Virus record (IMG/VR): IMGVR_UViG_2695420398_000011
Source: a virus
Lineage: Duplodnaviria; Heunggongvirae; Uroviricota; Caudoviricetes
Direction: 5' to 3' (one strand)
Length of the DNA stretch: 37,975 bases
Shown: positions 1 to 37,975 of the stretch, one piece after another
How the letters are laid out: every line of letters starts with the position of its first letter
Position numbering within the stretch: the first letter of the stretch is position 1
Position numbers and translations under genes: made by a program
Notes under the pieces: model-generated
The model's database searches: none
Told to the model about the DNA's origin: nothing
The model's input: only the letters and a program-made list of their open reading frames with translations

Positions 1-1002
1 TTACCCTCTATTGTCAAAAGGGTTCAATTCAACTGCAGCCTCTAAATGACCTGGAGCAAAATGCGCATAACGCATAGTCATTTTTATATCGCTATGCCCC
101 AGTATTTTTTGCAACACAAGAATATTTCCTCCCCGCATCATAAAATGACTGGCAAACGTGTGACGTAGCACATGAGTTAATTGCCCATCAGGAAGCTCGA
201 TCTTCGCTCTCTTAATTGCAGCGTCAAAAGCCTCATAACATGGTGAAAATAACGCTCCTCGTTTTTTAGGAAGCATAGCCTGCAATTGAGGTGAAATCGG
301 TACAGTGCGGTTCTTCTTTCCTTTAGTTTTAACAAATGTGATTCGACCGGGCAGCACTTGAGATTGCTTTAATCCTTCAGCTTCACTCCACCGAGCACCA
401 GTCGCAAGCCCAATACGGACAACAACCCCCAAATCTTTATTCCGTGACTCATCACACGCAATCAGAAGGCGTTCAATCTCATCTACATACAGAAACGCCA
501 ATTCCTTTTCTTCCTCACGAAACTTGCGAATGCCAGTCAGGGGGTTTTCACCAGACCACTCCCCAAGGCGCTTCAGTTCGGCAAAAACAGCATGTAGATA
601 TGACTGCTCGCGATTAACGGTTGCTTCACTAAGTTTTTTCTTCCCCTTGGGATTCCATTCTCCTGATAACCTCCTTTCCCGATAAGTAGCAAACATATTT
701 TTGTCAAACTGAGAAGCAAATGGATCTCCCAGCCTGGAACAAATAGACTCAAGTTTGACTTTGCGCTCTGCACCAGAGGACAAGGTTTTACCGTACATCT
801 CAAACCAACGAGCAACCAACTCAGAAAGACGAGGACCAGAACCATCTTGAAACTCGTCTCCAACTCTACTATTCATTAAACGGCGCTCATAAGAGAGCGC
901 CTCACTTTTTGTCGCAAACTGTTTACGAATACGTTTTCCCGATGCCCCGTAAGGATAACATTCGCAAAGCCATTTACCTGATGGAATCTTACGAACCGAC
1001 AT
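1..1002 (-). CDS. int: Tyrosine recombinase / phage integrase (P2-like)
   Basis: 333-aa ORF; N-terminus (GKRIRKQF..KSEA) and C-terminal catalytic region (TGARWSEA, HVLRHTFASHF, LGHSDIKMTMRYAH) resemble P2-family integrases as recalled from memory. Confidence 0.9.
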   Translation of the reverse strand: MSVRKIPSGKWLCECYPYGASGKRIRKQFATKSEALSYERRLMNSRVGDEFQDGSGPRLSELVARWFEMYGKTLSSGAERKVKLESICSRLGDPFASQFDKNMFATYRERRLSGEWNPKGKKKLSEATVNREQSYLHAVFAELKRLGEWSGENPLTGIRKFREEEKELAFLYVDEIERLLIACDESRNKDLGVVVRIGLATGARWSEAEGLKQSQVLPGRITFVKTKGKKNRTVPISPQLQAMLPKKRGALFSPCYEAFDAAIKRAKIELPDGQLTHVLRHTFASHFMMRGGNILVLQKILGHSDIKMTMRYAHFAPGHLEAAVELNPFDNRG

Positions 1003-1007
1003 TTTAG

Positions 1008-1355
1008 TTACTTATCACATAAATCAAATGCAGCCTTAGTGACATCTCCCAGATTCTTTTTTAACCCTGGGGCGGCATCATTATCCAGCCAAAATGGATT
1101 ATTGTTATCTAACGGTAACGCACCAAATGTTTTACCTTTTATTCGAGCCAAACCTGTAAGCGCATATAACTTATTATCGTCAAAATTCATCACATAAGGA
1201 TTACCATCTAGACACTGTAACTGAACCTCATCAGTATTAAATGGCCATACCCCATTGAAACTCTCACGTTCAATATTTTTAAAAGGCATTGCGACGGCAG
1301 AAAAAGAAAACATAGATAAAAAAGTAACTAATAGTTGAACATTTTTTACTTTCAT
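1008..1355 (-). CDS. Hypothetical secreted protein (N-terminal signal peptide, two Cys)
   Basis: 115-aa ORF with hydrophobic leader LLVTFLSMFSFSAVAMP; AT-rich codon usage; tightly packed between int and the upstream ORF. Confidence 0.5.
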   Translation of the reverse strand: MKVKNVQLLVTFLSMFSFSAVAMPFKNIERESFNGVWPFNTDEVQLQCLDGNPYVMNFDDNKLYALTGLARIKGKTFGALPLDNNNPFWLDNDAAPGLKKNLGDVTKAAFDLCDK

Positions 1356-1384
1356 ACCATTACCTCAATTTAGCTCAAGTAAGA

Positions 1385-2035
1385 TTACAAATTAAAAAAC
1401 ATCCTAGAAATGGCACCACCTACCAACCCCCCTACGCAGATAAAGAATATTATTTCTTTTGGATAAAGTCGGATTAATTCTGAAGCACGAAGTCGGACTT
1501 CTGGTAAGGTCGAATTCTCTGTGTTGCTTGATACCGATTGTTGCTCTAACCACGACAATGCAGACTGCAACTGAGAACGAGTAAGATCGTTTAAACGTCC
1601 TGTACCGAAATTGATATGGCAATACCGCAGAAGTTTTTGTCGAAGTCCACAGTCTTCACTGTTACGTAGTAATAAACTTACAAGAGCCTTACAGGCATCA
1701 TGATCTTTACATCGCTCAAGCATTGCATGCAGAAAACTCTCCGCTGTTTTATATTGATTTACTGTCATATCATCAATACCAGCTACACCAATCTCCGCAT
1801 GTACTTTTTGCCAAATAATAAACGCTTCAGTATTGCTAGCTTCTGCAATAGCAGCAACCAAGCTATTTAGCTCCTTACGCTGAGCCTTAAGCAAAGGGCG
1901 ATCGTCATCATCATTATTCGAAGGGATTGCGATATTGACGGTATGAGAACCATCATATCGCCCTATCTGAATATTCTTTTCGTGAAAATCACGCCCAGCA
2001 ACGCGATTGTTTGAACCGTTTGAGTTGACGGCCAT
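1385..2035 (-). CDS. Hypothetical protein with C-terminal transmembrane anchor; N-terminal NNRVAGRDF motif shared with the repressor tail
   Basis: 216-aa ORF; C-terminal hydrophobic stretch IIFFICVGGLVGGAISRMFF; same strand as repressor and int. Confidence 0.5.
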   Translation of the reverse strand: MAVNSNGSNNRVAGRDFHEKNIQIGRYDGSHTVNIAIPSNNDDDDRPLLKAQRKELNSLVAAIAEASNTEAFIIWQKVHAEIGVAGIDDMTVNQYKTAESFLHAMLERCKDHDACKALVSLLLRNSEDCGLRQKLLRYCHINFGTGRLNDLTRSQLQSALSWLEQQSVSSNTENSTLPEVRLRASELIRLYPKEIIFFICVGGLVGGAISRMFFNL

Positions 2036-2050
2036 GTCACCTCCCTACTA

Positions 2051-2455
2051 TCACCTACCCTTAGTTTCGTTATAGTCACGCCCAGCGATACGGTTATTAC
2101 CGCCAGAAATATTTAACTCACGTCCTGATGGCTGAGTTTCCTTTTCACTGGCCGCACCTTTTAAAGCCCCGATCACCGCGTTTTTCACATCTAACGAAGC
2201 TGCTCGAAAGCGAGTAATCAACTCCTGCTCATCATCGTTATAAGTTTCAGGTGAGTGAATTCCCAACACAACATACTGAACATCAAGGCCAAAACGAGAC
2301 AGCGCTGCCAAATACGCAGCATCAGGAAAGCTATCTCCTTTCTCATATCTAAGCTGAGTTAGCTTTTTGACTCCACCAATGTCGCTCATAGCAACTTGAC
2401 TAAGTCCCAATCTTTCCCTTTCCTCACGCAACCTCTGACCAATATCATTTTTCAT
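2051..2455 (-). CDS. XRE-family helix-turn-helix transcriptional regulator; candidate immunity repressor (C/CI position)
   Basis: 134-aa ORF; N-terminal HTH (LREERERLGLSQVAMSDIGGVKKLTQLRYEKG); divergent from the early operon; followed on the same strand by int as in P2/186 lysogeny operons. Confidence 0.7.
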   Translation of the reverse strand: MKNDIGQRLREERERLGLSQVAMSDIGGVKKLTQLRYEKGDSFPDAAYLAALSRFGLDVQYVVLGIHSPETYNDDEQELITRFRAASLDVKNAVIGALKGAASEKETQPSGRELNISGGNNRIAGRDYNETKGR

Positions 2456-2530
2456 ACAAAAACCTTGACAGGTATCTTTTTTGATACCAAAATGATTTCA
2501 CGAGCTATTAGATGATCACAATATATCACT
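2456..2530. promoter_or_regulatory. Divergent lysogenic/lytic promoter-operator switch region
   Basis: 75-bp gap between divergent repressor and early operon; contains TTGACA at about 2464-2469 and AT-rich elements. Position-based inference only. Confidence 0.4.
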
Positions 2531-2737
2531 ATGAAACAAGTTCTTCACGATACCAGATCACGCATTCCGCGTAACACCGCCACAGGTCCAAGACTGGCAC
2601 TTCGGCTGTCCCTCGAGGAGCGAGCCGTCATTGATGAAATGGCAGCTAAAGAACAACGCTCATCCTCTAACATGGCGCGCATGATCTTCCTTCGCGGCCT
2701 AGAGCTAACCCAGAAAGAACAAAACAAATCTTCCTGA
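2531..2737 (+). CDS. Small ribbon-helix-helix-like regulator, first gene of early operon (Cox/Apl/Cro position)
   Basis: 68-aa ORF; predicted beta-strand followed by helices (PRLALRLSLEERAVIDEMAAKEQ) resembling Arc/CopG-type RHH proteins; position equivalent to cox/apl. Confidence 0.5.
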   Translation: MKQVLHDTRSRIPRNTATGPRLALRLSLEERAVIDEMAAKEQRSSSNMARMIFLRGLELTQKEQNKSS

Positions 2738-2753
2738 TCAGGAGGCTAATGGG

Positions 2754-2957
2754 ATGTCAGGTATAACCATCAATATCAATGTGAATGCCCCCTATGTATC
2801 CCTGCAGAAATATGCAGAGATAACAGGTATCCCTCTTAATACATGCAAAAAGATGTTGGCTGACGGTCGAATTATTATCCGACCCAAACGCGCCAAAATG
2901 GAAAAGCCTGAAGTAAACCTTGTGGCGATGTTAAAAGACGCTTTGGCTAACAGCTAA
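2754..2957 (+). CDS. Small HTH DNA-binding protein (AlpA/excisionase-like)
   Basis: 67-aa ORF with an HTH-like segment LQKYAEITGIPLNTCKKMLADGRI. Confidence 0.45.
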   Translation: MSGITININVNAPYVSLQKYAEITGIPLNTCKKMLADGRIIIRPKRAKMEKPEVNLVAMLKDALANS

Positions 2958-2978
2958 AACAATGAACAGAGCATCATC

Positions 2979-3329
2979 ATGAAAAAAAACACTAATATTC
3001 CATACTCCAAATTTCGTAATGGCGTAGAACGCCACGCTAACCGTTTCGCTATCAGTACATCACGTAGCAACACTCGCTACAGCCTGAGCGAAACACACGC
3101 TACACCTGATGGCCATCCCGTAAAACAAATTGGTGAACACACCTGGCTGATTGAGAAAGCTGGAATCGTGGTTCACAGATGCCAACGCAACCCATTTACC
3201 GGAAACCGCATTTTTGCTCTGAGCAACGGCGACAATCAGTTTGGACAGGATTTCACGTTGTACGAAGCTCTGCGCACGGTTGATCGTCTGCTGCGTGGAC
3301 AGAATTTCATTAAACAGGCTGATTTATAA
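2979..3329 (+). CDS. Hypothetical early protein
   Basis: 116-aa ORF in early operon; no recognisable domain. Confidence 0.45.
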   Translation: MKKNTNIPYSKFRNGVERHANRFAISTSRSNTRYSLSETHATPDGHPVKQIGEHTWLIEKAGIVVHRCQRNPFTGNRIFALSNGDNQFGQDFTLYEALRTVDRLLRGQNFIKQADL

Positions 3330-3339
3330 CAGGTGCTTT

Positions 3340-3618
3340 ATGACCAAAGACCATGCTCAGGGTGTATTTATCCGCTTTATTGATTTTCGCGGTGAGCTGT
3401 TGTTGCGCGCATCAGCTATTGATGGAGTGGTTCCGGTAGATAAAAGCACGGCCACTTACATTTATCTGAACGGCACACGCCTGACCGTAGAGATTCCATA
3501 TCAACCCGTATGCGAAATTATTAGCGAAGCTGAAAAAGCACGTCAGGTTAATGGCGATAAACCCTATCTCGAAATTATCTGCATGGATTCAGAAGCTGAA
3601 ATTCAGAAGGCAGATTAA
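3340..3618 (+). CDS. Hypothetical early protein
   Basis: ATG at 3340 in frame with listed ORF 3241..3618; 92 aa from this start, which avoids overlap with the upstream gene. Confidence 0.45.
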   Translation: MTKDHAQGVFIRFIDFRGELLLRASAIDGVVPVDKSTATYIYLNGTRLTVEIPYQPVCEIISEAEKARQVNGDKPYLEIICMDSEAEIQKAD

Positions 3619-3629
3619 AGGGCGTTGCG

Positions 3630-3872
3630 ATGGATAAAGAATATAAAACTCTCGTCAATAAAGCACTTGAGCGCTTTCATTTTCGCTTAAACGCATCAGG
3701 CGCTCATGCTGAACGCGCAGCCCGAGAGTCATTGACCAGAGCTATCAAGAGTATATACGACACGGCTTTTTACGTTGACGACCCGGACGCGCTCGACGAG
3801 CTTTCCGTACTCGTCTGCGCCGCAGAAAACGGGGACCATATTGAGCCATATAAACTGGGAAATATTGCATGA
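3630..3872 (+). CDS. Hypothetical early protein
   Basis: 80-aa ORF; stop overlaps the next start (ATGA). Confidence 0.45.
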   Translation: MDKEYKTLVNKALERFHFRLNASGAHAERAARESLTRAIKSIYDTAFYVDDPDALDELSVLVCAAENGDHIEPYKLGNIA

Positions 3873-3982
3873 GTATATTTATCTCATGGCTTGTTCTGAT
3901 TATTTCGGTGGCCTGCGCTATTGGGATTATGCGAATTATTAATTCAGTAAAAAAGATTGAACGCTTTTTCACTGAAGAATAA
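3869..3982 (+). CDS. Small hydrophobic membrane peptide (37 aa)
   Basis: ATG 3869 overlaps upstream stop; translation MSIFISWLVLIISVACAIGIMRIINSVKKIERFFTEE has one TM helix and a charged tail; below the ORF-track length cutoff. Confidence 0.3.
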   Translation: MSIFISWLVLIISVACAIGIMRIINSVKKIERFFTEE

Positions 3983-4068
3983 CCGCGCAAATAAGACTCC
4001 AGGTTAAATAAGAAAATGTGAAAACAATCCGCATTCGCGGAGGTATTCGCACACGCCAAGGAGGCGTA

Positions 4069-4272
4069 ATGGCAATTAAGCATTTTCCTGTCGTTCGTTT
4101 CACCTCCAGAGGACGTGAATACGAAGTTGACGAACGCCTGATTACCACAATCGACAAACACCGTTCAGAAAAGGATGCACATCACATCTATCTCACTGAC
4201 GGTACTTACTTCTGCGCCACCAACGTGGTGCAGGTGAATCTTATCAGACAGGTACAGGAGTCACGCAGATGA
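4069..4272 (+). CDS. Hypothetical early protein
   Basis: ATG 4069 preceded by AGGAGG; in frame with listed ORF 4018..4272. Confidence 0.4.
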   Translation: MAIKHFPVVRFTSRGREYEVDERLITTIDKHRSEKDAHHIYLTDGTYFCATNVVQVNLIRQVQESRR

Positions 4273-4514
4273 CCATTCTGGACTACATCGCTGCCAATCC
4301 GGGTTGTAGCGGTGGAGAAATCGCCGCAGCACTGAATACACCAACCACAACCATTAATGCGGAGCTACGCCGTCTCTGGCGCAGCGGTTCAGTCATAAGA
4401 AAAGAGCGCAAAACAGGCGGTCGCTTTTCTTATCAGGTAAACCCGATGCCGTTTGGGTGTAGCAACCCTCTAACCCAGATGTTCAACCAGCTACTGAGAG
4501 AAATCAGAGCATGA
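4269..4514 (+). CDS. Putative winged-helix DNA-binding protein
   Basis: 81-aa ORF; start overlaps upstream stop; sequence GGEIAAALNTPTTTINAELRRLWRSGSV looks like a wHTH. Confidence 0.45.
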   Translation: MTILDYIAANPGCSGGEIAAALNTPTTTINAELRRLWRSGSVIRKERKTGGRFSYQVNPMPFGCSNPLTQMFNQLLREIRA

Positions 4515-4655
4515 GCACCTCCAACTGCCGGAAACCACGTCGGGCTTCAGCAGCTCATCCGGCAGCAAAACAAACTCCGTTAATTCCTGTTCCGGGCCTT
4601 TCCTGCACCTTGCGGCAAGAGGCCTTCGCACATCTGCAACAAGAGGATTGCCGCA

Positions 4656-5021
4656 ATGATTCTCGCCGAAGACTTTTTTGATTACCTGCTGAAAACCGAG
4701 CGCGATTTTGGTATTCGCGTTCTCGACCGCTATGCAATGTATCTGAAATCACTGCCGGAACAGCAGCTCCCGGACGGCCAGATTGTTATTGACGGGCGCT
4801 ACATGGTTGGTAGCTGCCAGGAGGATTACACACTTTCCCGCATCGAAAGCGGCACGCCTTCCGTACTGGGTATTTACCTGCGAACTTCATCTCTGATTGC
4901 TGATGTAATTGCTGACAGCATTCGCATAACACACCGTTATGCCAGCACAGAGAGCACCATGCAGGAAATCCAGCGGCTGGCTACCGTCTGCCACAATGCA
5001 CTGAGCGGAAAGGCGGAGTAG
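4656..5021 (+). CDS. Hypothetical early protein
   Basis: 121-aa ORF immediately upstream of replication gene A. Confidence 0.45.
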   Translation: MILAEDFFDYLLKTERDFGIRVLDRYAMYLKSLPEQQLPDGQIVIDGRYMVGSCQEDYTLSRIESGTPSVLGIYLRTSSLIADVIADSIRITHRYASTESTMQEIQRLATVCHNALSGKAE

Positions 5022-5026
5022 TCGGC

Positions 5027-7822
5027 GTGGCAACGGAGTACATCAGAGACTGGCAACAACCACGCCATGCAGTCGGTGGCGAGGGAACGGGGGAGCCTGT
5101 CCGCCCCTCCCTTCTTTCTTCCTGGCTGGATGCCTACCGGGCAGAGAACGAGCGCCGCCAGGAAATGGCTGATGCGGCGTTCTCCGCTGCACCACTGGGC
5201 AATCTGATTAATAAAAGCCTGGACGCACAGGAAAAACAGGACAAAGCCATCACACTGGCAAGAGAAGCCAGAAAGCAGGCACGCGGTGCGGTGGATGAAG
5301 CCATGGCCTCGCTGCGTCTGCTGCCGTCCTATCTGCGTGATCCGCTTATCCGCCATCTCTCTTTCCTGCACAAAAAACAGGAATCTGGCCACCAGAAAGG
5401 CAAAAAGAACCAGCAGGCGGAACGCTATGCGAGCGGAACCCTGCGCAAAATATTCGAACGTCTGGCCCGCACCGACCGTCGCTGGCTGACTCCGGGTTAT
5501 CGCTCCCTTGCCGGACGTGAACGTCTGGACGATTTGCTGTACCTGCCACAGCTCAACAAGCACCAGATACAGACGCTGGCCGTCATGACGGCGGCAATGT
5601 TCAGCAGCACCTTCGAAAAACTCTGCGATGGCTGTGGCGCGACCGACGGCGAGCTGACCATGGATATAACGCTGAAGGCGTATCAGATGCTGGCCCGCAT
5701 GGCGTTACATCTGCACACAGTGCCGCCGCATTATGACGCACTGACAACAGACAAAGACCGGAAGAACGAACCGGACACGGAACTGCTGCCGGGTGCAATC
5801 CTCCGCCTGACCTGTGCGGACTGGTGGAAACGCAAACTGTGGCTTTTACGTTGCGAATGGAGAGAGGAACAACTCCGCGCTGCCTGTCTAGTTTCCAGAA
5901 AAACATCACCCTATCTGAGTCAGGACGCATTAAGTGAATTTCGCGCACAGCGCGAGAAAACACGCGATTTCCTGAAAAGTTTCATGCTGGAAAATGAAGA
6001 CGGGTTCACGATTGATCTCGAGACAGTGTATTACGCGGGAGTAAGTAACCCGGTCCACCGTAAGGCAGAAATGATGGCCACCATGAAGGGACTGGAACTT
6101 CTGGCCGAAGCCCGTGGCGACAGAGCGGTGTTTCTGACTGTCACCTGCCCGTCAAAATACCACGCTACAACAGAGAACGGTCATCCGAATCCCAAATGGA
6201 ACGGCGCCACCATGCGCGATTCCAGTGATTACCTGGTTAACACTTTTTTTAAGGCGGTCCGCAAAAAACTGAATCGCGACGGCCTGCGCTGGTATGGCAT
6301 CCGCACGGTGGAGCCACACCATGACGGCACCGTGCACTGGCACATGATGGTCTTTGCACATCCTGAAGAAATCGACAGCATCGTGGACATCACCCGTGAT
6401 ATTGCCATTCGCGAAGACCGCCACGAGCTGGGCAATGACATAACTCCGCGCTTTAAGGCAGAGTACGTCGACGGTTCGAAAGGTACGCCGACCAGCTACA
6501 TCGCCACCTACATCGGAAAGAACCTGGACAGCCGCGCCGTGGATGGCATTGACCCGAAAACAGGCAAGCCACGCGTTGATCACGAAACCGGAAAATCAAT
6601 GGCCGAGAGCGTGGAACGCGCCATCGGCTGGGCGCGCCTTCACCGCGTCCGCCAGTTCCAGTTCTTTGGTATCCCCTCCCGTCAGGTATGGCGTGAACTC
6701 CGCCGCCTTGCCAGTCAGATGGCCCGCAACCCGGAAGGTCCACAACGTCTGGAAAATGACGCAATGGATGCGGTACTCGCTGCCGCTGATGCCGGGTGTT
6801 TTGCCACCTACATTGAGAAACAGGGTGGCGTACTTGTTCCACGCAAGGATTACCTGATTCGCACCGCCTACGACCTCGCAGAAGAGCTGAACGATTACGG
6901 CGAGCAAAGCGTACAGATTTACGGGATCTGGTCGCCACAAATCGGGGAATCTTCCCGCGTGTGCACGCACCCGGATAACTGGAAGCTGGTAAGACGTAAA
7001 CCGGAAGCGGAAGACAGCGCCCGCGAAAATGGTTTTGACCTTCAGGGCGGCCCTGCCGCCCCTTGGACTCGTGGCAATAACTGTCCCCGTGTACAGGAAA
7101 CGGACAACAACGGGACAGAACAGCCGGAAGAACGGCCATCACCGTGGCCGCAGCTTCCTGACGGCGTTGACGTGAATGAATGGATGCGCTCACTGAAACT
7201 GCACGAACGCCGGGCGCTGATGCGTTCGCTGCGTGACAAACAGGCAAAAAACAGCAGTGATGAAATGCAGAACTGGACACAGAGCCGCAAACAGCCACGG
7301 CCTTTGCCTGATAACCACGAGTTACTCGCTAAAGAATGGCGGGAGTCTGCTGAATCTCTCGGCCTGCATATCGGTGAACAGCAGATGCAGCACCTGTTAC
7401 GGGGCGGCAGTCTGTACGTTGACGGCAGCATCATTGCACCGCAGGGATTTGAAATTGTACGCAAACCGGATACCCGCCCGGACAGCCGAATCACGCAGCT
7501 CTGGCAGCGCCTGAGCCGCAATCACGGCGTAAGCAGCACGGAGATCCGCCATAACCCGGTCGCCAGCTATCTGGAACAGCTGGGGGCATCAGACCCCGAA
7601 GCCGCCGCACGCCTGGCATCCACACTTCAGCAGGACCAGAACACCATGAAAACCCCCGTTACCGTGCTTTCTGACATGCTGCGCGCCATCCGTGACGCAG
7701 AGCACGCACAGAGAATCAGTGAAACCACTGAACGCGCCCACCGCAAAGCAGACCTGCTGCGGGGGCCTGACCAGTGGAAACAAAAAACAGACAGAAACGG
7801 GATTCACAAATCCCGTAAATGA
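5027..7822 (+). CDS. A: Rolling-circle replication initiation endonuclease (P2 gpA-like, HUH superfamily)
   Basis: 931-aa ORF with probable GTG start; HUH motif HWHMMVFAH; position at end of early operon as in P2/186. Confidence 0.85.
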   Translation: MATEYIRDWQQPRHAVGGEGTGEPVRPSLLSSWLDAYRAENERRQEMADAAFSAAPLGNLINKSLDAQEKQDKAITLAREARKQARGAVDEAMASLRLLPSYLRDPLIRHLSFLHKKQESGHQKGKKNQQAERYASGTLRKIFERLARTDRRWLTPGYRSLAGRERLDDLLYLPQLNKHQIQTLAVMTAAMFSSTFEKLCDGCGATDGELTMDITLKAYQMLARMALHLHTVPPHYDALTTDKDRKNEPDTELLPGAILRLTCADWWKRKLWLLRCEWREEQLRAACLVSRKTSPYLSQDALSEFRAQREKTRDFLKSFMLENEDGFTIDLETVYYAGVSNPVHRKAEMMATMKGLELLAEARGDRAVFLTVTCPSKYHATTENGHPNPKWNGATMRDSSDYLVNTFFKAVRKKLNRDGLRWYGIRTVEPHHDGTVHWHMMVFAHPEEIDSIVDITRDIAIREDRHELGNDITPRFKAEYVDGSKGTPTSYIATYIGKNLDSRAVDGIDPKTGKPRVDHETGKSMAESVERAIGWARLHRVRQFQFFGIPSRQVWRELRRLASQMARNPEGPQRLENDAMDAVLAAADAGCFATYIEKQGGVLVPRKDYLIRTAYDLAEELNDYGEQSVQIYGIWSPQIGESSRVCTHPDNWKLVRRKPEAEDSARENGFDLQGGPAAPWTRGNNCPRVQETDNNGTEQPEERPSPWPQLPDGVDVNEWMRSLKLHERRALMRSLRDKQAKNSSDEMQNWTQSRKQPRPLPDNHELLAKEWRESAESLGLHIGEQQMQHLLRGGSLYVDGSIIAPQGFEIVRKPDTRPDSRITQLWQRLSRNHGVSSTEIRHNPVASYLEQLGASDPEAAARLASTLQQDQNTMKTPVTVLSDMLRAIRDAEHAQRISETTERAHRKADLLRGPDQWKQKTDRNGIHKSRK

Positions 7823-7923
7823 GCAAAAAACGTGCCGCGATATATGAAGCGCGCACAAAACAGGCAAAAGCGGGATTTAAAAATCCTGTAACCGATTAAT
7901 TAATCAACATAAGGAAAAGCGAC

Positions 7924-8883
7924 ATGAAAATTTGTATCGACGACGGCTCCACCAATATCAAGCTGGCATGGACTGAGAACGGCGAACGCCGCAACGCTAT
8001 CAGCCCGAACAGCTTCAAGTCGGAATGGTCTGCGCCGTTCGGTGGCACGCAGCCCGCGAACTACATGCTTGATGGCGTGCGCTATGGTTTTGATCCGGTC
8101 AGCGATCGCTTTGTCCAGACGACCGACACGCAATACCAGTACAGCGATGTGAATGTCATTGCCATTCATCACGCGCTGGTCAAATCAGGCATCACACCAC
8201 AGGAGGTGGATGTGGTTGTCACCCTGCCACTGAGCGAGTATTTCGACACAAACGCACAGCCGGACATGGCCAACATCAACCGCAAAAAAGCGAACGTTAT
8301 GCGCCCGGTGGAGTACCAGAACGGCAAAGCATTCACTATCCGTAACGTACGGGTTATGCCTGAATCTATTCCGGCTGGCTTTAAAGCACTGGCTGACATG
8401 AGTCCGTTTGAATCCCTGCTGATTGTGGATTTAGGCGGAACCACGCTGGATGTAGCAAAGGTTCAGGGACAACTGGCAGGTATCAGCCAGGTGTTTTGCG
8501 ATCCACACGTAGGCGTTTCCCTGATGGCCGATGCAGTACTGTCGGTGATGGCCACTAACGGTATGCGTACCAGTCACCACATCGCCAATACCATTATCGA
8601 ACATCGCCATGATGAAGCCTGGCTGCGCCAGCACATCCATAATGACGCGCATTACGCCAGCCTGATGGCGGTTATTCGTGAAAAGGAAGAAACACTGAAA
8701 CAACGCGTGATCCGCGCACTGGCGGGTTTTTCGGGTTACGGGCGGGTGATGGTTGTCGGTGGCGGGGCGGAGATTGTGGCACCCGCTATCCGCGAAGCCT
8801 GCGGAGTTAATGCGACTTTCATCGCGGACGGGGGGCCACAGTTTGCTCTGGTTAATGGGCTGTACGCAATGGACAAGGAGTAA
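7924..8883 (+). CDS. parM: Actin-like segregation ATPase ParM (StbA family)
   Basis: 319-aa ORF; N-terminus MKICIDDGSTNIKLAW..ISPNSFK..YSDVNVIAIHHAL closely matches plasmid R1 ParM as recalled (MLVFIDDGSTNIKLQW..). Confidence 0.9.
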   Translation: MKICIDDGSTNIKLAWTENGERRNAISPNSFKSEWSAPFGGTQPANYMLDGVRYGFDPVSDRFVQTTDTQYQYSDVNVIAIHHALVKSGITPQEVDVVVTLPLSEYFDTNAQPDMANINRKKANVMRPVEYQNGKAFTIRNVRVMPESIPAGFKALADMSPFESLLIVDLGGTTLDVAKVQGQLAGISQVFCDPHVGVSLMADAVLSVMATNGMRTSHHIANTIIEHRHDEAWLRQHIHNDAHYASLMAVIREKEETLKQRVIRALAGFSGYGRVMVVGGGAEIVAPAIREACGVNATFIADGGPQFALVNGLYAMDKE

Positions 8884-8887
8884 ACCA

Positions 8888-9199
8888 ATGACGACTCCAA
8901 CCAGACGGATAAGTTTCTATCTGAAGCCCGCCGCCGTCAAGAACGAAGGAGAAGCATGCGCCTGGCTGGACAGCCTTACACCAGAAGCCCGCAAAAGCGG
9001 CCAACGCGTGGCTTTTCTGGCCGGGCTGGCACTTCTGAAAATGAATCCGGCAGAGGCTTACCGACTAGCTGCATGGGCTGATGATGAAGCGTTATCAGTG
9101 ACACAAACCAGGACAGAACGCCCCGCATCACAGCCAGTATCAACCGCACAGATAACCAGTCAGATGGCCGGAAATATCCGGGCGTTATTTCCTGAATAA
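8888..9199 (+). CDS. parR: ParR-like centromere-binding adaptor (StbB family)
   Basis: ATG 8888 just after parM stop; ISFYLKPAAV..CAWLDSLTPEARKSGQRVAFLAGLALL and C-terminal IRALFPE parallel R1 ParR (IAFKLNPDVN..TLDSIP..AALTAGLAL..LRSLFPKE). Confidence 0.8.
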   Translation: MTTPTRRISFYLKPAAVKNEGEACAWLDSLTPEARKSGQRVAFLAGLALLKMNPAEAYRLAAWADDEALSVTQTRTERPASQPVSTAQITSQMAGNIRALFPE

Positions 9200-9262
9200 C
9201 ACAACATCAGGGCGAGTTCGCCCTGCTCTCCACCTCAGAACATAAACAAGGAGAACGACTTA

Positions 9263-9646
9263 ATGAGCGAAATCAACTATCAGGCATTACGTGAACGTTA
9301 TTCACCTGTGCCAGTACCGAAATGCCCTATTTGCGGCGAGGAAATGTCAATTCAGCGAATATCTGGAGCACAGGTTGTTTATGCCTGCTCCGGTTATGGT
9401 GATGATGGAGATTTCAAAATTGGTCGAACTCTTGCCGACGAACATTATGAAAAATCACGCGTAACAGTGTTGGATGTCGGGGATCCTGAAGTATTGGCGC
9501 TACTTGATTGGCTGGAAACCAAAGACAACCGAATCGCTGAACTGGAAAAAATCGCCACTGACTATGCACTTAAATTCCAGAAAGCACAGGACGCATTAAA
9601 GTACGCCGCTTTGCTGCATAGCAGGACAGCGCAGCTACAAGACTAA
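9263..9646 (+). CDS. Hypothetical zinc-ribbon / coiled-coil protein
   Basis: 127-aa ORF; CPICG...YACSGYG cysteine cluster then a helical C-terminus. Confidence 0.5.
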   Translation: MSEINYQALRERYSPVPVPKCPICGEEMSIQRISGAQVVYACSGYGDDGDFKIGRTLADEHYEKSRVTVLDVGDPEVLALLDWLETKDNRIAELEKIATDYALKFQKAQDALKYAALLHSRTAQLQD

Positions 9647-9736
9647 CTTAAAGCGGAAGATTAATACATGGTGAGTCAGGGTAATTTGTTTTTATCCCGA
9701 CAAATAAACAAAAAAGTGGACTATCTCTGTAGTATC

Positions 9737-10267
9737 TTATTCAGCATCGTCTCGTGCAGTCTGTGCATACGTCACAACAACGCCCAATGCATTAGTTTTC
9801 TTTTCAACATAGATAATATTGTCATATTCATAGTTACCATACGGATAGCAAATAAGAATATTTTTATGCAGATCGGGATCATCAACAAACGCTCCGGAAC
9901 AGCTTCTTGAACTACCGGATGTATACTCATACGGTGCAACATATGATGATGTTACTCCTGGTAAAAAATAAGTCACCATCATAAGAGGGATAATCAGGAA
10001 TATCCCTGTAAGAATGCAAGAGCCAGCATAAACCTTCAGGTATTCCGACAGTCCTTTCCAGCCACTTTGCTTCACTACCCCCCTCTTCACCAGAAACAAG
10101 GAGAAGAAAAAGGACATACCCATACTACACAAGATGTAATAATTGGATATACGCGAATTAAGATATGTAATCCTGTAGATATCTGCCCTCCACCAGTAAA
10201 AGAGGAAAATAATCCCTAGCACTGAAACAGTCATGCAAATCAAATAAGGATATGAATCTTTCTTCAT
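9737..10267 (-). CDS. Hypothetical integral membrane protein (AT-rich cargo gene)
   Basis: 176-aa ORF with about three predicted TM helices and a Tyr/Ser-rich C-terminal domain; strongly AT-rich relative to flanking phage genes. Confidence 0.5.
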   Translation of the reverse strand: MKKDSYPYLICMTVSVLGIIFLFYWWRADIYRITYLNSRISNYYILCSMGMSFFFSLFLVKRGVVKQSGWKGLSEYLKVYAGSCILTGIFLIIPLMMVTYFLPGVTSSYVAPYEYTSGSSRSCSGAFVDDPDLHKNILICYPYGNYEYDNIIYVEKKTNALGVVVTYAQTARDDAE

Positions 10268-10745
10268 GTCTTGCGCTCATTAAAATTTCCCTGCTACGAA
10301 CAAATTTACCATCCGTTTTTTGCGCAGAAAACAGCACGATGCACACTGCACGATAGTGCACAAATTTGCACAATTTTTTTGAACGACTTTTTACCCTTCC
10401 GGCCCGCATGGCGGCTGGATCCGTCAAGGATCCGTGCGTGCACAAAAAAACGCGTTTTTTCTGCGCGTAGGTGACGGGGGAACAGCCCGCGTTTCAGGGG
10501 GTAAATAGCATTCCCTGAACGATGTCGCAGAGACACAACAGAATGGCTGTATTTCTCACGCTGAGCGTGAAAAATACGTGAGGGATTCTGATTTGATGGG
10601 GTGAAAGGTAAGGCCGTCAAAATCGCACTGAGGCGGCAAAGAACATGCAGTCAACGCGGTGGGATTGCGTAAGAGTCTGACCGCCGATGATGGCAATAAG
10701 CAGAAAAGCGTCGTGAAATTATCTGATTGATACAGGAGCTGGAGA

Positions 10746-10774
10746 GCCGGGGCATAAATTTTTTATGCCCCGGC
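10746..10774 (-). terminator. Perfect 13-bp-stem hairpin immediately downstream of portal gene Q
   Basis: GCCGGGGCATAAA-ttt-TTTATGCCCCGGC palindrome; candidate terminator of the leftward P-Q operon, though the T-run lies inside the loop rather than 3' of the stem. Confidence 0.35.
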
Positions 10775-10798
10775 GAAGCAGCAGACAAGCGAAGCGCG

Positions 10799-11845
10799 TC
10801 AGGATGTGGGCTGGGTATCTAACAGTGCGTAAGGGTTAAAGCGGATCACCTCTTCGCCAAGCCAGTCATTGATGTGCTTCATGGCCTCCATGACGGGCAT
10901 CAGCTCGTTAATTGCGTAAACCCGCGCGGCCTTCTCCACATCACCAAACGCACTTTTTTCACCCGGCATCGCCCCCATCAGTTGCGGCGGAACGCGGTGC
11001 GCAGCCAGCACATCATCACGGGATGCCGCCTTAACATTCATGAACTCATCCTTTGCGGTGATCTGCTGGAACGGCAAAATTTGCACCCCCTCTTTGCCCC
11101 CGTTGGGCGCATGAATGAGCACGTTTTTAAACGCACCGCCACCACGTGCACCCTGTAGCGTTTCTTTCAGGGAGTCCATGCTTTCGCGGTTTACCTGCGC
11201 TGCACCGATGTAGATGATGCACCCGGCGTGGGATCCGTTGTCGTAATACAGTTTTCTGAACATGTCCGCCGAATGAGACAGGCTGGCCGAGAGTAATGCG
11301 CCGAGATATTCCGGCATGCCGTAGATTTCCTGGTTAATGTCAGGATTCATCAGGTGGCACACTTTGCCAGGGCGAAACTGGAACGCATCCTTGCCATCCT
11401 GCACATACCACCATGATTCAAGATCGCTACCGCGTCGCATGTATTTCGCCAGGGCGTGCCGTAATTTAAGCGGTTCGCCGAGCATATTGCTTCGAAGCTC
11501 AAGGAATGCGTTACCGAACACAAACCAGTCCAGCGCCAGCGCCGAGAAATCCTGCCGGGAAAGCAGCGGGTGCGGGATGTAGCAACCGAGTAATACATTG
11601 CGCTTAAAGTAAAGCGCAGACTGATGCCAGGACGTTTGCCGGGCAGCTCTTGCCAGACCGTACCAGTCCACCGGGGTTTCATACCACCGCCCGTTATCAG
11701 CACAGTACATATTGTCCAGCAGGTCATGCCCGGTCAGGCGATAAGGACCATCAAATGTGAATGCACTGAGCGACGATTCTTTCCTGAGCGCATCAGCGAG
11801 ATCAATGCGTGAACTCATGCGCACTTTTTTATTTTTTCTGCTCAT
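10799..11845 (-). CDS. Q: Portal protein (P2 gpQ-like)
   Basis: 348-aa ORF; size, position and orientation (divergent from capsid operon, next to terminase) match P2 Q. Confidence 0.85.
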   Translation of the reverse strand: MSRKNKKVRMSSRIDLADALRKESSLSAFTFDGPYRLTGHDLLDNMYCADNGRWYETPVDWYGLARAARQTSWHQSALYFKRNVLLGCYIPHPLLSRQDFSALALDWFVFGNAFLELRSNMLGEPLKLRHALAKYMRRGSDLESWWYVQDGKDAFQFRPGKVCHLMNPDINQEIYGMPEYLGALLSASLSHSADMFRKLYYDNGSHAGCIIYIGAAQVNRESMDSLKETLQGARGGGAFKNVLIHAPNGGKEGVQILPFQQITAKDEFMNVKAASRDDVLAAHRVPPQLMGAMPGEKSAFGDVEKAARVYAINELMPVMEAMKHINDWLGEEVIRFNPYALLDTQPTS

Positions 11846-13596
11846 CAGAACTCCATAACCGTGAAACGCTCGTTTTCTCCTTCGCCGCCAATCGGTTCGT
11901 TAATGACAGCAAGCATGGTTGCCCACGCAAGGTCGCCGTGGCTGATCCCCCTCGCGCGGTCCGTTTCGTAAGTGATGAAGCCGCCCGGTGTTTTCACCTT
12001 ACGCACGGCGTTAAAGGCCGCGACCAGCTCGCGTTCGGCGCGATCGTATTCCCACCGCCCGGCACGCATTATTTGCAGCATTTTCAGTACCAGCGACCGT
12101 TTTGATGACAGCGTGAAGGTGTACGGAATAGCAGCAGGGAAAAACCGTTTCACTATCTGATAAACAGCCTCCCCGTTCCCGCCCGTCACATCAATGCCGA
12201 TGTGTTCCACGTTGTAGCGACACGTGAACTCTTCAATGACTCTGGCCTGTTCTTCAAACTCCAGCCCCTGAACGCGTCGCGTCTCCACCGTTCGAAAACG
12301 GCCACCAGGAACAGCCGGAGGAACCACCACGGACACAGCGCCGCTGTCGCCGTTGCCACTGCTGCCGTTTGCGTCATACCCAATCCATACCGGACGATTC
12401 CCCATCGGGCGGGGAGCAAAAGGTTTCCAGTCTTTCCAGTCGTCGTATCCGTCAACGCCACAGCCAATCAGGATATTCAGGTTAAATGCCGATTCCCCTT
12501 CGCGGACAAACTCACACATATAGAGATTGAGGAACTCGTCTTCGGTGTTTTCATCACGAATTTCGTTGATATCGGTGTGTTTCCAGCCGTGATTAACCAC
12601 ATCTTCCAGCGTGACAATTTGCCGCCACGTCCTGTCAGAGCAGATAAGCCCGTTATGCAGCGTTTTCCAGTCCACAGAAAAACGCTGGCGTTTATGCGAG
12701 GCCTTTTTCTCGTTCCAGCGGTCGCCGTTCCAGTAGGCGTATGCCTCGTGCGTTTCGGTGGATGGCGTGGAGAAGTAGGTGCGCCGCAGTCCGCTGAGGG
12801 TTGCCATAGCGCCAGCCACCTTGCGCAGTTCAGCAAAGCGACTGACCCAGAAAAATTCATCAAAATAAAAATTGCCCGTATAGGACTGTGCCGACGCAGC
12901 AGAAGTGCCGAGAAAATGCAGCTCTGCGCCGTTGGAGAGGATGATTTTATCGCCCCCTTTCAGCTCGACATCAACTTCAGCCGCGGCCTTCTGAATAATG
13001 CTTTTAAACTGGAACGCCTGACGACGCGACGCAGACAAAAAAATCTGGTTACGCTGGTAAGGCTGCGCCACATCGTCACGCAGCGCCATCAGCAGTGCTT
13101 CCTGCGCAAAATACCATGTCGCCCCAATCTGTCGGGATTTCAGGATCATCCTGTTACGTATCCCGGCTTCCCTGCAAAGGGTCAGGGAGTCAAACCAGCC
13201 CCGCTGATGCCACTCCAGCCTGCTGATGATTTTTTCCCGCAGTGCGGCAATCTGTTCCGGCGTGAAATGATTCTTGAGCTTTTTCGCCCGGCCTTTCTTT
13301 CCTGTGGCCGTTGCATCCGGCTGGCCATCATGCAGTTTTTTAAGCTGCCGGGTCAGCAGGTCTATTTCCTTGAAGTCACCACCTGTTTTATTCTGTTTTT
13401 CAGTAAGCTGGATGAGGCGCGCATCGATGGACTGCGTGACACGCTGCACGGGTGGCGTTTCATCCCACTGGTCGCGTTTTTTCCACGCATAAATCGTGTT
13501 CGGGTTTATTCCCATCAGACGTGATATTTCTGCGGGCGGATAACCCTGCCAGTAAAGTTGCCGCGCACGCTGGCGCACAAAAGCGTCCTGAATCAT
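11845..13596 (-). CDS. P: Terminase large (ATPase) subunit (P2 gpP-like)
   Basis: 583-aa ORF upstream of Q on the same strand; N-terminal HTH-like region, typical size. Confidence 0.85.
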   Translation of the reverse strand: MIQDAFVRQRARQLYWQGYPPAEISRLMGINPNTIYAWKKRDQWDETPPVQRVTQSIDARLIQLTEKQNKTGGDFKEIDLLTRQLKKLHDGQPDATATGKKGRAKKLKNHFTPEQIAALREKIISRLEWHQRGWFDSLTLCREAGIRNRMILKSRQIGATWYFAQEALLMALRDDVAQPYQRNQIFLSASRRQAFQFKSIIQKAAAEVDVELKGGDKIILSNGAELHFLGTSAASAQSYTGNFYFDEFFWVSRFAELRKVAGAMATLSGLRRTYFSTPSTETHEAYAYWNGDRWNEKKASHKRQRFSVDWKTLHNGLICSDRTWRQIVTLEDVVNHGWKHTDINEIRDENTEDEFLNLYMCEFVREGESAFNLNILIGCGVDGYDDWKDWKPFAPRPMGNRPVWIGYDANGSSGNGDSGAVSVVVPPAVPGGRFRTVETRRVQGLEFEEQARVIEEFTCRYNVEHIGIDVTGGNGEAVYQIVKRFFPAAIPYTFTLSSKRSLVLKMLQIMRAGRWEYDRAERELVAAFNAVRKVKTPGGFITYETDRARGISHGDLAWATMLAVINEPIGGEGENERFTVMEF

Positions 13597-13750
13597 TGCT
13601 CCCCCTGAGTAATTACAGGAAGATTACCCGCGCGCGAAACCGTTCTCCTTAACCCCCTGTTCTGGCCGTTTTCTTACAACAAAAGCCCTTTGTATCAGCC
13701 TGTTACGCTTTGCCATCATGACTGAAGAACCAGTCAGAGGGGCAAAAACT

Positions 13751-14587
13751 ATGGCTAATGAAAAAAAGACATCCCGCAAAAAGTTTCGCGTGGCTGTCTC
13801 CGGATCAACTGTTGATGGCCGTGAAATCAGTCCGGTGCATCTGCGTGAAGCCGCCGAGAACTTCAACCCGGATGTTTACGCTGCCCGCGTGAACGTTGAG
13901 CACTATCTCTCGCCATGCCCGTCAAGCGAATTTTCCGCAATGGGCGATGTCACCGCACTGAGTACGGAAGACATTACGGAAGGTCCGCTGGCCGGACGTA
14001 CTGCGCTGTATGCAGAAATCGAACCGACCGAGCGCATGAAGCAGCTTGTCGCTGACGGCAAAAAAATCTATTCCAGTATCGAACTGCACCCGCAGTTCTC
14101 CGTTAACGGGCGCGCCTATCTGGTCGGGCTGGCGATGACCGACACCCCGGCAAGCCTGGGCACTGAGCGCCTGAAATTCACGGCACAGCAACGTCAGGCA
14201 GTAATGACGTTCAACAGTGTCCAGGGTGAAGCACCGCTTATCTCCGAAGCCATCGAGTCTGAAATCATCGAAATGGCAGAACAACGCCAGGAAGAAGGCA
14301 CCCAGTGGTTTAACCGCGTAATGGGGATTATTGGTCGTGGCCGCAAAGCGGATGACGCCAGTTTCTCCCGTATTCAGGAAGCGCTGGAAGGCGTCGCAAC
14401 GTCACAGGCCGACATTATCGACCGTTTTAATGTGCTGGAAACCCGCCATCAGCAGGACCGCCAGAAAATCACGTCACTGACCACAGAGCTGACAGCACTG
14501 AAGGAAAAACTGCGCACGCAGGACGGCGATCCGCAGAACCGCTTCACCGCAACGGGCGCAGCCTCCGACCAGCTGGCTGACTTCTGA
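13751..14587 (+). CDS. O: Capsid scaffolding protein (P2 gpO-like)
   Basis: ATG 13751 after a purine-rich RBS; FRVAVSGSTVDGREIS...VNVEH...YLVGLAMTDTPASLGTE parallels P2 gpO as recalled. Confidence 0.85.
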   Translation: MANEKKTSRKKFRVAVSGSTVDGREISPVHLREAAENFNPDVYAARVNVEHYLSPCPSSEFSAMGDVTALSTEDITEGPLAGRTALYAEIEPTERMKQLVADGKKIYSSIELHPQFSVNGRAYLVGLAMTDTPASLGTERLKFTAQQRQAVMTFNSVQGEAPLISEAIESEIIEMAEQRQEEGTQWFNRVMGIIGRGRKADDASFSRIQEALEGVATSQADIIDRFNVLETRHQQDRQKITSLTTELTALKEKLRTQDGDPQNRFTATGAASDQLADF

Positions 14588-14610
14588 TAAGACAAAGGAG
14601 CAAATTTTTT

Positions 14611-15663
14611 ATGAATCTGGTGATGTCAGATATTACCCGCAACAAGCTGGGTTGCTATATGGCGCAGCAGGCGTCGCTTAACAATATCCCGATTTCTGCA
14701 CTGGTATCGCGATTTACCGTGGAACCCGCGGTGCAGCAGCGTTTTGAAAACGCCTCAAAGGAAAGTACCGAATTTACGAAAAGAATTAACGTGATCGGCG
14801 TGACCGACCAGAAAGGCGAAAAAATCCTCCTGGATACCACAGGACCGATTGCGCGCACGAATACCAGTTATGACGGAACAAAACGCCGTAACCCGAATAA
14901 CGTGGTTGATCTGAAAAACCGCAAATACCAGTGCGAACAGGTGAACTACGACACGTTTATTTCGTATCCGCAGCTTGATGCCTGGTCGGCACACCCTGAT
15001 TTTCAGTCCCGCATCAGCGCACAGATTGCCCGGCAGGTGGCACTTGACCGCATCATGATCGGTTTCAACGGCACGTCTCACGCGGATGAGTCCAACTTCA
15101 GCACCAACAAGCTGCTTCAGGACGTTAACGTGGGGTGGCTGGAGCACATCAGAACCGACGCCAGCGAGCGCGTTATGAATGACGTGACGTTGACCTCACG
15201 CAACATGGACAACACCGTGGCGCACGCGGGTAAGTATGCGAACGCTGATGCACTGGTACAGGACGCACGCTCATCCCTGCTGGATGAATGGCACAAGGAA
15301 GCTGACGACCTCGTGGTGATTATGGGGCGCAACCTGTTTAACTCGCTGCGTCTGCCCGTGCTGAACAGCATCAGCGGCCAGAATCCCAATGCGGAATTAC
15401 TTGCCGGGCAGCTCATCCTGTCATCGCGCACCATTGGCGGGCTGGGCGTGTTCCTTGCGCCGTTCTTCCCGGATGCAACGATGCTGATCACCTCGTTCAA
15501 CAACCTGTCGATTTACTGGCAGAAAGGTTCAATGCGTCGTCTGATGAAAGACGAACCGGAATACAACCGCATCGCCACCTACCAGTCCATCAATGACGCT
15601 TATGTCGTTGAAGACTATGGCAAGTGCGCGATGGTCACTGGCCTGAAGTTCGCCGACAGCTAA
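14611..15663 (+). CDS. N: Major capsid protein (P2 gpN-like)
   Basis: 350-aa ORF directly after scaffold gene; size and position typical. Confidence 0.85.
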   Translation: MNLVMSDITRNKLGCYMAQQASLNNIPISALVSRFTVEPAVQQRFENASKESTEFTKRINVIGVTDQKGEKILLDTTGPIARTNTSYDGTKRRNPNNVVDLKNRKYQCEQVNYDTFISYPQLDAWSAHPDFQSRISAQIARQVALDRIMIGFNGTSHADESNFSTNKLLQDVNVGWLEHIRTDASERVMNDVTLTSRNMDNTVAHAGKYANADALVQDARSSLLDEWHKEADDLVVIMGRNLFNSLRLPVLNSISGQNPNAELLAGQLILSSRTIGGLGVFLAPFFPDATMLITSFNNLSIYWQKGSMRRLMKDEPEYNRIATYQSINDAYVVEDYGKCAMVTGLKFADS

Positions 15664-15708
15664 TCAACTCACGGCGGGCATCATGCCCGCCTGTAACGGA
15701 GAGAAAAA

Positions 15709-16509
15709 ATGATTACTCCCGCACAGCAACACTGGCAGAACGTGATGGCACAGCGCGCAGGCCGGGCGAATGAAGGCGTGGACCACGCCGCGCGTACCGC
15801 GCATGAAGAGGTGCTGTATCGTCTGCGTCTGGCACAGGCACGGCTTAAGGGCGTACAGGCCAGAAGCGCGAAAGCCGCCATCAAAAAAGAGTTATTGCCG
15901 GACTTTTCCGGCTGGATTGAGGGAACGCTGGAGGCTGACGGCGGGCAGCAGGATGAAGTGATTGCCACGCTGATGGTGTGGGCGATTGACTGCGGCGATC
16001 TTCCGCTGGCGCTGCGTATTGGTGCATATGTGGTCCGTCACAACCTCATCATGCCGGATAACTTTGGACGTACTGCTGCCACGGTACTGACCGAAGAAAT
16101 CTGCAACCCGGTACTGACGCAGGCCGGGACGGATGCCGACGCGGATTTATCCGCCTTTATCGAACCACTGGACACACTTTGGGAAATTGTCGCCAACCAG
16201 GACATGCCGGACGAAGTGCGCGCCAAATTATGCAAGGCGTGTGCCTTTGCCCGTCGTGGCCTGACCGATGCAGACAGCATTGCCTCATCACTGAAGCTGC
16301 TGCGCGAAGCGATGCACCTGAACCCGAACGCAGGTGTGAAACGCGAGATTGCAACCCTTTCCCGCGCCCTGAAAAAAGCCGATTCCGCAGGCACATCAGA
16401 AGACGCCAGCGCACAGCAGGCGCAGGACGAAAGCAGCAAAAGTAAAAAGACAACGCGGAAGCCTGCAACACGAAAAACCACCGCGACGCAGAAGGCGAAG
16501 CGCGGTTAA
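15709..16509 (+). CDS. M: Terminase small subunit (P2 gpM-like)
   Basis: 266-aa ORF with basic C-terminal tail; conserved position after N. Confidence 0.8.
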   Translation: MITPAQQHWQNVMAQRAGRANEGVDHAARTAHEEVLYRLRLAQARLKGVQARSAKAAIKKELLPDFSGWIEGTLEADGGQQDEVIATLMVWAIDCGDLPLALRIGAYVVRHNLIMPDNFGRTAATVLTEEICNPVLTQAGTDADADLSAFIEPLDTLWEIVANQDMPDEVRAKLCKACAFARRGLTDADSIASSLKLLREAMHLNPNAGVKREIATLSRALKKADSAGTSEDASAQQAQDESSKSKKTTRKPATRKTTATQKAKRG

Positions 16510-16602
16510 CGACTGACCCCGTCAGCGGGCGGCGTGCGCGGTGTTCCGGTTTGACTCCGTGACCGTTTACACCGCGCACCCACCGCCCGATTTTTTTCAG
16601 GA

Positions 16603-17106
16603 GTGAACCCCATGAGTATGGTTGCCAGAACTGAACCAGGACCTGCAGAGGACGACATCACCGATACCGATGATGGCGACACTCGCATTTCAGCAGGTGC
16701 ATTCTGGCCGGATATTGTGCTGCGCGAGCTGCGTCTGGCGGTACGACTGCCGGGCCGCGTGACCACCTCCCGCCTGCTGCATACTGCCACCGGGGCTGTG
16801 GCACACGTTACCCGCGAGTTGGAAGCATGGCAGCAGGAACAGCAGGCGGCTGGCCATCAGACGCTGGCCGATGTTCCGGCACCCGTAATTAACGGAGAAA
16901 GCGTCAATCTCTGGCACTGGCGCAATGCGGTTTACACCGCCACACGCGCCCTGATTCTGGAGCGTTACCGCGATGCGGACACAACGGACAAGGGCGACCG
17001 CCGGGCGGACGCACTGGATATACAGACATCGGATTTGTGGCGCGATGTGAGCTGGGCCATCTCTGACATTCTGTGCCGCCCGCGAATCTTTGCGGAGTTG
17101 TGCTGA
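16603..17106 (+). CDS. L: Head completion/stabilisation protein (P2 gpL-like)
   Basis: 167-aa ORF, conserved position. Confidence 0.8.
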   Translation: MNPMSMVARTEPGPAEDDITDTDDGDTRISAGAFWPDIVLRELRLAVRLPGRVTTSRLLHTATGAVAHVTRELEAWQQEQQAAGHQTLADVPAPVINGESVNLWHWRNAVYTATRALILERYRDADTTDKGDRRADALDIQTSDLWRDVSWAISDILCRPRIFAELC

Positions 17107-17306
17107 TGAAAGTGAAGGCACAGGAAGGCGACACCGTGGATTCGCTCTGTTTCCGGTTCTACGGCACGACGCAGGGCGTCACCGAAAAGGTGCTGGATGC
17201 CAACCCCGGACTCTGTCAGCAGGTATTTCTGGACGCCGGGCAGGAAGTGGAGATGCCGGAGCCGGAGAAGAAGAAACGAGAAATGATTCAGTTGTGGGGG
17301 GAGTAG
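17106..17306 (+). CDS. X: Tail protein X (P2 gpX-like)
   Basis: ATG 17106 overlapping L stop; 66 aa; GDTVDSLCFRFYG..ANPGL matches gpX as recalled. Confidence 0.75.
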   Translation: MKVKAQEGDTVDSLCFRFYGTTQGVTEKVLDANPGLCQQVFLDAGQEVEMPEPEKKKREMIQLWGE

Positions 17307-17308
17307 CA

Positions 17309-17632
17309 GTGAGCACCATTCAAACAGGGATCACAGAGCAGGTTATTGCATGGCTCTTTGACCACCTGCCAACGGTGTATGCAGTAGGCGCGGCAGTCAG
17401 CATTTCCGCGCTGATGAGTCTTTATGACGGACGAACACTGGTTCAGACCGTAACGGGATCGCTGGCGTGCGGCGTTCTTGCCATGGCCGTGGCCGGGTCG
17501 TTGCGCTTCTTCGGGTTTCCTGAAGATGCCGTGACGTTTATCGGCGCATCAATCGGTTTTATGGGTGCAGAGAAAGCACGCGACAAGGTTATTGCGGCCT
17601 TTAATCGCAGGGTGAAGGAGAAGGACGAATGA
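17309..17632 (+). CDS. Putative holin (three predicted TM segments)
   Basis: GTG 17309 in frame with listed ORF 17090..17632; three hydrophobic segments; precedes endolysin. Confidence 0.55.
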   Translation: MSTIQTGITEQVIAWLFDHLPTVYAVGAAVSISALMSLYDGRTLVQTVTGSLACGVLAMAVAGSLRFFGFPEDAVTFIGASIGFMGAEKARDKVIAAFNRRVKEKDE

Positions 17633-18021
17633 GCAACACATTTAAATTCAGCAGCCGGAGCGAAAAGAATTTGCAGGGCGTAAATCCTGATCTGGTGAAA
17701 GTGACCCGACGGGCACTGGAAATTTCGGAAGTGGATTTTGGTATCACCGAAGGGTTGCGCAGCCGTTACCGCCAGAAGCAACTTGTGGCCACAGGTAAGA
17801 GCCAGACCATGAACAGCCGCCACCTTACGGGACATGCCGTGGATGTTGTGGCTTATATCGGCAGCCAGGTGTCATGGGAATGGCCGCTGTACGAAAAAAT
17901 CGCAGCAGCATTCAGACAGGCCAGCCGGGAACTGAATATTCCGGTGGAATGGGGCGGCGACTGGAAGACCCTGAAAGACGGACCGCATTTTCAGTTACCA
18001 CACGGAGCCTATCCGGCATGA
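17629..18021 (+). CDS. Endolysin, peptidase M15-type (L-alanyl-D-glutamate peptidase-like)
   Basis: 130-aa ORF with SRHLTGHAVDV and GGDW motifs typical of M15 zinc peptidase endolysins; occupies the position of P2 K. Confidence 0.7.
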   Translation: MSNTFKFSSRSEKNLQGVNPDLVKVTRRALEISEVDFGITEGLRSRYRQKQLVATGKSQTMNSRHLTGHAVDVVAYIGSQVSWEWPLYEKIAAAFRQASRELNIPVEWGGDWKTLKDGPHFQLPHGAYPA

Positions 18022-18425
18022 AGCTCTGGCCCACGCTGGGTGTCGCTTTCCTTCTGATTGCCGCATGGGGAACATCCATGCGTCTGTCATGGTCGCTTGG
18101 CCAGGAGAACGCCAGAAACGAAGCACAGGCCAGCACCCTGAAAAGTACCGTCGACACCCTGAATATCATCAGCGCCGGGGTACAGGATATGCAGCAGGTG
18201 CTGGCGCAACTTCGCGTGGAAAATCAACAGCGAAATCAGGACGGAGAGGCCAGACGTGAACAGCTACGCAACGATATTGCAAAAGATGAATGCGCCCACG
18301 CTTTGCCTGACGCTCGTTTTACTGACAGGTTGCGCAGGCACGCAGAACGCGCCACGGCCAGCGCCGTCAGTCCGGCTTATACCGCAGACGCTGACCATGC
18401 CGGTAATGCCTCCCCCCTTCCCTGA
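18018..18425 (+). CDS. lysB: Inner-membrane spanin (LysB/Rz-like)
   Basis: ATG 18018 overlapping endolysin stop; N-terminal TM helix then coiled-coil-like periplasmic region. Confidence 0.65.
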   Translation: MKLWPTLGVAFLLIAAWGTSMRLSWSLGQENARNEAQASTLKSTVDTLNIISAGVQDMQQVLAQLRVENQQRNQDGEARREQLRNDIAKDECAHALPDARFTDRLRRHAERATASAVSPAYTADADHAGNASPLP

Positions 18426-18576
18426 TACTCCCACATGGGGAAATCTCGGTATATGGGGCGACCGCCTTCTGGATGCACTGGAAACCTGTAACGCGGATAA
18501 ACGGGCCATTGAATTACTGGAACAGCGCAGGCTGCAACGACTGAACAACGAGGACAACAACCATGCTGAAAACTGA
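18286..18576 (+). CDS. lysC: Outer-membrane lipoprotein spanin (LysC/Rz1-like)
   Basis: Lipobox LLTGC after a short signal sequence, Pro-rich body; gene overlaps 3' end of lysB in another frame. Start could also be 18256. Confidence 0.6.
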   Translation: MNAPTLCLTLVLLTGCAGTQNAPRPAPSVRLIPQTLTMPVMPPPFPDTPTWGNLGIWGDRLLDALETCNADKRAIELLEQRRLQRLNNEDNNHAEN

Positions 18577-19030
18577 TTCCCTGCGTGAAGCCATGACCCG
18601 TTCATGCCGATGGTGTCAGGCTAACCCGGAAAAATTCACCATTTTCGTGGAGAGCGGCAACATTGAAACGACCGGAGAAACGCCCTCGTTTGTTTACCGC
18701 TATCAGATGGTGATGTTTGTCATGGATTACGCCGGAGAGCTGGACGACCTCACGCTGCCGCTGCTGGCGTGGTTATCCGAAAATCAGCCACAATTGTTGC
18801 TCAACCCTGAGCGTAATCAGGACATCAAATTCTCCGCCGTTATCAATGACGATGACAGCGCCGATCTCCTGTTTACGCTCCCCCTGCGGGAACGCGTTCG
18901 CATCACGCGCAGCAGTCAGGGCACACCGCAGGCAGAACACCTGCCGGAGCCAAAACCCCGCCTGCCATCTTCCGAAGGCGACTGGTCGCATGTATTCCAG
19001 GATGTGACGTGGGGTGAAAGCGATGGATAA
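18563..19030 (+). CDS. R: Tail completion protein (P2 gpR-like)
   Basis: 155-aa ORF, same length as P2 gpR, conserved position. Confidence 0.8.
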   Translation: MLKTDSLREAMTRSCRWCQANPEKFTIFVESGNIETTGETPSFVYRYQMVMFVMDYAGELDDLTLPLLAWLSENQPQLLLNPERNQDIKFSAVINDDDSADLLFTLPLRERVRITRSSQGTPQAEHLPEPKPRLPSSEGDWSHVFQDVTWGESDG

Positions 19031-19658
19031 GGCATTCACCCGCGTGGATGAAAGCTTTGAGGCCATCCGCGACAGCCTGAATCAGCAGGCCATCAATAAC
19101 ATCGCCAGAAAGCTGGCACAGGATTTACGCCGCGCCCAGCAGGCGCGTATCCGGTCACAGAAAGCGCCGGACGGGACCGCGTGGACACCACGCAGACGCC
19201 GCGTAACCCGGATACAGGAACGCATTCGCTTTATCTGGAATAACGAAGCACGCGCGCTGAAAAACTGGCATCACGACACGGGGAAATACGGGCGAACCAT
19301 TACCGGGTGGGATGAGGATAAAAACAATATCCGCACGTTTTACCGGGATGACATCGACCGTTTTCTGGAAATACGCACCCGGCGCATCAACCAGGACAGC
19401 ACAAAGCGCGTCCCCATGTTCGTAAAACTGCGCACCGCCCGCTACCTGAAAGCCCGTGCAGATGCTTCCGGTGTGACGGTGGGTTACAGCGGCGTGGCCG
19501 CACGTATTGCCCGCGTTCATCAGTTCGGTGAGCGCGATCAGGTTGCGCCGGGCATTTTCACCGATTACCCGGTACGTGAGCTGTTGGGTATCAGCCAGGC
19601 AGATGAGCGCCTGATTTATAACACGGTGCTGGGCCGGATTGCGGAGGCTGTACGGTGA
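19014..19658 (+). CDS. S: Virion morphogenesis / tail completion protein (P2 gpS-like)
   Basis: 214-aa ORF overlapping R end; conserved position before V; longer than the roughly 150-aa P2 gpS I recall. Confidence 0.7.
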   Translation: MKAMDKAFTRVDESFEAIRDSLNQQAINNIARKLAQDLRRAQQARIRSQKAPDGTAWTPRRRRVTRIQERIRFIWNNEARALKNWHHDTGKYGRTITGWDEDKNNIRTFYRDDIDRFLEIRTRRINQDSTKRVPMFVKLRTARYLKARADASGVTVGYSGVAARIARVHQFGERDQVAPGIFTDYPVRELLGISQADERLIYNTVLGRIAEAVR

Positions 19659-20236
19659 GCGCAGAACTCATGCGACTGCTGAGCAACATCATCCGTACCG
19701 GGATCATCTCTGAAGTTGATGAGGAATCCTGGTGCGTGCGCGTTCGCAGCGGCGAACTGGAAACAGGCTGGCTGCGCTGGAACACCACGCGCGCGGGAGC
19801 CTTCAATGTGTGGCTGCCGCCATCACCAGGCGAACAGGTGGTAATTGCCTGCATTGGCGGCAACCCGGAAACCGCCATGATAATTGGCAGCCTGTGGAGT
19901 GATGCCAATCCGGCCCCCGGCAAAAGCCTGAAAGAAATCGTGATCAGCGCGCCGGATGGCGCGGCGTTCCGCTACGACGCGGACGCAGGCGCACTGAGCG
20001 CCAGCGGCATGAAAACGGCCACTTTACAGGCATCCGTCAGCGTGACACTGGACACGCCCGTCGTGGAATGCACAAACCTTCTGAGAACAGCGACGCTTGA
20101 CGTCACAAAAGGAGGAAAGATGAGCGGCAATATCACGCACAGCGGCGGCGATTTCACCTCAAACGGCATCACAGTGCATACGCATAAACACGGTGGCGTT
20201 AAAGGTGGCAGCGATTCGACAGGAGGCCCGCAGTGA
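19655..20236 (+). CDS. V: Baseplate spike protein (P2 gpV-like)
   Basis: 193-aa ORF; conserved position. Confidence 0.85.
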   Translation: MSAELMRLLSNIIRTGIISEVDEESWCVRVRSGELETGWLRWNTTRAGAFNVWLPPSPGEQVVIACIGGNPETAMIIGSLWSDANPAPGKSLKEIVISAPDGAAFRYDADAGALSASGMKTATLQASVSVTLDTPVVECTNLLRTATLDVTKGGKMSGNITHSGGDFTSNGITVHTHKHGGVKGGSDSTGGPQ

Positions 20237-20583
20237 CAACCCGCTACACAGGAATGAACCCGGACGGAACGGGAAACCTGAACGATACGGAGCACCTGAA
20301 ACAGTCAGTCAGGGACATCCTGACCACCCCGCTGGCAAGCCGGGTTATGCGACGGGAATATGGCAGCCTTGTGCCTGATTTGATTGACGAACCCATGAAT
20401 AACACAACTCGTCTGCAATGCATGAGTGCTGCCGTGATTGCGCTGACACGATGGGAACCCCGCATTGCCCTGGACGCCATCGACGTTGTCTGGAAGGCAG
20501 GAGGCCGCGCCGGGGTGACGCTGTCGGGCACTGTCATGCAGACCATGCAGAATGTTGAATTAACCATCACGCTGAGAGAGTAA
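20233..20583 (+). CDS. W: Baseplate protein (P2 gpW-like)
   Basis: 116-aa ORF; conserved position. Confidence 0.85.
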   Translation: MTTRYTGMNPDGTGNLNDTEHLKQSVRDILTTPLASRVMRREYGSLVPDLIDEPMNNTTRLQCMSAAVIALTRWEPRIALDAIDVVWKAGGRAGVTLSGTVMQTMQNVELTITLRE

Positions 20584-20586
20584 ATC

Positions 20587-21483
20587 ATGCCTGCTGTTGA
20601 CCTTTCCCAGTTACCGGAACCCGCCATCATCGCGGAGCCTGATTTTGAGGCAATTCTGGCTGACACAAAGGCCATGATGATTGCGTCCTATCCTGCCGAA
20701 CAGCGTGAAGCCGTCTCCGCCGCGCTGGAGCTGGAATCGGAACCCCTGAACGTTATCGCTCAAACCATGTCTTTTCGTGAAATGCTGTTACGCCAGCGGG
20801 TCAATGAGGGTGCACGCGCCTGCATGCTAAGCCACAGCGCCGGGACAGACCTGGACAACCTCGCGGGCAATATGAACACAAAGCGCCTGGTTATCACTCC
20901 GGCAACGGATACCACCGACGCAGTGATGGAAAGTGACACCTCGCTGAGACTACGGGCGCAACGGGCATATGACGGTCTGAGTGTTGCTGGCCCGTCAGGT
21001 GCATACGAGTATTTTGCACGCAGCGCCAGCGGTCTGGTACGCGATGCGCGGGCCATCAGCCCGTCTCCGGCCAACGTGACGGTTTCCATCCTGTCCACTG
21101 AGGGCGACGGCACAGCAACGGAGGTGTTGCTTAATACCGTTCGCGCCGTTCTGAATGCAGAGGATACCCGCCCGGTGGCCGACCGCCTGACCGTACAGAG
21201 TGCCAGAATCGTGACATGGCGGCTGAATGCAAAACTGTACTTTTACCCCGGCCCGGAATCCGAACCTATTCTGGCCGCGGCGGAATCGTCGTTCAGGAAG
21301 TGGCTGTCTGAGCAGGGGCTTATCGGTCAGGACGTGGCGTTGTCAGCCATTGCTGCCGCATTGCATGTGCACGGTGTGCAACGCGTGGAGATAATCGAAC
21401 CCACACAAAATATGGCCATCAGCGACATACAGGCGGCGCGCTGTGAGTCATTCACCATCAGCGAAGGTGGGCGTAATGAGTAA
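20587..21483 (+). CDS. J: Baseplate assembly protein (P2 gpJ-like)
   Basis: 298-aa ORF; conserved position. Confidence 0.85.
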   Translation: MPAVDLSQLPEPAIIAEPDFEAILADTKAMMIASYPAEQREAVSAALELESEPLNVIAQTMSFREMLLRQRVNEGARACMLSHSAGTDLDNLAGNMNTKRLVITPATDTTDAVMESDTSLRLRAQRAYDGLSVAGPSGAYEYFARSASGLVRDARAISPSPANVTVSILSTEGDGTATEVLLNTVRAVLNAEDTRPVADRLTVQSARIVTWRLNAKLYFYPGPESEPILAAAESSFRKWLSEQGLIGQDVALSAIAAALHVHGVQRVEIIEPTQNMAISDIQAARCESFTISEGGRNE

Positions 21484-22006
21484 TTCACTGTTACCGCCAT
21501 CAGCCAGCAATTTCATGCGTTGTGCCGAAGCTGTCGGAACGCGCATTACAGACATTCCGGTAGACCTCAACACGCTGTGGTCGCCGGACACCTGCCCGGT
21601 GCATCTGCTGCCTTATCTCGCCTGGGCATTTTCCGTTGACCGCTGGGATCGCAACTGGCAGGAAGAGACAAAGCGACAGGTGATTCGTGATGCATGGCTG
21701 ATACACCGACACAAAGGGACCATCAGCGCACTGCGCCGGGCCATTGAGCCGCTGGGATACCTCATTCGTGTGTCTGAGTGGTGGGAGTTCGGCGGAGAAC
21801 CGGGAACATTTACCGTTGAAGTCGGCACGCTGGACAGTGGCGTGACGGAGGAAATGTATCTGGAAATGGAGCGGTTGATTGCTGATGCCCGCCCGGTCAG
21901 CCGCCACATGACAGGGCTGAATATCATTCAGGAGATCCCGGGGGATATTTTCGCGGCGGCAGCAACTTACGACGGTGAAGTCATTACCATTTATCCGGAC
22001 GATTAA
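21476..22006 (+). CDS. I: Baseplate protein (P2 gpI-like)
   Basis: ATG 21476 overlapping J stop; 176 aa. Confidence 0.8.
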
Positions 22007-22008
22007 GC

Positions 22009-23835
22009 ATGAGTACCACAACACGAAAATTTAAAACCATTATCACTGATACTGGTGCCAAAAAATTAGCTCAGGCAGCCGCGCCAGATGGTAATCCTGT
22101 CCGCCTGACTCACATGGCCGTGGGCGACGGTGGCGGCACGTTGCCCACACCAGACAGTAAGCAGACCCGTCTGGTGCATGAGGTGTGGCGACATACTGTT
22201 AATCGCGTCATCCTGGACGCAACACATCAGAACCGCATTATTGCGGAGCTGGTTATTCCTCCTGAAACGGGCGGATTCTGGATCCGGGAAATTGGTGTAT
22301 TTGATGAGCACGGCGATTTAATCGCGGTGGGCAATACTGCCGAAAGTTACAAACCAACCGTTGCCGAGGGGTCCGGACGTGCACAAACATTTCGCACCAT
22401 TCTGACCGTATCCAGCACTGCCACCGTGGCGCTTACCGTGGATAACACCATGGTGATGGCCACAGTGGATTACGTGAATGACAAACTGAAAGAACATGAA
22501 CAGTCACGACGTCACCCGGACGCCTCGCTGACCGCAAAAGGCTTTGTTCAACTCAGTAGCGCCACTAACAGCACGTCTGAAGCACTGGCCGCAACGCCGA
22601 AAGCGGTCAAGACAGCCTATGACCTTGCTAACGGGAAATATACCGCTCAGGACGCCACGACGGCACGAAAAGGAATAGTCCAACTCAGTAGCGCCACTAA
22701 CAGCACGTCTGAAGCACTGGCCGCAACGCCGAAAGCGGTCAAGACAGCCTATGACCTTGCTAACGGGAAATATACCGCACAGGACGCCACGACGGCACGA
22801 AAAGGAATAGTCCAGCTCAGTAGCGTCACTAACAGTGATTCTGAAACGCTTGCCGCGACTCCGAAAGCGGTGAAAGCCGCTAATGACAATGCAAACGGGC
22901 GTGTGCCCTCTGGACGTAAGGTTAATGGCAAATCACTAGCCAATGATGTCAATGTTACATCGCAGGATATTTTTAACGACCAGAGTATTGAGATTGGTGC
23001 AAATCAGAATCTGGATAATTACAAAACACCGGGGCTGTACCATCAGCCATTGAATGCCAATACAAGCGCAGCGCTGAAATACCCGGAGAATTTTGCGGGT
23101 ACACTGGTTGTGCTTAAAAATGCCGGGATAACACAGATTTACTATGTGTATGACACATCCAGAAGCTATACCCGCAGCCAGTACTCAACGGGTGACTGGA
23201 CACCATGGACGCCACAAGATTCATTTCCGGTAGGTGCGGCGATACCGTGGCCTTCTGATTCAGTGCCTACAGGCTATACCGTTATGCAGGGGCAGACTTT
23301 TGATAAAACAGTCTACCCCCTGCTTGCAGTCGCTTATCCGTCTGGTGTGATCCCTGATATGCGTGGCTGGACGATTAAGGGCAAACCCGCCAGTGGTCGG
23401 GCCGTATTATCTCAGGAACAGGACGGCATTAAATCACACTCCCACAGTGCCAGCGCGTCCAGTACGGACTTGGGGACAAAAACCACATCATCATTTGACT
23501 ACGGCACCAAGACGTCCAGTTCATTTAACCATGGCACTAAAACCACGAATAGCGCCGGGGATCATTCACACAATATTCCTGTTGGCAACACTGGCGCTGG
23601 TAATGGTGTTTCGGCTGGTTATAACTCAGGGCTTGGCACTGGAAAAACAAGTAACGCAGGGGGGCACTCTCACACAGTAAATATTGGCGCACACACTCAT
23701 ACGGTAGGAATTGGCGCACACACACACTCCGTTGCGATAGGTTCACACGGGCATACCATCACCGTTAACGCTACGGGTAACGCAGAAAACACCGTAAAAA
23801 ACATCGCATTTAACTATATTGTGAGGCTTGCATGA
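22009..23835 (+). CDS. H: Tail fibre protein (P2 gpH-like), with internal tandem repeats and His-rich tip
   Basis: 608-aa ORF; repeated [19 protein letters not shown] units; C-terminal [35 protein letters not shown] HxH repeats typical of fibre tips. Confidence 0.85.
22540..22900 (+). repeat. Tandem 132-bp in-frame repeats within the tail fibre gene
   Basis: Copies at about 22540-22671 and 22672-22803 are near-identical, followed by a diverged partial third copy. Confidence 0.8.
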
Positions 23836-24734
23836 TTACGCTCATTCTTTCTGCACCAGTAACAGAAATGGCTGAAGCATTTAAGCAGGTATTTGCAAAT
23901 GCAGATAGTGTGAATATTGTCGGAAAGCCATTTGAAACAATCAGAGAATTTGACTGCATGGTAAGTGCGGCAAATAGTTTCGGCTTGATGGATGGTGGCG
24001 TTGATGCCGCCATTACCGCATTCTTCGGTACTCAGTTACAGTCCCGCGTTCAGAATCATATTCTTCGTGAATATCTCGGCGAACAGCCTGTAGGTTCTGC
24101 ATTTGTCATTGAAACGGGGCATAATCATCACCCCTGGCTGGTACATGCGCCAACAATGCGTGTTCCGTTGACAATTGACGGAACAGACGCTGTATATAAC
24201 GCAACCTGGGCCGCTCTGCTTGCCATCTTTCAGCACAATAAAAACGCAACGACAGACATGAAAATAAAAACAGTGGTATTCCCTGCAATGGGGGCCGGAT
24301 GTGGTCAGGTGCCGTTTGAAAGTGTTGCCCGACAGATGAAGCAGGCATGGGATAACTTTAATAAAAAAACAGAATCAATTAACTGGGAATACGCACAATC
24401 TCGCCAGTCGGCAGTATTTGGCACATATGCATACTGTCCGGGTAATTCCGTTTGCCGTTATGCGGATACTAAATATATTGGATGCGGCGATTATCGGACG
24501 TGTTGCTCTCGTTCCGGGCAACTCTGTATTAACCCTGAACATCAGGCTGATGATGTACTGATACAACATCAGGCTAATAACCGTTTTCGCCCTGGTTCGC
24601 ATATACACCGGATTAATCCAGAAAATCCCGTAGGTAATGTCACCTCTGGCGCACATAGCCACGGAAGTAGCATCGTTATTGGTACTCCTACCCATACGCT
24701 CAATAAACAATATTCTGTCTCTGATATTAAGTAG
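23832..24734 (+). CDS. Macro-domain protein with Cys/His-rich fibre-tip-like C-terminus
   Basis: 300-aa ORF, start overlaps H stop; [17 protein letters not shown] and [14 protein letters not shown] resemble macro-domain motifs (NAAN..GGGVDGAI, FPAISTG) as recalled; C-terminus [17 protein letters not shown] resembles HxH fibre tips. Confidence 0.6.
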
Positions 24735-24736
24735 AG

Positions 24737-25321
24737 GTGAACATGGATTTCAGAATGAGTGAACAATCACGGACCATAAAAATTTATAACCTGCTGGCCG
24801 GAACTAATGAATTTATTGGGGAAGGTGATGCATACATTCCACCTCATACAGGTCTGCCTGCAAACAGTACCGATATTGCACCACCAGATATTCCGGCAGG
24901 CTTCGTGGCTGTTTTCAACAGTGATGAGGCATCGTGGCATCTCGTTGAAGACCATCGGGGTAAAACGGTTTATGACGTGGCATCAGGGGACGCGTTATTT
25001 ATTTCTGAACTCGGTCCGTTACCGGAAAATGTTACCTGGTTGTCGCCGGATGGAGAGTGTCAGAAGTGGAACGGCACATCCTGGGTGAAAGATGCAGAAG
25101 CAGAAAAACTGTTTCGGGTACGGGAGGCAGAAGAAACAAAAAACAGCCTGATGCAGGTAGCCAGTGAGCATATTGCGCCACTTCAGGATGCCGTAGATTT
25201 GGATATTGCGACGGAGGAAGAGGCATCGTTACTGGCTGCATGGAAGACATATAGGGTATTGTTGAATCGTGTTGATACAACAGTAGCAGCGGATGTTGAG
25301 TGGCCAGTCGCCCCGCAATAA
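24737..25321 (+). CDS. G: Tail fibre assembly chaperone (P2 gpG/Tfa-like)
   Basis: 194-aa ORF; N-terminal region ([55 protein letters not shown]) matches enterobacterial Tfa proteins as recalled. Confidence 0.85.
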
Positions 25322-25364
25322 AAAGAAAAAGCCATCGACAGAAATATCGATGGCTTTATGTACT

Positions 25365-25970
25365 CTATTTATACAATACAACACCACTCTTTTTAGTTAT
25401 ATATGTGCAGTTTGATGGTATATCTTTATTTATAAAAGACATTGCACCTATTTTTACATTATCCCCAATTTTACGTGACAATCCAATGATGCAACAATTA
25501 GCTCCGATATCAACGTTACTACCAATTTTCACTCTTGAACCAGGCATGTCACCATCTATCTGTCCAATGGTAGTATTCTGTCGTAATACCAGATTTTCAC
25601 CCGCATCAACAGCAAAATGAACAACAATTCCAGCATGATGGGGAATTGTTAACCCTTTTCCAATATTTGCTCCCAATCCTATTTCACAACCAAATTTGTT
25701 AATTATTTTACTGTTTAACTTTTTGGCTGCTTTCTTATGTAATTTATTACCATTAATATACATTTCGTTAGCCAACCGCCACCAGAAAAGGAAATTCCGG
25801 TTACGCTGCTTTTTCTCTCTTAAAAGCCTCCAGATATCCATACGTTTCCGCCGAATTACTTCATGTTTCCAGAAGTTTTTTAAATTAGTAGAGTTCCCAA
25901 ATAAAACAAAGTGAATTGCCATTAAGTAAGACAGCACGAAAATCTCCTTAATTATTATTTCAGACCACAC
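25365..25970 (-). CDS. Hexapeptide-repeat acyltransferase (serine O-acetyltransferase / CysE-WcaB-like)
   Basis: 201-aa ORF; left-handed beta-helix repeats (IGLGANIGKG..IGSNVDIGANCCIIG..IGDNVKIGAMSFI); strongly AT-rich; at the position of P2 Z/fun. Confidence 0.7.
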   Translation of the reverse strand: MWSEIIIKEIFVLSYLMAIHFVLFGNSTNLKNFWKHEVIRRKRMDIWRLLREKKQRNRNFLFWWRLANEMYINGNKLHKKAAKKLNSKIINKFGCEIGLGANIGKGLTIPHHAGIVVHFAVDAGENLVLRQNTTIGQIDGDMPGSRVKIGSNVDIGANCCIIGLSRKIGDNVKIGAMSFINKDIPSNCTYITKKSGVVLYK

Positions 25971-26093
25971 ATGTTATAAGGTTAAGAGATTATAAAATCC
26001 TGTTATTTGTTATTCAAAAACAATTTTCTGAGAAGGACATACAACAGCAAGTCGCCAGTCACCTTCATCAGGAAATTGGCGACATACGTTAAA

Positions 26094-26588
26094 TCAGAGC
26101 AGCCCCTTAACTGAGCTGGCCGCACTATTAAGGGATGATGTCACCTTATCTTTGAAGCCGGACAACATATCGCTGAACGATGAGGATTGCAGGCGCTCCC
26201 GCAAATCCTCATCACAGCGTTCAAGAGTCAGTGAAAATTCTATCTTTTTCGCCTTACCGTAGCGATCAAACTCGGAACGGGTCGTATTCGTTCCGGTCAG
26301 GACATACATGCCGTAAATCTGCCCGACGCCATCAATCAGAGGCCAGGGTCGCCCTGTATACGCCTGCGTGGTCAGCAGCGACAGCGACACTTCACCACCT
26401 GTAATTTCAGGATAAAGCACACCAGAAAGAACGATGCGATCATCACCTGCACCGATATACTGCCAGCTTGCTGAACGGTTAACGCGTTCATTTTTCACAT
26501 GCCGCCAGCTTTTGTTTTGCTGTAACTGCTGATGCGGCAACGTGCGCAGCTCAAAAACAAACATGCCGTAGATCATCATCATGGCCAT
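26094..26588 (-). CDS. U: Tail protein U (P2 gpU-like)
   Basis: 164-aa ORF immediately downstream of tape-measure gene on the same strand. Confidence 0.8.
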   Translation of the reverse strand: MAMMMIYGMFVFELRTLPHQQLQQNKSWRHVKNERVNRSASWQYIGAGDDRIVLSGVLYPEITGGEVSLSLLTTQAYTGRPWPLIDGVGQIYGMYVLTGTNTTRSEFDRYGKAKKIEFSLTLERCDEDLRERLQSSSFSDMLSGFKDKVTSSLNSAASSVKGLL

Positions 26589-26594
26589 GACTCC

Positions 26595-29438
26595 TCAATC
26601 TTTATCGTAAAAACTGCCACGCCCGGCACGGGCGCGCCGTTCCATTTCTGCCCTGACCATTTCACCGACCAGTTTCGCCAGTTCGTGGGGATTCTGCGTA
26701 ACAACGTTATGCAGATGAACATGAATTTCACCACCAAATCCGGAGGCAACAGGCTCCCGGTTACGGGAAGTTGCAGGCACTGATGCTACTGGTGATCGTA
26801 TGGCCTCCGCCACCGGGCGGGTGCTGGCCGCAACAACAGGGACCAGCGCCGGAGGCAGCGGAGCCGGAACCACGGGGGTGATATTAATTGCGGGGGCAGG
26901 CTTACTGACCTGCGCAATCTTCCGCTCCTGCCACTCCCCACGAACAGCAAGTGCGCGGGGCAGGTTCTTAAAGACAATATCGCCGGGGCCAATGCGTTTT
27001 TTCGTCTCATCAACCAGCTTACCTGTGTTATCAGCAATTTTGCTTAGTCTGCGCAGCGTACCGGTATTGCTGTCTGTGAGCGGTTTGTTGTCTTTGGGTT
27101 TATCACCTCCGGTGCCATTGCCATTTTCCACAGGCTTCGGCGGATTGATTTTCGCCAGGTCCCCCTGAAGCAAGGCAACCTTGTCCTGAAGAATGGCAGC
27201 ACGCTGTGCGTCTTCGATTTTCTTGCGCGCCCTTTCCGCTTCATCCGGAAGCACACCGAGCTTTTCAAGTATCCACGCCAGCGTATCCAGCAACATTTTT
27301 GCAGGTGTCAGAACAAGTTGTAACGCACCGCCAAGAACGTTACCGAATATCTCGCCAGCACTGGTACATTTATCCAGCGTTTCCTTGCTGGACTCCATCG
27401 GTGACAGCAGCGATTTAAACCAGTTAAACACCTGGCTGATCCCACTCCCGATTGCGTCAAAAACAGGACCAAACCGTTCAAAGGTTTCGCGCAACGGGGT
27501 CAGCCTTTCCATAATCCCGCTGAACACCCCGGCAAAAAATGCCCTGATGGGATCCCAGTATTTCCAGATAAGAACGGCAGCTCCGGCAAGCGCAGCCACG
27601 ATAAGACCAACCGGACTGAACAACGCCCCGATAGCGCCTCCCAGTAAAGAAACGGAACCCGTCACCATTCCCCATAGTGCTGGCAGAACCCTGACAGCAT
27701 TCATTGATCCGGTCAGGAGGGAAAAACCAAGACGCAGTTTTGCCAGCGGGCCAGCAAGCACACCAATAGCCAGCGACAACGAGCCAACCGTTGCAGTCAT
27801 TGCCAGCAGTGCACTGCCTGCAATCAGTAGCTGGCGCGTCAGTGCGGGATGGGCCTGCGCCAGCGCCGTCACCTTTGATACCACACGCGTGAGCCACTGC
27901 GTGACAGAACGCAGCGGACCGTCAATCAGATCTGCAATGCGGATGCGCAACCCTTCCCATGCACTGCTGAGTGATTTCAGATCGCCGTCAAGGTTGTTGG
28001 CCATAACCTTTGCCGTGCGTTCAGCCTCACCGCGCGCGCCTTCAAGTTCTTTTCTCAGTTTGGGTAAGGAGCCGTCACCTGCCGCATCAACGAGGGCCAT
28101 AAATGATGTGAAAGCCTCTTCTCCGGCAATGTCCTTAAAGAACGATACCCGGTCAACTTCCCCGTATTTGCGGGTAGCTTTATAAAGGTCAGCCAGCACA
28201 TCCTCCATCGGGCGCATTTTGCCCCCGGCATCCGAGACAGACACGCCAAGCTCTTTCAGCGCCTCTGCTGCCGCCTTTGGCGGTGATGCCAGACGAGCCA
28301 GGCTGGCACGCATTGCCGTCCCGGCATCACTCCCTCTGATACCCATATTCGCCAGCACGCCCGCCATCGCTGCGGCCTGCTCCAGCGATATTCCCAGCTT
28401 ACCCGCCACCGGACCTGCATATTTCATGGTTTCGCCCAGCGCGCGAAGGTCAGTGTTAGTACGGGTAAACGCTGCTGTAAGCGTGTCACCGACCCGGTCC
28501 ATCTGGTCAGCGGAGAGGCCGAACTGCGTCAGGATATTTGAGCCAATATCCGCCGTCTCGCCAAGGTCCATACCGCCAGCCGTTGCCATGCTCAGCACGC
28601 CCGGAAGCGCAGCCTGAATGGCCTGCGGTGTGAAGCCAGCCATTGCAAGAAATGCCTGCCCACTGGCGGCATCGCCTGCGGTGAACTGCGTTTCAGAGCC
28701 AAGTTTTAACGCCTGCTCACGCAGCGCCTTAAACTGCGGGCTGTTTTTGTCGATTCGCGTCAGTGCCTGAACGCGGGACATCTCTTTCCCGAACCCGATC
28801 GCAGGCTGCAAAAAACGCCCGACAGCATAGCCGCCCGCCGCTGCCGCACCAATTGCCAGCGCACCACCTGTTTTCAGTTTTCCCGCTGTTTCCTGCGCGC
28901 TCGAATACCGCTCACGCGCCCGCGTTACACGCGCAAGCGCCTGCCGTTCGCGTTCAAGCTGGTTGTTGTATTGTTCGGTGCGTCTGATGGCCTGCTGGAT
29001 GGTGTTATCGCTGCCTGTCAGGGAAATGCCGTGGCGTTTCAGCTCTCCGCCAAGCTCCCGCATTTTCTGAATTTCCCGTGCGCGCGATTCATTCAGGCGT
29101 TCAAGCCGGGTGCTTAACTGCTGCATCAGCTTTTGTTGTTTTTCGCTGAGCACTGTACCCGTGCGTTGTAACTGATTAAGGGCGTTAAGCTGGCGTCGTG
29201 CTTTCAATATGCCAGCATCCGCTTTACTGACAGCGTCACGGGCGCGCTCAAATGATCGCGCCTGACGCTCGAGATTTTTGATCGCCCCCTGCGTTCGCTG
29301 GATGGAGTCACCAAACTGCCCCATCAGGCGGCGGGCGTTTTCGGCAGGACGGGTCAGCCTGTCAACGGCGCTGAAAGCGACCCGGATATCAAGAGTCTTC
29401 ATTGTCTGCATTCCCGCTGCGAAGTGCCGCCCGCTCAC
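26595..29438 (-). CDS. T: Tail tape-measure protein (P2 gpT-like)
   Basis: 947-aa ORF; coiled-coil N-terminus, Ala/Gly-rich hydrophobic middle; conserved position after E/E'. Confidence 0.85.
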   Translation of the reverse strand: MSGRHFAAGMQTMKTLDIRVAFSAVDRLTRPAENARRLMGQFGDSIQRTQGAIKNLERQARSFERARDAVSKADAGILKARRQLNALNQLQRTGTVLSEKQQKLMQQLSTRLERLNESRAREIQKMRELGGELKRHGISLTGSDNTIQQAIRRTEQYNNQLERERQALARVTRARERYSSAQETAGKLKTGGALAIGAAAAGGYAVGRFLQPAIGFGKEMSRVQALTRIDKNSPQFKALREQALKLGSETQFTAGDAASGQAFLAMAGFTPQAIQAALPGVLSMATAGGMDLGETADIGSNILTQFGLSADQMDRVGDTLTAAFTRTNTDLRALGETMKYAGPVAGKLGISLEQAAAMAGVLANMGIRGSDAGTAMRASLARLASPPKAAAEALKELGVSVSDAGGKMRPMEDVLADLYKATRKYGEVDRVSFFKDIAGEEAFTSFMALVDAAGDGSLPKLRKELEGARGEAERTAKVMANNLDGDLKSLSSAWEGLRIRIADLIDGPLRSVTQWLTRVVSKVTALAQAHPALTRQLLIAGSALLAMTATVGSLSLAIGVLAGPLAKLRLGFSLLTGSMNAVRVLPALWGMVTGSVSLLGGAIGALFSPVGLIVAALAGAAVLIWKYWDPIRAFFAGVFSGIMERLTPLRETFERFGPVFDAIGSGISQVFNWFKSLLSPMESSKETLDKCTSAGEIFGNVLGGALQLVLTPAKMLLDTLAWILEKLGVLPDEAERARKKIEDAQRAAILQDKVALLQGDLAKINPPKPVENGNGTGGDKPKDNKPLTDSNTGTLRRLSKIADNTGKLVDETKKRIGPGDIVFKNLPRALAVRGEWQERKIAQVSKPAPAINITPVVPAPLPPALVPVVAASTRPVAEAIRSPVASVPATSRNREPVASGFGGEIHVHLHNVVTQNPHELAKLVGEMVRAEMERRARAGRGSFYDKD

Positions 29439-29625
29439 GCCAGCTAACCACTTCGCCGGGCGTCATCATGAAGATTTCGGCGGGCGACCAGTTAAAAATG
29501 GCGGCAATATCCGCCACAAAGTCTTCTATGTGCTCAAAGCACACAACCGTGATCAGGCTTCCGTCGCCTGTTCGTTCTTCCCGCCAGAGTCCGCACCGCT
29601 CAAAAAATTTACGGCAACCACACAT
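29389..29625 (-). CDS. E' frame: -1 frameshift extension of tail assembly chaperone (E+E')
   Basis: ORF in the -1 frame relative to E, overlapping E's 3' end; slippery heptamer T_TTT_TTG on the minus strand at 29601-29607 inside the overlap. Confidence 0.55.
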   Translation of the reverse strand: MCGCRKFFERCGLWREERTGDGSLITVVCFEHIEDFVADIAAIFNWSPAEIFMMTPGEVVSWRERAALRSGNADNEDS

Positions 29626-29918
29626 AACTGAATAAAGTCACGGGATGCCATTTTTTTGATCGTCACTTCATCCAGTCGCGGTGATGTCACGCGTGACAGC
29701 AGCGTAAACATGGATTCCGCTTTCAAATTCAGCACATCAGACAGCGACAAATCTCGCAGAGATCCAGCCTGCTCAATAGCCCCGGTGATCTCCACATACG
29801 TGATTTTTTCGCCGCCTCGCTCAATTGGTTGGGTAAGTTTTACGCCACGCTCACTGGTTTCTTTCACAGTGTCAGTAACTACCGTGTTTTCGGTATCGAT
29901 GTTTTTCGTCTCTTTCAT
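29553..29918 (-). CDS. E: Tail assembly chaperone (P2 gpE-like)
   Basis: 121-aa ORF between tail tube and tape-measure genes; contains the frameshift site. Confidence 0.7.
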   Translation of the reverse strand: MKETKNIDTENTVVTDTVKETSERGVKLTQPIERGGEKITYVEITGAIEQAGSLRDLSLSDVLNLKAESMFTLLSRVTSPRLDEVTIKKMASRDFIQLCVVAVNFLSGADSGGKNEQATEA

Positions 29919-29972
29919 CAGGGAACTCCTTTCAGTCAGAGGCGACGCACTGCGCCGCCTGCATATTACTTA

Positions 29973-30485
29973 TCAGCCAAGCCCGAGCGCGGAACGGATG
30001 CGATCGGGCACAATGTCCTTGCCGTCCTTCCGGTAAATGAAGTTCAGCAGGTCAATCTCCCACAACGGGCGATCGTTAACGCTCAGCTTGTAGTAGGTGT
30101 TTTTAATGGCGTAAGTGTGTGATGTGGCTTCGCCCTGTTTGGCTTCCCCCATATCAATTTCCGTCACGCGTCCGCGCATTTCGACTTCATACAGGTCGCT
30201 TTCTGCATCGGTGTAGTATTCACCCGCAAAACGCAGCAGCGTGCCGTCAATCGTGCCGCCATACTTAAGGAACAGCTCACGAACTGCGCCCCCCATGACA
30301 AAGCTCGCATCAAGCGCGGAGTCGTCCAGACCGAGATCAATACTTACCGCCCCCATCATGCCACCACCCCGGTAGCTGTCGGTTTTGCGCGTCAGCTTAG
30401 GCAGAGTGACGGACGTCACCTTACCCACTTCGTTTTCACCATCCACAAACAGCGTAAAAAAGCGAAGATGTTTTGGCACAGCCAT
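29973..30485 (-). CDS. FII: Tail tube protein (P2 gpFII-like)
   Basis: 170-aa ORF directly downstream of sheath gene. Confidence 0.85.
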   Translation of the reverse strand: MAVPKHLRFFTLFVDGENEVGKVTSVTLPKLTRKTDSYRGGGMMGAVSIDLGLDDSALDASFVMGGAVRELFLKYGGTIDGTLLRFAGEYYTDAESDLYEVEMRGRVTEIDMGEAKQGEATSHTYAIKNTYYKLSVNDRPLWEIDLLNFIYRKDGKDIVPDRIRSALGLG

Positions 30486-31669
30486 CAGGCACCTCCCAGC
30501 ACCGCAAATGCGGGTTCAAAGTATTCATCAGTAAACGTCTGGTAAAGCTCCATGTCTTCCAGTGGCGGAACGGGCGTATATTTGTAGCGAATACGCACAC
30601 GCCCCTGACGTAAATCCGTGGTGCTGTTATCCACCACGTCATACCAGCACTCCGCGCCAATCAGCTTCCCGGCAGTAACCAGTGAATCCAGTTTTGCCCT
30701 GATGGCACTGATAACATCCTTCACGTTCGCGGGTGTTAATGGACTGTCGATGGTTTCAAACTGCGCTTCCGCAATTGAATCAGCCAGCACCTGTGCGGTT
30801 CGGATATACACCTCAAAGATGTAGGCGTTCGTTTCCGGTGTGCGGTTGCCCCAGAAGCGGAACCCGTTGCGACGAATAATGGTCGTGATTTCTTTGTTGT
30901 TGAGGCTGTTGGCATCGCTGTCTTCGGCCTGCAACGACCAGAACACATGCCTCGACATCCCCAGCACATTTTTAACCGGAACGTTGGACAGTGATTTGTG
31001 CCATCCCTGCTCATGGTCAATGTACGCACGAAGGCCGCACGCATAGGCAGGCGCGGGGAACGTTTCGTTTTTGCCACTTTTCGGGTTGTAGGCGATGAAG
31101 TCCGGCCATAAGAGCATCACCTCACGTTCGTTGAATTTCTGGCGGTAGGTAATCGCCTCAGCCATCGTGTTACAGCCGTGACATGAGGCATACACAAACG
31201 CGCGCAGTTTACCTGCAATCACGCACAGGGATTTTGTTACAGCCTCCGTGTCCAGCTCCGGCGCGGCCAGAATACGCGGACGGTATCCGATGCTTTCATC
31301 CTGCTCTGCAACAAGCAGCGCATACATCCCCGTATAGCTGCCGTCATCCTCAGAACCACCGATAACCAGTTGATCCTGCGTCTTTCCGTCTTCTTCTTTG
31401 TGTTCAGCCACGCGAACGACGATCACCTTTGTGCTCACCTGGTCTGCGATGGCCTTAAGCGCACGATAAAGCGTCCCCGTTGTCCCGCATTTTCCCAGCA
31501 CGTCATTGACGCGGGTCAGCAGTGTGGGCTTGTTCAGCGGGAACAGCTTCGCGTCCGCATCATCCGCCGTTGCCACGATACCGATAACGCTGGAATCAAC
31601 ATCGTTAATCGCTGTTACCAGGTCGGTATTTTCCGTAACACGGGCACCATGAAAACGAGTTTCACTCAT
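30485..31669 (-). CDS. FI: Contractile tail sheath protein (P2 gpFI-like)
   Basis: 394-aa ORF; motifs FPLNKP, KLRAF, REVMLLWPDF, IRRNGFRFWGNRT, YKYTPVPPLE parallel P2 FI as recalled. Confidence 0.9.
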   Translation of the reverse strand: MSETRFHGARVTENTDLVTAINDVDSSVIGIVATADDADAKLFPLNKPTLLTRVNDVLGKCGTTGTLYRALKAIADQVSTKVIVVRVAEHKEEDGKTQDQLVIGGSEDDGSYTGMYALLVAEQDESIGYRPRILAAPELDTEAVTKSLCVIAGKLRAFVYASCHGCNTMAEAITYRQKFNEREVMLLWPDFIAYNPKSGKNETFPAPAYACGLRAYIDHEQGWHKSLSNVPVKNVLGMSRHVFWSLQAEDSDANSLNNKEITTIIRRNGFRFWGNRTPETNAYIFEVYIRTAQVLADSIAEAQFETIDSPLTPANVKDVISAIRAKLDSLVTAGKLIGAECWYDVVDNSTTDLRQGRVRIRYKYTPVPPLEDMELYQTFTDEYFEPAFAVLGGA

Positions 31670-31826
31670 AGCTTCAGCCCCTTGTATCCGTTAAATGATT
31701 CGGCAACAATCATCACCCACCACGCGCGTAATCTCACCCCTGCGCCGTTCTCCCGATTCGGCGACAACAAAAAGCAGTAACCCCTTCCGCACGCACATGC
31801 GACCATGCCGCACAGGGAGGGAACAG

Positions 31827-32936
31827 ATGACTGATACCACCATGCAATTGCTCAGTCAGGGCACAGACCCCGTGAAAATGCCGGATTTTGATATTCTCGC
31901 GGAGGGTAAAACGCTGTCCGGCGTGGCAGAGCGCCTGATGAACCTGTCACTGACCGACAACCGGGGATTTGAAGCAGACCAGCTCACCATCACGCTGGAT
32001 GATGCGGATGGTCAGTTGCAGCTACCGCCACGGGGCGCGCGCCTGACGGTTCTCATTGGCTGGAAAGGAGAACCGCTGACAGAAAAAGGCACTTACATCG
32101 TTGATGAAATCGCTCACGAGGGACCGCCGGACAGACTGACTGTTTCAGCCAGAAGCGCAGATTTTCGGGATGAATTTAACGTTAAACGTGAGGTGTCATG
32201 GCATGATGTGACCGTTGAGCGTGTGGTATCCGCCATCGCTCATCGGTACGGCCTGAAACCGCAAATCAGCGAAATGCTGATGGATATCGAAATCGACCAC
32301 GCCGACCAGACCGAAGAAAGCGACATGTCCTTCCTTACGCGCATGGCGGAAATGCTGGGCGCAATCACCACAGTAAAAAGCGGTAATCTGTTATTCATCA
32401 TGCCAGGCGGTGGCGTGAACGCACAGGGCCAGCCGTTGCCATCGTTCGCCATCACTCGCAGCAGTGGCGATCGCCATCAGTTCCGCATTGCTGACCGCGA
32501 AGCGTATACGGGGGTACGCGCTTACTGGCTTGATCTTAATTACGGGAAAAAGAAAAAAGTCAGCGTGAAACGCCGCAAACCGAAAAAAGAGAAAAGCAGC
32601 AGCCGTGAAGGTGACTATATGGAAGGTTCGGAAGGCAACGTGTTTGTGTTACGCAAAACTTATCAGAACGAACAGGCAGCAAGACGCGCAGCGGCGGCAA
32701 AGTGGCAGCAGCTACAACGCAGAGCCGCATCATTCTCCATCACACTGGCACGTGGACGCGCAGAACTCTACCCCGAAATGCATGGCACGGTGACAGGCTT
32801 CAAAAGTGACATCGACAATCAGGACTGGATTATTGCAAAAGCCGAGCACACCATTGATAACAGCGGCTTTACCACGCAGCTTGAGCTTGAGGCAAAAATC
32901 CCAGAGTGGATAGCAGAAACAGAGCGAGCAACATAG
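31827..32936 (+). CDS. D: Tail protein D / late control protein D (P2 gpD-like)
   Basis: ATG 31827 preceded by GGGAGGG; 369 aa with a Lys-rich central linker; plus strand, divergent from the FI-U block. Confidence 0.8.
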   Translation: MTDTTMQLLSQGTDPVKMPDFDILAEGKTLSGVAERLMNLSLTDNRGFEADQLTITLDDADGQLQLPPRGARLTVLIGWKGEPLTEKGTYIVDEIAHEGPPDRLTVSARSADFRDEFNVKREVSWHDVTVERVVSAIAHRYGLKPQISEMLMDIEIDHADQTEESDMSFLTRMAEMLGAITTVKSGNLLFIMPGGGVNAQGQPLPSFAITRSSGDRHQFRIADREAYTGVRAYWLDLNYGKKKKVSVKRRKPKKEKSSSREGDYMEGSEGNVFVLRKTYQNEQAARRAAAAKWQQLQRRAASFSITLARGRAELYPEMHGTVTGFKSDIDNQDWIIAKAEHTIDNSGFTTQLELEAKIPEWIAETERAT

Positions 32937-33041
32937 ATACATTAGTTCATGCATAAGCTGGCCAGCTTACTACAAAAAGCTAGAATAAATTTGGCAATCC
33001 GCACAAATTAACAGGAGGCAGCTCAGGCCTCCGTGGTTGAA

Positions 33042-33509
33042 TTATTGTTTAATGGCGTTTTCTATCCATGTCGCCAAATTGTTCTTGATATCGCTATAAG
33101 CGTCGTTAAAGTTAGGTTCATATACGAGTGGTTTAATTACTCGATCGCCTCGCTTAAATGTAAATTGGTCGAAAGGATTCGGTCCTTTTGTCCCATAGCC
33201 GTTACGAGGGCATTTCAGTCGATGAATATAAATACCCACCACAGCCTTACCCTCTTTCCAGGCTCTTTCGATCTCATACTTGACCCATGGGCGATTAGCC
33301 GTTTGACTCCCGATCAGTACTACTAAGCAGGATTTGCCATTTAAGCTCTGATTAATCCAATTCTTCACGCCCTGCTCAGTTCGTTTAATTTGTTCCCAAG
33401 TATTTGGGCTAACCGGTTCATCCCCCTCCAGCACTCCCATGTTACGAATCTGCTGTACCCGCATAACATCGTTATCAAAGTGAAAGCTGTAAAATACCTT
33501 ACGTTTCAT
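33042..33509 (-). CDS. thsB: Thoeris ThsB (TIR-like domain protein)
   Basis: 155 aa; KVFYSFHFDND...CLVVLIGSQTANRPWVKYEIERA...GKAVVGIYIH...KGPNPFD parallels Bacillus ThsB (RVFFSFHYQD..CVLIGSQTFNRRWVRYEI..KGPNPFD) as recalled. Confidence 0.85.
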   Translation of the reverse strand: MKRKVFYSFHFDNDVMRVQQIRNMGVLEGDEPVSPNTWEQIKRTEQGVKNWINQSLNGKSCLVVLIGSQTANRPWVKYEIERAWKEGKAVVGIYIHRLKCPRNGYGTKGPNPFDQFTFKRGDRVIKPLVYEPNFNDAYSDIKNNLATWIENAIKQ

Positions 33510-33511
33510 AT

Positions 33512-34978
33512 CTAACCTCCTAGTTTCTTTAAAATTTCTAAAACTTTCATTTCGATATTTGCCCGATTAGCAGAGAGATCTGCAAGCTGAGCAACTTCCT
33601 TTTCCAACCAAGGGTACCGGACAAAATGTTTACTTGGATCCGTCAGCATCTCGTCAGCTAGTTCCTTGGCCATATAACCAGTGACGCCAAGTGGAAGCAC
33701 GACAACCCCTGTTTCCTGAGCAATTTGAAACTCCCTTCGGACCCCATCAGCATTAACGATTCGACCATCATGGAGTTTATTCCCAAAAAGGAATATAGCG
33801 ATTCCAGAAAGACCAATCATACGCTGCCGATATTCGTCCCATAGCTCGCTCAGGGCTTTATCGTTTGATGAGTGTTGAGGGAATGGCCGCATGATAAGTT
33901 GCTCTTCTGAGTACTTATCAGGCTTAGAATAAATGGCTTCAAGAGCTCCGTTGATGACCGCACTACCAATACCCCATCCAAACCCATTGACAACTCGATA
34001 GCCATTCTTCACCAAAGATGACGAAAGTATGTGTACAAAGTTTAGTGCTTCCTGTTTGTCCCAAGCGCCATACTCTTCTGCACTACCAGATATAAATATG
34101 GTCTTCTTGAGGAAGCGACTCTCAATCTCTTTCAATATAAGTGGAATATCATCGTACTCGTTTACTAATACAGCCTGAATGCCAAAACGGAGCAAATCGC
34201 GAATATGATGTTCTTGCCTACGCTGCCTATACATAGCGCCAGCTTCATCTTCATTTCCTTGCGGCAGAGAGGGTTCCTTACGAAGAAAGCAGTAGTGTCT
34301 ACGACGATGCTTCTCCGGAACATGCAATCGGCTCAATATGTAATCAAGATTAGGATCAGTAAAACTGAAGCCAATAAATAAGAATGTCTTAGAAATCAAA
34401 TCTCCACTCAATGCTGTAACAAACCCCTCATGGGTCTTGTAGTACTGCTCATACTGAGCTTTATAAAGTATGGCGTCACCTGGCGAGCTAACATCACCAT
34501 GCATTTTGTAAACAACAGCATCTCGTTTAGGACGAGTGGAAATAAGATCATCGGTTCTGCGTTTAATATCTGCGACACGGTAGTTTTCTTTGAGACTATC
34601 TTCAATCAAAGTGTCATAGTTGGTTGTCCAATAAGTTCTAATGGGTAGTCTAGCAAGGATTTTATGGGCTTCGGAAGGTTCCGCTTGCTCCGAGAATTCC
34701 TCTAGGATTTTTCTAGCTAAACCAGTTGAGCTGTTGTTCTTGTTGACATGGTATTGTGCAACCGAAATTAAGTCGTGCTCTAGCTCAACAGAAAGGCCTA
34801 ATTCTTCAGCAATTTCACGCAGCAGTTCACTCCAATTAACGAAGCCGCTGGTTCTAGATAGGCCCGCACCAGCAAAAACGGCGGCAACCCCTTCTTCGAG
34901 ATCCTTCACATAAGTCCTGATAAAAGCTTCAACTTCAGCCGAAAACTGAACACTCATATTTTTAGACAATCCGGTCAA
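33512..34978 (-). CDS. thsA: Thoeris ThsA (N-terminal SIR2 domain, C-terminal SLOG domain)
   Basis: 488 aa; SIR2 hallmarks FAGAGLS, TTNYD, MHGD; C-terminal FISGSAEEYG...GFGWGIGSAVINGALE typical of SLOG; directly upstream of thsB on the same strand; AT-rich. Confidence 0.85.
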   Translation of the reverse strand: MTGLSKNMSVQFSAEVEAFIRTYVKDLEEGVAAVFAGAGLSRTSGFVNWSELLREIAEELGLSVELEHDLISVAQYHVNKNNSSTGLARKILEEFSEQAEPSEAHKILARLPIRTYWTTNYDTLIEDSLKENYRVADIKRRTDDLISTRPKRDAVVYKMHGDVSSPGDAILYKAQYEQYYKTHEGFVTALSGDLISKTFLFIGFSFTDPNLDYILSRLHVPEKHRRRHYCFLRKEPSLPQGNEDEAGAMYRQRRQEHHIRDLLRFGIQAVLVNEYDDIPLILKEIESRFLKKTIFISGSAEEYGAWDKQEALNFVHILSSSLVKNGYRVVNGFGWGIGSAVINGALEAIYSKPDKYSEEQLIMRPFPQHSSNDKALSELWDEYRQRMIGLSGIAIFLFGNKLHDGRIVNADGVRREFQIAQETGVVVLPLGVTGYMAKELADEMLTDPSKHFVRYPWLEKEVAQLADLSANRANIEMKVLEILKKLGG

Positions 34979-34996
34979 AAGATAGACATAAACTTC

Positions 34997-35227
34997 TTAC
35001 CACAAACTAACCTTTGTAGTTCTATACACCGCTTTTACGCTGTGCTTTAGTATCCAAATGGATTCATTACTACTGGGGTCAGTACCTATTGAGTAAGTAG
35101 GTAGAAAGCCATTACTAGCTCCAATACTCGCTAAGTATATGAGGCAATTAGGTGGTATTTTCAAGTTCACCGAGCCTGATACAGGGCCATAGGAATAAAT
35201 AGTCACATTTTCGTAGCTCTTTTCCAC
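34997..35227 (-). CDS. Questionable small ORF upstream of thsA
   Basis: 76-aa ORF in AT-rich leader region; no domain evidence; may instead be the thsAB promoter region. Confidence 0.2.
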   Translation of the reverse strand: MEKSYENVTIYSYGPVSGSVNLKIPPNCLIYLASIGASNGFLPTYSIGTDPSSNESIWILKHSVKAVYRTTKVSLW

Positions 35228-35370
35228 TATTGGTAGTTAAATAATTACTTTCACTTTATCGCTCAAAGCGTACTCTCAGGTTTATTGCTTTTTAGTTACA
35301 TAAACCGTCAGTTAGAGTTTGTACCTGTACAACCTAGAATAACGGTAGCAACACGTTTGGGGAGGTCGCA

Positions 35371-35631
35371 ATGTTCCGTTGTCCACTTTGTGGTGCATCT
35401 GCCCGTATCCGCACCAGTCGTCCGGAAAATGATTCAAACACTGTACGACAAAAGTATTACCAGTGTAATAACTTAGAATGCGGCGTATGCTTCTCAACAC
35501 TGGAAGCTTTTCATAAGTTCACATCAAAACACACCTCCTGCGTTCACTCTTCAGGGGATATTCCGTGGCATGAGCTGCCAGCTTCACACAAGGGAAACAA
35601 TCAGATGAGTTTGCCTTTACCTCAGAATTAA
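35371..35631 (+). CDS. ogr: Zinc-finger late-gene transcription activator (Ogr/Delta family)
   Basis: 86 aa; MFRCPLCGASARIRTSR...YYQCNNLECGVCF matches the Ogr C2C2 pattern (MFHCPLC..ARTSR..YHQCQNVNCSATF) as recalled. Confidence 0.85.
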   Translation: MFRCPLCGASARIRTSRPENDSNTVRQKYYQCNNLECGVCFSTLEAFHKFTSKHTSCVHSSGDIPWHELPASHKGNNQMSLPLPQN

Positions 35632-35719
35632 CAAGCAGAATTGCCGGAGTAGCAAAAAAGCGATAGATTACGCGCGGGTGCCTTTCGGCTGATGGTCGGA
35701 GGGAATACCCGAAGGCCAG

Positions 35720-35956
35720 ATGTGGAAAGGCCCCGGAAAAACATCTCTGTTTAACCGAGGCCCTAACCGCATTACCTTGACAAGTGAAAGGTTAGCGCCT
35801 CTCCGGAAAAGGAGCAAGTGCTATGTCGCAAAAATCGCTTACGGCCATCACGTTCTGCGTGACGGCAATCCTCATCATCTGGATGCTGCACGGTTCGCTG
35901 TGCGAAATACGGATGAGCTTCTGGGGAGCGGAGTTTGCGGCGTTCTTACAGTGTAA
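35720..35956 (+). CDS. mok-like overlapping reading frame of the hok-like locus
   Basis: 78-aa ORF in a different frame that starts upstream of and spans the hok-like ORF, as in hok/mok/sok loci. Confidence 0.35.
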   Translation: MWKGPGKTSLFNRGPNRITLTSERLAPLRKRSKCYVAKIAYGHHVLRDGNPHHLDAARFAVRNTDELLGSGVCGVLTV

Positions 35957-35963
35957 GCAGTAA
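35823..35963 (+). CDS. Hok/Gef-family type I toxin (small membrane peptide)
   Basis: 46-aa ORF MSQKSLTAITFCVTAILIIWMLHGSLCEIRMSFWGAEFAAFLQCKQ; TM helix plus conserved SLCEI(R) and AAF motifs of Hok proteins; structured 5' leader; 3' hairpin at about 35975-35995. Confidence 0.7.
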   Translation: MSQKSLTAITFCVTAILIIWMLHGSLCEIRMSFWGAEFAAFLQCKQ

Positions 35964-36049
35964 GGAAACCGCGACGGGGGAGCAATCCCCCGTCAATCGG
36001 TTGCCAAGGTAAGGTCGATAAGGCACCCTATCTCATAGAGATGAATAAC

Positions 36050-36085
36050 AAACCCGCAGCGTAAAAACTGCGGGGTTTCTTTTTG
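36050..36085 (+). terminator. Rho-independent terminator
   Basis: Stem CCCGCAG / CTGCGGG with 8-nt loop followed by a T-run (TTTCTTTTT). Confidence 0.5.
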
Positions 36086-36152
36086 GAACTCTCACTAGCT
36101 AGTGTACCGTTAGCGGCACATAATGCTCGCACAACAAACCAGTTAAAAGAGA

Positions 36153-36548
36153 TTACTCAGCATTCTCCTGCTTCCATTGCCGGATCATTTCATCGGTAAC
36201 ATCACTCTCATAACATACCACGTCATACCCTCCAGTACGGCTATATGCACTGCGTCCACCACATCTACTACCATTCCTTGCATGATTATAAGGACACGCA
36301 CAATTGCCTGGATAAGATTCAATGGATTCTTTAATTATTTCTTTCTTGATCTGAGCATCTGACTTTCCTTTTGCTGCATACCCACTAAAAGATACCAAAC
36401 AAAGGCAGATTGCCATTAATAAACCACATCGCATACCGATACACTCTATTACTAACCAATCATAGCCCACATCATAAAATCGAGATGAGGAGTACAACAC
36501 CTTTAACAAGAAGGTGCCATCACGATAATATGTCGTGCAATTCATCAA
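36153..36548 (-). CDS. Hypothetical Cys-rich protein with internal signal-peptide-like segment
   Basis: 131-aa ORF (possible true start at internal Met giving about 93 aa with leader MRCGLLMAICLCLVSFSGYA); AT-rich. Confidence 0.4.
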   Translation of the reverse strand: MMNCTTYYRDGTFLLKVLYSSSRFYDVGYDWLVIECIGMRCGLLMAICLCLVSFSGYAAKGKSDAQIKKEIIKESIESYPGNCACPYNHARNGSRCGGRSAYSRTGGYDVVCYESDVTDEMIRQWKQENAE

Positions 36549-36906
36549 AAAAAAGATCTATATCAAAGAGATAGAGTTATTATCAGTGCTGCAGACATCA
36601 GCATTCGAGGCAGCAGAAAAACAGTTAATCTAACGAATTTGTATTTTCTCAGGATGTTGTCAGATTAAAAAAGATAGATTAGCGCAGACACCTTTTGGCG
36701 GGTGGTAGGAGGAAAAATGAAGTTGAGTGGGAAGATCCCAGAAAAAATTTTGATTTAACCAAGGCCCTAGTTCAACATGCGAAATACAGATTAGTTGCAG
36801 GAGAGTTCTGCTTCACGCTTAGAGCTTCAACAGACGTGCACTATCATTGTTTCTGCATATCGCCACATCATCGCCACTTTACCGCCATTGCACAAAATAC
36901 AAATAC

Positions 36907-36930
36907 AAAAAAACCACCCGAAGGTGGTTT
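36907..36930 (-). terminator. Rho-independent terminator of the tRNA operon
   Basis: On the minus strand: AACCACC-TTCG-GGTGGTT followed by a T-run, immediately 3' of tRNA-Leu. Confidence 0.6.
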
Positions 36931-36973
36931 CACGACACTGCTTATTGCTTTGATTTTATTCTTATCTTTCCCA

Positions 36974-37060
36974 TGGTACCCGGAGCGGGACTTGAACCCG
37001 CACAGCGCGAACGCCGAGGGATTTTAAATCCCTTGTGTCTACCGATTCCACCATCCGGGC
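36974..37060 (-). tRNA. leuZ: tRNA-Leu (anticodon UAA)
   Basis: 87-nt sequence matching E. coli leuZ as recalled; anticodon loop TTTAAAA in tRNA sense; 3' CCA encoded. Confidence 0.9.
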
Positions 37061-37072
37061 TCGGGAAGAAAG

Positions 37073-37146
37073 TGGAGGCGCGTTCCGGAGTCGAACCGGA
37101 CTAGACGGATTTGCAATCCGCTACATAACCGCTTTGTTAACGCGCC
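37073..37146 (-). tRNA. cysT: tRNA-Cys (anticodon GCA)
   Basis: 74-nt sequence matching E. coli cysT as recalled; anticodon GCA. Confidence 0.9.
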
Positions 37147-37199
37147 AAATTCTTCAGGCCTTTCAGCCAGACATCCGCTGACGCCGATGTCTTTTAAAC

Positions 37200-37275
<76 letters not shown>

Positions 37276-37426
37276 ATTCATCAAGCAATCAGTTAATCAC
37301 TTGATTTTATTATCGTCTGGCAATCAGTGCCGCCGTTCGATGCGTTGCATTCTACTTACCTGGCGCGATGAGTCAACGATATTTTTCACCACTTTTGATT
37401 GTTTGCTGAAAATTACGCCGAAACGA

Positions 37427-37975
37427 TCACTGTTCAAGCAAATCTGCACGCGCAGCGCTCAAATATTGCAACATTGACCACAGAGTCAGTACCGCAGCCA
37501 CAAAGAAAAGTGCAATACCGGCGTACTCAACCCAAATGTTCGGACGCCACAGCAGCCAGGCCAACGCCACCATCTGGGCAGTGGTTTTCACTTTCCCAAT
37601 CCAGGAGACAGCCACGCTACTGCGTTTACCCAACTCCGCCATCCATTCGCGTAGCGCAGAAATAATAATTTCACGGGCGATCATCGTTGCCGCCGGTAAG
37701 GTCACCCACCAGCTGTGATAATGCTCGGTTACCAGCACCATGGCGATAGCCACGAGAACTTTATCTGCGACAGGGTCAAGGAAAGCACCAAACCGGGTAC
37801 TCTGGTTCCAGCGGCGTGCCAGAAAACCATCGAACCAGTCAGTCACCGCCGCGACGCAGAAAATGAGCGCGGCGGCAAACGGCGACCAGGTGACAGGCAG
37901 ATAAAAGACCAATACAAAGAATGGGATAAGGATGACACGGAACAGTGTAAGCAACGTAGGGATATTAAATTGCAT
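37427..37975 (-). CDS. pgsA: CDP-diacylglycerol--glycerol-3-phosphate 3-phosphatidyltransferase
   Basis: 182-aa [23 protein letters not shown]... matches E. coli PgsA along its length as recalled; start codon is the last three bases of the window. Confidence 0.95.

What the first reader, a model, noticed from the sequence alone, without database searches (positions are those of the whole stretch)
1008..2455. Lysogeny operon carries two cargo genes between repressor and int; one shares an NNR(V/I)AGRD(F/Y) motif with the repressor tail
In P2 and 186 the repressor gene sits next to int. Here a 216-aa protein with a C-terminal TM anchor and a 115-aa secreted protein lie between them on the same strand with 5-29 bp gaps, so they are probably co-transcribed in the lysogen. 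The extreme C-terminus of the HTH repressor (NISGGNNRIAGRDYNE) and the extreme N-terminus of the 216-aa protein (SNGSNNRVAGRDFHE) share a 9-residue motif. The codons differ mostly at third positions, which argues for protein-level constraint rather than a recent DNA duplication. By analogy with SinR/SinI-type pairs, where an antagonist copies the repressor's oligomerisation segment, the membrane protein may bind or sequester the repressor, or both may be recognised by a common partner. Alternatively the pair is a superinfection-exclusion or abortive-infection module.
Basis: partly seen in the sequence, partly recalled or inferred. Interest (0 to 1): 0.6.

Follow-up and report, generated by a model that had tools for sequence, protein, structure and literature searches.

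The report
Repressor tail mirrors membrane partner's head
A prophage's master repressor and the membrane-anchored protein encoded right after it carry matching short end-motifs that co-evolve in dozens of unrelated P2-like and Mu-like phages, which points to an undescribed way of wiring the lysogeny switch to the cell membrane.

Summary
The HTH repressor (2051-2455, minus strand) ends in ...LNISGGNNRIAGRDYNE. The next gene (1385-2035) starts MAVNSNGSNNRVAGRDFHE. Pairwise BLASTP gives E=3e-5, and none of 5000 shuffles reached the observed score.

The 216-aa protein is not cargo. It is the repressor's conserved partner, made of a disordered head, a Flk_N helical domain and a C-terminal membrane anchor. 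The same cassette sits in P2-like and Mu-like prophages of Gamma- and Betaproteobacteria, including the cultured phages B3, BcepMu and KS10, and in about 9% of complete E. coli genomes, O157:H7 among them.

The motif differs between lineages, but tail and head change together. Cognate pairs outscore non-cognate pairs in two independent datasets, with no permutation reaching the observed value. The match persists when the partner has no Flk_N domain; what stays common is the head, usually with a membrane anchor. A tail-less relative (Fc02 RepC) has no partner. Codon comparisons argue against recent gene conversion.

The motif is rich in G, N, Q and V, poor in L, K and P, and disordered in monomer models. 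It has the layout of amyloid-signalling motif pairs (C-terminus of gene 1, N-terminus of gene 2).

My best reading is a homotypic tail-head contact that ties the repressor to a membrane-anchored regulator. No binding was shown.

The 115-aa DUF2511 protein is variable secreted cargo.

The parts
2051..2455 (-). Immunity repressor, 134 aa. XRE-type HTH (residues 5-64), two further helices (74-103) and a disordered C-terminal tail (105-134).
   Evidence: Pfam HTH_31/HTH_3 and PHROG repressor families. PDB profile hits to P22 C2. AF2 model with pLDDT >90 for residues 10-60 and <50 for 105-134.
2066..2116 (-). Tail motif of the repressor, residues 114-130, LNISGGNNRIAGRDYNE.
   Evidence: Conserved as IN[VI]SG.GNR[VI]AGRD[YF][NH]E.KK in about 50 homologues.
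1385..2035 (-). Repressor partner, 216 aa. Disordered head (1-40), Flk_N helical domain (about 46-173) and a C-terminal membrane anchor (192-215).
   Evidence: phrog_5825 E=7e-101. NCBIfam Flk E=4e-16, far below the equivalog cutoff. Precomputed PF27202 Flk_N. AF2. A strong GGGAGG Shine-Dalgarno sequence lies 5 nt before the ATG (read).
1979..2029 (-). Head motif of the partner, residues 3-19, VNSNGSNNRVAGRDFHE. A second, weaker pseudo-repeat follows (KNIQIGRYDGSHTVNIAIP).
   Evidence: MAFFT aligns the single motif of the Mu-like partners to the second repeat.
1517..1900 (-). Flk_N domain (residues 46-173), all-helical. Its first three-helix bundle resembles the Red-beta C-terminal domain, the Sak SSAP C-terminus and NinB.
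1391..1462 (-). C-terminal transmembrane anchor of the partner (residues 192-215).
1008..1355 (-). Variable cargo slot, here holding a 115-aa secreted DUF2511/YebY-like protein.
   Evidence: Pfam DUF2511 25.7 bits against a cutoff of 21. phrog_2950. YebY 7n0j E=0.009. In related loci this slot holds lipoproteins, other secreted proteins or a K139-orf2 homologue.
1..1002 (-). P2-type tyrosine integrase, the last gene of the same-strand array.
   Evidence: Pfam Int_N plus Phage_integrase.
2456..2530 (.). Divergent control region between the repressor and the early operon. It contains a sigma-70-like promoter on the plus strand (2465-2493).
   Evidence: A role as operator or switch is inferred from position only.
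2531..2957 (+). Start of the early (lytic) operon: an Arc-like RHH protein (2531-2737) and a Cox-like excisionase/repressor (2754-2957).
   Evidence: phrog_3431 E=1e-28 and phrog_575 E=1e-27.

Best explanation
The repressor and the 216-aa protein form a conserved two-gene cassette. The repressor carries a roughly 30-residue disordered C-terminal tail. The partner carries a matching disordered N-terminal head, followed by a variable body and, in most cases, a membrane anchor. I propose that tail and head bind each other homotypically, by in-register beta pairing. The encoding resembles amyloid-signalling motif pairs; the logic resembles SinI/SinR mimicry. This contact would dock the repressor's tail onto a protein fixed at the cytoplasmic face of the inner membrane. 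The partner would then act as a membrane-anchored regulator of the amount of free repressor: a sink or sensor that can sequester or aggregate it and so set or trip the lysogeny switch in a repressor that has no RecA-cleavable domain.

Shown: the motif pair, its conservation, its pairwise co-variation, its independence from the partner's body, and its composition. Inferred: physical binding, the direction of control, and any amyloid-like state. The 115-aa DUF2511 protein is separate, exchangeable secreted cargo.
For: (1) The match is far beyond chance.

(2) Both motifs are conserved in their families down to about 50-57% identity.

(3) The cassette recurs in unrelated backbones. P2-like loci have Cox plus Arc upstream and a P2-type integrase downstream. 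Mu-like loci have Ner plus a MuA-type transposase. It is present in the cultured phages B3 (ORF18/ORF20), BcepMu (gp17/gp18) and KS10 (gp13/gp12).

(4) Tail and head co-vary. Examples: E. coli NNRIAGRDYNE / NNRVAGRDFHE; Pectobacterium FNGDISGQFAGNQIIN / FNGTAQGQFSSRDIIN; Jeongeupia GNAQIGQASAGDIVN / GGAQIDQAAAGDINN; B3 ISVTGDGNRTAGRDFHE / IEVTGSNNIVAGRDFIE. Over 41 non-redundant genome loci the cognate mean score is 32.1 against 21.1 for non-cognate pairs, and 0 of 20000 permutations reached it. In a stricter 31-locus subset the means are 36.5 against 22.4, the mean rank is 6.9 against 16 expected, and 0 of 100000 permutations reached it. An independent IMG/VR set of 17 pairs gives 46.2 against 27.7, with 0 of 100000. 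If tail and head had diverged independently after one old duplication, cognate and non-cognate scores should be equal.

(5) The head is kept when the partner lacks Flk_N. About 24 of 28 partners have hydrophobic anchors: 19 pass the 1.6 hydropathy cut-off and 5 more have shorter C-terminal hydrophobic ends read by eye.

(6) Presence and absence go together. Tail-less homologues, namely Pseudomonas chromosomal copies and the experimentally validated Fc02 RepC, have no head-bearing neighbour.

(7) The similarity is held at protein level. At 221 positions with identical residues, 103 share the same codon against about 81 expected. Mean identity is 0.60 at nucleotide level and 0.56 at amino-acid level.

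(8) Both motifs are disordered in monomer AF2 models. Their composition is G x2.7, N x3.4, Q x1.9, V x1.7, L x0.10, K x0.58, P x0.54, the bias reported for bacterial amyloid signalling sequences.

(9) The genes are tightly or translationally coupled: ATGA overlaps in many Mu-like loci and a 15-bp gap here.
Against: Constitutive 1:1 co-expression of a repressor with its own antagonist is not obviously useful, so the direction of control could be the reverse (rival 1). Four tail-bearing repressors (L021, L032, L033, L036) have no recognisable head-bearing neighbour, and four partners lack a clear membrane anchor. Co-variation is equally expected if both motifs fit a third, co-varying phage protein. 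The excess of identical codons (103 against about 81) is small but not zero, so occasional gene conversion cannot be fully excluded.
Confidence: 0.5

Rival explanations
1. Control runs the other way. The membrane protein is an effector (superinfection exclusion, abortive infection, toxin or a lysis helper). The repressor's tail holds it inactive or activates it, so that its activity reports the state of the immunity repressor. This would be a TA-like or amyloid-signalling-like arrangement with the repressor as sensor.
For: An HTH protein followed by a tightly coupled downstream gene is the usual type II TA layout (established knowledge; overlaps seen). Effectors of known amyloid-signalling pairs act on membranes. 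Genes next to repressors often confer exclusion: K139 glo and Fc02 olg1. Most partners are membrane proteins.
Against: In known amyloid-signalling pairs the C-terminal motif sits on the effector and the N-terminal motif on the sensor. Here the C-terminal motif is on the repressor. Partner bodies are highly diverse (Flk_N tail-anchored, 2-TM, or TM plus a periplasmic domain), which looks more like variable inputs than one conserved killing domain. PADLOC gives no hit for the 216-aa protein.
Confidence: 0.22
2. Tail and head do not touch each other. Both are recognised by a common third factor, such as a protease or adaptor (a degron), a chaperone, or another phage protein like an antirepressor. 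The partner's head would then compete with, or share the fate of, the repressor's tail.
For: Terminal disordered segments are typical degrons, and the Mu repressor is controlled through its C-terminus by ClpXP (established knowledge, not tested here). Sp13 of O157, which carries this cassette, is mitomycin-inducible by an unknown route and encodes a P4 epsilon-like derepression protein.
Against: A conserved host factor would not demand lineage-specific co-variation within pairs. The only component shared by P2-like and Mu-like carriers is the two-gene cassette itself. No third ORF in the window carries the motif.
Confidence: 0.12
3. The similarity has no function. It is a leftover of local duplication or repeated gene conversion between adjacent sequences, and the 216-aa protein acts like Flk on the flagellar export gate or on another host target, independently of the repressor.
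For: The protein has a true Flk_N domain, and Flk is a tail-anchored regulator of the flagellar type III switch. The two copies lie only about 90 bp apart. There is a slight excess of identical codons.
Against: Nucleotide identity between the copies is only about 0.6 and the differences concentrate at third positions. The motif is kept across more than 40 lineages, including partners with no Flk_N domain. Bona fide Flk proteins lack the head. Tail and partner are lost together.
Confidence: 0.05

Closest known systems
Amyloid signalling motif gene pairs (fungal HET-s/NWD2; bacterial BASS1-10 Bell/NLR pairs; E. coli Bab/Agp BASS11 abortive-infection system)
   Same: A motif of about 15-25 residues sits at the C-terminus of one protein and at the N-terminus of the protein encoded by the adjacent gene, and it is specific to each pair. 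It is rich in G, N, Q and V and poor in L, K and P. It is disordered outside the assembled state, and some members have pseudo-repeats. Bab/Agp also lies in E. coli prophage regions.
   Different: The partners here are a phage immunity repressor and a small membrane-anchored protein, not an NLR/STAND or TPR sensor paired with a Bell/HeLo-type death domain. Fibril or prion behaviour was not tested. The carriers are unicellular Proteobacteria and their phages. The amyloid-signalling papers I could search do not mention HTH proteins, repressors or the lysogeny switch.
SinI/SinR and AimX/AimC antirepressors (a small neighbour occupies the repressor's oligomerisation surface)
   Same: A protein encoded next to an XRE-type repressor engages a C-terminal segment of that repressor; SinI mimics it and AimX binds it. 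The antagonist's sequence varies with the repressor's C-terminus.
   Different: In those systems the engaged element is a folded helical oligomerisation domain and the antagonist is small, soluble and separately regulated. Here it is a disordered beta-prone tail that tail-less relatives do without. The partner is membrane-anchored and co-expressed with the repressor.
[quoted passage not shown]
   Same: It has a Flk_N helical domain and a single C-terminal membrane anchor, with the bulk of the protein in the cytoplasm.
   Different: Flk is 330-416 aa with two Flk_N stretches and starts MQP[LV]SG... with no head motif. The score of 59 bits is far below the 353-bit equivalog cutoff. The phage protein is encoded beside a repressor, not at the flk locus.
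Vibrio phage K139 lysogenic operon cI-orf2-glo-int
   Same: It is a P2-family phage in which two genes lie between the repressor and int on the same strand, transcribed from the lysogenic promoter. The int-proximal gene encodes a periplasmic protein involved in exclusion. An orf2 homologue occupies the cargo slot of a related locus (L007).
   Different: K139 cI has no tail motif and orf2 has no head motif (read from the translations). There is no Flk_N domain.
Membrane-anchored anti-sigma factors and membrane sequestration of transcription factors (RseA/sigma-E, PtsG/Mlc); established knowledge, not tested here
   Same: A DNA-binding regulator is held at the inner membrane by a co-encoded anchored partner that can respond to a signal.
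   Different: Those systems use complementary folded interfaces, not a pair of look-alike terminal motifs. None controls a phage repressor.

Membership tests
Amyloid signalling motif pair (ASM/BASS) | The same short motif is at the C-terminus of one protein and the N-terminus of the protein encoded by the adjacent gene. | tested here: met
   definition.
Amyloid signalling motif pair (ASM/BASS) | About 25 residues long; enriched in Q, N, G, V and I; depleted in K, P and L; conserved G/N/Q and a hydrophobic pattern. | tested here: met
   G x2.7, N x3.4, Q x1.9, V x1.7; L x0.10, K x0.58, P x0.54; I is not enriched. Matched segments are mostly 14-19 residues, somewhat shorter than 25. Criterion taken.
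Amyloid signalling motif pair (ASM/BASS) | The partners are an oligomerising receptor (NLR/STAND, or Agp-type) and a cell-death or immune effector domain (Bell/HeLo, TIR, CHAT and others). | tested here: not met
   The partners are an XRE HTH repressor and Flk_N or other small membrane proteins. There are no NACHT/NB-ARC/Bell hits.
Amyloid signalling motif pair (ASM/BASS) | The motif forms cross-beta fibrils or prion-like foci and cross-seeds its partner. | not testable with these tools
   This needs peptides with ThT and EM, and GFP-fusion foci. ArchCandy was not available. Monomer AF2 shows only disorder.
SinI/SinR-type antirepressor mimicry | The antagonist is homologous to the repressor's oligomerisation element. 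| tested here: inconclusive
   The head is homologous to the tail. However, the tail is disordered and dispensable in the validated tail-less homologue Fc02 RepC, so it is probably not the core oligomerisation element.
SinI/SinR-type antirepressor mimicry | The shared element is helical, and the antagonist is small, soluble and separately regulated. | tested here: not met
   No helix is predicted in the tail or head. The partner is 216 aa with a membrane anchor. Gaps of 15 bp or ATGA overlaps, with no internal promoter or terminator.
Flk (NCBIfam PRK10715 equivalog) | Whole-protein score above the curated cutoff, with the two-repeat architecture of about 333 aa. | tested here: not met
   59 bits against a cutoff of 353. 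There is a single Flk_N stretch in 216 aa, whereas true Flk representatives have two stretches and no head.
Flk_N domain (PF27202) proteins | Presence of the Flk_N helical domain. | tested here: met
   Precomputed PF27202 on nearly all listed homologues and on the Mu-like partners. Confident helical model.
DUF2511 / YebY (115-aa protein) | Pfam score above the gathering threshold; a secreted small protein with a conserved Cys pair. | tested here: met
   25.7 bits against 21. Aligns to YebY 7n0j, including both cysteines. The signal peptide was read from the sequence and not run through a predictor.
P2-family lysogenic operon with genes inserted between repressor and int (K139 type) | Repressor, two ORFs and int on the same strand, divergent from cox. 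| tested here: met
   Co-transcription in this phage was not tested. No terminator was found.

The most novel reading that the evidence does not exclude
The tail and head are true amyloid-type (prion-like) signalling motifs. The membrane-anchored partner, once triggered or clustered, would template the repressor's tail into a cross-beta assembly. That would remove the repressor from its operators cooperatively and irreversibly. This would be the first case of amyloid signalling controlling a transcription factor and a phage lysis-lysogeny decision. It would also explain how RecA-insensitive repressors such as that of O157 Sp13 are induced.
Probability: 0.2. Interest if true: 0.92.

Novelty: new variant of a known kind. 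Interest (0 to 1): 0.78.

Why it matters
If the tail and head do interact, this defines a widespread and so far unnoticed control layer on temperate-phage repressors. It would cover much of the BcepMu/B3-type Mu-like phages of Pseudomonas, Burkholderia, Bordetella, Aeromonas, Gilliamella and others. It would also cover a P2-like prophage present in 506 of 5426 complete E. coli genomes, including O157:H7.

It offers a concrete, testable candidate for an open question. Sp13 is induced by mitomycin C although its repressor lacks a peptidase domain, and the mechanism is described as yet to be elucidated.

It would extend the 'matching terminal motifs in adjacent genes' principle, known from NLR/cell-death amyloid signalling and the Bab/Agp defence system, to gene regulation.

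It gives a role to phage-type Flk_N proteins and to B3 ORF20, BcepMu gp18 and KS10 gp12, which are currently annotated as hypothetical or membrane proteins.

The pair-specific motifs could also serve as orthogonal, swappable interaction tags.

Tried and rejected
1. Co-folding the repressor and partner. I built a 13-row paired alignment (partner minus its TM, a linker, then the repressor). No interface model was obtained.

2. Locus search with Flk_N alignments A2 and A1 failed because no stretch was conserved enough. I switched to the repressor alignment A3.

3. K139 as a homologous precedent: the gene order is the same, but cI is S24-type with no tail and orf2 has no head. It is an arrangement analogue only.

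4. Fc02 repc-e4 as experimental support: its RepC is a tail-less homologue and e4 is a lipoprotein without a head. This is useful as a negative control and as evidence that genes downstream of such repressors are co-transcribed in lysogens, not as a direct test.

5. Defence-system reading: PADLOC gives nothing for the 216-aa or 115-aa proteins.

6. DNA-level repeat or gene conversion: rejected by codon analysis.

7. A third motif-bearing protein in the window: none found.

8. Pfam scan of ten partners without a clear Flk_N domain: no significant family.

9. Literature: no paper found links Flk_N proteins, B3 ORF20, BcepMu gp18 or KS10 gp12 to the repressor. The library is incomplete, so prior description cannot be excluded.
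Full report
**1. What is in the window**

The window is a complete P2-family prophage (Peduoviridae, Xuanwuvirus-like). It is 98.6% identical over the lysogeny region to Escherichia phage 520873. It is 99.94% identical over its whole length to the chromosome of E. coli H3, inserted beside yecA.

The finding's coordinates hold. On the minus strand lie int (1-1002), a 115-aa ORF (1008-1355), a 216-aa ORF (1385-2035) and a 134-aa HTH repressor (2051-2455). The gaps are 5, 29 and 15 bp. An Arc-like and a Cox-like gene diverge from the repressor on the plus strand. No terminator-like site lies between the repressor and int. The same four genes occur in 506 of 5426 complete E. coli genomes, including O157:H7 strains such as ATCC 43894. 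There the element is the P2-like prophage known as Sp13.

**2. The shared motif is real**

Repressor residues 114-130 (LNISGGNNRIAGRDYNE) align without gaps to residues 3-19 of the 216-aa protein (VNSNGSNNRVAGRDFHE). Ten of 17 residues are identical and 15 of 17 similar, with pairwise BLASTP E=3e-5. The best 11-residue window scores 50 in BLOSUM62. In 5000 shuffles of both proteins the mean was 23 and the maximum 39. Of the 12 nucleotide differences across the 13 core codons, 7 are at third positions. No other real ORF in the window carries the motif.

**3. What the three proteins are**

- The repressor is an XRE-type HTH protein related to P22 C2 and DicA/RstR-type repressors. AF2 gives a confident HTH (residues 5-64) plus two helices (74-103), then a tail (105-134) with pLDDT below 50.
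- The 216-aa protein is not Flk itself. It scores 59 bits against a cutoff of 353. In an exhaustive search only 92 cluster representatives match. These split into short phage-type proteins with a head motif and long (330-416 aa) two-repeat Flk proteins that start MQP[LV]SG and have no head. Flk is a tail-anchored inhibitor of the flagellar secretion-specificity switch.
- The 115-aa protein is a secreted DUF2511/YebY-like protein.

**4. The 216-aa gene is the repressor's partner, not cargo**

All 120 listed homologues keep the head, M.VNS.G..NR.[AS]GRD[FY].E. About 50 repressor homologues from Klebsiella, Salmonella, Yersinia, Serratia, Pectobacterium and others keep the tail, IN[VI]SG.GNR[VI]AGRD[YF][NH]E.KK.

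More distant repressor homologues have different tails. Looking up their contigs showed that they lie in Mu-like transposable prophages and are again followed at once by a Flk_N protein with a C-terminal anchor.

A scan of species-representative genomes with the repressor alignment gave 80 loci. Classifying the neighbours showed two backbones. One is P2-like, with Cox plus Arc upstream and a P2-type integrase downstream. The other is Mu-like, with Ner plus a MuA-type transposase upstream.

The cassette is also present in cultured phages:
- Pseudomonas B3 ORF18/ORF20, and Ps59.
- Burkholderia BcepMu gp17/gp18.
- KS10 gp13/gp12, where gp12 was reported as having 'no significant match'.

**5. Tail and head co-vary**

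| Source | Repressor tail | Partner head |
|---|---|---|
| Pectobacterium | QIFNGDISGQFAGNQIIN | QEFNGTAQGQFSSRDIIN |
| Gilliamella | GQIAGGNIY | EQIAGRDIY |
| Jeongeupia | TVDYGNAQIGQASAGDIVN | TVSFGGAQIDQAAAGDINN |
| Comamonas | GSVQIGHIGGDYN | GGIQVGSVGGDLT |
| Phage B3 | ISVTGDGNRTAGRDFHE | IEVTGSNNIVAGRDFIE |
| Phage KS10 | MVASGSGITQVGSRV | TMSASGFGIIQVAGDL |

The downstream gene was chosen by position only.
- Across 41 non-redundant loci the best ungapped tail-head score averages 32.1 for cognate pairs and 21.1 for non-cognate pairs. None of 20000 permutations reached the observed sum.
- I then restricted the set to 31 loci whose tail and head each also match some non-cognate partner. 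Cognate pairs average 36.5 against 22.4. The cognate head ranks 6.9 on average against 16 expected, with 0 of 100000 permutations.
- An independent set of 17 non-redundant pairs from IMG/VR viral contigs, not overlapping the first set, gives 46.2 against 27.7, with 0 of 100000.

If tail and head had simply diverged from one ancient duplication, every tail-head comparison would be equally old, and cognate pairs would not stand out. So the two motifs evolve together.

**6. What is constant and what varies**

The head-tail match persists when the downstream protein has no Flk_N domain: 140-306-aa proteins with one or two transmembrane segments, or with a TM plus a periplasmic domain. None of these has a Pfam family. 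About 24 of 28 partners have hydrophobic anchors: 19 pass the 1.6 hydropathy cut-off and 5 more have shorter C-terminal hydrophobic ends read by eye. One locus (L019) has two head-bearing membrane ORFs in a row.

Homologous repressors without a tail have no head-bearing neighbour. These are Pseudomonas chromosomal copies next to a response regulator and the beetrevirus Fc02 RepC. RepC was shown experimentally to confer immunity on its own and to be co-transcribed with its downstream lipoprotein gene.

Four tail-bearing repressors lack a recognisable partner.

The third gene of the array is exchangeable. Here it is DUF2511. Elsewhere it is a lipoprotein, another secreted protein, or a homologue of K139 orf2 (33% identity, E=3e-51). 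K139 itself has the order cI-orf2-glo-int, with Glo a periplasmic exclusion protein, but no tail or head.

**7. Protein level, not DNA level**

Across 25 pairs the aligned motif segments are 56% identical in protein and 60% identical in DNA. At 221 positions with the same residue, 103 use the same codon, against about 81 expected from pooled codon usage. Recent gene conversion, or a DNA or RNA repeat element, would give near-identical DNA. That is not seen.

**8. What kind of motif this is**

Relative to the rest of the same proteins, the motif is enriched in G (2.7x), N (3.4x), Q (1.9x) and V (1.7x). It is depleted in L (0.10x), K (0.58x) and P (0.54x). It is disordered in monomer models. In the E. 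coli partner it is followed by a second pseudo-repeat.

These are the features reported for bacterial amyloid signalling sequences: about 25 residues, Q/N/G/V/I-rich, K/P/L-poor, at the C-terminus of one protein and the N-terminus of the adjacent gene's product, sometimes as pseudo-repeats. One such pair, Bab/Agp, is an abortive-infection system in E. coli prophage regions.

Similarity at the same aligned positions is what a homotypic, in-register contact predicts. A conventional complementary interface gives no reason for the two sides to look alike. Membership in that family is not established, however. The receptor and effector domain types are not met, and fibril formation cannot be tested here.

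**9. Mechanism proposed**

I commit to the following, at confidence about 0.5. Tail and head pair homotypically, which ties the repressor to a protein anchored on the inner face of the membrane. The constant parts are the DNA-binding output (the repressor) and the head. The variable part is the partner's body, which fits a set of different inputs feeding one output. The partner would therefore act as an anchored sink or sensor that sets or trips the level of free repressor.

This would supply an induction route for repressors that lack a RecA-cleavable domain. The Sp13 repressor, which I infer to be this cassette, lacks a peptidase motif, yet Sp13 is induced by mitomycin C by a mechanism described as 'yet to be elucidated'.

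The motif pair, its co-variation and its composition are shown. Binding, direction of control and any amyloid state are inferred.

The rivals are as follows. The main one reverses the direction: the repressor gates a membrane effector, as in exclusion, abortive infection or a TA-like module. Second, a third co-varying factor recognises both motifs. A non-functional duplication is disfavoured.

**10. Novelty and limits**

I found no description of this cassette in the searchable literature. The amyloid-signalling papers I could search do not mention HTH proteins, repressors or prophage switches. The library lacks most subscription journals, so absence is not proof.

I rate the finding as a new variant of a known kind. 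The known kinds are look-alike terminal motifs in adjacent genes and antirepressor mimicry of a repressor segment. The new setting is a phage immunity repressor paired with a membrane-anchored partner.

The decisive experiments are simple: two-hybrid assays with motif swaps, repressor-GFP localisation, peptide fibril assays, and induction and immunity phenotypes of partner and tail deletions in B3 or the E. coli prophage.

Noticed in passing
window 33042-34957 (minus strand): A type I Thoeris defence pair sits between the tail genes and ogr, the usual P2 cargo hotspot. ThsB (TIR, 33042-33509) scores E=3e-70 and ThsA (SIR2, 33512-34957) scores E=6e-203 in PADLOC.
   Followed up: partly
window 7924-9199 (plus strand): ParM-like and partition/stability genes lie just after the replication endonuclease gene of this integrated P2-like prophage (H3 annotation; ORFs). 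A plasmid-type segregation module in an integrating phage is unusual.
   Followed up: no
window about 23830-25940: Per the H3 RefSeq annotation, a macro-domain protein is encoded directly after the tail-fibre gene, and a serine acetyltransferase on the opposite strand after the tail-fibre assembly gene. The coordinates are mapped from that record to within about 3 nt.
   Followed up: no
window 2531-2737 (plus strand): The Arc-like RHH ORF (phrog_3431, E=1e-28) that opens the early operon ahead of Cox is not annotated in the RefSeq records of H3 or ATCC 43894. Those records instead call a 45-aa ORF on the opposite strand.
   Followed up: no
window 2036-2053: The repressor gene ends in three consecutive in-frame stop codons (TGA TAG TAG). 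A GGGAGG Shine-Dalgarno sequence follows directly, then the partner's ATG. The two genes are in the same reading frame.
   Followed up: no
window 36905-37028: A 124-bp stretch is identical to the sequence just left of int in the H3 chromosome, outside the window. This is probably the att duplication marking the right prophage end, overlapping the tRNA-Leu gene of a Leu-Cys-Gly tRNA cluster.
   Followed up: partly
window about 35825-35965: A Hok/Gef family toxin gene lies just after ogr, near the right end of the prophage (H3 annotation).
   Followed up: no
L019 4338-4637 (Oleiphilus MAG, Mu-like prophage): A second small membrane ORF with a head motif (VKGDRNIVAGGDIY) follows the first head-bearing partner. 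One repressor tail (VNGDGNRVAGRDYH) may therefore have two partners.
   Followed up: no
L007 4559-5434 (Enterobacter MAG, P2-like prophage): Here the cargo slot between the partner gene and int holds a homologue of Vibrio phage K139 orf2 (BRCT-domain protein), 33% identical, E=3e-51. The slot therefore exchanges genes across P2-family phages of different hosts.
   Followed up: partly
L001 (Escherichia phage 520873, NC_049344) 1039-3081: In the deposited phage record, int is split into two CDSs. The partner gene matches only as four tblastn pieces and is left unannotated together with the DUF2511 gene. The cause is probably indel errors in that assembly. This helps explain why the cassette is invisible in phage databases.
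   Followed up: no
L088 11600-11830 (E. coli ATCC 43894 prophage): The O157 copy of this prophage encodes a P4 epsilon-like 'derepression protein'. At the corresponding place the H3 copy has only a partial ash-family pseudogene. The two copies may differ in how they are induced.
   Followed up: no

Follow-up and report, generated by a model that had tools for sequence, protein, structure and literature searches.

An R1-type ParM/ParR pair and a candidate two-dyad centromere in integrated P2-like prophages of Escherichia coli

In the ParMRC system of plasmid R1, parC comprises ten 11-bp direct iterons and the adaptor ParR has 117 amino acids. Actin-type systems have also been described in integrated elements. 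The AlpAC system of the integrated prophage CGP3 is induced early, and its deletion lowers the number of circular phage DNA copies by half (PMC4446434), while SrpMRC of SXT/R391 stabilises an excised rolling-circle element with a centromere of only four 13-bp repeats (PMC4489591). Moreover, a putative partition system has been noted in about one in four P2-like phages (Rousset et al. 2022; PMC9122126). The pair described here is already annotated in RefSeq and PHROGs, and literature searches for a functional study of ParM in P88, phiSM or Xuanwuvirus gave annotation-level mentions only. The presence of parM and parR in P2-like phages is already known and, because the pair is annotated, is in print and has integrated precedents in CGP3 and SXT/R391, it is less of a surprise than a sequence-only reading of the same DNA had assumed. 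The two-site candidate centromere that accompanies it had previously been overlooked.

The window, which is the whole stretch of 37,975 nucleotides analysed here (IMG/VR record IMGVR_UViG_2695420398_000011), begins with an integrase gene (1–1002) and ends in the host genes leuZ-cysT-glyW-pgsA (36974–37975). The insertion site of the P88-like prophage lies between yecA and leuZ. The integrase, the gene A endonuclease and the flanking host genes identify the element as an integrated P2-like E. coli prophage of the P88 type (Xuanwuvirus). Gene A (5027–7822, plus strand) encodes the replication endonuclease, a rolling-circle initiator (Pfam Phage_GPA, E = 3.9e-129; ‘replication endonuclease’ in RefSeq); it is the final replication gene of the early rightward operon and is located directly 5′ of parM. 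The copy in the window carries a 2-bp deletion at approximately position 7764 that shifts the last 18 codons (a frameshift at codon 914 relative to strain H3).

The parM gene (7924–8883, plus strand) is predicted to encode an actin-like, filament-forming ATPase of the R1/StbA family, as indicated by Pfam, PDB alignment and its PHROGs class (phrog_691, ‘partition protein’). The full-length product of 319 amino acids covers both domains of the family completely: StbA_N (PF06406; E = 3.8e-82, residues 1–157) and the ParM C-terminal domain (PF21523; E = 2.5e-68, residues 159–316). The R1 ParM structure (PDB entry 1mwk) aligns with it end to end (E = 8.7e-93, residues 2–316), and the two proteins are 46.7% identical. 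The nucleotide-binding motifs are kept in the alignment to R1, namely IDDGSTNIKL (phosphate 1, DxGxxxxK), VDLGGTTLD (phosphate 2, DLGGxT) and VVGGGAE (adenosine, GGGA). The gene is intact in 83 of 88 related loci, and a pN/pS of 0.077 indicates strong purifying selection.

The parR gene (8888–9199, plus strand) begins 5 nt past the parM stop codon and encodes a predicted adaptor of 103 amino acids belonging to the R1 StbB/ParR family (Plasmid_stab_B, PF10784; E = 1.6e-24, residues 6–76). RefSeq places its start at the ATG at 8888; the listing of open reading frames also holds a longer one, starting with TTG at 8753. In alignments, the N-terminal domain of ParR is conserved and consists of a strand, RRISFYLKP, followed by two helices. 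The linker (about residues 67–92) is hypervariable, and the C-terminal N-I-x-x-L-F-P, which is invariant in the phage family and common to the ParRs of IncI and IncL/M plasmids, is presumed to be the ParM-binding helix. The pN/pS values are 0.35 for the N-terminal domain, 0.83 for the linker, which appears to evolve almost neutrally, and 0.19 for the C terminus. An AF2 monomer of low confidence (pLDDT 56) leaves the N-terminal strand unmodelled, fits the secondary-structure pattern and predicts a helix at residues 86–100. A ParR sequence search of the PDB matched no solved structure, and it is family membership that suggests a ribbon-helix-helix fold for the N-terminal domain. Pfam, structure alignment and the host flanks thus agree with the sequence-only reading that an R1-family ParM/ParR pair directly follows gene A in an integrated P2-like prophage, and the similarity on which that reading depended holds on alignment for both proteins.

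Within the P88-like lineage, parMR is a conserved component rather than part of the variable cargo. Of 5426 complete E. coli genomes, 1307 (approximately 24%) have it, nearly always together with a P88-type A gene; among the genomes that have such an A gene, the proportion is approximately 94% (1307 versus about 1385). Almost all copies in these complete genomes are chromosomal (1453 of 1455). The order A-parM-parR-(cargo)-Q is also found in P2-like prophages of Hafnia, Plesiomonas, Serratia and Enterobacter, distant lineages that were reached through ParM homologues and whose A proteins are only 34–55% identical to that of the window. IMG/VR scans with the ParRs of loci L095 and L096 gave no further relatives, the scan with the ParR of L097 gave only three, and one scan of genome contigs returned close relatives only. 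A survey of related P2-like prophages, which the sequence-only reading had suggested, shows parMR to be constant while the adjoining cargo turns over. This prevalence and the low pN/pS of parM run counter to the placement of the pair, in that reading, as cargo at the variable site occupied by tin/old in P2; variability starts past parR.

The border between the conserved module and the variable cargo is formed by a GC-rich 18-bp palindrome, CAGGGCGAGTTCGCCCTG (9208–9225), directly 3′ of parR and with a T-rich tail on the minus strand. It is likely to be an end-of-operon hairpin or a terminator for leftward transcripts; locus L087 has a different hairpin in its place, and L098 has a canonical plus-strand terminator after parR. 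The hotspot that extends from here to the portal gene Q (9226–10798) varies in content and length among relatives, with more than 40 length classes of the parR-to-Q distance, and is not part of the partition module. In the window it contains a truncated Ead/Ea22-like open reading frame (9263–9646, plus strand) and one of 176 amino acids (9737–10267, minus strand).

Upstream of parM, a 38-nt direct repeat is present in two copies 73 bp apart (7781–7818 and 7854–7891), each of which holds a GGG-N10-CCC dyad. Unit 1 comprises an A-rich arm and the dyad GGGATTCACAAATCCC (7799–7814, at −125 from the parM ATG) and falls inside the 3′ end of gene A. Unit 2, which is 82% identical to unit 1, contains the dyad GGGATTTAAAAATCCT (7872–7887, at −52). 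The unit 1 dyad is perfect in all 56 distinct P88-like variants, with variation only in its centre; the unit 2 dyad has CCT in the window and CCC in the majority form, and its GGG-N10-CCC is intact in 41 of the 56. Otherwise, the dyads of P88-like phages have invariant arms and variable centres. The sequence-only reading had reported only palindromes in this region and no centromere. The palindromes that it quoted are real, although two lie approximately 2 nt from the positions given (GGATTTAAAAATCC is at 7873–7886 and GATTAATTAATC at 7894–7905; the one 3′ of parR was placed correctly). It was also right that a tandem array is absent, but it overlooked the two-copy repeat, having noticed the second copy only, with the first inside gene A.

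The two-site layout is kept where the surrounding DNA is not, and recurs in the Hafnia and Plesiomonas P2-like prophages despite diverged sequence. The dyads of L095 (−128/−55) and L096 (−131/−59) are spaced by 73 and 72 bp, respectively, and the upstream DNA of these two loci and the window, three lineages in all, is otherwise unalignable. None of 20000 shuffles gave two such dyads 65–80 bp apart. Furthermore, the cis element follows the ParR clade: ParRs with TRR[IV]SFYL are found with GGG-N10-CCC dyads, and those with NRKISFYL come with inverted arms of the ATAGAAAAAT type, similar to the iterons of IncL/M. Among P88-like ParR variants, down to 41% identity, one N-terminal domain and the same upstream DNA are kept and divergence is restricted to the linker, so that co-variation within this family is uninformative. 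Being repeated, conserved, located directly 5′ of parM and variable in step with the adaptor, the two dyad units constitute a candidate centromere in the general sense of parC. They differ from an R1-type parC, in which some ten short direct iterons lie on either side of the par promoter: Tandem Repeats Finder detected no tandem iteron array, and autocorrelation showed no periodicity of 10–11 bp and only the 73-bp repeat. A sensitive blastn search of 7775–7925 against 72,556 plasmids detected no plasmid homologue, only copies of the prophage.

The region immediately 5′ of parM (7894–7919, plus strand) contains an AT-rich box, GATTAATTAATC, with the motif TTAATCAA, and the ribosome-binding site AAGGA (7911–7915). 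The box is conserved, with TTAATCAA kept in the window, L095 and L096. Weak promoter candidates (TTTAAA or TTTACA, N17, ATTAAT) can be seen by eye 5′ of parM and were not relied on. A promoter scan of the window and L003 found no sigma-70 consensus promoter 5′ of parM, and no plus-strand terminator is recognisable between A and parM. As no promoter of its own was found, parMR is probably expressed with the early operon. The TTTACA hexamer lies within dyad 2 in most variants, and a weak ParR-regulated promoter, and hence expression of parMR in lysogens, is possible.

We consider it fairly probable, from these sequence comparisons, that parMR and the dyads form a functional type II (ParMRC-type) DNA-positioning module that acts on extrachromosomal, replicating phage circles. 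ParR dimers would bind both GGG-N10-CCC dyads of a compact two-site centromere that extends from the end of gene A into the spacer before parM. The conserved C-terminal helix of ParR would then catch ParM-ATP filaments at their ends, and the growing filaments would push centromere-bearing circles apart. Because parMR is the most distal part of the early replication operon and neither a promoter nor a plus-strand terminator is recognisable between A and parM, the proteins would most likely be made only while the phage genome is extrachromosomal and copied by A-driven rolling circle, after infection or induction, and parMR would be silent in the repressed, integrated prophage. The role of the module would be to separate and position monomeric phage circles, which may make replication and packaging efficient or, should the cell divide, allow unintegrated or excised circles to be inherited. 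Several points weigh against the positioning of circles. The presumed ParR dimer sites number four, far fewer than the ten iterons of R1; a benefit of partition is not obvious in a cell that lyses within an hour; and the 38-nt units of P88-like phages also resemble minus-strand hairpin-plus-T-run terminators and could have a different or dual role. More tentatively, we suggest that in a widespread clade of integrating, rolling-circle P2-like phages an R1-type actin machine, acting on a minimal centromere of two dyads, serves to organise monomeric circles in the lytic or establishment phase and does not serve plasmid inheritance.

Rousset et al. (2022; PMC9122126) suggested an episomal state, in which parMRC would keep a P88-like phage for many generations as a low-copy plasmid, for example when the att site is occupied or before integration. 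This is consistent with the presence of an entire R1-type partition cassette, candidate centromere included, with the same-family ParM of the known phage-plasmid D6 (47.8% identity), and with one complete assembly, NZ_CP148288.1, in which a whole P88-like genome with an intact integrase is a 34,461-bp circular ‘plasmid’. However, this circle could be excised replicating DNA; the chromosome of the strain did not appear among the matches. Most of the ‘plasmid’ matches are prophages within very large replicons. Of the 1455 copies found in complete E. coli genomes, all but two are on the chromosome, and the window itself has an integrase and an occupied yecA-leuZ site. Replication of P2 needs the cis-acting A protein, whose operon, the early one, is under the control of the repressor and drives the lytic programme as well; from this established biology, no copy-controlled plasmid replicon is obvious. 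Stable plasmid lysogeny therefore appears unlikely, and less likely than the positioning of replicating circles; the phage-plasmid lifestyle raised in the sequence-only reading is weakly supported at best.

It is quite improbable that the 38-nt units act instead as terminators in tandem, which would keep leftward transcripts of late or cargo genes from reading antisense into the early operon; ParR would then have other binding sites or none, and parMR would be a remnant in decay or put to another use. In the window and in L003, each unit is scored as a terminator-like hairpin on the minus strand, with a tail rich in T. Between the two units, the minus strand shows a third hairpin with TTTTTT after it, and the late PQ operon and the 176-amino-acid open reading frame are transcribed leftward, toward the units. 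However, the dyads of L095 and L096 have arms of only 3–4 bp and no T-run, and yet occupy the same positions with the same 72–73 bp spacing, which indicates that the conserved feature is a DNA dyad and not an RNA hairpin. In addition, the dyad type tracks the ParR clade, and purifying selection on both parM and parR argues against decay.

A conflict function, in which ParMR would disturb incoming ParMRC plasmids or phages (by incompatibility or filament poisoning) or form a defence or abortive-infection filament, is highly improbable: parMR adjoins the known A-Q defence hotspot (PMC9122126) and its ParR shares the C-terminal motif of plasmid ParRs, so that cross-binding to plasmid ParM is conceivable, but PADLOC matches neither ParM nor ParR, against the defence role proposed earlier, the true defence cargo turns over beside a constant parMR, the DNA-binding strand of ParR and the cis sites are unlike those of the examined plasmids, the upstream region has no plasmid homologue, and no promoter for expression in the lysogen was detected.

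About a quarter of complete E. coli genomes hold a chromosomal copy of a textbook plasmid-segregation machine that is under strong purifying selection. Among the special cases of phage genome organisation, PhuZ of jumbo phages is tubulin-like and AlpAC of CGP3 is actin-like. If parMR does position phage circles, actin-based genome organisation would extend from a few such cases to a very common enterobacterial phage group, and active DNA segregation would belong to the ordinary life cycle of a prophage that is among the commonest in E. coli. The locus would also provide a naturally minimal parC for asking what minimum of ParR sites is enough to cap a ParM filament, and the compact two-dyad candidate is a concrete, easily mutated target for binding and stability assays. 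For annotation, a ParM/ParR match on a contig is not evidence of a plasmid.

In its components, the locus is most readily compared with ParMRC (StbA/StbB) of R1/NR1. The homology of ParM spans the whole protein, domains and motifs included, ParR also belongs to PF10784 and conserves the C-terminal N-x-x-x-L-F, and the order is cis site, parM, parR. Directly 5′ of parM, the cis site is split into two blocks about 70 bp apart; parC of the IncL/M plasmid in L093 likewise has two blocks, 73 bp apart. In contrast to R1/NR1, the carrier is an integrating, rolling-circle P2-like phage and not a plasmid, and the candidate centromere consists of two dyads with no embedded consensus promoter, the first within the coding sequence of gene A. 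At 103 residues, the ParR of the window is shorter than those of R1 (117) and of the examined IncI and IncL/M plasmids (138–147 amino acids), and the middle segment is missing from it. The P1-like phage-plasmid D6 shares with the window the tailed-phage carrier and a StbA-type partition system with a ParM of the same family; however, D6 lysogenises as a plasmid, with partition in its ordinary role, whereas P88-like phages integrate.

The closest analogues in role appear to be two integrated elements. CGP3 of Corynebacterium glutamicum (PMC4446434) is likewise an integrated prophage, with an operon for an actin-like filament protein and a DNA-binding adaptor that is preceded by cis repeats (alpS), and its system is induced early on excision, acts on circular phage DNA and is required for full replication yield. 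It differs in that AlpC belongs to a distant actin-like family and not to that of R1 ParM, in the 24 short TTAAnnG repeats that make up alpS, in gene order and host phylum, and in that CGP3 is cryptic; its function has been demonstrated, whereas the module of the window is known from sequence. The SXT/R391 integrative and conjugative elements (PMC4489591) are also chromosomally integrated, replicate in their excised form by rolling circle with an HUH-type enzyme, and carry a ParM-type partition system, SrpMRC, that is expressed only once the element is activated. They are conjugative elements and not phages, SrpR has no sequence similarity to ParR and SrpM is only structurally related to ParM, and for SrpMRC stabilisation of the element was shown experimentally.

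The element is an integrated P88-like member of the Peduoviridae, a classification based on its layout, its host flank, a near-identical copy (99.8%) that E. coli strain H3 carries between yecA and leuZ, and its nearest named phages (P88, Xuanwuvirus P884B11, PhiR44_2 and Citrobacter phage phiSM). The window comprises a P2-like prophage with its right-hand host flank. The integrase gene (1–1002, minus strand) is followed by the repressor-side block and, from approximately 2750, by a tightly packed rightward early operon on the plus strand, the last gene of which is the replication gene A (5027–7822). The parM and parR genes and then a short variable stretch lie directly after gene A. The leftward portal and terminase genes (10799–13596) are followed by P2-type head, lysis and tail genes, and the host genes leuZ-cysT-glyW-pgsA occupy 36974–37975.

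Relative to nearly all relatives, gene A carries a 2-bp deletion at codon 914 (position ~7764), which shifts its last 18 codons and places its stop at 7822 rather than at ~7847; the deletion is shared by one fetched locus (L005) and is absent from the H3 copy. A type I Thoeris pair (33042–34978, minus strand) lies between a gpD-like gene and ogr, the second (Z/fun-type) P2 hotspot, with PADLOC matches to ThsB (TIR, 155 aa; E = 3e-70) and ThsA (SIR2-STALD, 488 aa; E = 6e-203). According to the RefSeq annotation of H3, the tail-fibre gene is separated from the gene for its assembly by an inserted macro-domain protein gene, and a serine acetyltransferase gene is located on the opposite strand directly past them; both insertions (window 23832–24734 and 25365–25970) are possible receptor-modifying or anti-defence cargo. 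The same annotation places a Hok/Gef-family toxin gene, another plasmid-type stability gene on this integrated phage, beside ogr near the right prophage end (~35800–36000; 14159–14299 in the fetched H3 locus L094).

The parM ORF (7924–8883, plus strand, 319 aa) contains both Pfam ParM domains in full (E = 3.8e-82 and 2.5e-68), and residues 2–316 align with the solved R1 ParM (E = 8.7e-93, 46.7% identity), with all three actin-fold nucleotide-binding motifs intact. The parR ORF (8888–9199, plus strand, 103 aa) is placed by its Pfam match (Plasmid_stab_B, E = 1.6e-24) in the StbB/ParR family of R1/NR1. These matches confirm the sequence-only reading of an R1-type ParM and a ParR-like partner in an integrated P2-like prophage.

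Within the P88-like phage family, ParR homologues fall to 41–57% overall identity, and nearly all of this divergence resides in residues 67–92. Conservation is seen in the N-terminal domain (pN/pS 0.35), composed of an invariant strand RRISFYLKP and subsequent helices; evolution of the linker is near-neutral (pN/pS 0.83), and an invariant N-I-x-x-(L/F/M)-F-P motif lies within the last 11 residues (pN/pS 0.19). This is the layout expected for an adaptor, with a putative DNA-binding head, flexible tether and ParM-binding tail; in R1, the ParR tail binds ParM, as seen in the ParM–ParR peptide structure. The ParRs of IncI and IncL/M plasmids have the N-terminal pattern and a C-terminal N-x-x-x-L-F-P motif in common with the phage protein, but possess approximately 40 additional residues in the middle. 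A ribbon-helix-helix fold is predicted for ParR from its family membership; the AF2 monomer model, which is of low confidence (pLDDT 56), agrees with it in secondary-structure order only.

The parMR DNA is present in 1,307 of the 5,426 complete E. coli genomes, every time at at least 90% identity, and 1,453 of its 1,455 places are chromosomal. A P88-type gene A (at least 90% identity) occurs in ~1,385 of these genomes, so that ~94% of such prophages keep parMR. Purifying selection is reflected in a parM pN/pS of 0.077 (64 distinct alleles), and 83 of the 88 fetched loci have an intact parM, most of the remaining five being cut by contig ends. The parR stop and the portal gene Q, in contrast, are separated by anything from 990 to 2,514 bp, spread over more than 40 length classes of differing gene content. 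parMR is therefore a conserved part of the lineage and not variable cargo at the tin/old site, as had been supposed; the tin/old-type hotspot begins after parR.

An 18-bp palindrome (9208–9225) marks the boundary between the conserved module and the hotspot; at this position, relatives carry either another hairpin or a canonical terminator. The palindromes quoted previously are present, those upstream of parM ~2 nt from the positions quoted. In the window, the hotspot holds a truncated Ead/Ea22-like ORF (9263–9646) and a 176-aa ORF (9737–10267, minus strand; phrog_1416, function unknown). The H3 annotation lists the first as a pseudogene truncated at its C-terminus and the second as frameshifted; this cargo appears degraded. 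One ParR variant lineage (L089/L090, 5309–5437) has, past parR, a 42-aa ORF weakly similar to StbA_N, apparently a piece of a second parM that recombination at the edge of the hotspot has left behind. A P88-like prophage in E. coli NZ_CM180504.1 (2021645–2024017) retains gene A, but its parM breaks off after 47 nt and runs straight into the terminase region; parMR, cargo and Q are missing through natural deletion, and the prophage is presumably defective. Near-identical E. coli-type parR in two Firmicutes-labelled assemblies (L084, a contig titled Vagococcus sp.; L086, Fredinandcohnia humi, 229 bp) is most likely contamination.

Upstream of parM no tandem iteron array was found, in agreement with the sequence-only reading, but the direct repeats it had missed do exist, as two 38-nt units (7781–7818 and 7854–7891) that are 82% identical and 73 bp apart. 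Each contains a GGG-N10-CCC dyad, GGGATTCACAAATCCC at −125 from the parM ATG in unit 1 and GGGATTTAAAAATCCT at −52 in unit 2. Unit 1 was overlooked because it is located within the 3′-terminal part of gene A. In a set of 56 distinct P88-like variants, neither the GGG nor the CCC arm varies at the first site, and at the second both are intact in 41 of the 56, with substitutions concentrated in the dyad centre. A search of the window returned no further exact copy of the dyad. The two-dyad element represents a specific and testable candidate parC.

ParM homologues at 54–63% identity were used to reach distant P2-like prophages of Hafnia (L095), Plesiomonas (L096), Serratia (L097) and Enterobacter (L098). 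All four share the order A, parM, parR, cargo, Q, with A proteins merely 34–55% identical to that of the window. The upstream DNA of the Hafnia and Plesiomonas prophages is unalignable with the window, and contains GGG-N10-CCC dyads at −128/−55 (spacing 73 bp) and −131/−59 (72 bp), respectively; in a shuffle test of the window, Hafnia and Plesiomonas upstream regions, 0 of 20,000 shuffles had two such sites 65–80 bp apart. The Hafnia dyads remain beside parM despite an additional ORF between A and parM, indicating that the element follows parMR rather than A. That both units are terminators blocking leftward transcription, a reading supported in P88-like phages by their also scoring as minus-strand hairpin-plus-T-run terminators, ranks low because the Hafnia and Plesiomonas dyads, with arms of just 3–4 bp and no T-run, keep their position and spacing; in the P88 group the units may have a dual role.

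The Serratia and Enterobacter ParRs belong to a different clade (strand NRKISFYL), with an N-terminal domain 57–60% identical to IncL/M and IncI ParRs. The GGG-N10-CCC dyads are absent from these two lineages, and the cis element comprises 14–20-nt inverted arms, GGGAAC.A.ATAGAAAAAT, similar to the TTTTTCTATA iterons of an IncL/M plasmid. With dyads accompanying one ParR clade and inverted arms the other, the cis element co-varies with the adaptor clade, which is the best in silico evidence available for the candidate ParR sites.

The presence of the pair in P2-like phages is already known, as a putative plasmid partitioning system has been published for 'around a fourth of P2-like phages' (PMC9122126) and parMR is routinely annotated in databases and related phages. 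PHROGs places both proteins in 'partition protein' families, RefSeq labels them ParM and partitioning/stability protein, and the phiSM paper lists the partition gene as a 'fitness' factor. A functional study of this phage partition pair was not found in the literature. The genes themselves will not surprise a specialist; their biological role is a testable question. Added here are the status of parMR as a lineage component, its matching position in several diverged P2-like lineages of the Enterobacterales, the putative three-part anatomy of ParR, and the parC candidate.

No sigma-70 consensus promoter was detected upstream of parM in the window and one majority-type relative, and no plus-strand terminator between A and parM; the A stop and the parM ATG are only 77 bp apart in most relatives. 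In the simplest reading, parMR would be the tail of the early replication operon, made along with A and hence while the genome is an extrachromosomal circle. In P2, A is a cis-acting rolling-circle initiator, and replication leads to monomeric double-stranded circles, from which packaging proceeds. Such monomeric phage circles would be driven apart by a ParMRC machine.

Rousset et al. 2022 (PMC9122126) suggested a role in stable plasmid lysogeny in a single sentence, and one 34,461-bp circular record holds a whole P88-like genome; however, nearly all parMR copies are chromosomal, the phage has an integrase and no repressor-independent replicon is evident. The defence or incompatibility role raised earlier has no positive support, as the module has no PADLOC matches, stays constant beside cargo that turns over, and has cis sites unlike those of the plasmids examined.

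We consider it probable that parMR acts on the replicating or excised circle, where the benefit would be to replication and packaging yield, or to inheritance of unintegrated circles. Two documented systems behave as this model proposes. AlpAC of CGP3 is induced early and binds repeats that precede its operon, and circular phage DNA falls by half when it is lost (PMC4446434); SrpMRC of SXT/R391, with a centromere of four 13-bp repeats, stabilises the excised ICE as it replicates by rolling circle (PMC4489591).

Follow-up and report, generated by a model that had tools for sequence, protein, structure and literature searches.

A 712-bp AT-rich cassette carrying a single gene, for a predicted 176-aa inner-membrane protein, occupies the cargo hotspot of a P2-family prophage and has replaced the 3′ third of the Ead/Ea22-like gene beside it. 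Our best guess, to which we give a probability of about 0.4, is that the membrane protein is a prophage-expressed envelope guard of a superinfection-exclusion-like type. The window (the whole stretch of DNA analysed, 37,975 nucleotides; IMG/VR virus record IMGVR_UViG_2695420398_000011) includes two neighbouring ORFs, at 9263-9646 (plus strand, 127 aa) and 9737-10267 (minus strand, 176 aa), which a first-pass annotation had described as a convergent cargo pair. The coordinates and strands given there are correct and both ORFs are real coding sequence, the first matching Ead_Ea22 and the second having homologues in 61 protein clusters.

Cargo site and cassette boundaries

On either side of the cargo site, the DNA has 94-98% identity to that of phage P88 and further Xuanwuvirus phages, and the window is thus assigned to a P88-like prophage (Xuanwuvirus, Peduoviridae) of the P2 family. 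Replication gene A (gpA, 5027-7822; Phage_GPA, E 3.9e-129) forms the left flank of the site. The right flank is the portal protein gene (gpQ, 10799-11845, minus strand; PF04860, E 4.4e-18, and portal annotation in relatives), with the large terminase gene also downstream. Next to gpA lie genes for ParM, an actin-like segregation ATPase (7924-8883, plus strand; Pfam StbA_N, E 3.8e-82; ParM C-terminal domain, E 2.5e-68), and for a ParR-type partition protein (Plasmid_stab_B; 8888-9199, plus strand). The latter matches PF10784 (E 4.1e-24) over residues 51-121 of a mechanically called 148-aa ORF with its start at 8753, which is probably too long; the equivalent position in relatives is annotated as a 103-aa protein. 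The parM region is ~96-98% identical to P88-like relatives at the DNA level, and ParM is backbone context outside the cassette. A non-coding backbone segment, 95.9-96.6% identical to P88-like relatives, extends from the cargo site to the portal gene (10346-10798) and is expected to contain cos. The P2 cos 19-mer has no match in the window within 3 mismatches and, thus, cos is not pinned to a position.

The gpA-gpQ interval beside cos is a diversity hotspot of P2-like phages that houses anti-phage systems (Rousset et al. 2022, PMC9122126), and the tables of that study list StbA and Plasmid_stab_B together with Ead_Ea22, Fic, DUF4760 and others. The membrane gene lies in this interval, flanked by gpA and the portal gene and cos-proximal, and the genes found between parR and 10346 differ among P88, Shae_phiSM, SCU-124 and other relatives. 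In Citrobacter phage Shae_phiSM, the slot is filled by memP, which was considered as a homologue of the membrane gene and is not homologous. The site resembles the old/tin locus of P2, which uses the same gpA-portal slot beside cos and likewise holds cargo of atypical composition that varies between close relatives. By contrast, Old (an ATPase-nuclease) and Tin are soluble and have no sequence similarity to the membrane protein, and the P88-like slot additionally holds parMR.

The cassette is delimited by comparison with a sibling prophage of E. coli SCU-124, to which the window is 98.3% identical over 7800-9633 by BLAST and with which homology returns at 10346 (96.6% identity). The intervening 712 bp (9634-10345; 38.6% GC) take the place of 258 bp in the sibling, which comprise the 3′ part of an Ead/Ea22 gene and a hairpin downstream of it. 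The right edge of the variable segment is constant (10344-10346) against P88, Shae_phiSM and SCU-124, whereas the left edge differs with the relative compared (9251, 9202 and 9633, respectively). The only gene within the cassette is the membrane gene (9737-10267, minus strand), with 38.8% GC and a GC3 of 40%, compared to 54-57% GC and a GC3 of ~62% for gpA, parM, portal and terminase. An insertion that separates genes lying side by side in relatives, with edges defined against three of these and a deviant base composition (38.6% versus 54-57% GC), is one of the features of a moron, an autonomous extra gene in a phage genome that also has a promoter and a terminator of its own (reportedly Juhala et al. 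2000). The membrane gene is not the sole low-GC stretch in the window, the minimum being 34% near 25.5 kb.

A match to part of 9200-10500 is present in ~1258 of the 5426 complete E. coli genomes, in most of them to the backbone at ~10346-10500 alone. Among these ~1258 genomes, 77 have the cassette at ≥99% identity and 62 the whole arrangement of Ead stump and membrane gene. The proposals that the membrane gene is AT-richer than the backbone and that it was recently acquired by horizontal transfer as variable cargo are both borne out, the latter by edges placed to the base against siblings, by the narrow distribution (only 62-77 of ~1258 genomes) and by the location in the P2 hotspot. The opposite case, in which the gene would be a conserved core component of P2-like phages, was checked; the gene is not part of the P2-like core and, thus, the reading as variable cargo stands.

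Three TTGTGCA-type direct repeats, phased with a 10-nt period (10347-10373, minus strand), mark where the cargo site invariably ends on the right and are found nowhere else in the window. These repeats are kept in P88, Shae_phiSM and SCU-124 regardless of cargo and are also carried within the corresponding module of the lambdoid phage 434. The alignments show a cassette apparently acquired by recombination, with (i) a right joint at or within the repeat-bearing sequence that is shared by P2-like backbones and relatives of the cassette, and (ii) a left joint inside the Ead/Ea22-like gene, at the cost of its C-terminal domain. A hairpin followed by a T-run at 10356-10380 (plus strand) could terminate the early operon, although it is weak (-8.5 kcal/mol, z -1.8).

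In Ea22 proteins, an N-terminal segment is followed by a coiled coil and then by a C-terminal domain that varies (PMC10834534). The 127-aa ORF (9263-9646, plus strand) matches PF13935 (Ead_Ea22) with an E-value of 2.7e-29 and 102.9 bits against a cut-off of 27, residues 2-117 aligning to profile positions 1-111 of 139. It shares with lambda Ea22 the N-terminal segment, here in the form CxxC...C, and the central coiled coil; unlike lambda Ea22, it stops at residue 127 with no C-terminal domain after the coiled coil and resides in a P2-like phage rather than in the lambdoid exo-xis region. At the equivalent place, the SCU-124 prophage has a full-length Ead/Ea22-like gene of 196 aa. The two proteins are identical through ~residue 123, after which the window copy reads LQD-stop, four codons past the cassette junction, whereas the SCU-124 copy goes on for 73 residues. 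In strain H3, where the DNA is 99.9% identical, the same ORF is called a pseudogene by PGAP ('incomplete, missing C-terminus'). The 127-aa ORF is thus best described as a truncated remnant of an Ead/Ea22 gene, with its 3′ third replaced by the cassette, and not as an intact small protein. The first-pass annotation had proposed a Cys-cluster/coiled-coil protein with a zinc ribbon. The coiled coil and a cysteine cluster are present, the latter as only three residues (C21, C24 and C41), but zinc-ribbon Pfam models all score below their cut-offs (E 0.008-0.06) and the ORF is an Ead/Ea22 stump.

A convergent two-gene functional unit, in which the zinc-ribbon/coiled-coil protein would act together with the membrane protein, is highly improbable on these data. 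While the ORFs are adjacent, have a similar GC3 (~40% in both; the Ead ORF has 45.8% GC overall) and persist in this exact arrangement in 62-77 genomes, the Ead/Ea22 ORF has lost 73 codons to the cassette and is a pseudogene according to PGAP. Convergent genes, moreover, allow no shared transcript, and each gene is found alone elsewhere: Ead/Ea22 without the membrane gene in strain SCU-124, and the membrane gene without Ead/Ea22 in lambdoid and Salmonella prophages. The notion of a cargo pair is therefore abandoned; as the cassette cut off the end of the Ead/Ea22 gene, the two ORFs are neighbours by accident and form no system.

Distribution and expression signals of the membrane gene

Copies of the membrane gene are present in at least 1000 of the 5426 complete E. 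coli genomes (at least 18%), including O157:H7 and O104:H4 strains, and its exact sequence occurs on at least 1000 contigs. For ~920 of those genomes, the closest copy has 60-80% DNA identity, and three of these loci, on inspection, proved to be in lambdoid or decayed prophages. Two of the loci in this identity range (from an O157:H7 strain and strain 600468) are in lambdoid prophages integrated at ybhC, where xis and a TraR-like gene flank the membrane gene and exo-bet are on the other strand. The third inspected copy is in a decayed prophage adjoining torI and dsdC, i.e., the gene is kept in prophages that have decayed. Phages 434, mEp332 and 2B8 carry a homologue of 79.5% protein identity, which in 434 and mEp332 is flanked by xis and exo and runs opposite to the pL operon, and a tblastn search of the phage collection with the membrane protein found matches in five lambdoid records only. 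Hex of phage 434 was considered as the identity of the lambdoid homologue and rejected, as Hex is encoded in the immunity region, where it overlaps the repressor gene.

Homologues from Salmonella, Enterobacter and metagenomes (55-66% protein identity) occupy the portal-proximal slot of other P2-like prophages, which have a different gpA and different neighbour genes. The orientation of these copies is constant, in that they run in the same direction as the portal gene and converge with gpA. Counted from the portal gene, on the side of the slot next to cos, the membrane gene is always the first called gene or one of the first three. The gene is a recurrent tenant of the portal-proximal slot, in at least four kinds of P2-like prophage context other than that of the window. 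No partner gene is common to the contexts in which it occurs. Some distant relatives are found in ordinary chromosomal contexts (e.g., beside a sucrose operon), and one adjoins STAND-like DUF4062-TPR genes.

The lambdoid and P2-like copies are related beyond the gene itself. Positions 9649-10404 of the window are 76% identical to the 434 module, which includes ~60 nt of P2-like backbone beyond the cassette edge, with the TTGTGCA repeats, and has weaker matches further towards cos. Across the lambdoid copies, the P2-type cos-proximal backbone amounts to about 60 to 150 nt, and the backbone segment carried by the 434 module is also found in P88-like phages that have no membrane gene. As this backbone is still attached, the lambdoid copies are read as captures from P2-like phages, which suggests an origin in the P2-like hotspot. 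The same comparison suggests that the right-hand joint in the window was formed by recombination within the sequence shared with the 434 module.

A putative sigma-70 promoter of the membrane gene (10303-10331, minus strand) was found in an alignment of seven upstream contexts (the window, phage 434, three Salmonella loci, Enterobacter and the decayed E. coli prophage). The element includes a -35 of TTTTCT (10331-10326), a 17-nt spacer and an extended -10 of TGgTAAATT, with the TG at 10311-10310 and the hexamer at 10308-10303, and lies wholly inside the cassette; a transcript would start near 10296. All seven contexts share, without change, the TG.TAA.TT motif and the TTTT of the -35. The match to consensus is weak (7/12 positions plus the TG) and a generic promoter consensus scan did not call the element; thus, an extended -10 sigma-70 promoter is what we infer at this position. 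The E. coli alleles have a poor Shine-Dalgarno sequence, and the gene lacks a clear terminator, the structure downstream of it being no stronger than that of shuffled sequence (fold z-score -1.0).

Annotations of lambdoid copies give a 200-aa protein with 24 additional N-terminal residues. This extension was rejected as coding; it is missing from the Salmonella and Enterobacter homologues, it overlaps the conserved -10 and, in the window, it is not in frame with the gene, hence the PGAP label 'frameshifted' on the strain H3 copy. The 200-aa form is, thus, probably an over-extension, and more distant homologues begin with MKK or MKN.

Protein family and predicted topology

The membrane protein belongs to a small family without curated annotation. 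A word-indexed search retrieved 61 homologous protein clusters, of which all those with an organism name are from Enterobacteriaceae (Escherichia, Shigella, Salmonella and Enterobacter), and a profile search of 1.8 billion representative proteins gave just 59 matches, mostly of ~170 aa and aligned along the whole profile. Pfam, NCBIfam and PADLOC returned nothing above noise for the protein or for ten distant relatives, and PADLOC-DB v2 models matched none of the two ORFs, ParM and ParR at E-values up to 0.1. Likewise, Foldseek against viral models found no match at E up to 0.001 and a PDB sequence-profile search yielded noise. The one family assignment is to PHROG 1416 (E 1.6e-45; residues 90-175), a group with no assigned function; the match is confined to the C-terminal half because the PHROG profile has only 90 positions, many annotations starting at an internal Met. 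Two long repeat proteins among the family-profile matches (P0102 and P0117) have adhesin or PKD-type repeats and were set aside as chance beta-strand similarity. A literature search found no study or experiment on this family.

AlphaFold2 (15-sequence alignment; whole-protein mean pLDDT 76) places helices at residues 5-30, 38-61 and 69-101, followed by five strands, and hydropathy agrees, such that the three membrane helices proposed from the sequence are retained. The C-terminal domain of ~75 aa, modelled with a pLDDT of 86.6 when its 79 residues are folded alone, is rich in Tyr and Ser as had been noted (9 and 7 residues, respectively). In all 30 family members examined, the N-terminus and loop 2 are richer in Lys/Arg than loop 1, consistent with the positive-inside rule. 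Exactly two cysteines are found in the C-terminal domain of 28 of 30 relatives, with C123 and C140 at least 90% conserved across the 30. The Lys/Arg distribution and the conserved cysteine pair together predict an N-in, C-out topology with a periplasmic, disulfide-bonded domain, modelled as a beta-barrel of five strands. The fold of this domain is probably OB-like and the disulfide probably C123/C140. Among known proteins, the barrel is closest to membrane-anchored small beta-barrels, such as DUF1093 YxeF-like proteins (PDB 3npp, 2k5q) and DUF2500 YhhM (3q6c), and cold-shock/OB folds. In every comparison, the C-terminal domain is better conserved than the membrane part.

The predicted topology bears on whether the protein could be an abortive-infection effector, i.e., a three-helix protein that permeabilises or depolarises the inner membrane once infection is sensed, such that the cell dies before phages are released. 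The location of the gene fits this, and a transmembrane protein in a hotspot system is commonly taken to be a suicide effector (Rousset et al. 2022, PMC9122126). We consider such an effector unlikely, however, as no conserved sensor partner lies alongside the gene in any context, the conserved part of the protein is on the periplasmic side and no cytoplasmic domain is big enough for sensing, loop 2 (~18 aa) being the sole cytoplasmic part.

Candidate functions and known analogues

The nearest functional analogue of the membrane protein may be SieA of phage P22, an inner-membrane protein of 162-164 aa with three predicted helices and its own promoter that blocks DNA injection (PMC10883804). Both are single prophage genes on the strand opposite their neighbour genes, with products of similar size (176 versus 162-164 aa), three predicted membrane helices and, for the membrane gene, a conserved promoter-like element. 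By contrast, the conserved motif of SieA is predicted to be cytoplasmic, whereas the conserved part of the membrane protein is the periplasmic beta-barrel, and sieA is located between genes 16 and 9 of P22-like phages rather than in the P2 hotspot. Alignment of the membrane-protein family to P22 SieA with hhalign gave a probability of 0.2%, i.e., no detectable homology, and the SieA motif FxRYPxEAxxFNK was not seen on reading the membrane-protein translation. Thus, the protein at most works like SieA and is not SieA.

As an envelope guard, the membrane protein would act as follows. The promoter-like element of the cassette, if functional, would allow transcription in the lysogen independently of the phage lytic promoters. 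The 176-aa product would insert in the inner membrane with its N-terminus and lysine-rich loop 2 in the cytoplasm, such that the conserved OB-like beta-barrel of ~75 aa would face the periplasm. There, at the membrane surface, this domain would bind a conserved component, either a host entry factor or the tip of the DNA-delivery conduit of an incoming phage, and genome entry would be blocked with no killing of the cell.

The exclusion reading is favoured by a cassette at the hotspot, solo mobility, an own conserved promoter-like element, the predicted topology, the lack of a shared partner and retention in decayed prophages. It is disfavoured by the failure of sequence and profile comparisons to link the protein to any exclusion or defence protein that is known, by relatives in chromosomal settings, and by the weak promoter match, poor Shine-Dalgarno sequence and unclear terminator. 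In the analogous hotspot of P4, six of eight randomly chosen loci of unknown function protected against phages (bioRxiv 10.64898/2026.02.27.708500); this base rate, measured on P4 and not P2, raises the prior for defence. A defence role of the membrane protein is plausible.

The strong conservation of the periplasmic domain is unlike that expected from an arms race with fast-evolving phage proteins and points to a conserved host partner, which also fits a role outside defence. Accordingly, the gene might instead be a lysogenic-conversion or host-fitness factor that alters envelope physiology and blocks no phage (e.g., by making the host immune to a pore-forming toxin or a colicin, by conferring stress tolerance or by modulating one of the membrane complexes of the host), a reading we hold to be rather doubtful. 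Such a factor would be in keeping with the host partner suggested by the periplasmic domain, the chromosomal relatives outside prophages, and a gene that is very prevalent and kept in decayed prophages. Certain lambdoid morons, such as lom and bor of lambda, are expressed in the lysogen and affect the envelope with no known antiviral role. The protein has no match, however, to a colicin-immunity or other Pfam family, and the repeated placement of the gene in a P2 defence hotspot, together with the one distant relative beside STAND-like DUF4062-TPR genes, is at odds with a function unrelated to phage.

The envelope-guard reading may be extended, as a more tentative possibility, to the family as a whole. 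The proteins of three helices and a periplasmic barrel could constitute an unrecognised and very common family of genome-entry blockers, common to P2-like and lambdoid prophages (including that at ybhC in E. coli O157:H7), with the lambdoid copies derived from the P2-like hotspot. By occupying a conserved component of the host, such proteins would deny several temperate phages a factor that is required for passage of their DNA through the inner membrane.

The type of locus described here, the P2 gpA-gpQ hotspot, is already known, and the results amount to a correction and a lead. The correction is that the supposed pair is one intact cargo gene and the stump of another, an example of rapid cassette swapping that leaves remnants behind. 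The lead is a common, unannotated membrane-protein family that moves between two unrelated groups of temperate phages with its own promoter-like element. If a block to phage entry proves true, it would bear on host-range prediction and on the choice of therapy phages for many E. coli and Salmonella strains.

Gene models of the membrane protein and its lambdoid surroundings

The 176-aa predicted inner-membrane protein (window 9737-10267, minus strand) is annotated by pipelines as a 200-aa protein in E. coli H3 (L011, 3038-3613) and in the homologues of lambdoid phages and prophages (e.g., L013, 7091-7693), and the window-type allele is flagged as 'frameshifted' because this 200-aa form is the one that the pipelines model. 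The more distant homologues begin at the MKK with which the 176-aa form starts, and the N-terminal extension of the 200-aa model overlaps the conserved TG.TAA.TT element upstream of the gene, which is read as a predicted extended -10 promoter. The longer model probably has an incorrect start, and the gene of the window is probably intact.

Another 'putative membrane protein', of 56 aa, is annotated upstream of the lambdoid copies in phage 434 (L001, 4755-4925) and mEp332 (L002, 1632-1802). This ORF overlaps a stretch with homology to non-coding P2-like backbone and has no match in NCBIfam; it is probably not a gene. The phage 434 isolate (record OL657227) also includes, by depositor annotation, NleC-like and NleH-like type III effector genes and an IS fragment that adjoin attP (L001, 124-2283), all unrelated to the membrane-gene finding.

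TTGTGCA-type repeats beside the cargo slot

At window 10347-10373 (minus strand), a TTGTGCA-type direct repeat occurs three times with a 10-nt period and marks where the cargo site, the variable slot between gpA and the portal gene (gpQ), has its fixed right edge. Repeats of this type are present in P88-like phages irrespective of the cargo carried, and are found also within the lambdoid module of phage 434 (L001, 4864-4929); P2-like prophages of Salmonella and Enterobacter have them too. Comparison loci with such repeats include L003 (about 3672-3729), L004 (about 3742-3807) and E. coli SCU-124 (L010, 3193-3251). The repeats could serve as a protein-binding site or recombination joint. On the plus strand of the window, a weak hairpin followed by a T-run overlaps the repeats and could act as a terminator of the early operon.

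Neighbours of the membrane-protein homologues

P0064, a distant relative of the membrane protein on metagenome contigs L024 and L025 (neighbouring genes at 1-5510 and 6688-7539), adjoins two STAND-like proteins of very large size (DUF4062 plus AAA/TPR) and, in one of the two contigs, an Apyc1-like metallo-beta-lactamase-fold protein. These surroundings resemble a defence-island neighbourhood.

In several Salmonella P2-like prophages (L005, L008, L009 and L016, at about 5227-5888), two small candidate ORFs of 81 and 119 aa separate the portal gene from the homologue of the membrane gene. The versions of L017 are 123 and 119 aa, L007 and L018 each have just one of the two ORFs, and L006 has neither; none were found in the Enterobacter, metagenomic or window loci.

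Cargo and possible cargo elsewhere in the prophage

The GC minimum of the window (34%) is near 25.5 kb, in a stretch (25365-25970, minus strand) that encodes a 201-aa ORF directly after the tail-fibre assembly gene. Its match to a hexapeptide-transferase model is below threshold (E 3.8e-05, 23.6 bits; cut-off 27). The ORF is possibly a further moron and might encode an acetyltransferase.

Directly past the gpD gene (31695-32936) is a type I Thoeris defence system (33042-34978, minus strand), composed of ThsB (TIR, 155 aa; 33042-33509; PF08937, E 1e-23) and ThsA (SIR2 plus SLOG/STALD, 488 aa; 33512-34978; E 9.3e-78). Thus, the prophage has a recognised defence system at a different cargo position.

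Follow-up and report, generated by a model that had tools for sequence, protein, structure and literature searches.

The best solved relative of the phage protein described here, both by fold and by profile comparison, is yeast Ymx7 (YMR087W), an ADP-ribose-1''-monophosphatase represented by the PDB entries 1njr, 1txz and 1ty8, and the match takes in an N-terminal beta-alpha extension ahead of the core macro fold. Both proteins have the motifs VS-x-x-NS-[FY]-G...GG-x-D and PG/A-x-G-x-G-x-VP, although they are only around 21% identical, and Ymx7 is a cellular enzyme that has insertions and lacks the Cys/His tail. The MacroD-type hydrolases (E. coli YmdB, OiMacroD from Oceanobacillus, human MacroD1/2 and Thermus TTHA0132) have the macro fold and the signature N-x6-GG-[VLI]-D in common with the phage protein, but the sequence similarity is weak (E-values from 1e-5 to 1e-3) and the second loop is GAGCG in the phage protein instead of G-[VI]-[YF]-G. 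A phage precedent for counter-defence is the T4 macrodomain AdfM (Tk.4), an anti-DarTG2 factor (bioRxiv 10.1101/2025.11.20.689424). AdfM and the DarG macrodomains, which strip DarT ADP-ribosylation from DNA, belong to a distant subfamily; the AdfM gene does not belong to a fibre cassette, and no Cys/His tail has been described for its product.

Regarding genomic context, Iyer, Burroughs, Anantharaman and Aravind (2022; PMC9503650) place Macro, NADAR and Nudix genes in late structural operons, mostly of contractile-tailed phages, and predict that the Macro genes found among morphogenesis genes counter ADPr-based immunity. Packaging into the head is proposed there for products encoded beside terminase, portal or MuF genes, whereas the gene studied here belongs to a fibre cassette, and text searches of that article gave no mention of tail fibres. 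The needle tips of T4 gp37, lambda Stf and P2 H carry GxHxH units around 9 or 18 residues apart and are encoded directly upstream of a chaperone gene (gp38, Tfa and G, respectively). The tail of the macro protein shares this spacing and this position ahead of a Tfa-type chaperone gene, but it has only 2-4 repeats and lacks a collar domain, a head domain and the terminal [11 protein letters not shown]. A positional analogue is the T2/S16-type gp38 adhesin, a small protein that binds the fibre tip and is encoded right after the distal fibre gene; no search gave any similarity between it and the macro protein, and, unlike this hypervariable adhesin, the macro part shows conservation and no co-variation with the fibre tip. 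To our knowledge, there is no described precedent for an enzyme fused to fibre-type HxH repeats. In the T4 gp37 tip, such repeats bind iron (PMC11705849). Finally, side tail fibres plus their chaperones determine the activation of the TIR-based type II Thoeris system, whose signal, His-ADPR, is read by the macro domain of the effector (bioRxiv 10.64898/2026.06.04.730250).

The window analysed here is the whole stretch of viral DNA, of 37,975 nucleotides. On its plus strand, a gpH-like tail fibre gene of 608 codons (22009..23835; Pfam Phage_tail_fib, three Phage_fiber_2 and Collar matches) is followed by the gene of a 300-residue protein (23832..24734, including the stop codon; WP_032197584.1, a 'macro domain-containing protein' in RefSeq, and PHROG phrog_2613), exactly where the original prediction had located it, and then by tfa, a tail-fibre assembly chaperone gene of the lambda Tfa / P2 G type (24743..25321, with the PGAP start; Pfam Caudo_TAP, E=3.8e-40). 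The C-terminal tip of the fibre, which terminates in [11 protein letters not shown], bears needle repeats of the GxHxH type in addition to a collar domain. At the junction between the fibre and macro genes (23823..23835, plus strand) start and stop overlap, in such a way that the macro ATG (23832-23834) shares bases with the fibre TGA (23833-23835), and a GAGG Shine-Dalgarno sequence (23823-23826) precedes this ATG within the final fibre codons; the sequence GC(A/G)TGATTA is kept at this point across related loci. As the Shine-Dalgarno sequence and the ATG explain the expression of the macro gene, a fusion of H and the macro protein through frameshifting was set aside; inspection by eye revealed no slippery site at the junction. 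The tfa ATG is found 8 nt past the macro stop and has its own GAGGTG (24734-24739), and no promoter signal above chance was detected inside the macro gene. With a GC content of 0.453 (GC3 0.385), the macro gene is indeed lower than the distal half of H (0.487), tfa (0.480) and the baseplate genes of the window (0.56-0.59), yet this is part of a cassette-wide gradient.

The macro-domain-like motifs that had been noticed in the N-terminal two-thirds of the protein do correspond to a macro domain, of Ymx7-like/MacroD type, which occupies residues 1-195 (23832..24416, plus strand). Pfam PF01661 matches residues 44-169 over its full profile (1-118), scoring 67.9 bits (E=9.7e-19) where the curated gathering cut-off is 22, and also matches 15 out of 15 family members. 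A three-layer alpha/beta/alpha macro fold was predicted by AlphaFold2 with pLDDT values above 94 over residues 1-199, so the non-macro fold that would have refuted the original prediction did not appear. The best Foldseek match of this model was 1njr (E=1.4e-11, 198 columns), and among its 209 fold matches in the PDB at E<=1e-3 the best 50 are macro domains or macro-derived designs; the family profile also retrieved 1njr from the PDB (E=5.6e-15, profile positions 2-179). The MacroD-type signature N-x(6)-G-G-[VLI]-D is intact as N48-SFGLMD-G55-G56-V57-D58, with N48, G56 and D58 kept in at least 90% of a diverse set of 66 sequences, and a second motif of the ADP-ribose pocket is G154-A-G-C-G158, whose G158 is invariant. 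The spacing of G55 and D58 equals that of G37 and D40 in OiMacroD, mutants of which are found in 5lau and 5lcc. The Asn of that enzyme that matches N48 is N30.

The best score against the NCBIfam PRK00431 equivalogs was 52.9 bits, with a cut-off of 246, and it lies far below every NCBIfam equivalog cut-off, in such a way that the protein is, as judged from profile scores, a homologue and not an equivalog of the YmdB-type proteins. Pfam Macro_2 gave a weak match (23.3 bits, cut-off 27). Membership of DarG or of a defence system was ruled out by the NCBIfam score (12.1 bits, cut-off 250) and by the PADLOC DarG match (E=0.007 over 39 residues), and in a viral fold search (BFVD) with the macro model a T4 Tk.4 homologue ranked 24. 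A Logan protein (P0004) in which ParM appears fused to a macro domain was taken as an assembly chimera. In the databases, near-identical sequences are labelled now as 'phage tail protein', now as 'macro domain-containing protein', and the former labels look like annotation by neighbourhood.

Residues 196-300 form an extension with four conserved cysteines followed by GxHxH repeats. In the four-cysteine segment (residues 202-232; 24435..24527, plus strand), C202, C225 and C232 are invariant and C208 is present in at least 90% of the sequences; a beta-hairpin at residues 211-225 was predicted in both AlphaFold2 models with low to moderate confidence, and the segment is possibly a metal site. The His-rich tail (residues 239-300; 24546..24731, plus strand) bears its units (GSHIH, GAHSH and GTPTH, with GAHTH in other alleles) at approximately residues 255-291, in two to four repeats separated by roughly 9 or 18 residues. 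Thus, from the earlier description of the last 50 residues as Cys/His/Gly-rich, the His-rich character stands, but the cysteines lie upstream, from C202 to C232. The tail had pLDDT values below 50 as a monomer, and supplying 88 close homologues to a second AlphaFold2 run gave a poorer model (mean pLDDT 61) in which the tail was still unmodelled. Its proposed resemblance to the repeats of the H tip is retained at motif level only: hhalign aligned it to the neighbouring fibre-tip repeats over 25 columns with a probability of 78% (E=1.8e-5), but BLASTP between the tail and the H fibre tip gave E=0.01, and Pfam PF03335 (Phage_fiber) matched 2 of 15 family members at E>=0.76, which is not significant.

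The extension is confined to the enterobacterial version of the protein encoded in tail loci. In an Izhakiella homologue the linker is an unrelated Cys-rich one, followed again by HxH repeats. All tblastn matches of the C-terminal module in plasmids fell within the macro gene itself, and nothing in them points to a general cargo adaptor attached to other enzymes. A search of the module against an index of 5.8 billion proteins was uninformative, as it returned two fragments only and missed even known family members. Without the tail, the macro part is widespread in Chloroflexi, cyanobacteria and Acidobacteria as a stand-alone protein of around 195 residues, approximately 50% identical, which supports that the enzyme was recruited whole and that the tail is an addition specific to tail loci. 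The nearest stand-alone homologue (64% identity) is encoded by a phage accessory gene beside ParB and methyltransferase genes, upstream of terminase.

The survey of related prophages showed that the arrangement recurs. In 91 out of 91 enterobacterial loci, belonging to P2-like, lambdoid (including Gifsy-1) and P1-like elements, the order is fibre tip, macro gene and tfa, and in all 91 the macro ATG overlaps the fibre stop; tfa usually follows the macro gene at -13 to +25 nt, but five loci have gaps of 73-176 nt. The upstream fibres, where readable, all terminate in [11 protein letters not shown] or in a sequence that differs from it by one residue (84/84). The lambdoid, siphovirus carriers run against the myovirus bias of PMC9503650. 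The gene is hosted by many E. coli, Salmonella and Erwinia prophages, among them Gifsy-1 of Salmonella Typhimurium LT2 and prophages of E. coli ST131 and O157:H7, and by the isolated phages Chuche and SEN4/SEN5, and between Escherichia and Salmonella, Erwinia and Izhakiella it keeps 65-70% identity and intact motifs. Its carriage is low, with 128 of 5426 complete E. coli genomes bearing it, while 4592 of the 5426 match parts of a 3-kb cassette query.

The usual arrangement that the original prediction referred to, with tfa directly after H, was found in a closely related cassette of strain RM6927, which has a tip with around 84% amino acid identity, a 95%-identical Tfa and the acetyltransferase that neighbours the cassette, without the 903-bp macro gene. 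The macro gene is therefore dispensable for the fibre. In such loci the same fibre 3' end is placed directly ahead of tfa, and we read the GAGG at the fibre end as serving tfa. The acetyltransferase adjoins tfa in macro-less prophages too, and P1-like elements have only a 36-40%-identical one; a specific link between it and the macro gene was discarded, as the same acetyltransferase is present in prophages without the gene.

Both parts of the macro gene are under purifying selection, with dN/dS ratios of 0.11-0.12 in the macro part and 0.34 in the tail, compared with 0.17 in the fibre tip and 0.16 in tfa; within the extension, the ratios were 0.21 for the four-cysteine segment and 0.42 for the His-rich tail. 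The ratio of the macro part, together with 1714 homologues at E<=1e-3, shows that this is not a chance ORF. The dN values of the N- and C-terminal parts of the macro gene are correlated (0.95), and the gene co-varies with tfa (0.70-0.73) and not with the fibre tip (0.16). Moreover, the macro part keeps 96-98% identity in loci with fibre tips that share only 58-70% identity with that of the window. A second receptor-binding protein, one of the functions proposed at the outset, is unlikely on account of this conservation beside divergent tips and of the low correlation with them.

We tentatively favour the view that the protein is a cytoplasmic hydrolase or binder of ADP-ribose derivatives, made late and carried as accessory cargo of the fibre tip plus tfa cassette, which counters host defence. 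The cassette is exchanged horizontally, with the macro gene riding on it. As residues 1-195 form a Ymx7/MacroD-type domain with an intact pocket, their most probable activity is to take off a group at position 1'' or 2'' of an ADP-ribose derivative, and the candidate substrates are ADP-ribose-1''-phosphate, O-acetyl-ADP-ribose and ADP-ribosyl marks on proteins or nucleic acids. The translational coupling to H upstream and to tfa downstream, with no promoter above chance, suggests that the macro protein is made late in infection, at the same time as the fibre and the chaperone, and its purpose would probably be to blunt NAD+/ADP-ribose-based host immunity at this stage. The four-cysteine segment and the GxHxH tail would constitute a metal-dependent oligomerisation or docking module similar to the trimeric iron-binding fibre needles, perhaps folded by the adjacent Tfa; it is probably the tail that drives this oligomerisation or docking.

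Against this reading, counter-defence genes are rarely late unless their product is packaged, and the fibre-like tail and the strict placement within the cassette fit equally well an association with the fibre or the virion. The constant position may also go back to a single insertion in an ancestor that spread as cassettes were exchanged, in which case it need not reflect function, and the cellular Ymx7-like family resembles housekeeping metabolism, so the phage copy could be in charge of metabolic clean-up without any immune role. The protein is not close to DarG or T4 Tk.4, frameshifted or truncated alleles occur (L125, L010 and P0157), and there was no co-occurrence with a particular defence system in three P2-like relatives. 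The prophage does carry the Thoeris system that had been pointed out, which is of type I, with ThsB (33042-33509) and ThsA (33512-34957) on the minus strand. In the other three macro-bearing P2-like prophages the D-ogr hotspot lacked Thoeris (3/3) and was either empty or occupied by a GAPS6-type system or by a 221-aa hypothetical gene. The speculated link between the macro gene and the Thoeris of its own prophage thus draws no support from co-occurrence.

The likeliest of the alternatives, although somewhat improbable in itself, is that of a virion-associated enzyme, in which a GxHxH trimer assembled with the aid of Tfa would anchor three macro domains to the fibre, to a Tfa-fibre complex or to the baseplate, to act in the next infection at the cell surface or after delivery. 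The retention of fibre-like GxHxH repeats even after replacement of the linker (Izhakiella), a tail that is unmodelled as a monomer, as expected of a segment folding only in the oligomer, the strict coupling to H and tfa and the co-variation with tfa are all consistent with it, and packaging of Macro proteins encoded among morphogenesis genes is predicted in PMC9503650. This prediction, however, concerns the head and not the fibres. Furthermore, fibre-bound proteins stay extracellular, where no NAD-derived substrates are known, whereas the pocket shows the same conservation as that of cytoplasmic homologues; the gene does not co-vary with the fibre tip, the 'tail protein' labels seem to follow the neighbourhood, and no virion proteomics was found in the literature searched.

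It is improbable, in our opinion, that the protein is an antidote linked to its trigger, in such a way that TIR/NAD-based sensors would detect the fibre-chaperone complex while the co-made macro protein, brought to the same complex by its tail, would destroy or sponge the ADP-ribose-derived signal. The role of the side tail fibre and chaperone in type II Thoeris activation (bioRxiv 10.64898/2026.06.04.730250), the position of the gene exactly between those of the fibre and the chaperone, and the intact pocket argue for it; but the phage-host pair behind the analogy is an unrelated one, no association of the gene with Thoeris was seen in the three P2-like relatives, and no report of a macro domain as anti-Thoeris factor was found in the literature. 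In a mini-fibre form of this idea, which we regard with the same scepticism, a Tfa-assembled, iron-binding GxHxH trimer would be the shaft for ADP-ribose-processing heads that erase or sponge His-ADPR, gcADPR or ADP-ribosyl marks at source.

Very unlikely is a role as accessory factor of fibre assembly, which would fold or quality-control the tips with Tfa and use the macro domain as a binding module instead of an enzyme. Position, coupling and co-variation with tfa are compatible with it, but an around 84%-identical tip and a 95%-identical Tfa occur without the gene, the cassette query is matched far more widely than the gene (4592 against 128 genomes), and the catalytic-type motif is kept just as it is in free-living homologues. 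The least credible option is a neutral passenger or decaying recombination remnant without current function, since the GC content below that of the phage backbone, the presence/absence polymorphism and the occasional defective alleles are contradicted by the dN/dS ratios (0.11 and 0.34), the correlation between both parts of the gene, its retention with intact motifs from Escherichia to Izhakiella and the conserved overlap of start and stop.

The databases already label this gene, and no functional study of a macro gene between H and tfa was found in the literature. Macro domains are central tools in NAD+/ADP-ribose conflicts, and phage copies have been tied to specific defences only recently, as T4 AdfM to DarTG2. 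The family described here is common in medically important lineages, and as the gene resides in the most freely exchanged phage cassette, host-range determinants would be accompanied in their spread by any counter-defence activity it has. An enzyme fused to fibre-type HxH repeats is unusual, and provides a handle on the assembly of non-fibre clients by Tfa-type chaperones and on whether such enzymes ride on virions. If the protein were an antidote to a response triggered by the fibre and its chaperone, this antidote would move between phages together with its trigger.

The window corresponds to an E. coli P2-like prophage, and its macro gene (23832-24734, +), an ORF of 300 residues, is 100% identical to that of strain H3 (NZ_CP010167). 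As claimed in the original prediction, the ORF is placed between H and tfa, with its ATG overlapping the stop codon (TGA) of the gpH-like fibre gene (608 aa; junction GAGGCTTGCATGA). The GAGG Shine-Dalgarno sits within the final codons of the fibre gene, and GAGGTGAAC lies between the macro TAG and the tfa ATG at 24743. No sigma-70-like site above chance was found within the macro gene and the first convincing terminator past it lies 3' of tfa (25328-25357), so the gene was read as a predicted member of the late operon V-W-J-I-H-(macro)-G. The GC content lower than that of the neighbours, also claimed, was confirmed: the macro gene has the lowest value (0.453, GC3 0.385), but the distal half of H (0.487) and tfa (0.480) are also low compared to the baseplate genes (0.56-0.59), and therefore low GC extends over the entire fibre-tip/chaperone cassette and is most marked in the macro gene.

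The proposed N-terminal macro-domain motifs were borne out by a Pfam Macro match (residues 44-169, E=9.7e-19) and by an AlphaFold2 (AF2) model generated from 66 diverse sequences, in which residues 1-199 showed pLDDT >94. RefSeq names the protein 'macro domain-containing protein', and in PHROGs it matches phrog_2613 (unknown function) across residues 1-271 (E=7e-146). When the AF2 model was analyzed with Foldseek, the top solved match was yeast Ymx7, an ADP-ribose-1''-monophosphatase (1njr, E=1.4e-11), followed at lower rank by TTHA0132, macroH2A, OiMacroD, PARP9/14 macro 1, DarG, MacroD2 and YmdB; the family profile also matched 1njr (E=5.6e-15) over positions 2-179, N-terminal extension included. 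The pocket loop N48-SFGLMD-G55-G56-V57-D58 is the MacroD-type N-x6-GG[VLI]D signature, and 90% or more of the 66 sequences keep N48, G56, D58 and G158. By contrast, scores against DarG models fall far under threshold, and T4-type Tk.4 is a structural neighbour at a distance only. The domain is of the Ymx7/MacroD type, conserved and with intact pocket motifs.

Residues 196-300 form a Cys/His extension with four conserved cysteines followed by GxHxH units. Three of the cysteines C202, C208, C225 and C232 are invariant and C208 is present in at least 90% of the sequences, all four being placed around a predicted beta-hairpin in both AF2 models. The units are GSHIH, GAHSH 18 residues later, and then GTPTH (GAHTH in other alleles), within a region (residues 239-300, or 234-300 in the second run) with pLDDT <50 and no modelled structure. 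The claimed resemblance to the HxH repeats of the H tip is confined to the motif level, with BLASTP E=0.01 and a profile-profile probability of 78% (E=1.8e-5, 25 columns) against the neighbouring fibre-tip repeats, but the Pfam fibre repeat gave no significant match to the macro protein. In T4 gp37, HxH motifs of the fibre tip bind iron (PMC11705849). The Izhakiella macro protein keeps HxH repeats behind an unrelated Cys-rich linker, which argues that the His repeats may matter in themselves. Most plausibly, the tail would serve as a small metal-dependent oligomer or in docking onto the Tfa/fibre system.

Regarding the origin of the two parts, when 1.84 billion representatives were searched exhaustively, 2341 matches were obtained, nearly all of them macro proteins of ~195-215 aa aligned to residues 1-195 only. 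Chromosomal copies around 50% identical were detected in Chloroflexi, cyanobacteria, Acidobacteria and Bacteroidota, and the nearest stand-alone copy (64% identity, 207 aa) belongs to a lambda-like phage, where it adjoins ParB-like and methyltransferase genes and has the terminase downstream. The Cys/His extension was present only on enterobacterial tail-locus proteins, and was not found on any other domain in the searches made. Distant Ymx7-like macro proteins of the jumbo phages Noxifer, phiRSL1, FBKp24, PA1C and RTH11 are annotated as 'tail protein' or 'tail assembly-like', labels that may be inherited from the enterobacterial tail-locus family and not evidence-based.

Recurrence of the gene was surveyed in 91 enterobacterial loci, of which 80 are IMG/VR contigs and the others come from E. 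coli chromosomes and phage-plasmids, from Erwinia and Izhakiella, and from phage Chuche. All 91 have a fibre gene of the lambda Stf/T4 gp37 tip type upstream, with a stop that overlaps the macro ATG, and all 84 readable fibre ends share one 11-residue C-terminal ending or a one-residue variant of it. Next comes a Tfa-type gene, with a spacing of -13 to +25 nt in most loci and of 73-176 nt in five. The backbones differ and include P2-like myoviruses (the window and the Salmonella phages SEN4/SEN5), lambdoid siphoviruses that have side fibres (ST131 prophages and Gifsy-1, whose copy is STM2588.1n, annotated 'contains pfam01661') and P1-like phage-plasmids. In one lambdoid prophage (locus L003), an invertase-like recombinase gene (7585-8175, -) follows the fibre-macro-tfa cassette, as in invertible fibre segments. 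Among 5426 complete E. coli genomes, the macro gene was found in 128, and 4592 matched the 3-kb cassette query in whole or in part. Strain RM6927 carries a closely related cassette (~91% identity at the DNA level; tip ~84% amino acid identity, Tfa 95%, acetyltransferase 98.5%) where tfa overlaps the fibre stop and the macro gene is absent, and thus the macro gene is an optional, precisely slotted insert, and this fibre can be built without it.

By pairwise Nei-Gojobori estimates, the median dN/dS of the macro domain (residues 1-195) was 0.11 and that of the tail 0.34, so both parts are constrained, the tail less so; in a separate run the Cys segment scored 0.21 and the HxH segment 0.42, and the fibre tip and tfa showed 0.17 and 0.16. 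Pairwise dN correlations, descriptive since the pairs are non-independent, were 0.95 between the N and C parts of the macro protein, 0.70-0.73 with tfa and 0.16 with the fibre tip. The macro gene travels with tfa as one unit, and the tip is exchanged at the junction of the conserved 11-residue ending. The second receptor-binding protein originally suggested is unlikely, because the pocket is of cytoplasmic type and there is no co-variation with the tip. A few macro alleles are frameshifted or truncated, with the Cys/His tail lost or scrambled (loci L125, 3904-4632, and L010, 858-1655, and protein P0157, a 101-aa ORF with an out-of-frame start and then the in-frame tail), so the gene decays occasionally.

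The prophage also carries, as predicted, a type I Thoeris system between gpD and ogr, with ThsB (TIR, 155 aa; 33042-33509, -) and ThsA (SIR2-SLOG, 481 aa; 33512-34957, -). The speculative link of Thoeris to the macro gene found no support in co-occurrence: at this D-ogr hotspot, three other P2-like prophages with macro genes 96.5-99.8% identical have a GAPS6-type pair, a hypothetical gene of 221 aa or nothing, and both features are independent cargo. Just 3' of ogr, at the prophage end, lies a Hok/Gef-family toxin gene (~35823-35963, +; 31992-32132 in locus L001), which the related prophages examined carry as well. Directly 3' of its replication endonuclease gene, this integrated P2-like prophage has genes for ParM-like plasmid segregation and for partitioning/stability (~7924-9199, +; L001 4093-5368). 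A hexapeptide-repeat acetyltransferase gene (25365-25970, -; serine acetyltransferase/WcaB-like; phrog_2154, unknown function), located where P2 has its Z/fun moron, has low GC (0.343), its own promoter-like site (26017-25989) and the 25328-25357 terminator in common with tfa. P2-like prophages have it next to tfa whether or not they carry the macro gene, and P1-like phage-plasmids have a 36-40%-identical homolog there; the acetyltransferase gene may be a surface-polysaccharide-modifying conversion gene. In the shaft of H (22009-23835, +), residues ~171-300 form three tandem ~44-residue repeats (Pfam Phage_fiber_2), two of them identical over 44 residues, which suggests a recent duplication.

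The macro gene is kept by selection although the fibre does not require it, and it is coupled in translation, as in the predicted operon transcript, to the genes of the fibre and its chaperone. As its pocket is like that of cytoplasmic homologues, the substrate would be a cytoplasmic ADP-ribose derivative, and predicted co-expression with H and tfa points to action late in infection. The purpose may be counter-defence, favoured by precedents: the T4 macrodomain AdfM neutralises DarTG2 (bioRxiv 10.1101/2025.11.20.689424), phage Macro genes in morphogenesis clusters were predicted by comparative genomics to act against ADPr-based immunity (PMC9503650), and a 2026 preprint reports that side tail fibres, with their chaperones, determine how strongly type II Thoeris is activated (bioRxiv 10.64898/2026.06.04.730250). 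A late cytoplasmic accessory hydrolase is the reading that we tentatively prefer. A virion-attached version of the enzyme seems unlikely. Rather improbable is an antidote produced alongside a fibre-chaperone trigger. An accessory role in assembling a fibre that can be built without the gene is more doubtful still, and the functionless recombination remnant once proposed is barely credible, given the constraint on both parts.

The macro gene itself is already labelled in RefSeq, the Gifsy-1 record and PHROGs, and the broader concept of macro genes within morphogenesis clusters is already in the literature (PMC9503650); our literature search found no study of the fibre-cassette macro family. New here are the fusion of a Ymx7-type macro domain to a tail with four cysteines and HxH repeats of the fibre type, the strict position that the gene keeps between the fibre and chaperone genes in three phage lifestyles, and the linkage of the gene to tfa.

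Follow-up and report, generated by a model that had tools for sequence, protein, structure and literature searches.

Organization of the acetyltransferase locus

The stretch of DNA analysed here, 37,975 nucleotides long and referred to as the window, was found to be a P88-like (Xuanwuvirus) E. coli prophage whose gene order is not that of P2. An intact open reading frame was located on the minus strand at positions 25365..25970, and the tail genes FI-FII-E-T-U are on the minus strand as well. The genes and features of the locus are listed in Table 1. A preliminary description of this DNA had taken the whole reading frame, with a start at 25970, as the gene; this adds 11 spurious codons, since the spacing from a Shine-Dalgarno sequence (AAGGAG, 6 nt upstream), the ATG or GTG found at the matching position in homologues and the PGAP annotation all point to GTG at 25937, which on these grounds is the start and gives the same 190-residue protein as PGAP. 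The Shine-Dalgarno sequence and the start were also kept in divergent alleles, and the alignment to the PHROG profile (PHROG 2154, 2.5e-87 for the coding sequence) began at residue 24 of the 201-aa form.

Table 1. Genes, protein regions and putative signals at the acetyltransferase locus (positions are those of the window)
Feature	Position	Strand	Remarks
Tail-fibre assembly gene G	24737..25321	+	Caudo_TAP, Pfam 3.8e-40; convergent with the acetyltransferase gene and travels with it as a cassette
Predicted terminator of the acetyltransferase unit	25328..25357	-	Hairpin with a 13-bp stem followed by a T-run; between the converging G and acetyltransferase genes
Acetyltransferase coding sequence	25365..25937 (stop included)	-	573 bp, 190 aa; PGAP WP_000954202.1, named "serine acetyltransferase"
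Hypervariable loop, residues 126-137	25527..25562	-	Equivalent to CysE active-site loop 184-195, which bears the serine-binding Arg192 and His193
His100 codon	25638..25640	-	Counterpart of His158, the catalytic residue of E. coli CysE; kept as His in 31 of 32 family members (MAFFT)
Glu85 codon	25683..25685	-	Aligns with Asp143 of CysE, which pairs with the catalytic His; acidic (Asp or Glu) in all 32 family members
N-terminal five-helix basic domain, residues 1-82	25692..25937	-	R54 invariant, W52 and W53 near-invariant
11 additional codons of the longer reading frame	25938..25970	-	Most likely a 5' untranslated leader, with Shine-Dalgarno AAGGAG at 25949..25944
Putative sigma70-like promoter TTGAAT-17-TATAAT	25989..26017	-	10 of 12 consensus matches; about 50 nt upstream of the start
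Tail gene U	26094..26588	-	Pfam Phage_P2_GpU 1.5e-38; last gene of the FI-FII-E-T-U operon; 156 nt upstream of the acetyltransferase gene and co-directional with it

The coding sequence had a GC content of 0.346 and a GC3 of 0.30, compared with a GC content of 0.516 in the remainder of the window, and the 573-nt segment with the lowest GC content started at 25361 (equally low segments amounted to 0.3%). No other part of the window is richer in AT than this locus, in agreement with the strong AT-richness noted earlier. The promoter and terminator calls in Table 1 are consensus matches only; the promoter-like site was almost unchanged in L073, an allele whose protein is 71% identical. A weak terminator-like site was present near the end of gpU (26118..26100) and, as gpU is co-directional with the acetyltransferase gene, late read-through is possible. 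Among sister phages, the same slot was empty in PhiR44_2 and occupied by a fibre gene and an invertase gene in P88, 500465-2, P884B11 and phiSM, the last of which is also P88-like. With its atypical composition, its own predicted promoter and terminator, and a slot that is variable or vacant in sister phages, the gene fits the moron-like unit that the preliminary description had proposed.

Position of the gene relative to P2

In the P2 record, G and FI flank fun(Z), which is read from the other strand. The window gene had been assigned to this Z/fun position with an orientation opposite to its neighbours, and both statements hold in part: the gene directly follows G and is opposite to H-G, but the window lacks the P2 order, the gene follows U of the inverted tail operon, and relative to that operon it is not reversed, being co-directional with gpU. 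The P2 slot proper is filled by the homologue L074 (67% identity), which is arranged as J-I-H-G, homologue, FI-FII-E-T.

A remnant of an invertible segment was ruled out for the window, since no gix/cix-like AAACCNNGGTTT site was found in it and no long inverted repeats were found in 21500-26700, unlike the situation in JL22. Functional coupling to the neighbouring macro-domain gene was also considered; there is no obligatory link, as many loci have the enzyme gene without a macro gene. As a separate observation, the same prophage carries other defence cargo, namely Thoeris I.

Fold and catalytic residues of the encoded protein

Profile searches, sequence searches against the PDB and Foldseek agreed on the CysE/WcaB-like left-handed beta-helix acyltransferase that had been recognized from the letters alone. 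The protein matched 21 NCBIfam beta-helix families, EpsC (3.6e-21), CysE (9e-17) and WcaB (1e-14) among them, and by sequence 46 beta-helix acyltransferases of the PDB. The Pfam Hexapep match (E = 3.8e-5, 23.6 bits) was under the 27-bit gathering score, and the beta-helix part of the AF2 monomer model had a pLDDT of about 50. The catalytic residues were assigned from a MAFFT alignment in which the CysE sequence was verified to be identical to 1T3D; accordingly, His100 is the predicted catalytic base and Glu85 its predicted partner.

The AF2 model of the N-terminal region contained helices at residues 2-13, 17-28, 35-41, 45-62 and 65-82 (pLDDT 84-91), and residues 1-82 have a pI of 11.4, with 20 Lys plus Arg versus 4 Asp plus Glu. 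The region is therefore basic, as had been described, but it is not an unusual extension; it is a conserved five-helix domain whose counterpart in serine acetyltransferases (SATs) is the last part of their helical N-terminal domain, and it aligns with the CysE helices around R115. In the beta-helix part, the differences between the window protein and L073 clustered in the loop of residues 126-137, the columns of which were unconserved in the family alignment, making this loop a candidate determinant of acceptor specificity.

Relationship to serine acetyltransferases

The name "serine acetyltransferase" is used by PGAP and in several phage records, and the closest solved structures are all SATs: the top Foldseek matches (alignments of 140-210 columns), all with the beta-helix fold, were SATs, and so were the PDB sequence matches. 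Were the protein a feedback-insensitive serine O-acetyltransferase, the gene would be an auxiliary metabolic gene raising O-acetylserine and cysteine or CysB signalling, with an indirect change in exopolysaccharide or biofilm. A precedent is available in Rhodobacter capsulatus, where cysE1 lies directly downstream of the tail genes of the gene transfer agent (GTA) with a transcript of its own, encodes a true SAT that complements E. coli cysE and is active in vitro, and affects both exopolysaccharide and GTA receipt (PMC9552610).

We nevertheless regard this reading as very unlikely. The database name is probably wrong because none of the four serine-binding residues of CysE is conserved: D92, D157, R192 and H193 correspond to Q44, P99, S134 and R135 in the window protein, conservation at these columns was 0 of 4 across 32 family members, and the loop carrying two of them is hypervariable. 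Scores were far under the curated SAT cut-offs (61.6 versus 210.65 for TIGR01172, cysE; 36.6 versus 397 for PRK11132; 75.6 versus 150 for EpsC, NF041874). In addition, the C-terminal tail responsible for CysK binding and cysteine feedback is absent, the window protein stopping at about CysE residue 245 (...VLYK), and Pfam SATase_N had no match in the protein. A true CysE identity was rejected on the binding-site residues together with the curated thresholds.

Distribution and linkage to tail-fibre genes

Of 5,426 complete E. coli genomes, 495 (about 9%) contained 80% or more of positions 24700-26700, and the same allele occurred across many O types, including O157:H7, O55:H7, O39, O84:H7 and O22:H8. 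The family is also found on plasmids: the EAF plasmids of EPEC have a 50% homologue away from any tail fibre and beside an invertase remnant. Several chromosomal relatives were orphans with uninformative neighbours. A literature search for a characterised member of the family returned annotation-level mentions only, with the role given as unknown or as a "fitness" factor.

In 13 of 33 non-redundant loci the enzyme gene directly adjoined a convergent Caudo_TAP gene, a linkage that could be inflated by the fact that the region downstream of tail fibres is a general moron hotspot. The convergent pairing of the enzyme gene with a tail-fibre assembly (tfa) gene was seen in at least six lineages (P88-like, P2-like as in L074, P1-like, phiNP, Hafnia yong2 and 613R2), across which the enzymes were 35-67% identical. 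The G and acetyltransferase genes of the window were 92% identical over 1.18 kb to those of the P1-like phages JL22 and Ro157c2YLVW. In P1-like phages the acetyltransferase gene is inside the cin-invertible tail-fibre segment; as cargo of this segment in P1-like phage-plasmids, its orientation relative to late fibre transcription would flip with the choice of fibre. In 613R2 the enzyme was 35% and the tfa product 77% identical, which argues for repeated pairing over simple hitch-hiking. A single allele (98-99% identity) was found with tail-fibre tips of 67-100% identity, so that enzyme and fibre tip are not matched one-to-one.

The location within the cin segment, the replacement of an alternative fibre and invertase in P88-like phages, and the invertase remnant beside the EAF-plasmid copy would all suit a functionless passenger, a remnant carried along by recombining fibre/chaperone cassettes and invertible segments. 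Such a passenger is, however, extremely improbable, given that 1) dN/dS was 0.06-0.26 with dS up to about 2, indicating purifying selection, 2) the 50 distinct alleles among the 79 loci fetched were nearly all intact, 3) the catalytic His and its acid partner are retained almost without exception (Table 1), and 4) divergent alleles were paired repeatedly with tfa genes. A pseudogene or a loss of catalytic residues, which the preliminary description had set against its own proposal, was not seen: the gene is intact, is under purifying selection and has kept its catalytic residues.

Genomic context of relatives and possible acceptors

Several relatives are located among genes for lipopolysaccharide (LPS). 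In Leminorella, a homologue is part of an LPS-core cluster (GT8-WaaY-x-homologue-WaaL), and in Halopseudomonas the order is HldE/MsbA/WaaP-like kinase-homologue; among prophages, homologues were paired with GT25, GT9, HtrL_YibB and a PHROG glycosyltransferase. These LPS-related contexts, about 6 of roughly 36 non-redundant ones, belong to relatives and not to the window gene itself. The phiNP homologue (44% identity) is convergent on tfa, and both phiNP and phiSM require glucose residues of the LPS outer core (PMC6456863). Acetylation of a surface polysaccharide, suggested at the outset, thus gains indirect support from the LPS-linked relatives and from the persistent linkage to fibre/chaperone genes of LPS-core-binding phages. 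We give about an even chance to a specific form of it, namely that the acetyltransferase is a lysogenic-conversion enzyme which O-acetylates the LPS core and thereby masks the receptor. To our knowledge, no O-acetylation of the LPS core has been reported in E. coli.

The acceptor might instead be another glycan assembled in the cytoplasm, such as an O-antigen repeat, enterobacterial common antigen, colanic acid or capsule, with a change in serotype or immune recognition, or a block of glycan-dependent phages, as the outcome. WcaB (colanic acid) and EpsC (exopolysaccharide) ranked high among the family matches, remoter relatives (L101, and L112 onward) adjoin GT2 and other polysaccharide genes, and NeuO of CUS-3, a capsule O-acetyltransferase encoded beside a tailspike gene, offers a precedent; acetyltransferases of Klebsiella prophages are also suspected of capsule modification (PMC13123978). 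Against this, the occurrence of one allele in many O types is better explained by a shared acceptor than by a serotype-specific repeat, and the prophage partners GT9, GT25 and HtrL as well as the chromosomal waa contexts point to the core. An acceptor of this kind is on balance unlikely.

An anti-phage or anti-defence factor that acetylates a non-glycan target (a protein, a nucleotide signal or a small molecule) and merely occupies the fibre-side cargo slot appears quite unlikely. It would be in keeping with P2 fun(Z), which is annotated as blocking T5 from the same slot, with the Thoeris I system of the window prophage, with the occurrence of homologues next to Abi, HicAB and Hok genes at the ends of prophages, and with the presence of the family on plasmids. 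However, the pairing with glycosyltransferases and the relatives in waa clusters would be left unexplained, and the acceptors known for the CysE/WcaB branch are small hydroxyl compounds and sugars. No match was obtained among 5,027 PADLOC models, candidate PDC families included (0 families of PADLOC-DB 2.0 at E <= 0.01), so that the single-gene defence function offered as an alternative in the preliminary description was not borne out. Likewise, a study of P2 hotspots, covering the old/tin locus only, mentions no acetyltransferases (PMC9122126).

Proposed role in lysogenic conversion

Reading the gene as one for O-acetylation of the LPS core, we propose the following course. The product would be a cytoplasmic, acetyl-CoA-dependent O-acetyltransferase of the CysE/WcaB branch, composed of the short basic helical domain followed by the left-handed beta-helix, and presumably trimeric, with His100 acting as the base and Glu85 assisting it. 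In the lysogen, the gene may be transcribed from its own sigma70-type promoter, possibly supplemented by late read-through from the tail operon. The target is most likely a sugar belonging to an envelope glycan that is built at the cytoplasmic side of the inner membrane, and the LPS outer core is the best candidate. LPS core is bound by the fibres encoded beside the enzyme and by the fibres of related P2-, P1- and phiNP-type phages. Modification of the core would mask the receptor and shut out superinfecting phages that use this class of receptor, and released progeny would not be lost on lysogens or debris. Such masking would also account for the joint movement of the gene and the fibre/chaperone cassette. 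What the analysis shows is an intact gene under selection, in the synteny described, whose product has the fold and the catalytic pair but has lost the serine site; the acceptor, the expression of the gene during lysogeny and the exclusion of phages are inferred.

More tentatively, and with rather less confidence than in masking as such, it is possible that the gene encodes a receptor-editing outer-core O-acetyltransferase coupled to fibre/chaperone cassettes and moving with them among P2-, P88-, P1- and phiNP-type phages, its variable loop and mosaic alleles diversifying specificity in an arms race between phage and receptor.

As it stands, the gene is probably misnamed in the complete E. coli genomes that carry it (about 9%), among them those of the O157:H7 and O55:H7 lineages. 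If the LPS core is indeed acetylated, the gene would be a widespread and horizontally mobile determinant of phage susceptibility, affecting phages that bind LPS core, such as P1, P2, Mu, P88-like phages and many therapeutic candidates, and recognition by core-directed antibody or serum might also change. It would then represent an enzymatic, glycan-editing case of exclusion genes linked to receptor-binding genes. Should the product turn out to be a true SAT or to confer no phenotype, the gene would be an ordinary mis-annotated moron.

Comparison with known systems

One close parallel is NeuO, the polysialic-acid O-acetyltransferase of the E. coli K1 prophage CUS-3, which is likewise a prophage beta-helix O-acetyltransferase encoded beside a receptor-binding protein gene; neuO is downstream of the endosialidase tailspike gene and next to int. 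NeuO is cytoplasmic and acts on the glycan that serves as the receptor of CUS-3 itself. It differs from the window protein in belonging to the NodL/LacA/Maa branch, with only a 42-residue beta-helix stretch that could be aligned (40% identity, E = 2e-4), and strains with the window gene are not K1-specific. NeuO also has phase-variable AAGACTC repeats, whereas no tandem repeats were found in 25200..26200 of the window, by which neuO-like phase variation is ruled out for the acetyltransferase gene.

With CysE (1T3D) the window protein shares a helical N-terminal domain, a beta-helix with an active-site loop and the same catalytic His/acid pair, but its N-terminal domain is cut to five helices, compared with roughly 140 residues in CysE, and it lacks both the conserved serine-binding residues and the C-terminal regulatory tail. 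CysE1 of R. capsulatus resembles it in gene position directly after tail genes, in the separate transcript, and in influencing the polysaccharide receptor of the particle. WcaB and EpsC are similar in size (160-190 aa) and in having a short helical cap, a beta-helix and the "HH.G.V" active-site motif. The window protein nevertheless fell under their equivalog cut-offs (WcaB, 54.2 versus 196 and 53.3 versus 194.65; for EpsC see above), has about 30 additional N-terminal residues (the EpsC model aligned from residue 59 of the 201-aa form), and is encoded in a prophage, outside any wca or eps cluster.

P2 fun(Z) occupies the same niche after G, running opposite to H-G, and is also non-essential cargo. 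It encodes a protein of 528 aa, homology to which was ruled out (BLASTP E = 15), and it precedes FI, while the window gene comes after U of an inverted tail operon. Exclusion genes linked to the receptor-binding module are also known in llp of T5, beside pb5, and in cor of phi80, N15 and T1; they act through lipoproteins or small proteins binding to FhuA as the receptor, and differ in this from the enzymatic glycan modification proposed for the window gene. The proposed logic would be the same in both cases, with receptor specificity and receptor masking moving together.

Prophage context of the acetyltransferase gene

A genome search placed the stretch containing gene G, the acetyltransferase gene and gene U (24700-26700) in the chromosome of E. 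coli strain H3 with 100% identity. Of the 5,426 E. coli genomes with complete sequences, 495 had at least 80% of it, among them those of O157:H7, O55:H7, O39, O84:H7 and O22:H8 strains. In the PGAP-annotated H3 record, a complete P2-family prophage adjoins a tRNA-Leu/Cys/Gly cluster and pgsA; its tail genes were 97-98% identical to those of phage P88 and other Xuanwuvirus/Peduoviridae. The P2 gene order assumed in the preliminary description did not hold, since FI-FII-E-T-U and V-W-J-I-H-G lie on opposite strands, as in P88. The right end of the prophage is marked by ogr, the Hok/Gef gene, and then the tRNA cluster and pgsA. Hok/Gef was also found beside a 57% acetyltransferase homologue at another prophage end (loci L005-L008).

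Several further genes were also noticed. A type I Thoeris pair (GC about 0.43) between gene D and ogr encodes ThsB, a TIR protein of 155 aa (PADLOC ThsB1, 3e-70), and ThsA, a SIR2 protein of 488 aa (PADLOC ThsA1, 6e-203). The ParM-like and partitioning genes between replication gene A and the portal gene occupy the P2 old/tin hotspot, at which about one-quarter of P2-like phages carry a plasmid-partitioning system (Rousset et al., PMC9122126). The ORF of gene D (VgrG/Pvc8-like), if read from an ATG at a distance of only 26 nt to the divergently oriented sheath gene FI, would encode 413 aa; in the PGAP annotation there is just a product of 266 aa, together with a small pseudogene that is partial, so that D may start elsewhere or may not be intact.

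Coordinates of features in the window
Feature	Position	Strand	Remarks
ParM-like segregation and partitioning genes	7924..9199	+
16-nt inverted repeat	22922-22937 / 25910-25925		gene H / acetyltransferase 5' end
Macro-domain gene	23832..24734	+	300 aa
Gene G	24737..25321	+	tail-fibre assembly (Caudo_TAP)
Terminator	25357..25328	-	predicted; 13-bp hairpin and T-run, 3' of acetyltransferase stop, before converging gene G
Acetyltransferase gene	25365..25937	-
Sigma70-like promoter	26017..25989	-	predicted; TTGAAT-17-TATAAT, ~50 nt upstream of acetyltransferase start
Gene U	26094..26588	-	tail gene
Gene D ORF	31695..32936	+
Thoeris pair	33042..34978	-
ogr/Delta	35371..35631	+	zinc-finger late activator
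Hok/Gef	35823..35963	+	toxin gene
tRNA-Leu(taa)/tRNA-Cys/tRNA-Gly cluster, with pgsA	36974..37275	-

Start, composition and signals of the gene

The gene had been described as an ORF at 25365-25970, and it does lie there on the minus strand, but its start is the GTG at 25937: AAGGAG is located 6 bases upstream, PGAP uses the same start, in alleles from other phages ATG or GTG occupies exactly the equivalent position, and the PHROG profile match begins just after it. The product is therefore 190 aa instead of 201. Its strong AT-richness was borne out, with a GC of 0.346 (GC3 0.30) as compared to 0.516 for the rest of the window, whose lowest-GC 573-nt segment over 38 kb falls on this CDS. Besides having a predicted promoter, the gene has gpU 156 nt upstream in the same direction with only a weak terminator-like site between them, so that late read-through is possible. 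The inverted repeat shared with gene H (94% complementary) is far shorter than those of genuine invertible segments and is probably due to chance.

Fold, active site and specificity

Hexapeptide repeats were detected just under the Pfam threshold, and the top NCBIfam matches were EpsC (3.6e-21), CysE (9e-17) and WcaB (1e-14), all scoring far under the curated cut-offs. Serine acetyltransferases (SATs) predominated among the best solved structures by sequence (the top ten) and made up all the best fold matches. In the AlphaFold model, built with a 32-member family alignment, five helices were predicted with confidence for the N-terminal domain (residues 2-82), and the beta-helix was resolved poorly. 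What had been regarded as an unusual basic extension is indeed strongly basic (pI 11.4), but not unusual, since its aligned counterpart in CysE is the final part of the helical N-domain and it is conserved in the family (R54 invariant, W52/W53 near-invariant); it is thus a shortened SAT-type helical domain.

Alignment of the family to E. coli CysE (reference sequence checked identical to PDB 1T3D) placed H100 (His in 31 of 32 members) at the catalytic His158 and E85 (Asp or Glu in all 32) at Asp143, whereas the serine/cysteine-binding residues D92, D157, R192 and H193 are unconserved in the 32 members, the C-terminal regulatory tail is absent, and residues 126-137, equivalent to the R192/H193 loop, form the most variable part. 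Judging from these residues, the enzyme is very probably active and probably not a SAT, the family being probably mis-named. The main rival, a true SAT, has a real precedent: in Rhodobacter, cysE1 is located immediately after the GTA tail genes, its product is a genuine SAT, and both EPS and GTA receipt are affected by it. Here, the lost serine site speaks against this reading.

Fifty distinct nucleotide alleles were present among 79 fetched viral loci, one frameshifted and one cut at a contig end, and pairwise dN/dS was 0.06-0.26 across dS values of 0.06 to ~2. With nearly all alleles intact and H100/E85 retained, neither a pseudogene nor missing catalytic residues, which would have spoken against the earlier proposal, was found. 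In the IMG/VR locus L073 (gene at 5001-5570), a mosaic allele (71% identity overall, dS ~1.9) has the promoter and residues 1-42 and 157-190 near-identical to those of the window, and a replaced segment (~43-156) including the catalytic core and variable loop, which points to intragenic recombination exchanging the putative acceptor-binding part.

Association with tail-fibre genes

In P88-like phages, the slot between G and U contains an alternative tail-fibre tip, chaperone and DNA invertase (P88, 500465-2, P884B11 and phiSM), is empty (PhiR44_2), or holds the acetyltransferase gene. This variable filling, the Hexapep/EpsC/CysE/WcaB matches and the gene's own promoter- and terminator-like sites uphold its reading as an acetyltransferase moron. 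Two P1-like phages share the cassette of G plus acetyltransferase with the window at 92% identity over 1.18 kb. In JL22, a P1-like phage-plasmid, the gene lies inside the cin-invertible C segment, bounded by 602-nt inverted repeats (99%; 4325-4926 and 9187-9788), and the IMG/VR contig L065 represents the opposite orientation. A 67% homologue in a phage with P2 order (L074) is located exactly in the P2 fun(Z) slot; P2 Fun(Z) is sequence-unrelated to the acetyltransferase.

Clustering at 90% identity gave 36 clusters, and for 33 of them a neighbouring gene was found within 700 nt downstream. Tail-fibre assembly genes (Caudo_TAP) account for 13 of the 33; each of these is convergent, at a distance of only -36 to +54 nt. 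The same arrangement recurs in phiNP, Hafnia phage yong2, vB_EcoM-613R2 and loci L091-L093, with enzyme identity down at 35-45%. In vB_EcoM-613R2 the chaperone is 77% identical and the enzyme only 35%, which suggests repeated pairing rather than a single inherited block. One enzyme allele (98-99%) occurs with fibre tips of 67-100% identity, indicating no one-to-one match.

Between H and G, the late fibre operon also encodes a macro-domain protein (Pfam Macro, 9.7e-19; PHROG 2613 of unknown function, 7e-146), whose start overlaps the H stop (ATGA) and whose C-terminal region of ~120 aa is Cys/His-rich. Its role may be that of a virion-associated enzyme for ADP-ribose processing or deacetylation; its presence in only some acetyltransferase loci (e.g. 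L016, L018, L072) indicates no obligatory link.

Possible acceptor

Fibres of P1, P2 and Mu bind the LPS core. Completion of the core takes place on the cytoplasmic side of the inner membrane, where a soluble acetyl-CoA-dependent enzyme could gain access to it. A 48% homologue in Leminorella grimontii lies in an LPS core cluster (GT8 glycosyltransferase, WaaY kinase, unknown gene, homologue, WaaL), and a 44% homologue in Halopseudomonas oceani follows HldE, MsbA and a WaaP/Kdo-kinase-like gene. Prophage homologues occur in two-gene modules adjoining a tail-fibre gene, with differing partners: a GT25 "LPS biosynthesis" glycosyltransferase (Xenorhabdus), a GT9 heptosyltransferase-family protein (Morganella), HtrL/YibB (L079/L080) and a PHROG-1962 glycosyltransferase (L085-L089). 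In phage phiNP, a 44% homologue converges on the tfa gene, and adsorption of phiNP and the P88-like phiSM was shown experimentally to need LPS outer-core glucose residues (PMC6456863).

Other relatives are orphans or plasmid-borne. On EPEC EAF-type plasmids (L009-L012; gene at 6001-6594), the bfp pilus operon has a 50% homologue downstream of it. Ahead of this homologue is an ORF of 157 aa that partly resembles DNA invertases (PHROG 125, 7.5e-15), and behind it come a fragment of psiA and IS elements. The region seems to be part of a phage's invertible tail-fibre segment left behind on a virulence plasmid.

Interpretation and comparison with known systems

The surface-modification role proposed earlier appears plausible and now gains support from comparison with relatives, and the best-supported reading from sequence and gene context is a lysogenic-conversion O-acetyltransferase editing an envelope glycan, most likely the LPS core. 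Through such editing, the class of receptors recognised by the linked tail fibres would become masked. A defence function is less likely and found no positive support. The literature on the family consisted of annotation-level mentions only ("reason unknown" for the JL22 gene, "fitness" for phiNP ORF4).

The family is uncharacterised, widely distributed and probably mis-named, while phage-encoded glycan O-acetyltransferases are as a kind already known. Among precedents, NeuO of prophage CUS-3 comes closest, also a beta-helix O-acetyltransferase encoded beside a tailspike gene, which modifies the phage's own capsular receptor; NeuO differs in belonging to another branch and in being phase-variable.

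Follow-up and report, generated by a model that had tools for sequence, protein, structure and literature searches.

Between the end of gpD (32936) and the start of ogr (35371), an insert of ~2.4 kb in the window (the whole stretch of 37,975 nt that was analysed) holds what we read, with a probability of about 0.9, as an intact type I Thoeris operon, thsA-thsB, lying on the minus strand and carried as cargo in the D-ogr slot of a P88-like prophage. The original prediction, made from the sequence alone, had proposed a SIR2-SLOG ThsA and a TIR-type ThsB encoded by two adjacent, AT-rich, minus-strand genes with motif matches to the Bacillus Thoeris proteins, and a cargo insertion at a junction at which D and ogr are neighbors in P2; all of these points were borne out by the analyses described below. 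The Thoeris operon itself is already known, as that prediction had stated, and it is well established that P2-like phages carry defence cargo. The finding is ordinary in this respect, because structures of these exact proteins have been solved and cargo recurs at this site.

The thsA and thsB genes and their family assignment

Two co-oriented, adjacent ORFs were found on the minus strand, 33042-33509 and 33512-34978, separated by 2 nt and with thsB downstream of thsA. The longer of them counts 488 aa from its TTG, and the true start of thsA is likely the ATG at 34957, for a product of 481 aa, because the same start is used in RefSeq WP_032197579.1 and in the PDB construct. The Shine-Dalgarno sequence of thsA is weak. 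In the Pfam scan, ThsA matched SIR2_2 (1.8e-28, residues 115-241) and PF18185 STALD, the SLOG domain (9.3e-78, profile positions 1-210 of 211), while ThsB matched ThsB_TIR (1e-23), so that SIR2, SLOG and TIR were all recovered far beyond chance. The PADLOC defence-system models matched decisively as well, both ThsA1 (6.4e-203) and ThsB1 (3e-70). A Macro or transmembrane effector domain defines type II Thoeris; the Pfam scan detected neither in ThsA, which carries SIR2_2 and STALD only.

As the SIR2 fold is shared, the locus might have been mislabelled and belong to another SIR2 defence system (DSR, a Lamassu-like LmuA, SIR2-HerA or the SPARSA type) or to a Thoeris other than type I. The SIR2 region indeed also matches the PADLOC models for LmuA (3e-18), Dsr2 (9e-16), PDC-S25 and Argonaute-associated SIR2 proteins, and the NCBIfam Dsr2 model far under its cut-off. 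We nevertheless regard such a mislabelling as almost certainly wrong: the ThsA1 match spans the whole protein with 672.7 bits while none of the alternatives exceeds 64 bits, the SLOG/STALD domain is present, the partner gene encodes a ThsB-type TIR protein, the effector domains of type II are absent, and a PDB entry that bears the name ThsA has the identical sequence.

The type I assignment was followed down to individual residues. Glu79 of ThsB (in WVKYEI) aligns with Glu85 of BcThsB (in WVRYEI), which Ofir et al. are said to have identified in 2021 as the catalytic glutamate. In ThsA the SIR2 catalytic pair is kept, Asn113 and His153 corresponding to N112 and H152 of BcThsA, with the TTNYD and KMHGD motifs aligning exactly. 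The roles of N112 and H152 and the list of residues that contact 3'cADPR are taken from bioRxiv 10.1101/2022.05.07.491051, in which the SLOG pocket of BcThsA includes G289, S290, L326, Q359, R371, K388, G399 and E403. By alignment to BcThsA, 8 of the 9 contacting residues are conserved; G291, S292, Q361, R377, K394, G405 and E409 are identical here, and the single pocket difference is the replacement of L326 by W328.

Prophage context and boundaries of the insert

The element is a 37.1-kb prophage (Xuanwuvirus, Peduoviridae) that sits in leuZ in the chromosome of E. coli strain H3; it is of the P88 type and not P2 proper. The gpD DNA of the prophage is 94% identical to that of P88 up to 32937, where the homology stops; it restarts at 35331 and continues from there at 92% identity. 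The GC content of the insert is 42.2%, compared with 53.4% in D and 52.2% in the prophage outside the insert, in agreement with the AT-richness first noticed. The features of the region are collected in Table 1.

Table 1. Features of the D-ogr region and the right end of the prophage, in window coordinates.
Feature	Position	Strand	Basis or remark
gpD (late control D / tail protein), left flank	31827-32936	+	Pfam Phage_GPD 3.3e-18
Left copy of 9-bp direct repeat CAACATAGA	32929-32937		Compared with empty sites
Perfect palindrome AAGCTGGCCAGCTT between convergent D and thsB	32955-32968		Read off the sequence
Terminator-like hairpin, 10 nt past the thsB stop	33014-33032	-	Consensus scan, pattern match only
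thsB	33042-33509	-	TIR-domain sensor and signal synthase, 155 aa
thsA	33512-34957	-	SIR2-SLOG NADase effector, 481 aa; ORF reaches TTG at 34978
AT-rich non-coding stretch upstream of thsA	34958-35329		372 bp, 36.8% GC
Doubtful 76-codon ORF	34997-35227	-	GTG start
Putative ogr promoter	35312-35340	+	-35 TTAGAG, 17-nt spacer, -10 TAGAAT
Right copy of direct repeat CAACCTAGA	35330-35338		Overlaps putative ogr promoter
ogr, zinc-finger activator of late genes, right flank	35371-35631	+	Pfam Ogr_Delta 5.1e-14
attR	36905-37028		124-bp exact repeat of attL, includes 3' 55 nt of tRNA-Leu (leuZ)

The attL copy lies upstream of int in the strain H3 sequence (L003, 2105-2228), and the tRNA-Leu at the other end occupies 36974-37060. 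Because the attL/attR repeat is exact and attR lies beyond ogr and hok, thsBA is inside the prophage; the cargo is contained in the att-delimited element, and the ogr and hok that follow it belong to the P88 genome. The cassette could instead be a chromosomal island adjoining the prophage, which would not travel with the virus: it stands only ~1.6 kb from the right end of the prophage, and it persists in remnants without the phage. This is very improbable given that the genes on its two sides (D to the left, ogr and hok to the right) are phage genes which adjoin one another in the P88 genome as packaged, that attR is placed past ogr and hok, and that two IMG/VR viral contigs share the same D-thsBA-ogr arrangement. 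An Rfam scan of 32800-37300 returned three tRNAs and a sub-threshold sok match, and nothing more. Elsewhere in the prophage, a macro-domain protein (23832-24734) was considered as an anti-Thoeris factor and rejected for want of a specific link; its homologues adjoin tail-fibre genes in Gifsy-1, SEN4/5 and Chuche, all of which are without Thoeris.

At the left edge, the usual TGA stop of D reads CGA, so D is 4 codons longer here and ends at TAG (32934-32936); in other assemblies, the gpD product has 369 aa. The 9-bp repeat is present as a single CAACTTAGA in empty sites and as one copy on each side where cargo is present. Some loci show inverted-repeat-like cargo ends of 15-27 bp beside the direct repeat, which are significant against shuffles only in L066 and L082 (z ~5). 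A transposon-like cassette as a general feature was rejected, the inverted repeat being not significant here (z 0.3) or in most cargo types. A small ORF running from the D stop codon (MSNLDVLxQT...) varies in a codon-like manner across loci; it was rejected as a gene, having no start codon in the window and an erratic length of 8-60 codons.

Past D, the palindrome AAGCTGGCCAGCTT is possibly a bidirectional terminator, and a related palindrome is found in the same place in L005 and L027. In the hairpin after thsB, 5 of the 6 stem pairs are GC, and the tail is T-rich. At the other end of the operon, the thsAB promoter is presumably located in the AT-rich stretch upstream of thsA, which is not conserved in L088. 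The consensus scan detected no sigma-70 promoter there on the minus strand, and manual reading gave weak candidates only. The same stretch includes the 76-codon ORF, whose reality had been doubted from the outset. The ORF is present, but it lacks any Pfam, PADLOC or NCBIfam match, is called neither in RefSeq nor in 10 other assemblies, has no Shine-Dalgarno sequence before its GTG, and is missing from the 84%-identical L088 cassette, the homology of which starts at window position 34982. It is very probably not a gene.

The right edge of the cargo abuts the putative ogr promoter. When 17 cargo types are compared, the spacer is variable and the -35 (GTTGGA) and -10 (TAGAAT) elements are conserved, and the ogr promoter annotated in P2 lies in the same D-ogr interval; on these grounds, 35312-35340 is a candidate for the ogr promoter.

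Occupancy of the D-ogr junction and retention of the cassette

The gap between D and ogr measures 81 bp in P2 and about 40 bp in P88, and the two genes are only 34-81 bp apart in P2, P88 and 48 of 80 related IMG/VR loci. Since D and ogr are thus adjacent in P2 and most close relatives, thsBA is a cargo insertion. The survey sample consisted of the 80 gpD loci closest to this one in IMG/VR, among which the junction is empty in 48 and carries cargo in 28, with 17 cargo types. The junction therefore qualifies as a hotspot for defence genes, in which Thoeris is rarely found. Matches among the cargos include Shedu SduA (1.3e-208), a PifA-like protein (1.1e-64) and bSEFIR (1.9e-44); further cargos match PIN_12, PIN_4, DUF3800 and, weakly, HEPN. 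About half of the at least 17 cargos in close relatives are without any annotation, and the types lacking a PADLOC or Pfam match include proteins of 229 aa, 274 aa and 473 aa and pairs of 188+134 aa and 932+120 aa.

This exact ThsA sequence was found on 340 contigs, and in all 24 of those that were read it stands beside ogr at the same chromosomal site. The flanks match roughly 1,200 E. coli records, and 412 relatives are present in IMG/VR. No close plasmid copies of the cassette were found, and no deposited phage genome was found to carry it, the best protein match being 31.6% identical. At least 60 complete E. coli genomes have a decayed version of this locus, in which an IS3 element interrupts thsA; therefore, selection for the system is not universal.

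This decay bears on whether thsAB is an inactive relic, that is, a pair of intact ORFs unexpressed or non-functional in a decaying prophage. Complete E. coli genomes contain 69 near-identical copies, of which about 64 are truncated or IS-disrupted, the A-Q region of the prophage contains pseudogenes, and the failure of the consensus scan to find a thsAB promoter would also fit. Against this, both ORFs are full length, the catalytic and ligand-binding residues that were checked are intact except for one conservative pocket change, an identical ThsA is spread over the 340 contigs, and the proteins are crystallisable (8WC0, 8WCF). Moreover, the L097 lineage has lost the rest of the prophage yet kept thsAB, ogr and hok, which suggests retention. 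We consequently hold a relic to be improbable, and an intact operon the better account.

Proposed mechanism and comparison with known systems

By analogy with its homologues, the operon is expected to act through a 3'cADPR signal and NAD+ depletion. When another phage infects, the TIR protein ThsB, with its predicted catalytic Glu79, would turn NAD+ into 1''-3' cyclic ADP-ribose (3'cADPR), which would bind the SLOG pocket of ThsA (S292, R377, K394 and E409). Binding of the ligand would reorganise the ThsA oligomers and switch on the SIR2 NADase (N113, H153), and the resulting depletion of NAD+ may abort the infection, so that the lysogen population, and hence the prophage too, would be protected.

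A close, known counterpart in design is the type I Thoeris of B. cereus MSX-D12, with the same two genes, a SIR2-SLOG effector and a TIR sensor. The matches to the Bacillus proteins are strong, 5.8e-138 for ThsA against 6LHX (BcThsA, 6LHX/8BTO) and 6.4e-21 for ThsB against 6LHY (BcThsB, 6LHY/9B7D, about 6e-21), and both systems share the catalytic glutamate of ThsB as well as the N/H pair and the 3'cADPR pocket of ThsA. They differ in that ThsB here has 155 aa, compared with about 193 aa in B. cereus (~40 aa shorter), and in that its C-terminal part cannot be aligned with BcThsB; the trigger of ThsB may differ from that of BcThsB. The host here is a gammaproteobacterium instead of B. cereus MSX-D12, and the carrier is a prophage.

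At the protein level, there is no difference at all from two E. coli structures: ThsA is 100% identical in amino acids to 8WC0, and ThsB to 8WCF, over the whole proteins. These entries come without genomic context. The first is described as 'NAD(+) hydrolase ThsA' from E. coli (PMC12700824). A literature search (8WC0/8WCF, EcThsA and the RefSeq accessions) found no functional assay of this E. coli system and, among the searchable literature, no primary paper for the two structures; it yielded only a text that cites 8WC0 as a structural match, besides one paper on a macro-domain (type II) E. coli Thoeris.

Compared with P88 (Xuanwuvirus), the D, ogr and hok flanks of the prophage are 92-94% identical, and in both phages, the FI-U tail operon runs opposite to D, as is normal for this genus. 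In P88, however, about 40 bp without cargo separate D from ogr, whereas the prophage has the Thoeris insert. A canonical type I Thoeris is thereby shown to be carried by a P2-like temperate coliphage, with the insertion point fixed to the nucleotide, which is of use for annotation and for the mining of prophage hotspots and leaves knowledge of Thoeris itself unchanged.

The D-ogr slot can be likened to the defence hotspots of P2-like phages (PMC9122126, PMC13586616, bioRxiv 10.1101/2024.10.15.618418), in the main text of which the D-ogr junction is not named. We tentatively suggest, while judging it somewhat more apt to fail than to hold, that the Xuanwuvirus/Gemsvirus D-ogr junction is a distinct, compact, single-cassette hotspot not explicitly described before, with edges set by the CAACTTAGA repeats and, on the right, the ogr promoter, and that several of its unannotated cargos are new anti-phage genes. 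If so, the Thoeris cassette would be merely the recognisable marker that reveals the slot. With at least 17 cargos in close relatives, the ~40-bp junction provides a short and clearly delimited set of candidates for defence genes. In comparison with the known P2-like hotspots, this slot is empty in P2 itself, and its cargo here has a 9-bp direct repeat at its borders and adjoins the ogr promoter.

A type I Thoeris pair in a P2-like prophage

The original prediction placed two AT-rich minus-strand genes, encoding a SIR2-SLOG ThsA and a TIR-like ThsB, between gpD and ogr. Both ORFs were recovered there, separated by 2 nt, in a D-ogr interval with a GC content of 42.2% versus 52.2% for the remaining prophage. 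In RefSeq and in the PDB construct alike, ThsA begins at the ATG at 34957 and has 481 aa. In Pfam, ThsA matched SIR2_2 (1.8e-28) and STALD/SLOG (9.3e-78), and ThsB matched ThsB_TIR (1e-23). A defence-system scan with PADLOC assigned ThsA over its full length to ThsA1 (6.4e-203), all other SIR2 models scoring 3e-18 or worse, and ThsB to ThsB1 (3e-70). Moreover, ThsA is 100% identical to PDB 8WC0 ("NAD(+) hydrolase ThsA"), termed E. coli ThsA in PMC12700824, and ThsB is 100% identical to 8WCF. As judged from the sequence, the pair shows all those defining features of type I Thoeris that could be checked.

The 76-codon ORF upstream of thsA, whose reality had been doubted, has a GTG start and no ribosome-binding site, matched no family in Pfam, PADLOC or NCBIfam, and is not called as a gene in any assembly examined. 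It is also missing from the cassette of locus L088, where homology sets in 25 nt before the ATG of thsA; the ORF is very unlikely to be a real gene. The thsAB promoter most likely lies within the 372-bp AT-rich stretch upstream of thsA, where a scan did not locate it.

Coordinates of features in the window
Feature	Position	Strand	Remarks
Integrase	1-1002	-	
Genes in int-repressor slot	1008-2035	-	DUF2511 protein and unannotated 216-aa protein
Genes in gpA-gpQ hotspot	7924-9200	+	ParM-type partition pair
Macro-domain gene	23832-24734	+	300 aa; Pfam Macro 9.7e-19
Acetyltransferase gene	25365-25970	-	hexapeptide-repeat; annotated serine acetyltransferase
Terminator-like hairpin	33032-33014		3' of thsB
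thsB	33042-33509	-	155 aa ORF
thsA ORF	33512-34978	-	488 aa counted from TTG
76-codon ORF	34997-35227	-	
Putative ogr promoter, -35	35312-35317		TTAGAG; right edge of insert; 17-nt spacer
Putative ogr promoter, -10	35335-35340		TAGAAT
hok/sok-type toxin-antitoxin	35676-35963	+	Pfam HOK_GEF 4.1e-7
attR	36905-37028		124-bp exact repeat of sequence upstream of int; includes 3' 55 nt of tRNA-Leu

The window matches the chromosome of E. coli strain H3 (NZ_CP010167.1) at 100% identity, extending from a P2-like prophage's integrase through the entire phage to leuZ-cysT-glyW and pgsA, the prophage unit being ~37.1 kb. The D and ogr flanks share 91-94% identity with Escherichia phage P88 and with other Xuanwuvirus/Gemsvirus phages. 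The FI-FII-E-T-U tail operon is opposite to D in the window and in these relatives alike, so that this is a genus trait rather than a rearrangement.

Other accessory slots of the same prophage are filled as well, namely the int-repressor interval and the gpA-gpQ hotspot. The acetyltransferase gene, which has the tail-fibre assembly gene on one side and gpU on the other, in a position equivalent to Z/fun of P2, may be a lysogenic-conversion gene. The macro-domain gene has a 4-nt overlap with the stop of the tail-fibre gene H and is followed by the tail-fibre assembly gene, and its homologues adjoin tail-fibre genes in Chuche, Gifsy-1 and SEN4/5; a link of this protein to Thoeris was looked for and none was found. 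The hok/sok-type locus, between ogr and attR, belongs to P88-like genomes, and its sok matched Rfam at 47.6 bits (E = 1e-8), under the gathering score of 59.

The D-ogr junction as an insertion site

In P2, D and ogr are indeed neighbours, 81 bp apart with the ogr promoter inside that gap; in the window the last base of gpD is 32936 and the first of ogr 35371. Homology to P88, which has no cargo here, stops at 32937 and restarts at 35331. Empty sites (...GAGTGAGCAACTTAGAATAGCGG...ATG(ogr)) contain one copy of a 9-bp sequence that is present on each side of the window insert, as CAACATAGA (32929-32937) and CAACCTAGA (35330-35338); this pair of repeats fits either a target duplication or cargo loss via recombination between them. 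All cargo-bearing relatives keep GTTGGA-N17-TAGAAT with a variable spacer, and the right edge of the insert matches, from which we infer that this -35/-10 pattern is the putative ogr promoter. On the left, the usual TGA stop of D is CGA, making D 4 codons longer. RefSeq gives gpD of strain H3 as 266 aa with a late start and a spurious partial pseudogene upstream (window 31695-32936, +); the ORF is actually full length, 369 aa as called in other assemblies.

A comparison across 80 IMG/VR loci, those most similar in gpD (97-100% identity), supported the predicted cargo insertion: the junction was empty in 48, with a D-ogr gap of 34-45 bp, and held 1.0-3.5 kb of cargo in 28, the other 4 being assigned to neither class. 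Phages 500465-2 and 520873 (L005 and L006) carry other cargo at the same point; with these two, which fall within the same groups, the cargos form 17 types. Recognised defence cargo included Shedu SduA (1.3e-208), a PifA-like KAP NTPase (1.1e-64) and bSEFIR (1.9e-44), and defence-like domains included PIN_12, PIN_4, DUF3800, a weak HEPN match, a ParA-like ATPase and a SEC-C protein; several types had no match in PADLOC or Pfam. Thoeris occupied only 2 of the 80 junctions. The D-ogr junction is thus a hotspot. Known hotspots of P2-like phages are gpA-gpQ, Z/fun and some minor ones (PMC9122126; PMC13586616); the third published one would span this region, and the main texts of these papers do not name the D-ogr junction itself.

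In two cargo types (L066 and L082), the inner cargo ends make up an imperfect inverted repeat of 27-31 bp (TGYATTAGCTCAGAC... / ...GTCTGAGCTAGTACA), immediately within the ACTTAGA direct repeats (z about 5 versus shuffles); this inverted repeat was not seen in the other 15 types. A hairpin (GTCCGCTT...AAGCGGAC) ~80 nt past D is conserved with compensatory changes in many types.

Spread and decay of the cassette

The intact D-thsBA-ogr segment was found in 5 of 5,426 complete E. coli genomes and near-identical remnants in ~64 more. In most remnants listed, an IS3-family element and a group II intron interrupt thsA, and the phage to the left is gone at an IS1. At least 60 complete genomes keep thsB intact, and the IS3 element and the intron leave only that 3' part of thsA which encodes SLOG, a 208-aa protein by annotation (for example L002, NZ_CP029574.1, 6001-10700). 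Contig L097 (5001-8500) retains thsAB, ogr and hok and has lost the remaining phage, replaced by an IS3-family transposase adjoining yecA; L002 and L097 represent stages in the decay of this prophage at leuZ. Exact ThsA was present on 340 contigs and exact ThsB on at least 1,000, and in all 24 contigs read exact ThsA adjoins ogr at the leuZ site.

Members of the 90% cluster come from, among others, Salmonella, Leclercia, Serratia, Rahnella, Enterobacter and Shewanella. L088 carries an 84%-identical cassette in a lambdoid replication-nin region, and L092 a 56% ThsA homologue beside a P2-type portal gene; the module is thus mobile across phage types and across hotspots. In L088, a third gene after thsAB (7990-8862, +) has a weak TIR_2 match (3.3e-4) and may be a second ThsB.

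Comparison with known Thoeris systems

The next-best structures are those of B. cereus Thoeris, 6LHX for ThsA (5.8e-138) and 6LHY for ThsB (6.4e-21), in line with the predicted Bacillus match. ThsB E79 aligns with BcThsB E85, which Ofir et al. are said to have identified as catalytic in 2021. The SIR2 catalytic pair N112/H152 of BcThsA aligns with N113/H153 of the window ThsA. The BcThsA 3'cADPR contacts G289, S290, L326, Q359, R371, K388, G399 and E403 (Manik et al., bioRxiv 10.1101/2022.05.07.491051) correspond to G291, S292, W328, Q361, R377, K394, G405 and E409, all identical save one, L to W.

The sequence shows how the domains and the operon are arranged, that catalytic and ligand residues are conserved, and that the genes lie inside a prophage. 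If the pair works like other type I systems, that of B. cereus included, ThsB would sense infection and make 3'cADPR, whose binding to the SLOG domain would rearrange ThsA oligomers, and the SIR2 domain would then deplete NAD+, aborting infection.

In conclusion, the identification was right in every tested respect. The Thoeris finding is already known and ordinary, since the kind of system is well studied, the same proteins have PDB entries and hotspots for defence cargo in prophages are established; all that is mildly new is that the D-ogr slot is described to the nucleotide, with its list of unannotated cargos.

What the first reader, a model, noticed from the sequence alone, without database searches (positions are those of the whole stretch)
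35640..36900. hok/mok-like type I toxin locus plus a second, degenerate copy of its leader
After ogr there is a 46-aa Hok-family ORF with an overlapping mok-like frame, a structured leader, and 3' hairpins. About 1 kb further on, the leader pattern recurs: a short ORF (ATGAAGTTGAGTGGGAAGATCCCAGAAAAAATTTTGATTTAA, about 36718-36759) followed by TTTAACCAAGGCCCTA at 36764-36779, paralleling ATGTGGAAAGGCCCCGG...TTTAACCGAGGCCCTA at about 35749-35764 in the intact locus. No intact toxin ORF follows the second copy, so it may be a decayed paralog or an RNA element. The antisense Sok-like RNA is not annotated.
Basis: partly seen in the sequence, partly recalled or inferred. Interest (0 to 1): 0.45.

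Follow-up and report, generated by a model that had tools for sequence, protein, structure and literature searches.

The report
Intact prophage hok toxin plus dead copy
At the end of a P2-like prophage sitting in the E. coli leuZ tRNA gene there is one intact, ordinary Hok/Sok-type toxin-antisense RNA locus and, 1 kb further on, the decayed wreck of a second one; this is an already familiar kind of element.

Summary
Window 35641-36085 is a complete hok/sok-type type I toxin-antitoxin locus. It has a promoter and a ~407-nt mRNA predicted to close on itself by 5'-3' (tac/fbi) pairing. It encodes a 46-aa Hok (Pfam PF01848) and ends in a 3' hairpin and a terminator. A promoter for a ~60-nt Sok-like RNA lies on the minus strand.

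This locus type is in 1535 of 5426 complete E. coli genomes, with its ORF annotated 'Hok/Gef family protein' in the records listed, and in P2-like phages (P88, Chuche, PhiR44_2). It is 81% identical to a locus beside lom in Stx phages.

The second copy (36656-36833) is a true homologue (BLAST E 1e-10), and it holds more than a leader. The leader homology stops at 36769. From 36770 the sequence aligns with hok codons 24-46. So it is a hok locus with a 127-nt internal deletion that removed the sok promoter, the hok ribosome site and the N-terminal half of hok. It also has a frameshift and no 3' UTR. It shows no predicted fold, is the most diverged block of the region, and is truncated the same way in every relative examined. 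It is a pseudogene-like remnant beside attP.

The 78-aa 'mok-like' ORF is not conserved. Novelty and interest are low.

The parts
35641..35669 (+). Predicted hok mRNA promoter: -35 TTGCCG (35641-35646), a 17-nt spacer, then -10 TAGATT (35664-35669).
   Evidence: Read from the sequence. The start of Rfam model RF01794 falls at 35676, 7 nt after the -10. The simple consensus scan did not list it because it is below 9/12 matches.
35676..36085 (+). Predicted full-length hok mRNA (~407 nt) with these boxes: tac 35676-35690; ucb 35725-35734; GAGG box 35757-35761; dcb 35797-35804; hok SD AAGGAG 35809-35814; 3' hairpin 35972-35995; fbi 36020-36028; terminator 36053-36074 plus T-run.
   Evidence: The MFE is -181.2 kcal/mol (z = -9.0) with nt 1-15 paired to the 3' region. 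Across 9 homologues 93.8% of cells are paired and 6 pairs show compensatory changes; the tac/fbi helix is 97% paired. In the full-length folds, tac/fbi, ucb/GAGG and dcb/SD pairings are predicted in 9/9 homologues. The tac/ucb plus GAGG/dcb switch is predicted in 6/9 after 3' trimming.
35823..35963 (+). hok: 46-aa membrane toxin gene (MSQKSLTAITFCVTAILIIWMLHGSLCEIRMSFWGAEFAAFLQCKQ).
   Evidence: Pfam PF01848 at 29.9 bits against a cut-off of 22; PHROG 251, E 1e-22. RefSeq annotates it 'Hok/Gef family protein'. The protein is 45-46/46 identical in 7 related loci and 34/46 identical in VT2-Sakai.
35720..35956 (+). It is probably an allele-specific extension of a short leader ORF that starts at the conserved AUG at 35720.
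   Evidence: Listed. In 8 homologues the same ATG gives only 8-24 codons and stops before hok. In 6 of 9 loci no ATG, GTG or TTG start lies in a frame overlapping the hok ATG.
35718..35817 (-). Predicted Sok-like antisense gene. Promoter -35 TTGCTC (35817..35812), 17-nt spacer, -10 TAACCT (35794..35789). The RNA runs from about 35782 down to about 35720.
   Evidence: Read from the sequence. The hexamers are invariant in 9 homologues, although this is confounded by the overlap with the hok SD. The RNA folds as an 11-nt single-stranded 5' tail plus a long hairpin and a U-rich tail: -28.3 kcal/mol, z = -4.5. Expression was not tested.
36153..36434 (-). orf93, a small protein gene of unknown function between the two hok copies. 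It is cargo and not part of the TA locus.
   Evidence: RefSeq hypothetical protein WP_071527557.1. PHROG 27544, E 1e-58, unknown function. No Pfam or NCBIfam hit. It is 97-99% conserved among variants.
36656..36769 (+). hok remnant, part 1: promoter-like hexamers (TTGTCA 36657-36662, TAGATT 36675-36680, only 12 nt apart) and the first ~83 nt of a hok leader (36687-36769).
   Evidence: Alignment to 35641-35765: (E 1e-10), with a 5-nt gap in the promoter spacer. The leader is 76-80% identical in the three most diverged variants (94-95% in the two closer ones), against 90-98% for the same stretch of the intact copy. Its fold is no better than shuffles (z +0.19; antisense z +0.65).
36770..36833 (+). 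hok remnant, part 2: decayed hok codons 24-46 (TGCGAAATAC encodes CEI plus the first base of the next codon, the CEIR motif) joined directly to the leader. This implies a 127-nt deletion equivalent to 35766-35892, plus a 4-nt frameshifting deletion. Homology ends at the position of the hok stop codon.
   Evidence: Local alignment to 35893-35960. The score is 26.5 in the 55989, O157 and PapRG variants and 16 in the window allele, against 9.2 +/- 1.3 for 1000 dinucleotide shuffles; 0/1000 shuffles reach the observed score.
36834..37028 (.). attP/attR. The probable P arm (36834-36902) carries ATCGCCAC twice (36859 and 36870). It is followed by a phage-borne 126-bp copy of the leuZ terminator and the 3' half of tRNA-Leu(UAA) (36903-37028).
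   Evidence: Three-way alignment of the empty site, attL and attR. The attL sequence has the same ATCGCCAC motif next to int. The motif count is 7 against 1.4 expected. Chromosomal homology starts at about 36903 in genomes without the prophage. tRNAs are.

Best explanation
The window is an E. coli chromosome segment. It carries a P2-like (Xuanwuvirus-type) prophage integrated in the anticodon loop of leuZ. Between ogr and attP the phage carries three items: an intact hok/sok-type type I toxin-antitoxin locus, a small gene of unknown function, and a dead second hok locus.

Intact locus. These steps are inferred from sequence, predicted folds and conservation, and follow the plasmid R1 paradigm.
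1. A stable ~407-nt hok mRNA is made from 35676.
2. It is kept untranslatable because its 5' end (tac) pairs with a 3' element (fbi, 36020-36028), and because the hok SD and AUG sit in a local hairpin with the dcb strand.
3. Slow 3' trimming back to the 35972-35995 hairpin lets tac re-pair with ucb and lets the GAGG box re-pair with dcb. This exposes the hairpin targeted by the antisense RNA.
4. A short-lived ~60-nt Sok-like RNA is transcribed from the minus strand (about 35782 down to about 35720). It binds through its 11-nt 5' tail, and the duplex is degraded.
5. If Sok synthesis stops (prophage loss, host shut-off by an infecting phage, or induction), Hok is made and damages the inner membrane.

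Second copy (36656-36833). It is a non-functional remnant of a closely related hok locus. A 127-nt deletion removed the sok promoter, the Sok 5'-tail target, the hok SD and codons 1-23. The remaining toxin codons are frameshifted. The 3' UTR, fbi and terminator are absent. The promoter spacer is 5 nt too short. The deletion predates the split of the leuZ-integrating phage lineage, and the remnant has since drifted.
For: Context:
- The window is 100% identical to E. coli F2_407_2_2 over 35300-37000.
- The empty yecA-leuZ site, attL and attR define a 126-bp duplication.
- Integrase, gpD and ogr are present.

Intact locus:
- Pfam HOK_GEF above its cut-off; Rfam RF01794, E 7e-9.
- The closed 5'-3' fold has z = -9.
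- 93.8% of cells are paired and 6 pairs are compensatory across 9 loci, against 37-44% paired when partners are slid.
- The conformational switch is predicted in 6/9 loci.
- The Sok-like RNA fold has z = -4.5.
- The regulatory scheme matches the R1 model as described in PMC9841398.
- The locus type is present in 1535 of 5426 complete E. coli genomes and in P2-like and Stx phages.

Remnant:
- Two collinear homology blocks abut at 36769/36770.
- All 5 chromosomal variants and 13 IMG/VR contigs have the same truncated form.
- It is 76-83% identical in the three most diverged variants, where the flanks are 89-97% and the intact copy's counterpart is 95-98%.
- It has no fold signal.
- The ATG of its 13-codon ORF is ATA in the O157 variant.
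Against: - No expression data exist for any RNA here. The Sok-like transcript, the 3' processing and Hok toxicity are inferred from sequence.
- The Rfam score is below the family's gathering threshold (47.6 against 59).
- The mok frame, required for hok translation in R1, is not conserved in this clade. The translation-control step may therefore differ from the paradigm.
- In the 3'-trimmed folds the hok SD is not clearly freed.
- The 31 nt of promoter-like sequence of the remnant (36656-36686) are 97-100% conserved among variants. Pure drift would not predict this, but the upstream flank is also 92-97% conserved.
Confidence: 0.88

Rival explanations
1. The second copy is a functional RNA element. 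Either a small RNA is transcribed from the retained hok promoter and leader, for example as a decoy that titrates Sok-like RNA, or an antisense Sok-only 'anti-addiction' gene is present.
For: The promoter-like 31 nt (36656-36686) are 97-100% identical among otherwise diverged variants. The remnant is retained in all 643 genomes that carry this region.
Against: - The -35/-10 spacing is 12 nt because of a 5-nt deletion, and no promoter-like site was found on either strand there.
- The sok promoter and the Sok 5'-tail target lie inside the 127-nt deletion.
- Neither strand folds better than shuffles (z +0.19 and +0.65).
- The consensus fold is only -14 kcal/mol for ~155 nt.
- The transcribed part is the most diverged block of the region.
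- Only about 34/44 positions match the Sok-complementary stretch of copy 1 (counted by eye on the alignments).
Confidence: 0.05
2. The second copy persists because it has been co-opted as part of attP, for example as binding sites for Int, IHF or the excisionase. It would then be DNA-level functional rather than a neutral remnant.
For: It lies immediately next to the probable P arm, which has ATCGCCAC repeats at 36859 and 36870 and the same motif in the P' arm. It is always found with this att/int module.
Against: It lies 200-370 bp from the crossover point at about 37028, beyond the putative arm sites. Its sequence is the least conserved of the region, whereas 36834-36902 is 89-96% identical. 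No repeated arm motif occurs inside it.
Confidence: 0.05
3. The resemblance of the second copy to the hok leader is a chance motif match.
For: the repeat finder did not report the pair. Rfam's model did not hit the second copy at E <= 1.
Against: BLAST E 1e-10 and nhmmer E 7e-6 within the window. A second collinear block was unmatched by 1000 shuffles. The repeat finder miss is explained by indels, because that tool extends seeds without gaps.
Confidence: 0.01

Closest known systems
hok/mok/sok (parB) of plasmid R1, the type I toxin-antitoxin paradigm (described in PMC9841398)
   Same: - A small Hok-family membrane toxin.
- An mRNA of ~400 nt closed by tac/fbi pairing.
- ucb, GAGG and dcb boxes in the same order.
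- A stable 3' hairpin.
- A minus-strand promoter laid out as I recall it for R1 (-35, 17 nt, -10), driving a ~60-nt antisense RNA with a single-stranded 5' tail and one hairpin.
   Different: - The toxin is 46 aa rather than 52 aa.
- The mok reading frame is not conserved. No start codon follows the GAGG box in any of the 9 homologues, and 6 of 9 lack a start in any frame overlapping hok.
- The locus sits in a prophage next to attP, not on a plasmid.
- The Rfam score is below gathering.
hokW-sokW of Stx2 prophage Sp5 (PMC8621323)
   Same: It is a prophage-borne Hok-family type I TA system. PHROG 251, which our Hok matches, is labelled 'MokW-like host killing'.
   Different: It is a different locus. 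By the paper's primers, the characterised HokW starts MKQQKAM and ends DYESEK. Ours starts MSQKSL and ends LQCKQ. The 81%-identical relative in VT2-Sakai is a separate, unnamed locus beside lom (44532-44906). The experimental results on hokW therefore cannot simply be transferred.
Inactivated chromosomal hok loci of E. coli K-12 (hokA-E, disrupted by IS elements, rearrangements or point mutations; Pedersen & Gerdes 1999, recalled from memory, not read here)
   Same: The second copy is likewise a hok locus that has lost toxin expression and persists as a remnant.
   Different: Here the lesion is a clean 127-nt internal deletion plus loss of the 3' UTR. The remnant sits in a phage genome beside an intact paralog.
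Cargo ('moron') slots of P2-like phages
   Same: The hok locus and what follows it occupy the variable slot between ogr and attP. Chuche has com plus a methyltransferase there, and PhiR44_2 and P88 have other small genes. A Thoeris system sits between gpD and ogr.
   Different: Nothing unusual. This slot simply holds orf93 plus a dead hok copy in the leuZ-integrating lineage.

Membership tests
Hok/Gef type I toxin-antitoxin (hok/sok) - intact copy 35641-36085 | Small hydrophobic toxin matching the Hok/Gef profile | tested here: met
   PF01848 at 29.9 bits against a gathering score of 22, E 4e-7. PHROG 251, E 1e-22. The NCBIfam HokA equivalog scores only 34 bits against a cut-off of 89, so it is Hok-family but not HokA.
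Hok/Gef type I toxin-antitoxin (hok/sok) - intact copy 35641-36085 | Leader matching the curated hok/sok RNA model (Rfam RF01794) | tested here: inconclusive
   The full-length model match 1-157 at 35676-35836 scores 47.6 bits (E 7e-9), below the gathering score of 59.
Hok/Gef type I toxin-antitoxin (hok/sok) - intact copy 35641-36085 | Long-range 5'-3' (tac/fbi) pairing that closes the full-length mRNA | tested here: met
   A 15-bp helix between nt 1-15 and the 36008-36028 region is in the MFE. It is 97% paired over 9 homologues with only G-C to G-U changes, and it is predicted in 9/9 homologues. This rests on prediction and conservation, not experiment.
Hok/Gef type I toxin-antitoxin (hok/sok) - intact copy 35641-36085 | Refolding after 3' processing (tac/ucb and SD-box/dcb stems) | tested here: inconclusive
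   The switch appears in the MFE of the 3'-trimmed RNA in the window and in 6 of 9 homologues. The arms are invariant, so there is no covariation evidence, and the real processing site is unknown.
Hok/Gef type I toxin-antitoxin (hok/sok) - intact copy 35641-36085 | mok: a leader ORF overlapping hok whose translation is needed for hok translation | tested here: not met
   A 78-aa overlapping ORF exists in the window only because of an extra A. In 6 of 9 homologues there is no ATG, GTG or TTG in a frame overlapping the hok ATG. The conserved AUG at 35720 gives ORFs of 8-24 codons that stop before hok. Non-canonical starts are not excluded.
Hok/Gef type I toxin-antitoxin (hok/sok) - intact copy 35641-36085 | cis-encoded antisense Sok RNA with its own promoter, a single-stranded 5' tail and a terminator hairpin | tested here: inconclusive
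   TTGCTC-17-TAACCT lies on the minus strand, and the hexamers are invariant in 9 loci. The predicted RNA has an 11-nt tail and a hairpin, z = -4.5. The promoter falls below the 9/12 threshold of the consensus scan. No transcript data are available.
Hok/Gef type I toxin-antitoxin (hok/sok) - intact copy 35641-36085 | Toxicity of Hok and neutralisation by Sok | not testable with these tools
   Requires expression experiments.
Hok/Gef type I toxin-antitoxin (hok/sok) - second copy 36656-36833 as a functional locus | Intact toxin ORF with SD, a sok promoter and fbi/3' UTR | tested here: not met
   A 127-nt deletion covers the sok promoter, the SD and codons 1-23. There is a 4-nt frameshift, and homology ends at the hok stop codon. 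No Rfam hit and no fold signal.
hokW-sokW of prophage Sp5 (orthology) | Same toxin as the characterised HokW (51 aa) | tested here: not met
   The primers in PMC8621323 encode MKQQKAM... and ...DYESEK. The protein here is MSQKSL...LQCKQ, 46 aa.

The most novel reading that the evidence does not exclude
This P2-phage/lom-adjacent Hok clade works without mok. The GAGG box, which is the mok ribosome site in R1, has no start codon behind it. Instead it may act purely as an RNA switch element. It would be held by ucb in the full-length mRNA and would capture the dcb/anti-SD strand after 3' trimming. The Sok-like RNA would then control hok directly, by blocking that switch and by duplex cleavage rather than by blocking translation of a leader ORF. 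The hypervariable loop (35766-35785), opposite the Sok 5' tail, would set pair specificity between co-resident hok loci.
Probability: 0.3. Interest if true: 0.35.

Novelty: new member of a known kind. Interest (0 to 1): 0.15.

Why it matters
It matters little beyond annotation.

- The intact locus is a common, already annotated Hok-family gene. Placing its unannotated Sok-like RNA and mRNA boxes would improve annotation of P2-like prophages.
- Recognising the second copy as a deleted hok remnant prevents it being mistaken for a small ORF or a new sRNA.
- The remnant documents decay of a type I TA locus inside a phage cargo slot next to attP.
- The one point of modest biological interest is that the mok frame is not conserved in this clade, so hok translation control may differ from the R1 paradigm.

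Tried and rejected
- The repeat finder did not report the copy pair, because it extends seeds without gaps and the copies differ by indels.
- Rfam at E <= 1 gave nothing on the second copy.
- A distant BLAST of 36100-36905 against 50,697 phage records gave no match. Isolated phages with this att module are not in that collection. IMG/VR contigs supplied them instead.
- I looked for an intact relative of the second copy, among E. coli variants down to 83% identity and among 13 IMG/VR contigs. All carry the same truncated form.
- I considered that 36090-36902 might be a chromosomal island or the leftover of an earlier element rather than part of this prophage. I rejected this because chromosomal homology starts only at about 36903, the phage-borne leuZ copy follows directly, and the same order recurs in diverged prophages.
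- orf93 shows no similarity to the gene that follows hok in VT2-Sakai. It has no Pfam, NCBIfam or PADLOC hit.
- I first took the locus for an orthologue of the published hokW. The paper's primers show it is a different locus.
- The idea that 3' trimming frees the hok SD is not robust in the folds, so I do not claim it.

Full report
**Context**

The right end of the window is E. coli chromosome. It contains pgsA and the tRNA genes glyW, cysT and leuZ on the minus strand. The stretch 35300-37000 is 100% identical to E. coli strain F2_407_2_2.

To the left of about 36903 lies a P2-like prophage. Its parts, in order:
- integrase, 1-1002
- gpD, 31695-32936
- a Thoeris ThsB/ThsA pair, 33042-34978
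- ogr, 35371-35631

Genomes without the prophage have yecA directly followed by leuZ, and their homology to the window begins at about 36903-36905. I aligned the empty site, attL and attR. The alignment shows that the phage carries a 126-bp copy of the leuZ terminator and of the 3' half of leuZ (36903-37028). The crossover lies in the anticodon loop. Everything between ogr and 36902 is therefore phage DNA next to attP. The octamer ATCGCCAC occurs twice at 36859-36877 and once next to int in attL. These are probably integrase arm sites, which is an inference.

**The intact locus**

The 46-aa ORF at 35823-35963 passes the Pfam Hok/Gef threshold, and RefSeq annotates it as Hok/Gef.

Upstream, TTGCCG-17 nt-TAGATT (35641-35669) is followed 7 nt later by GGGUGCC at 35676. 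That is where the Rfam hok/sok leader model begins its full-length match (47.6 bits, E 7e-9, below the gathering score of 59).

The 407-nt RNA from 35676 to the terminator (36053-36074 plus T-run) folds at -181 kcal/mol (z = -9). Its first 15 nt pair with the 36008-36028 region. This is the tac/fbi closure that defines hok mRNAs, as described in PMC9841398.

I counted this structure on nine homologous loci: four other leuZ prophages, phages P88, Chuche and PhiR44_2, and a locus beside lom in VT2-Sakai.
- 93.8% of cells are paired, against 37-44% when partners are slid.
- Six pairs show compensatory changes. Two are in the 35972-35995 hairpin. Three are in a long-range helix between the Sok-target region and the 3' UTR.

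If the RNA is trimmed back to the 35972-35995 hairpin, the 5' end re-pairs with GAAAGGCCCC (35725-34) and GAGGC (35757-61) re-pairs with GCCUC (35797-801). This is seen in the window and in 6 of 9 homologues. It parallels the tac/ucb and SD/dcb stems of R1.

On the minus strand, TTGCTC-17 nt-TAACCT (35817..35789) has the same layout that I recall for the R1 sok promoter. The RNA it would make (about 35782 down to about 35720) has an 11-nt free 5' tail, a long hairpin and a U-rich end, with z = -4.5. No RNA gene is annotated there.

This locus type is in 1535 of 5426 complete E. coli genomes.

**The mok frame**

It exists only because this allele has five A residues at 35737-41 where all eight other loci have four.
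- In those eight loci the same ATG gives 8-24 codons that stop before hok.
- In 6 of 9 loci no ATG, GTG or TTG lies in any frame that overlaps the hok start.
- No start codon follows the GAGG box, which is where mok starts in R1.

The mok feature of the family is therefore not met as a conserved element. How hok translation is switched on in this clade remains open.

**The published hokW**

Phage annotations call the protein 'MokW-like' (PHROG 251). The experimentally studied hokW of Sp5 encodes MKQQKAM...DYESEK, judging by the paper's primers (PMC8621323). It is therefore a different locus from the 81%-identical relative beside lom.

**The second copy**

The pairwise match 35656-35765 against 36667-36769 is 78/110 identities (E 1e-10). 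It includes the promoter hexamers, but with a 5-nt gap in the spacer, leaving 12 nt.

The decisive observation came from diverged alleles of the same region in E. coli 55989, PapRG-04-4, 90-9280, 47258 and O157:H7. Immediately after the leader homology ends at 36769, the sequence aligns with hok codons 24-46 (35893-35960).
- In the 55989, O157 and PapRG alleles the local score is 26.5.
- In the window allele it is 16.
- In 1000 dinucleotide shuffles it is 9.2 +/- 1.3, and none reaches the observed value.

TGCGAAATAC, which encodes the CEIR motif, is intact.

The second copy is thus a hok locus with a 127-nt internal deletion. The deletion is equivalent to 35766-35892 and removed the Sok 5'-tail target, the sok promoter, dcb, the hok SD and codons 1-23. 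The copy also has a 4-nt frameshifting gap. Its homology stops at the hok stop codon, so the 3' hairpin, fbi and terminator are missing.

Further evidence that the copy is dead:
- Neither strand folds better than shuffles (z +0.19 and +0.65), whereas the counterparts in copy 1 give -2.7 and -4.5.
- RNAalifold on nine alleles gives only -14 kcal/mol.
- Against the three most diverged variants (55989, PapRG, O157), the block 36687-36833 is 76-83% identical. It is the most diverged block of the region in four of the five variants compared. Against the same three, orf93 is 97%, the flanks are 89-96%, and the homologous leader stretch of the intact copy is 95-98% where it is present.
- All 5 chromosomal variants and 13 IMG/VR contigs carry the same truncated form, as do the 618 of 643 genomes whose match covers at least 80% of the query. 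So the deletion is old.

The remnant is closer to the P2-type locus (78-81% in the leader) than to the Stx-phage type (about 70%). It therefore derives from the same subfamily.

**Why it is there**

In related P2-like phages the stretch between the hok locus and attP/int is a variable cargo slot. Chuche has com plus a methyltransferase there. PhiR44_2 and P88 have other small genes. In the leuZ-integrating lineage this slot holds orf93 (PHROG 27544, function unknown) and the dead hok copy.

I see no evidence for a present function of the remnant. One oddity is that its 31-nt promoter-like part is 97-100% conserved. The neighbouring upstream flank is also 92-97% conserved, so this is weak evidence.

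**Verdict**

The thing is ordinary: a known kind of type I toxin-antitoxin locus in a known kind of prophage cargo position, plus a pseudogene-like remnant of a second copy.

The only mildly interesting point is the lack of a conserved mok frame in this clade.

Interest is 0.15.

Noticed in passing
window 33042-34978 (- strand): A type I Thoeris defence pair sits between gpD and ogr. ThsA is a SIR2-STALD/SLOG protein of 488 aa (PADLOC ThsA1, E 6e-203). ThsB is a TIR protein of 155 aa (PADLOC ThsB1, E 3e-70). Related phages (Chuche, PhiR44_2) go straight from gpD to ogr.
   Followed up: partly
window 35766-35785, compared with L003, L006-L011 and L013: A ~20-nt patch is hypervariable among alleles whose surrounding leader is otherwise nearly invariant. 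It is the loop of the predicted Sok-target hairpin and lies opposite the Sok 5' tail. This may reflect diversification of hok/sok pair specificity.
   Followed up: partly
window 36903-37028 and L005 1040-1170: The prophage carries a 126-bp copy of the leuZ terminator plus the 3' half of tRNA-Leu(UAA). Integration in the anticodon loop therefore restores the tRNA. ATCGCCAC repeats at 36859 and 36870, and one copy near int, look like integrase arm sites.
   Followed up: partly
window 36153-36434 (- strand): orf93 is a conserved small protein with a hydrophobic N-terminus and a Cys-rich C-terminal part. It matches PHROG 27544 (unknown function) and has no Pfam, NCBIfam or PADLOC match. It is always found between the two hok copies.
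   Followed up: partly
L013 (VT2-Sakai 44532-44906) and PMC8621323: Stx2 phage Sp5 has a second hok locus beside lom. It is unnamed in that record and distinct from the published hokW. The 'MokW-like' label in phage annotations is applied to this other clade.
   Followed up: partly
window 22518-22913: There are three tandem copies of a 132-nt unit (100%, 91% and 69% identity to the reference copy) inside the 608-aa ORF at 22009-23835. That ORF is presumably a tail-fibre gene.
   Followed up: no
window 34997-35227 (- strand): A 76-aa ORF with no Pfam hit lies between ThsA and ogr. Its status is unknown.
   Followed up: no
L002 (O157:H7 BB24-1) 1027-2600: In O157:H7 the leuZ prophage is degraded. 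gpD is truncated by an IS30 insertion, and ogr and the intact hok are missing. orf93 and the hok remnant are still present next to leuZ.
   Followed up: no
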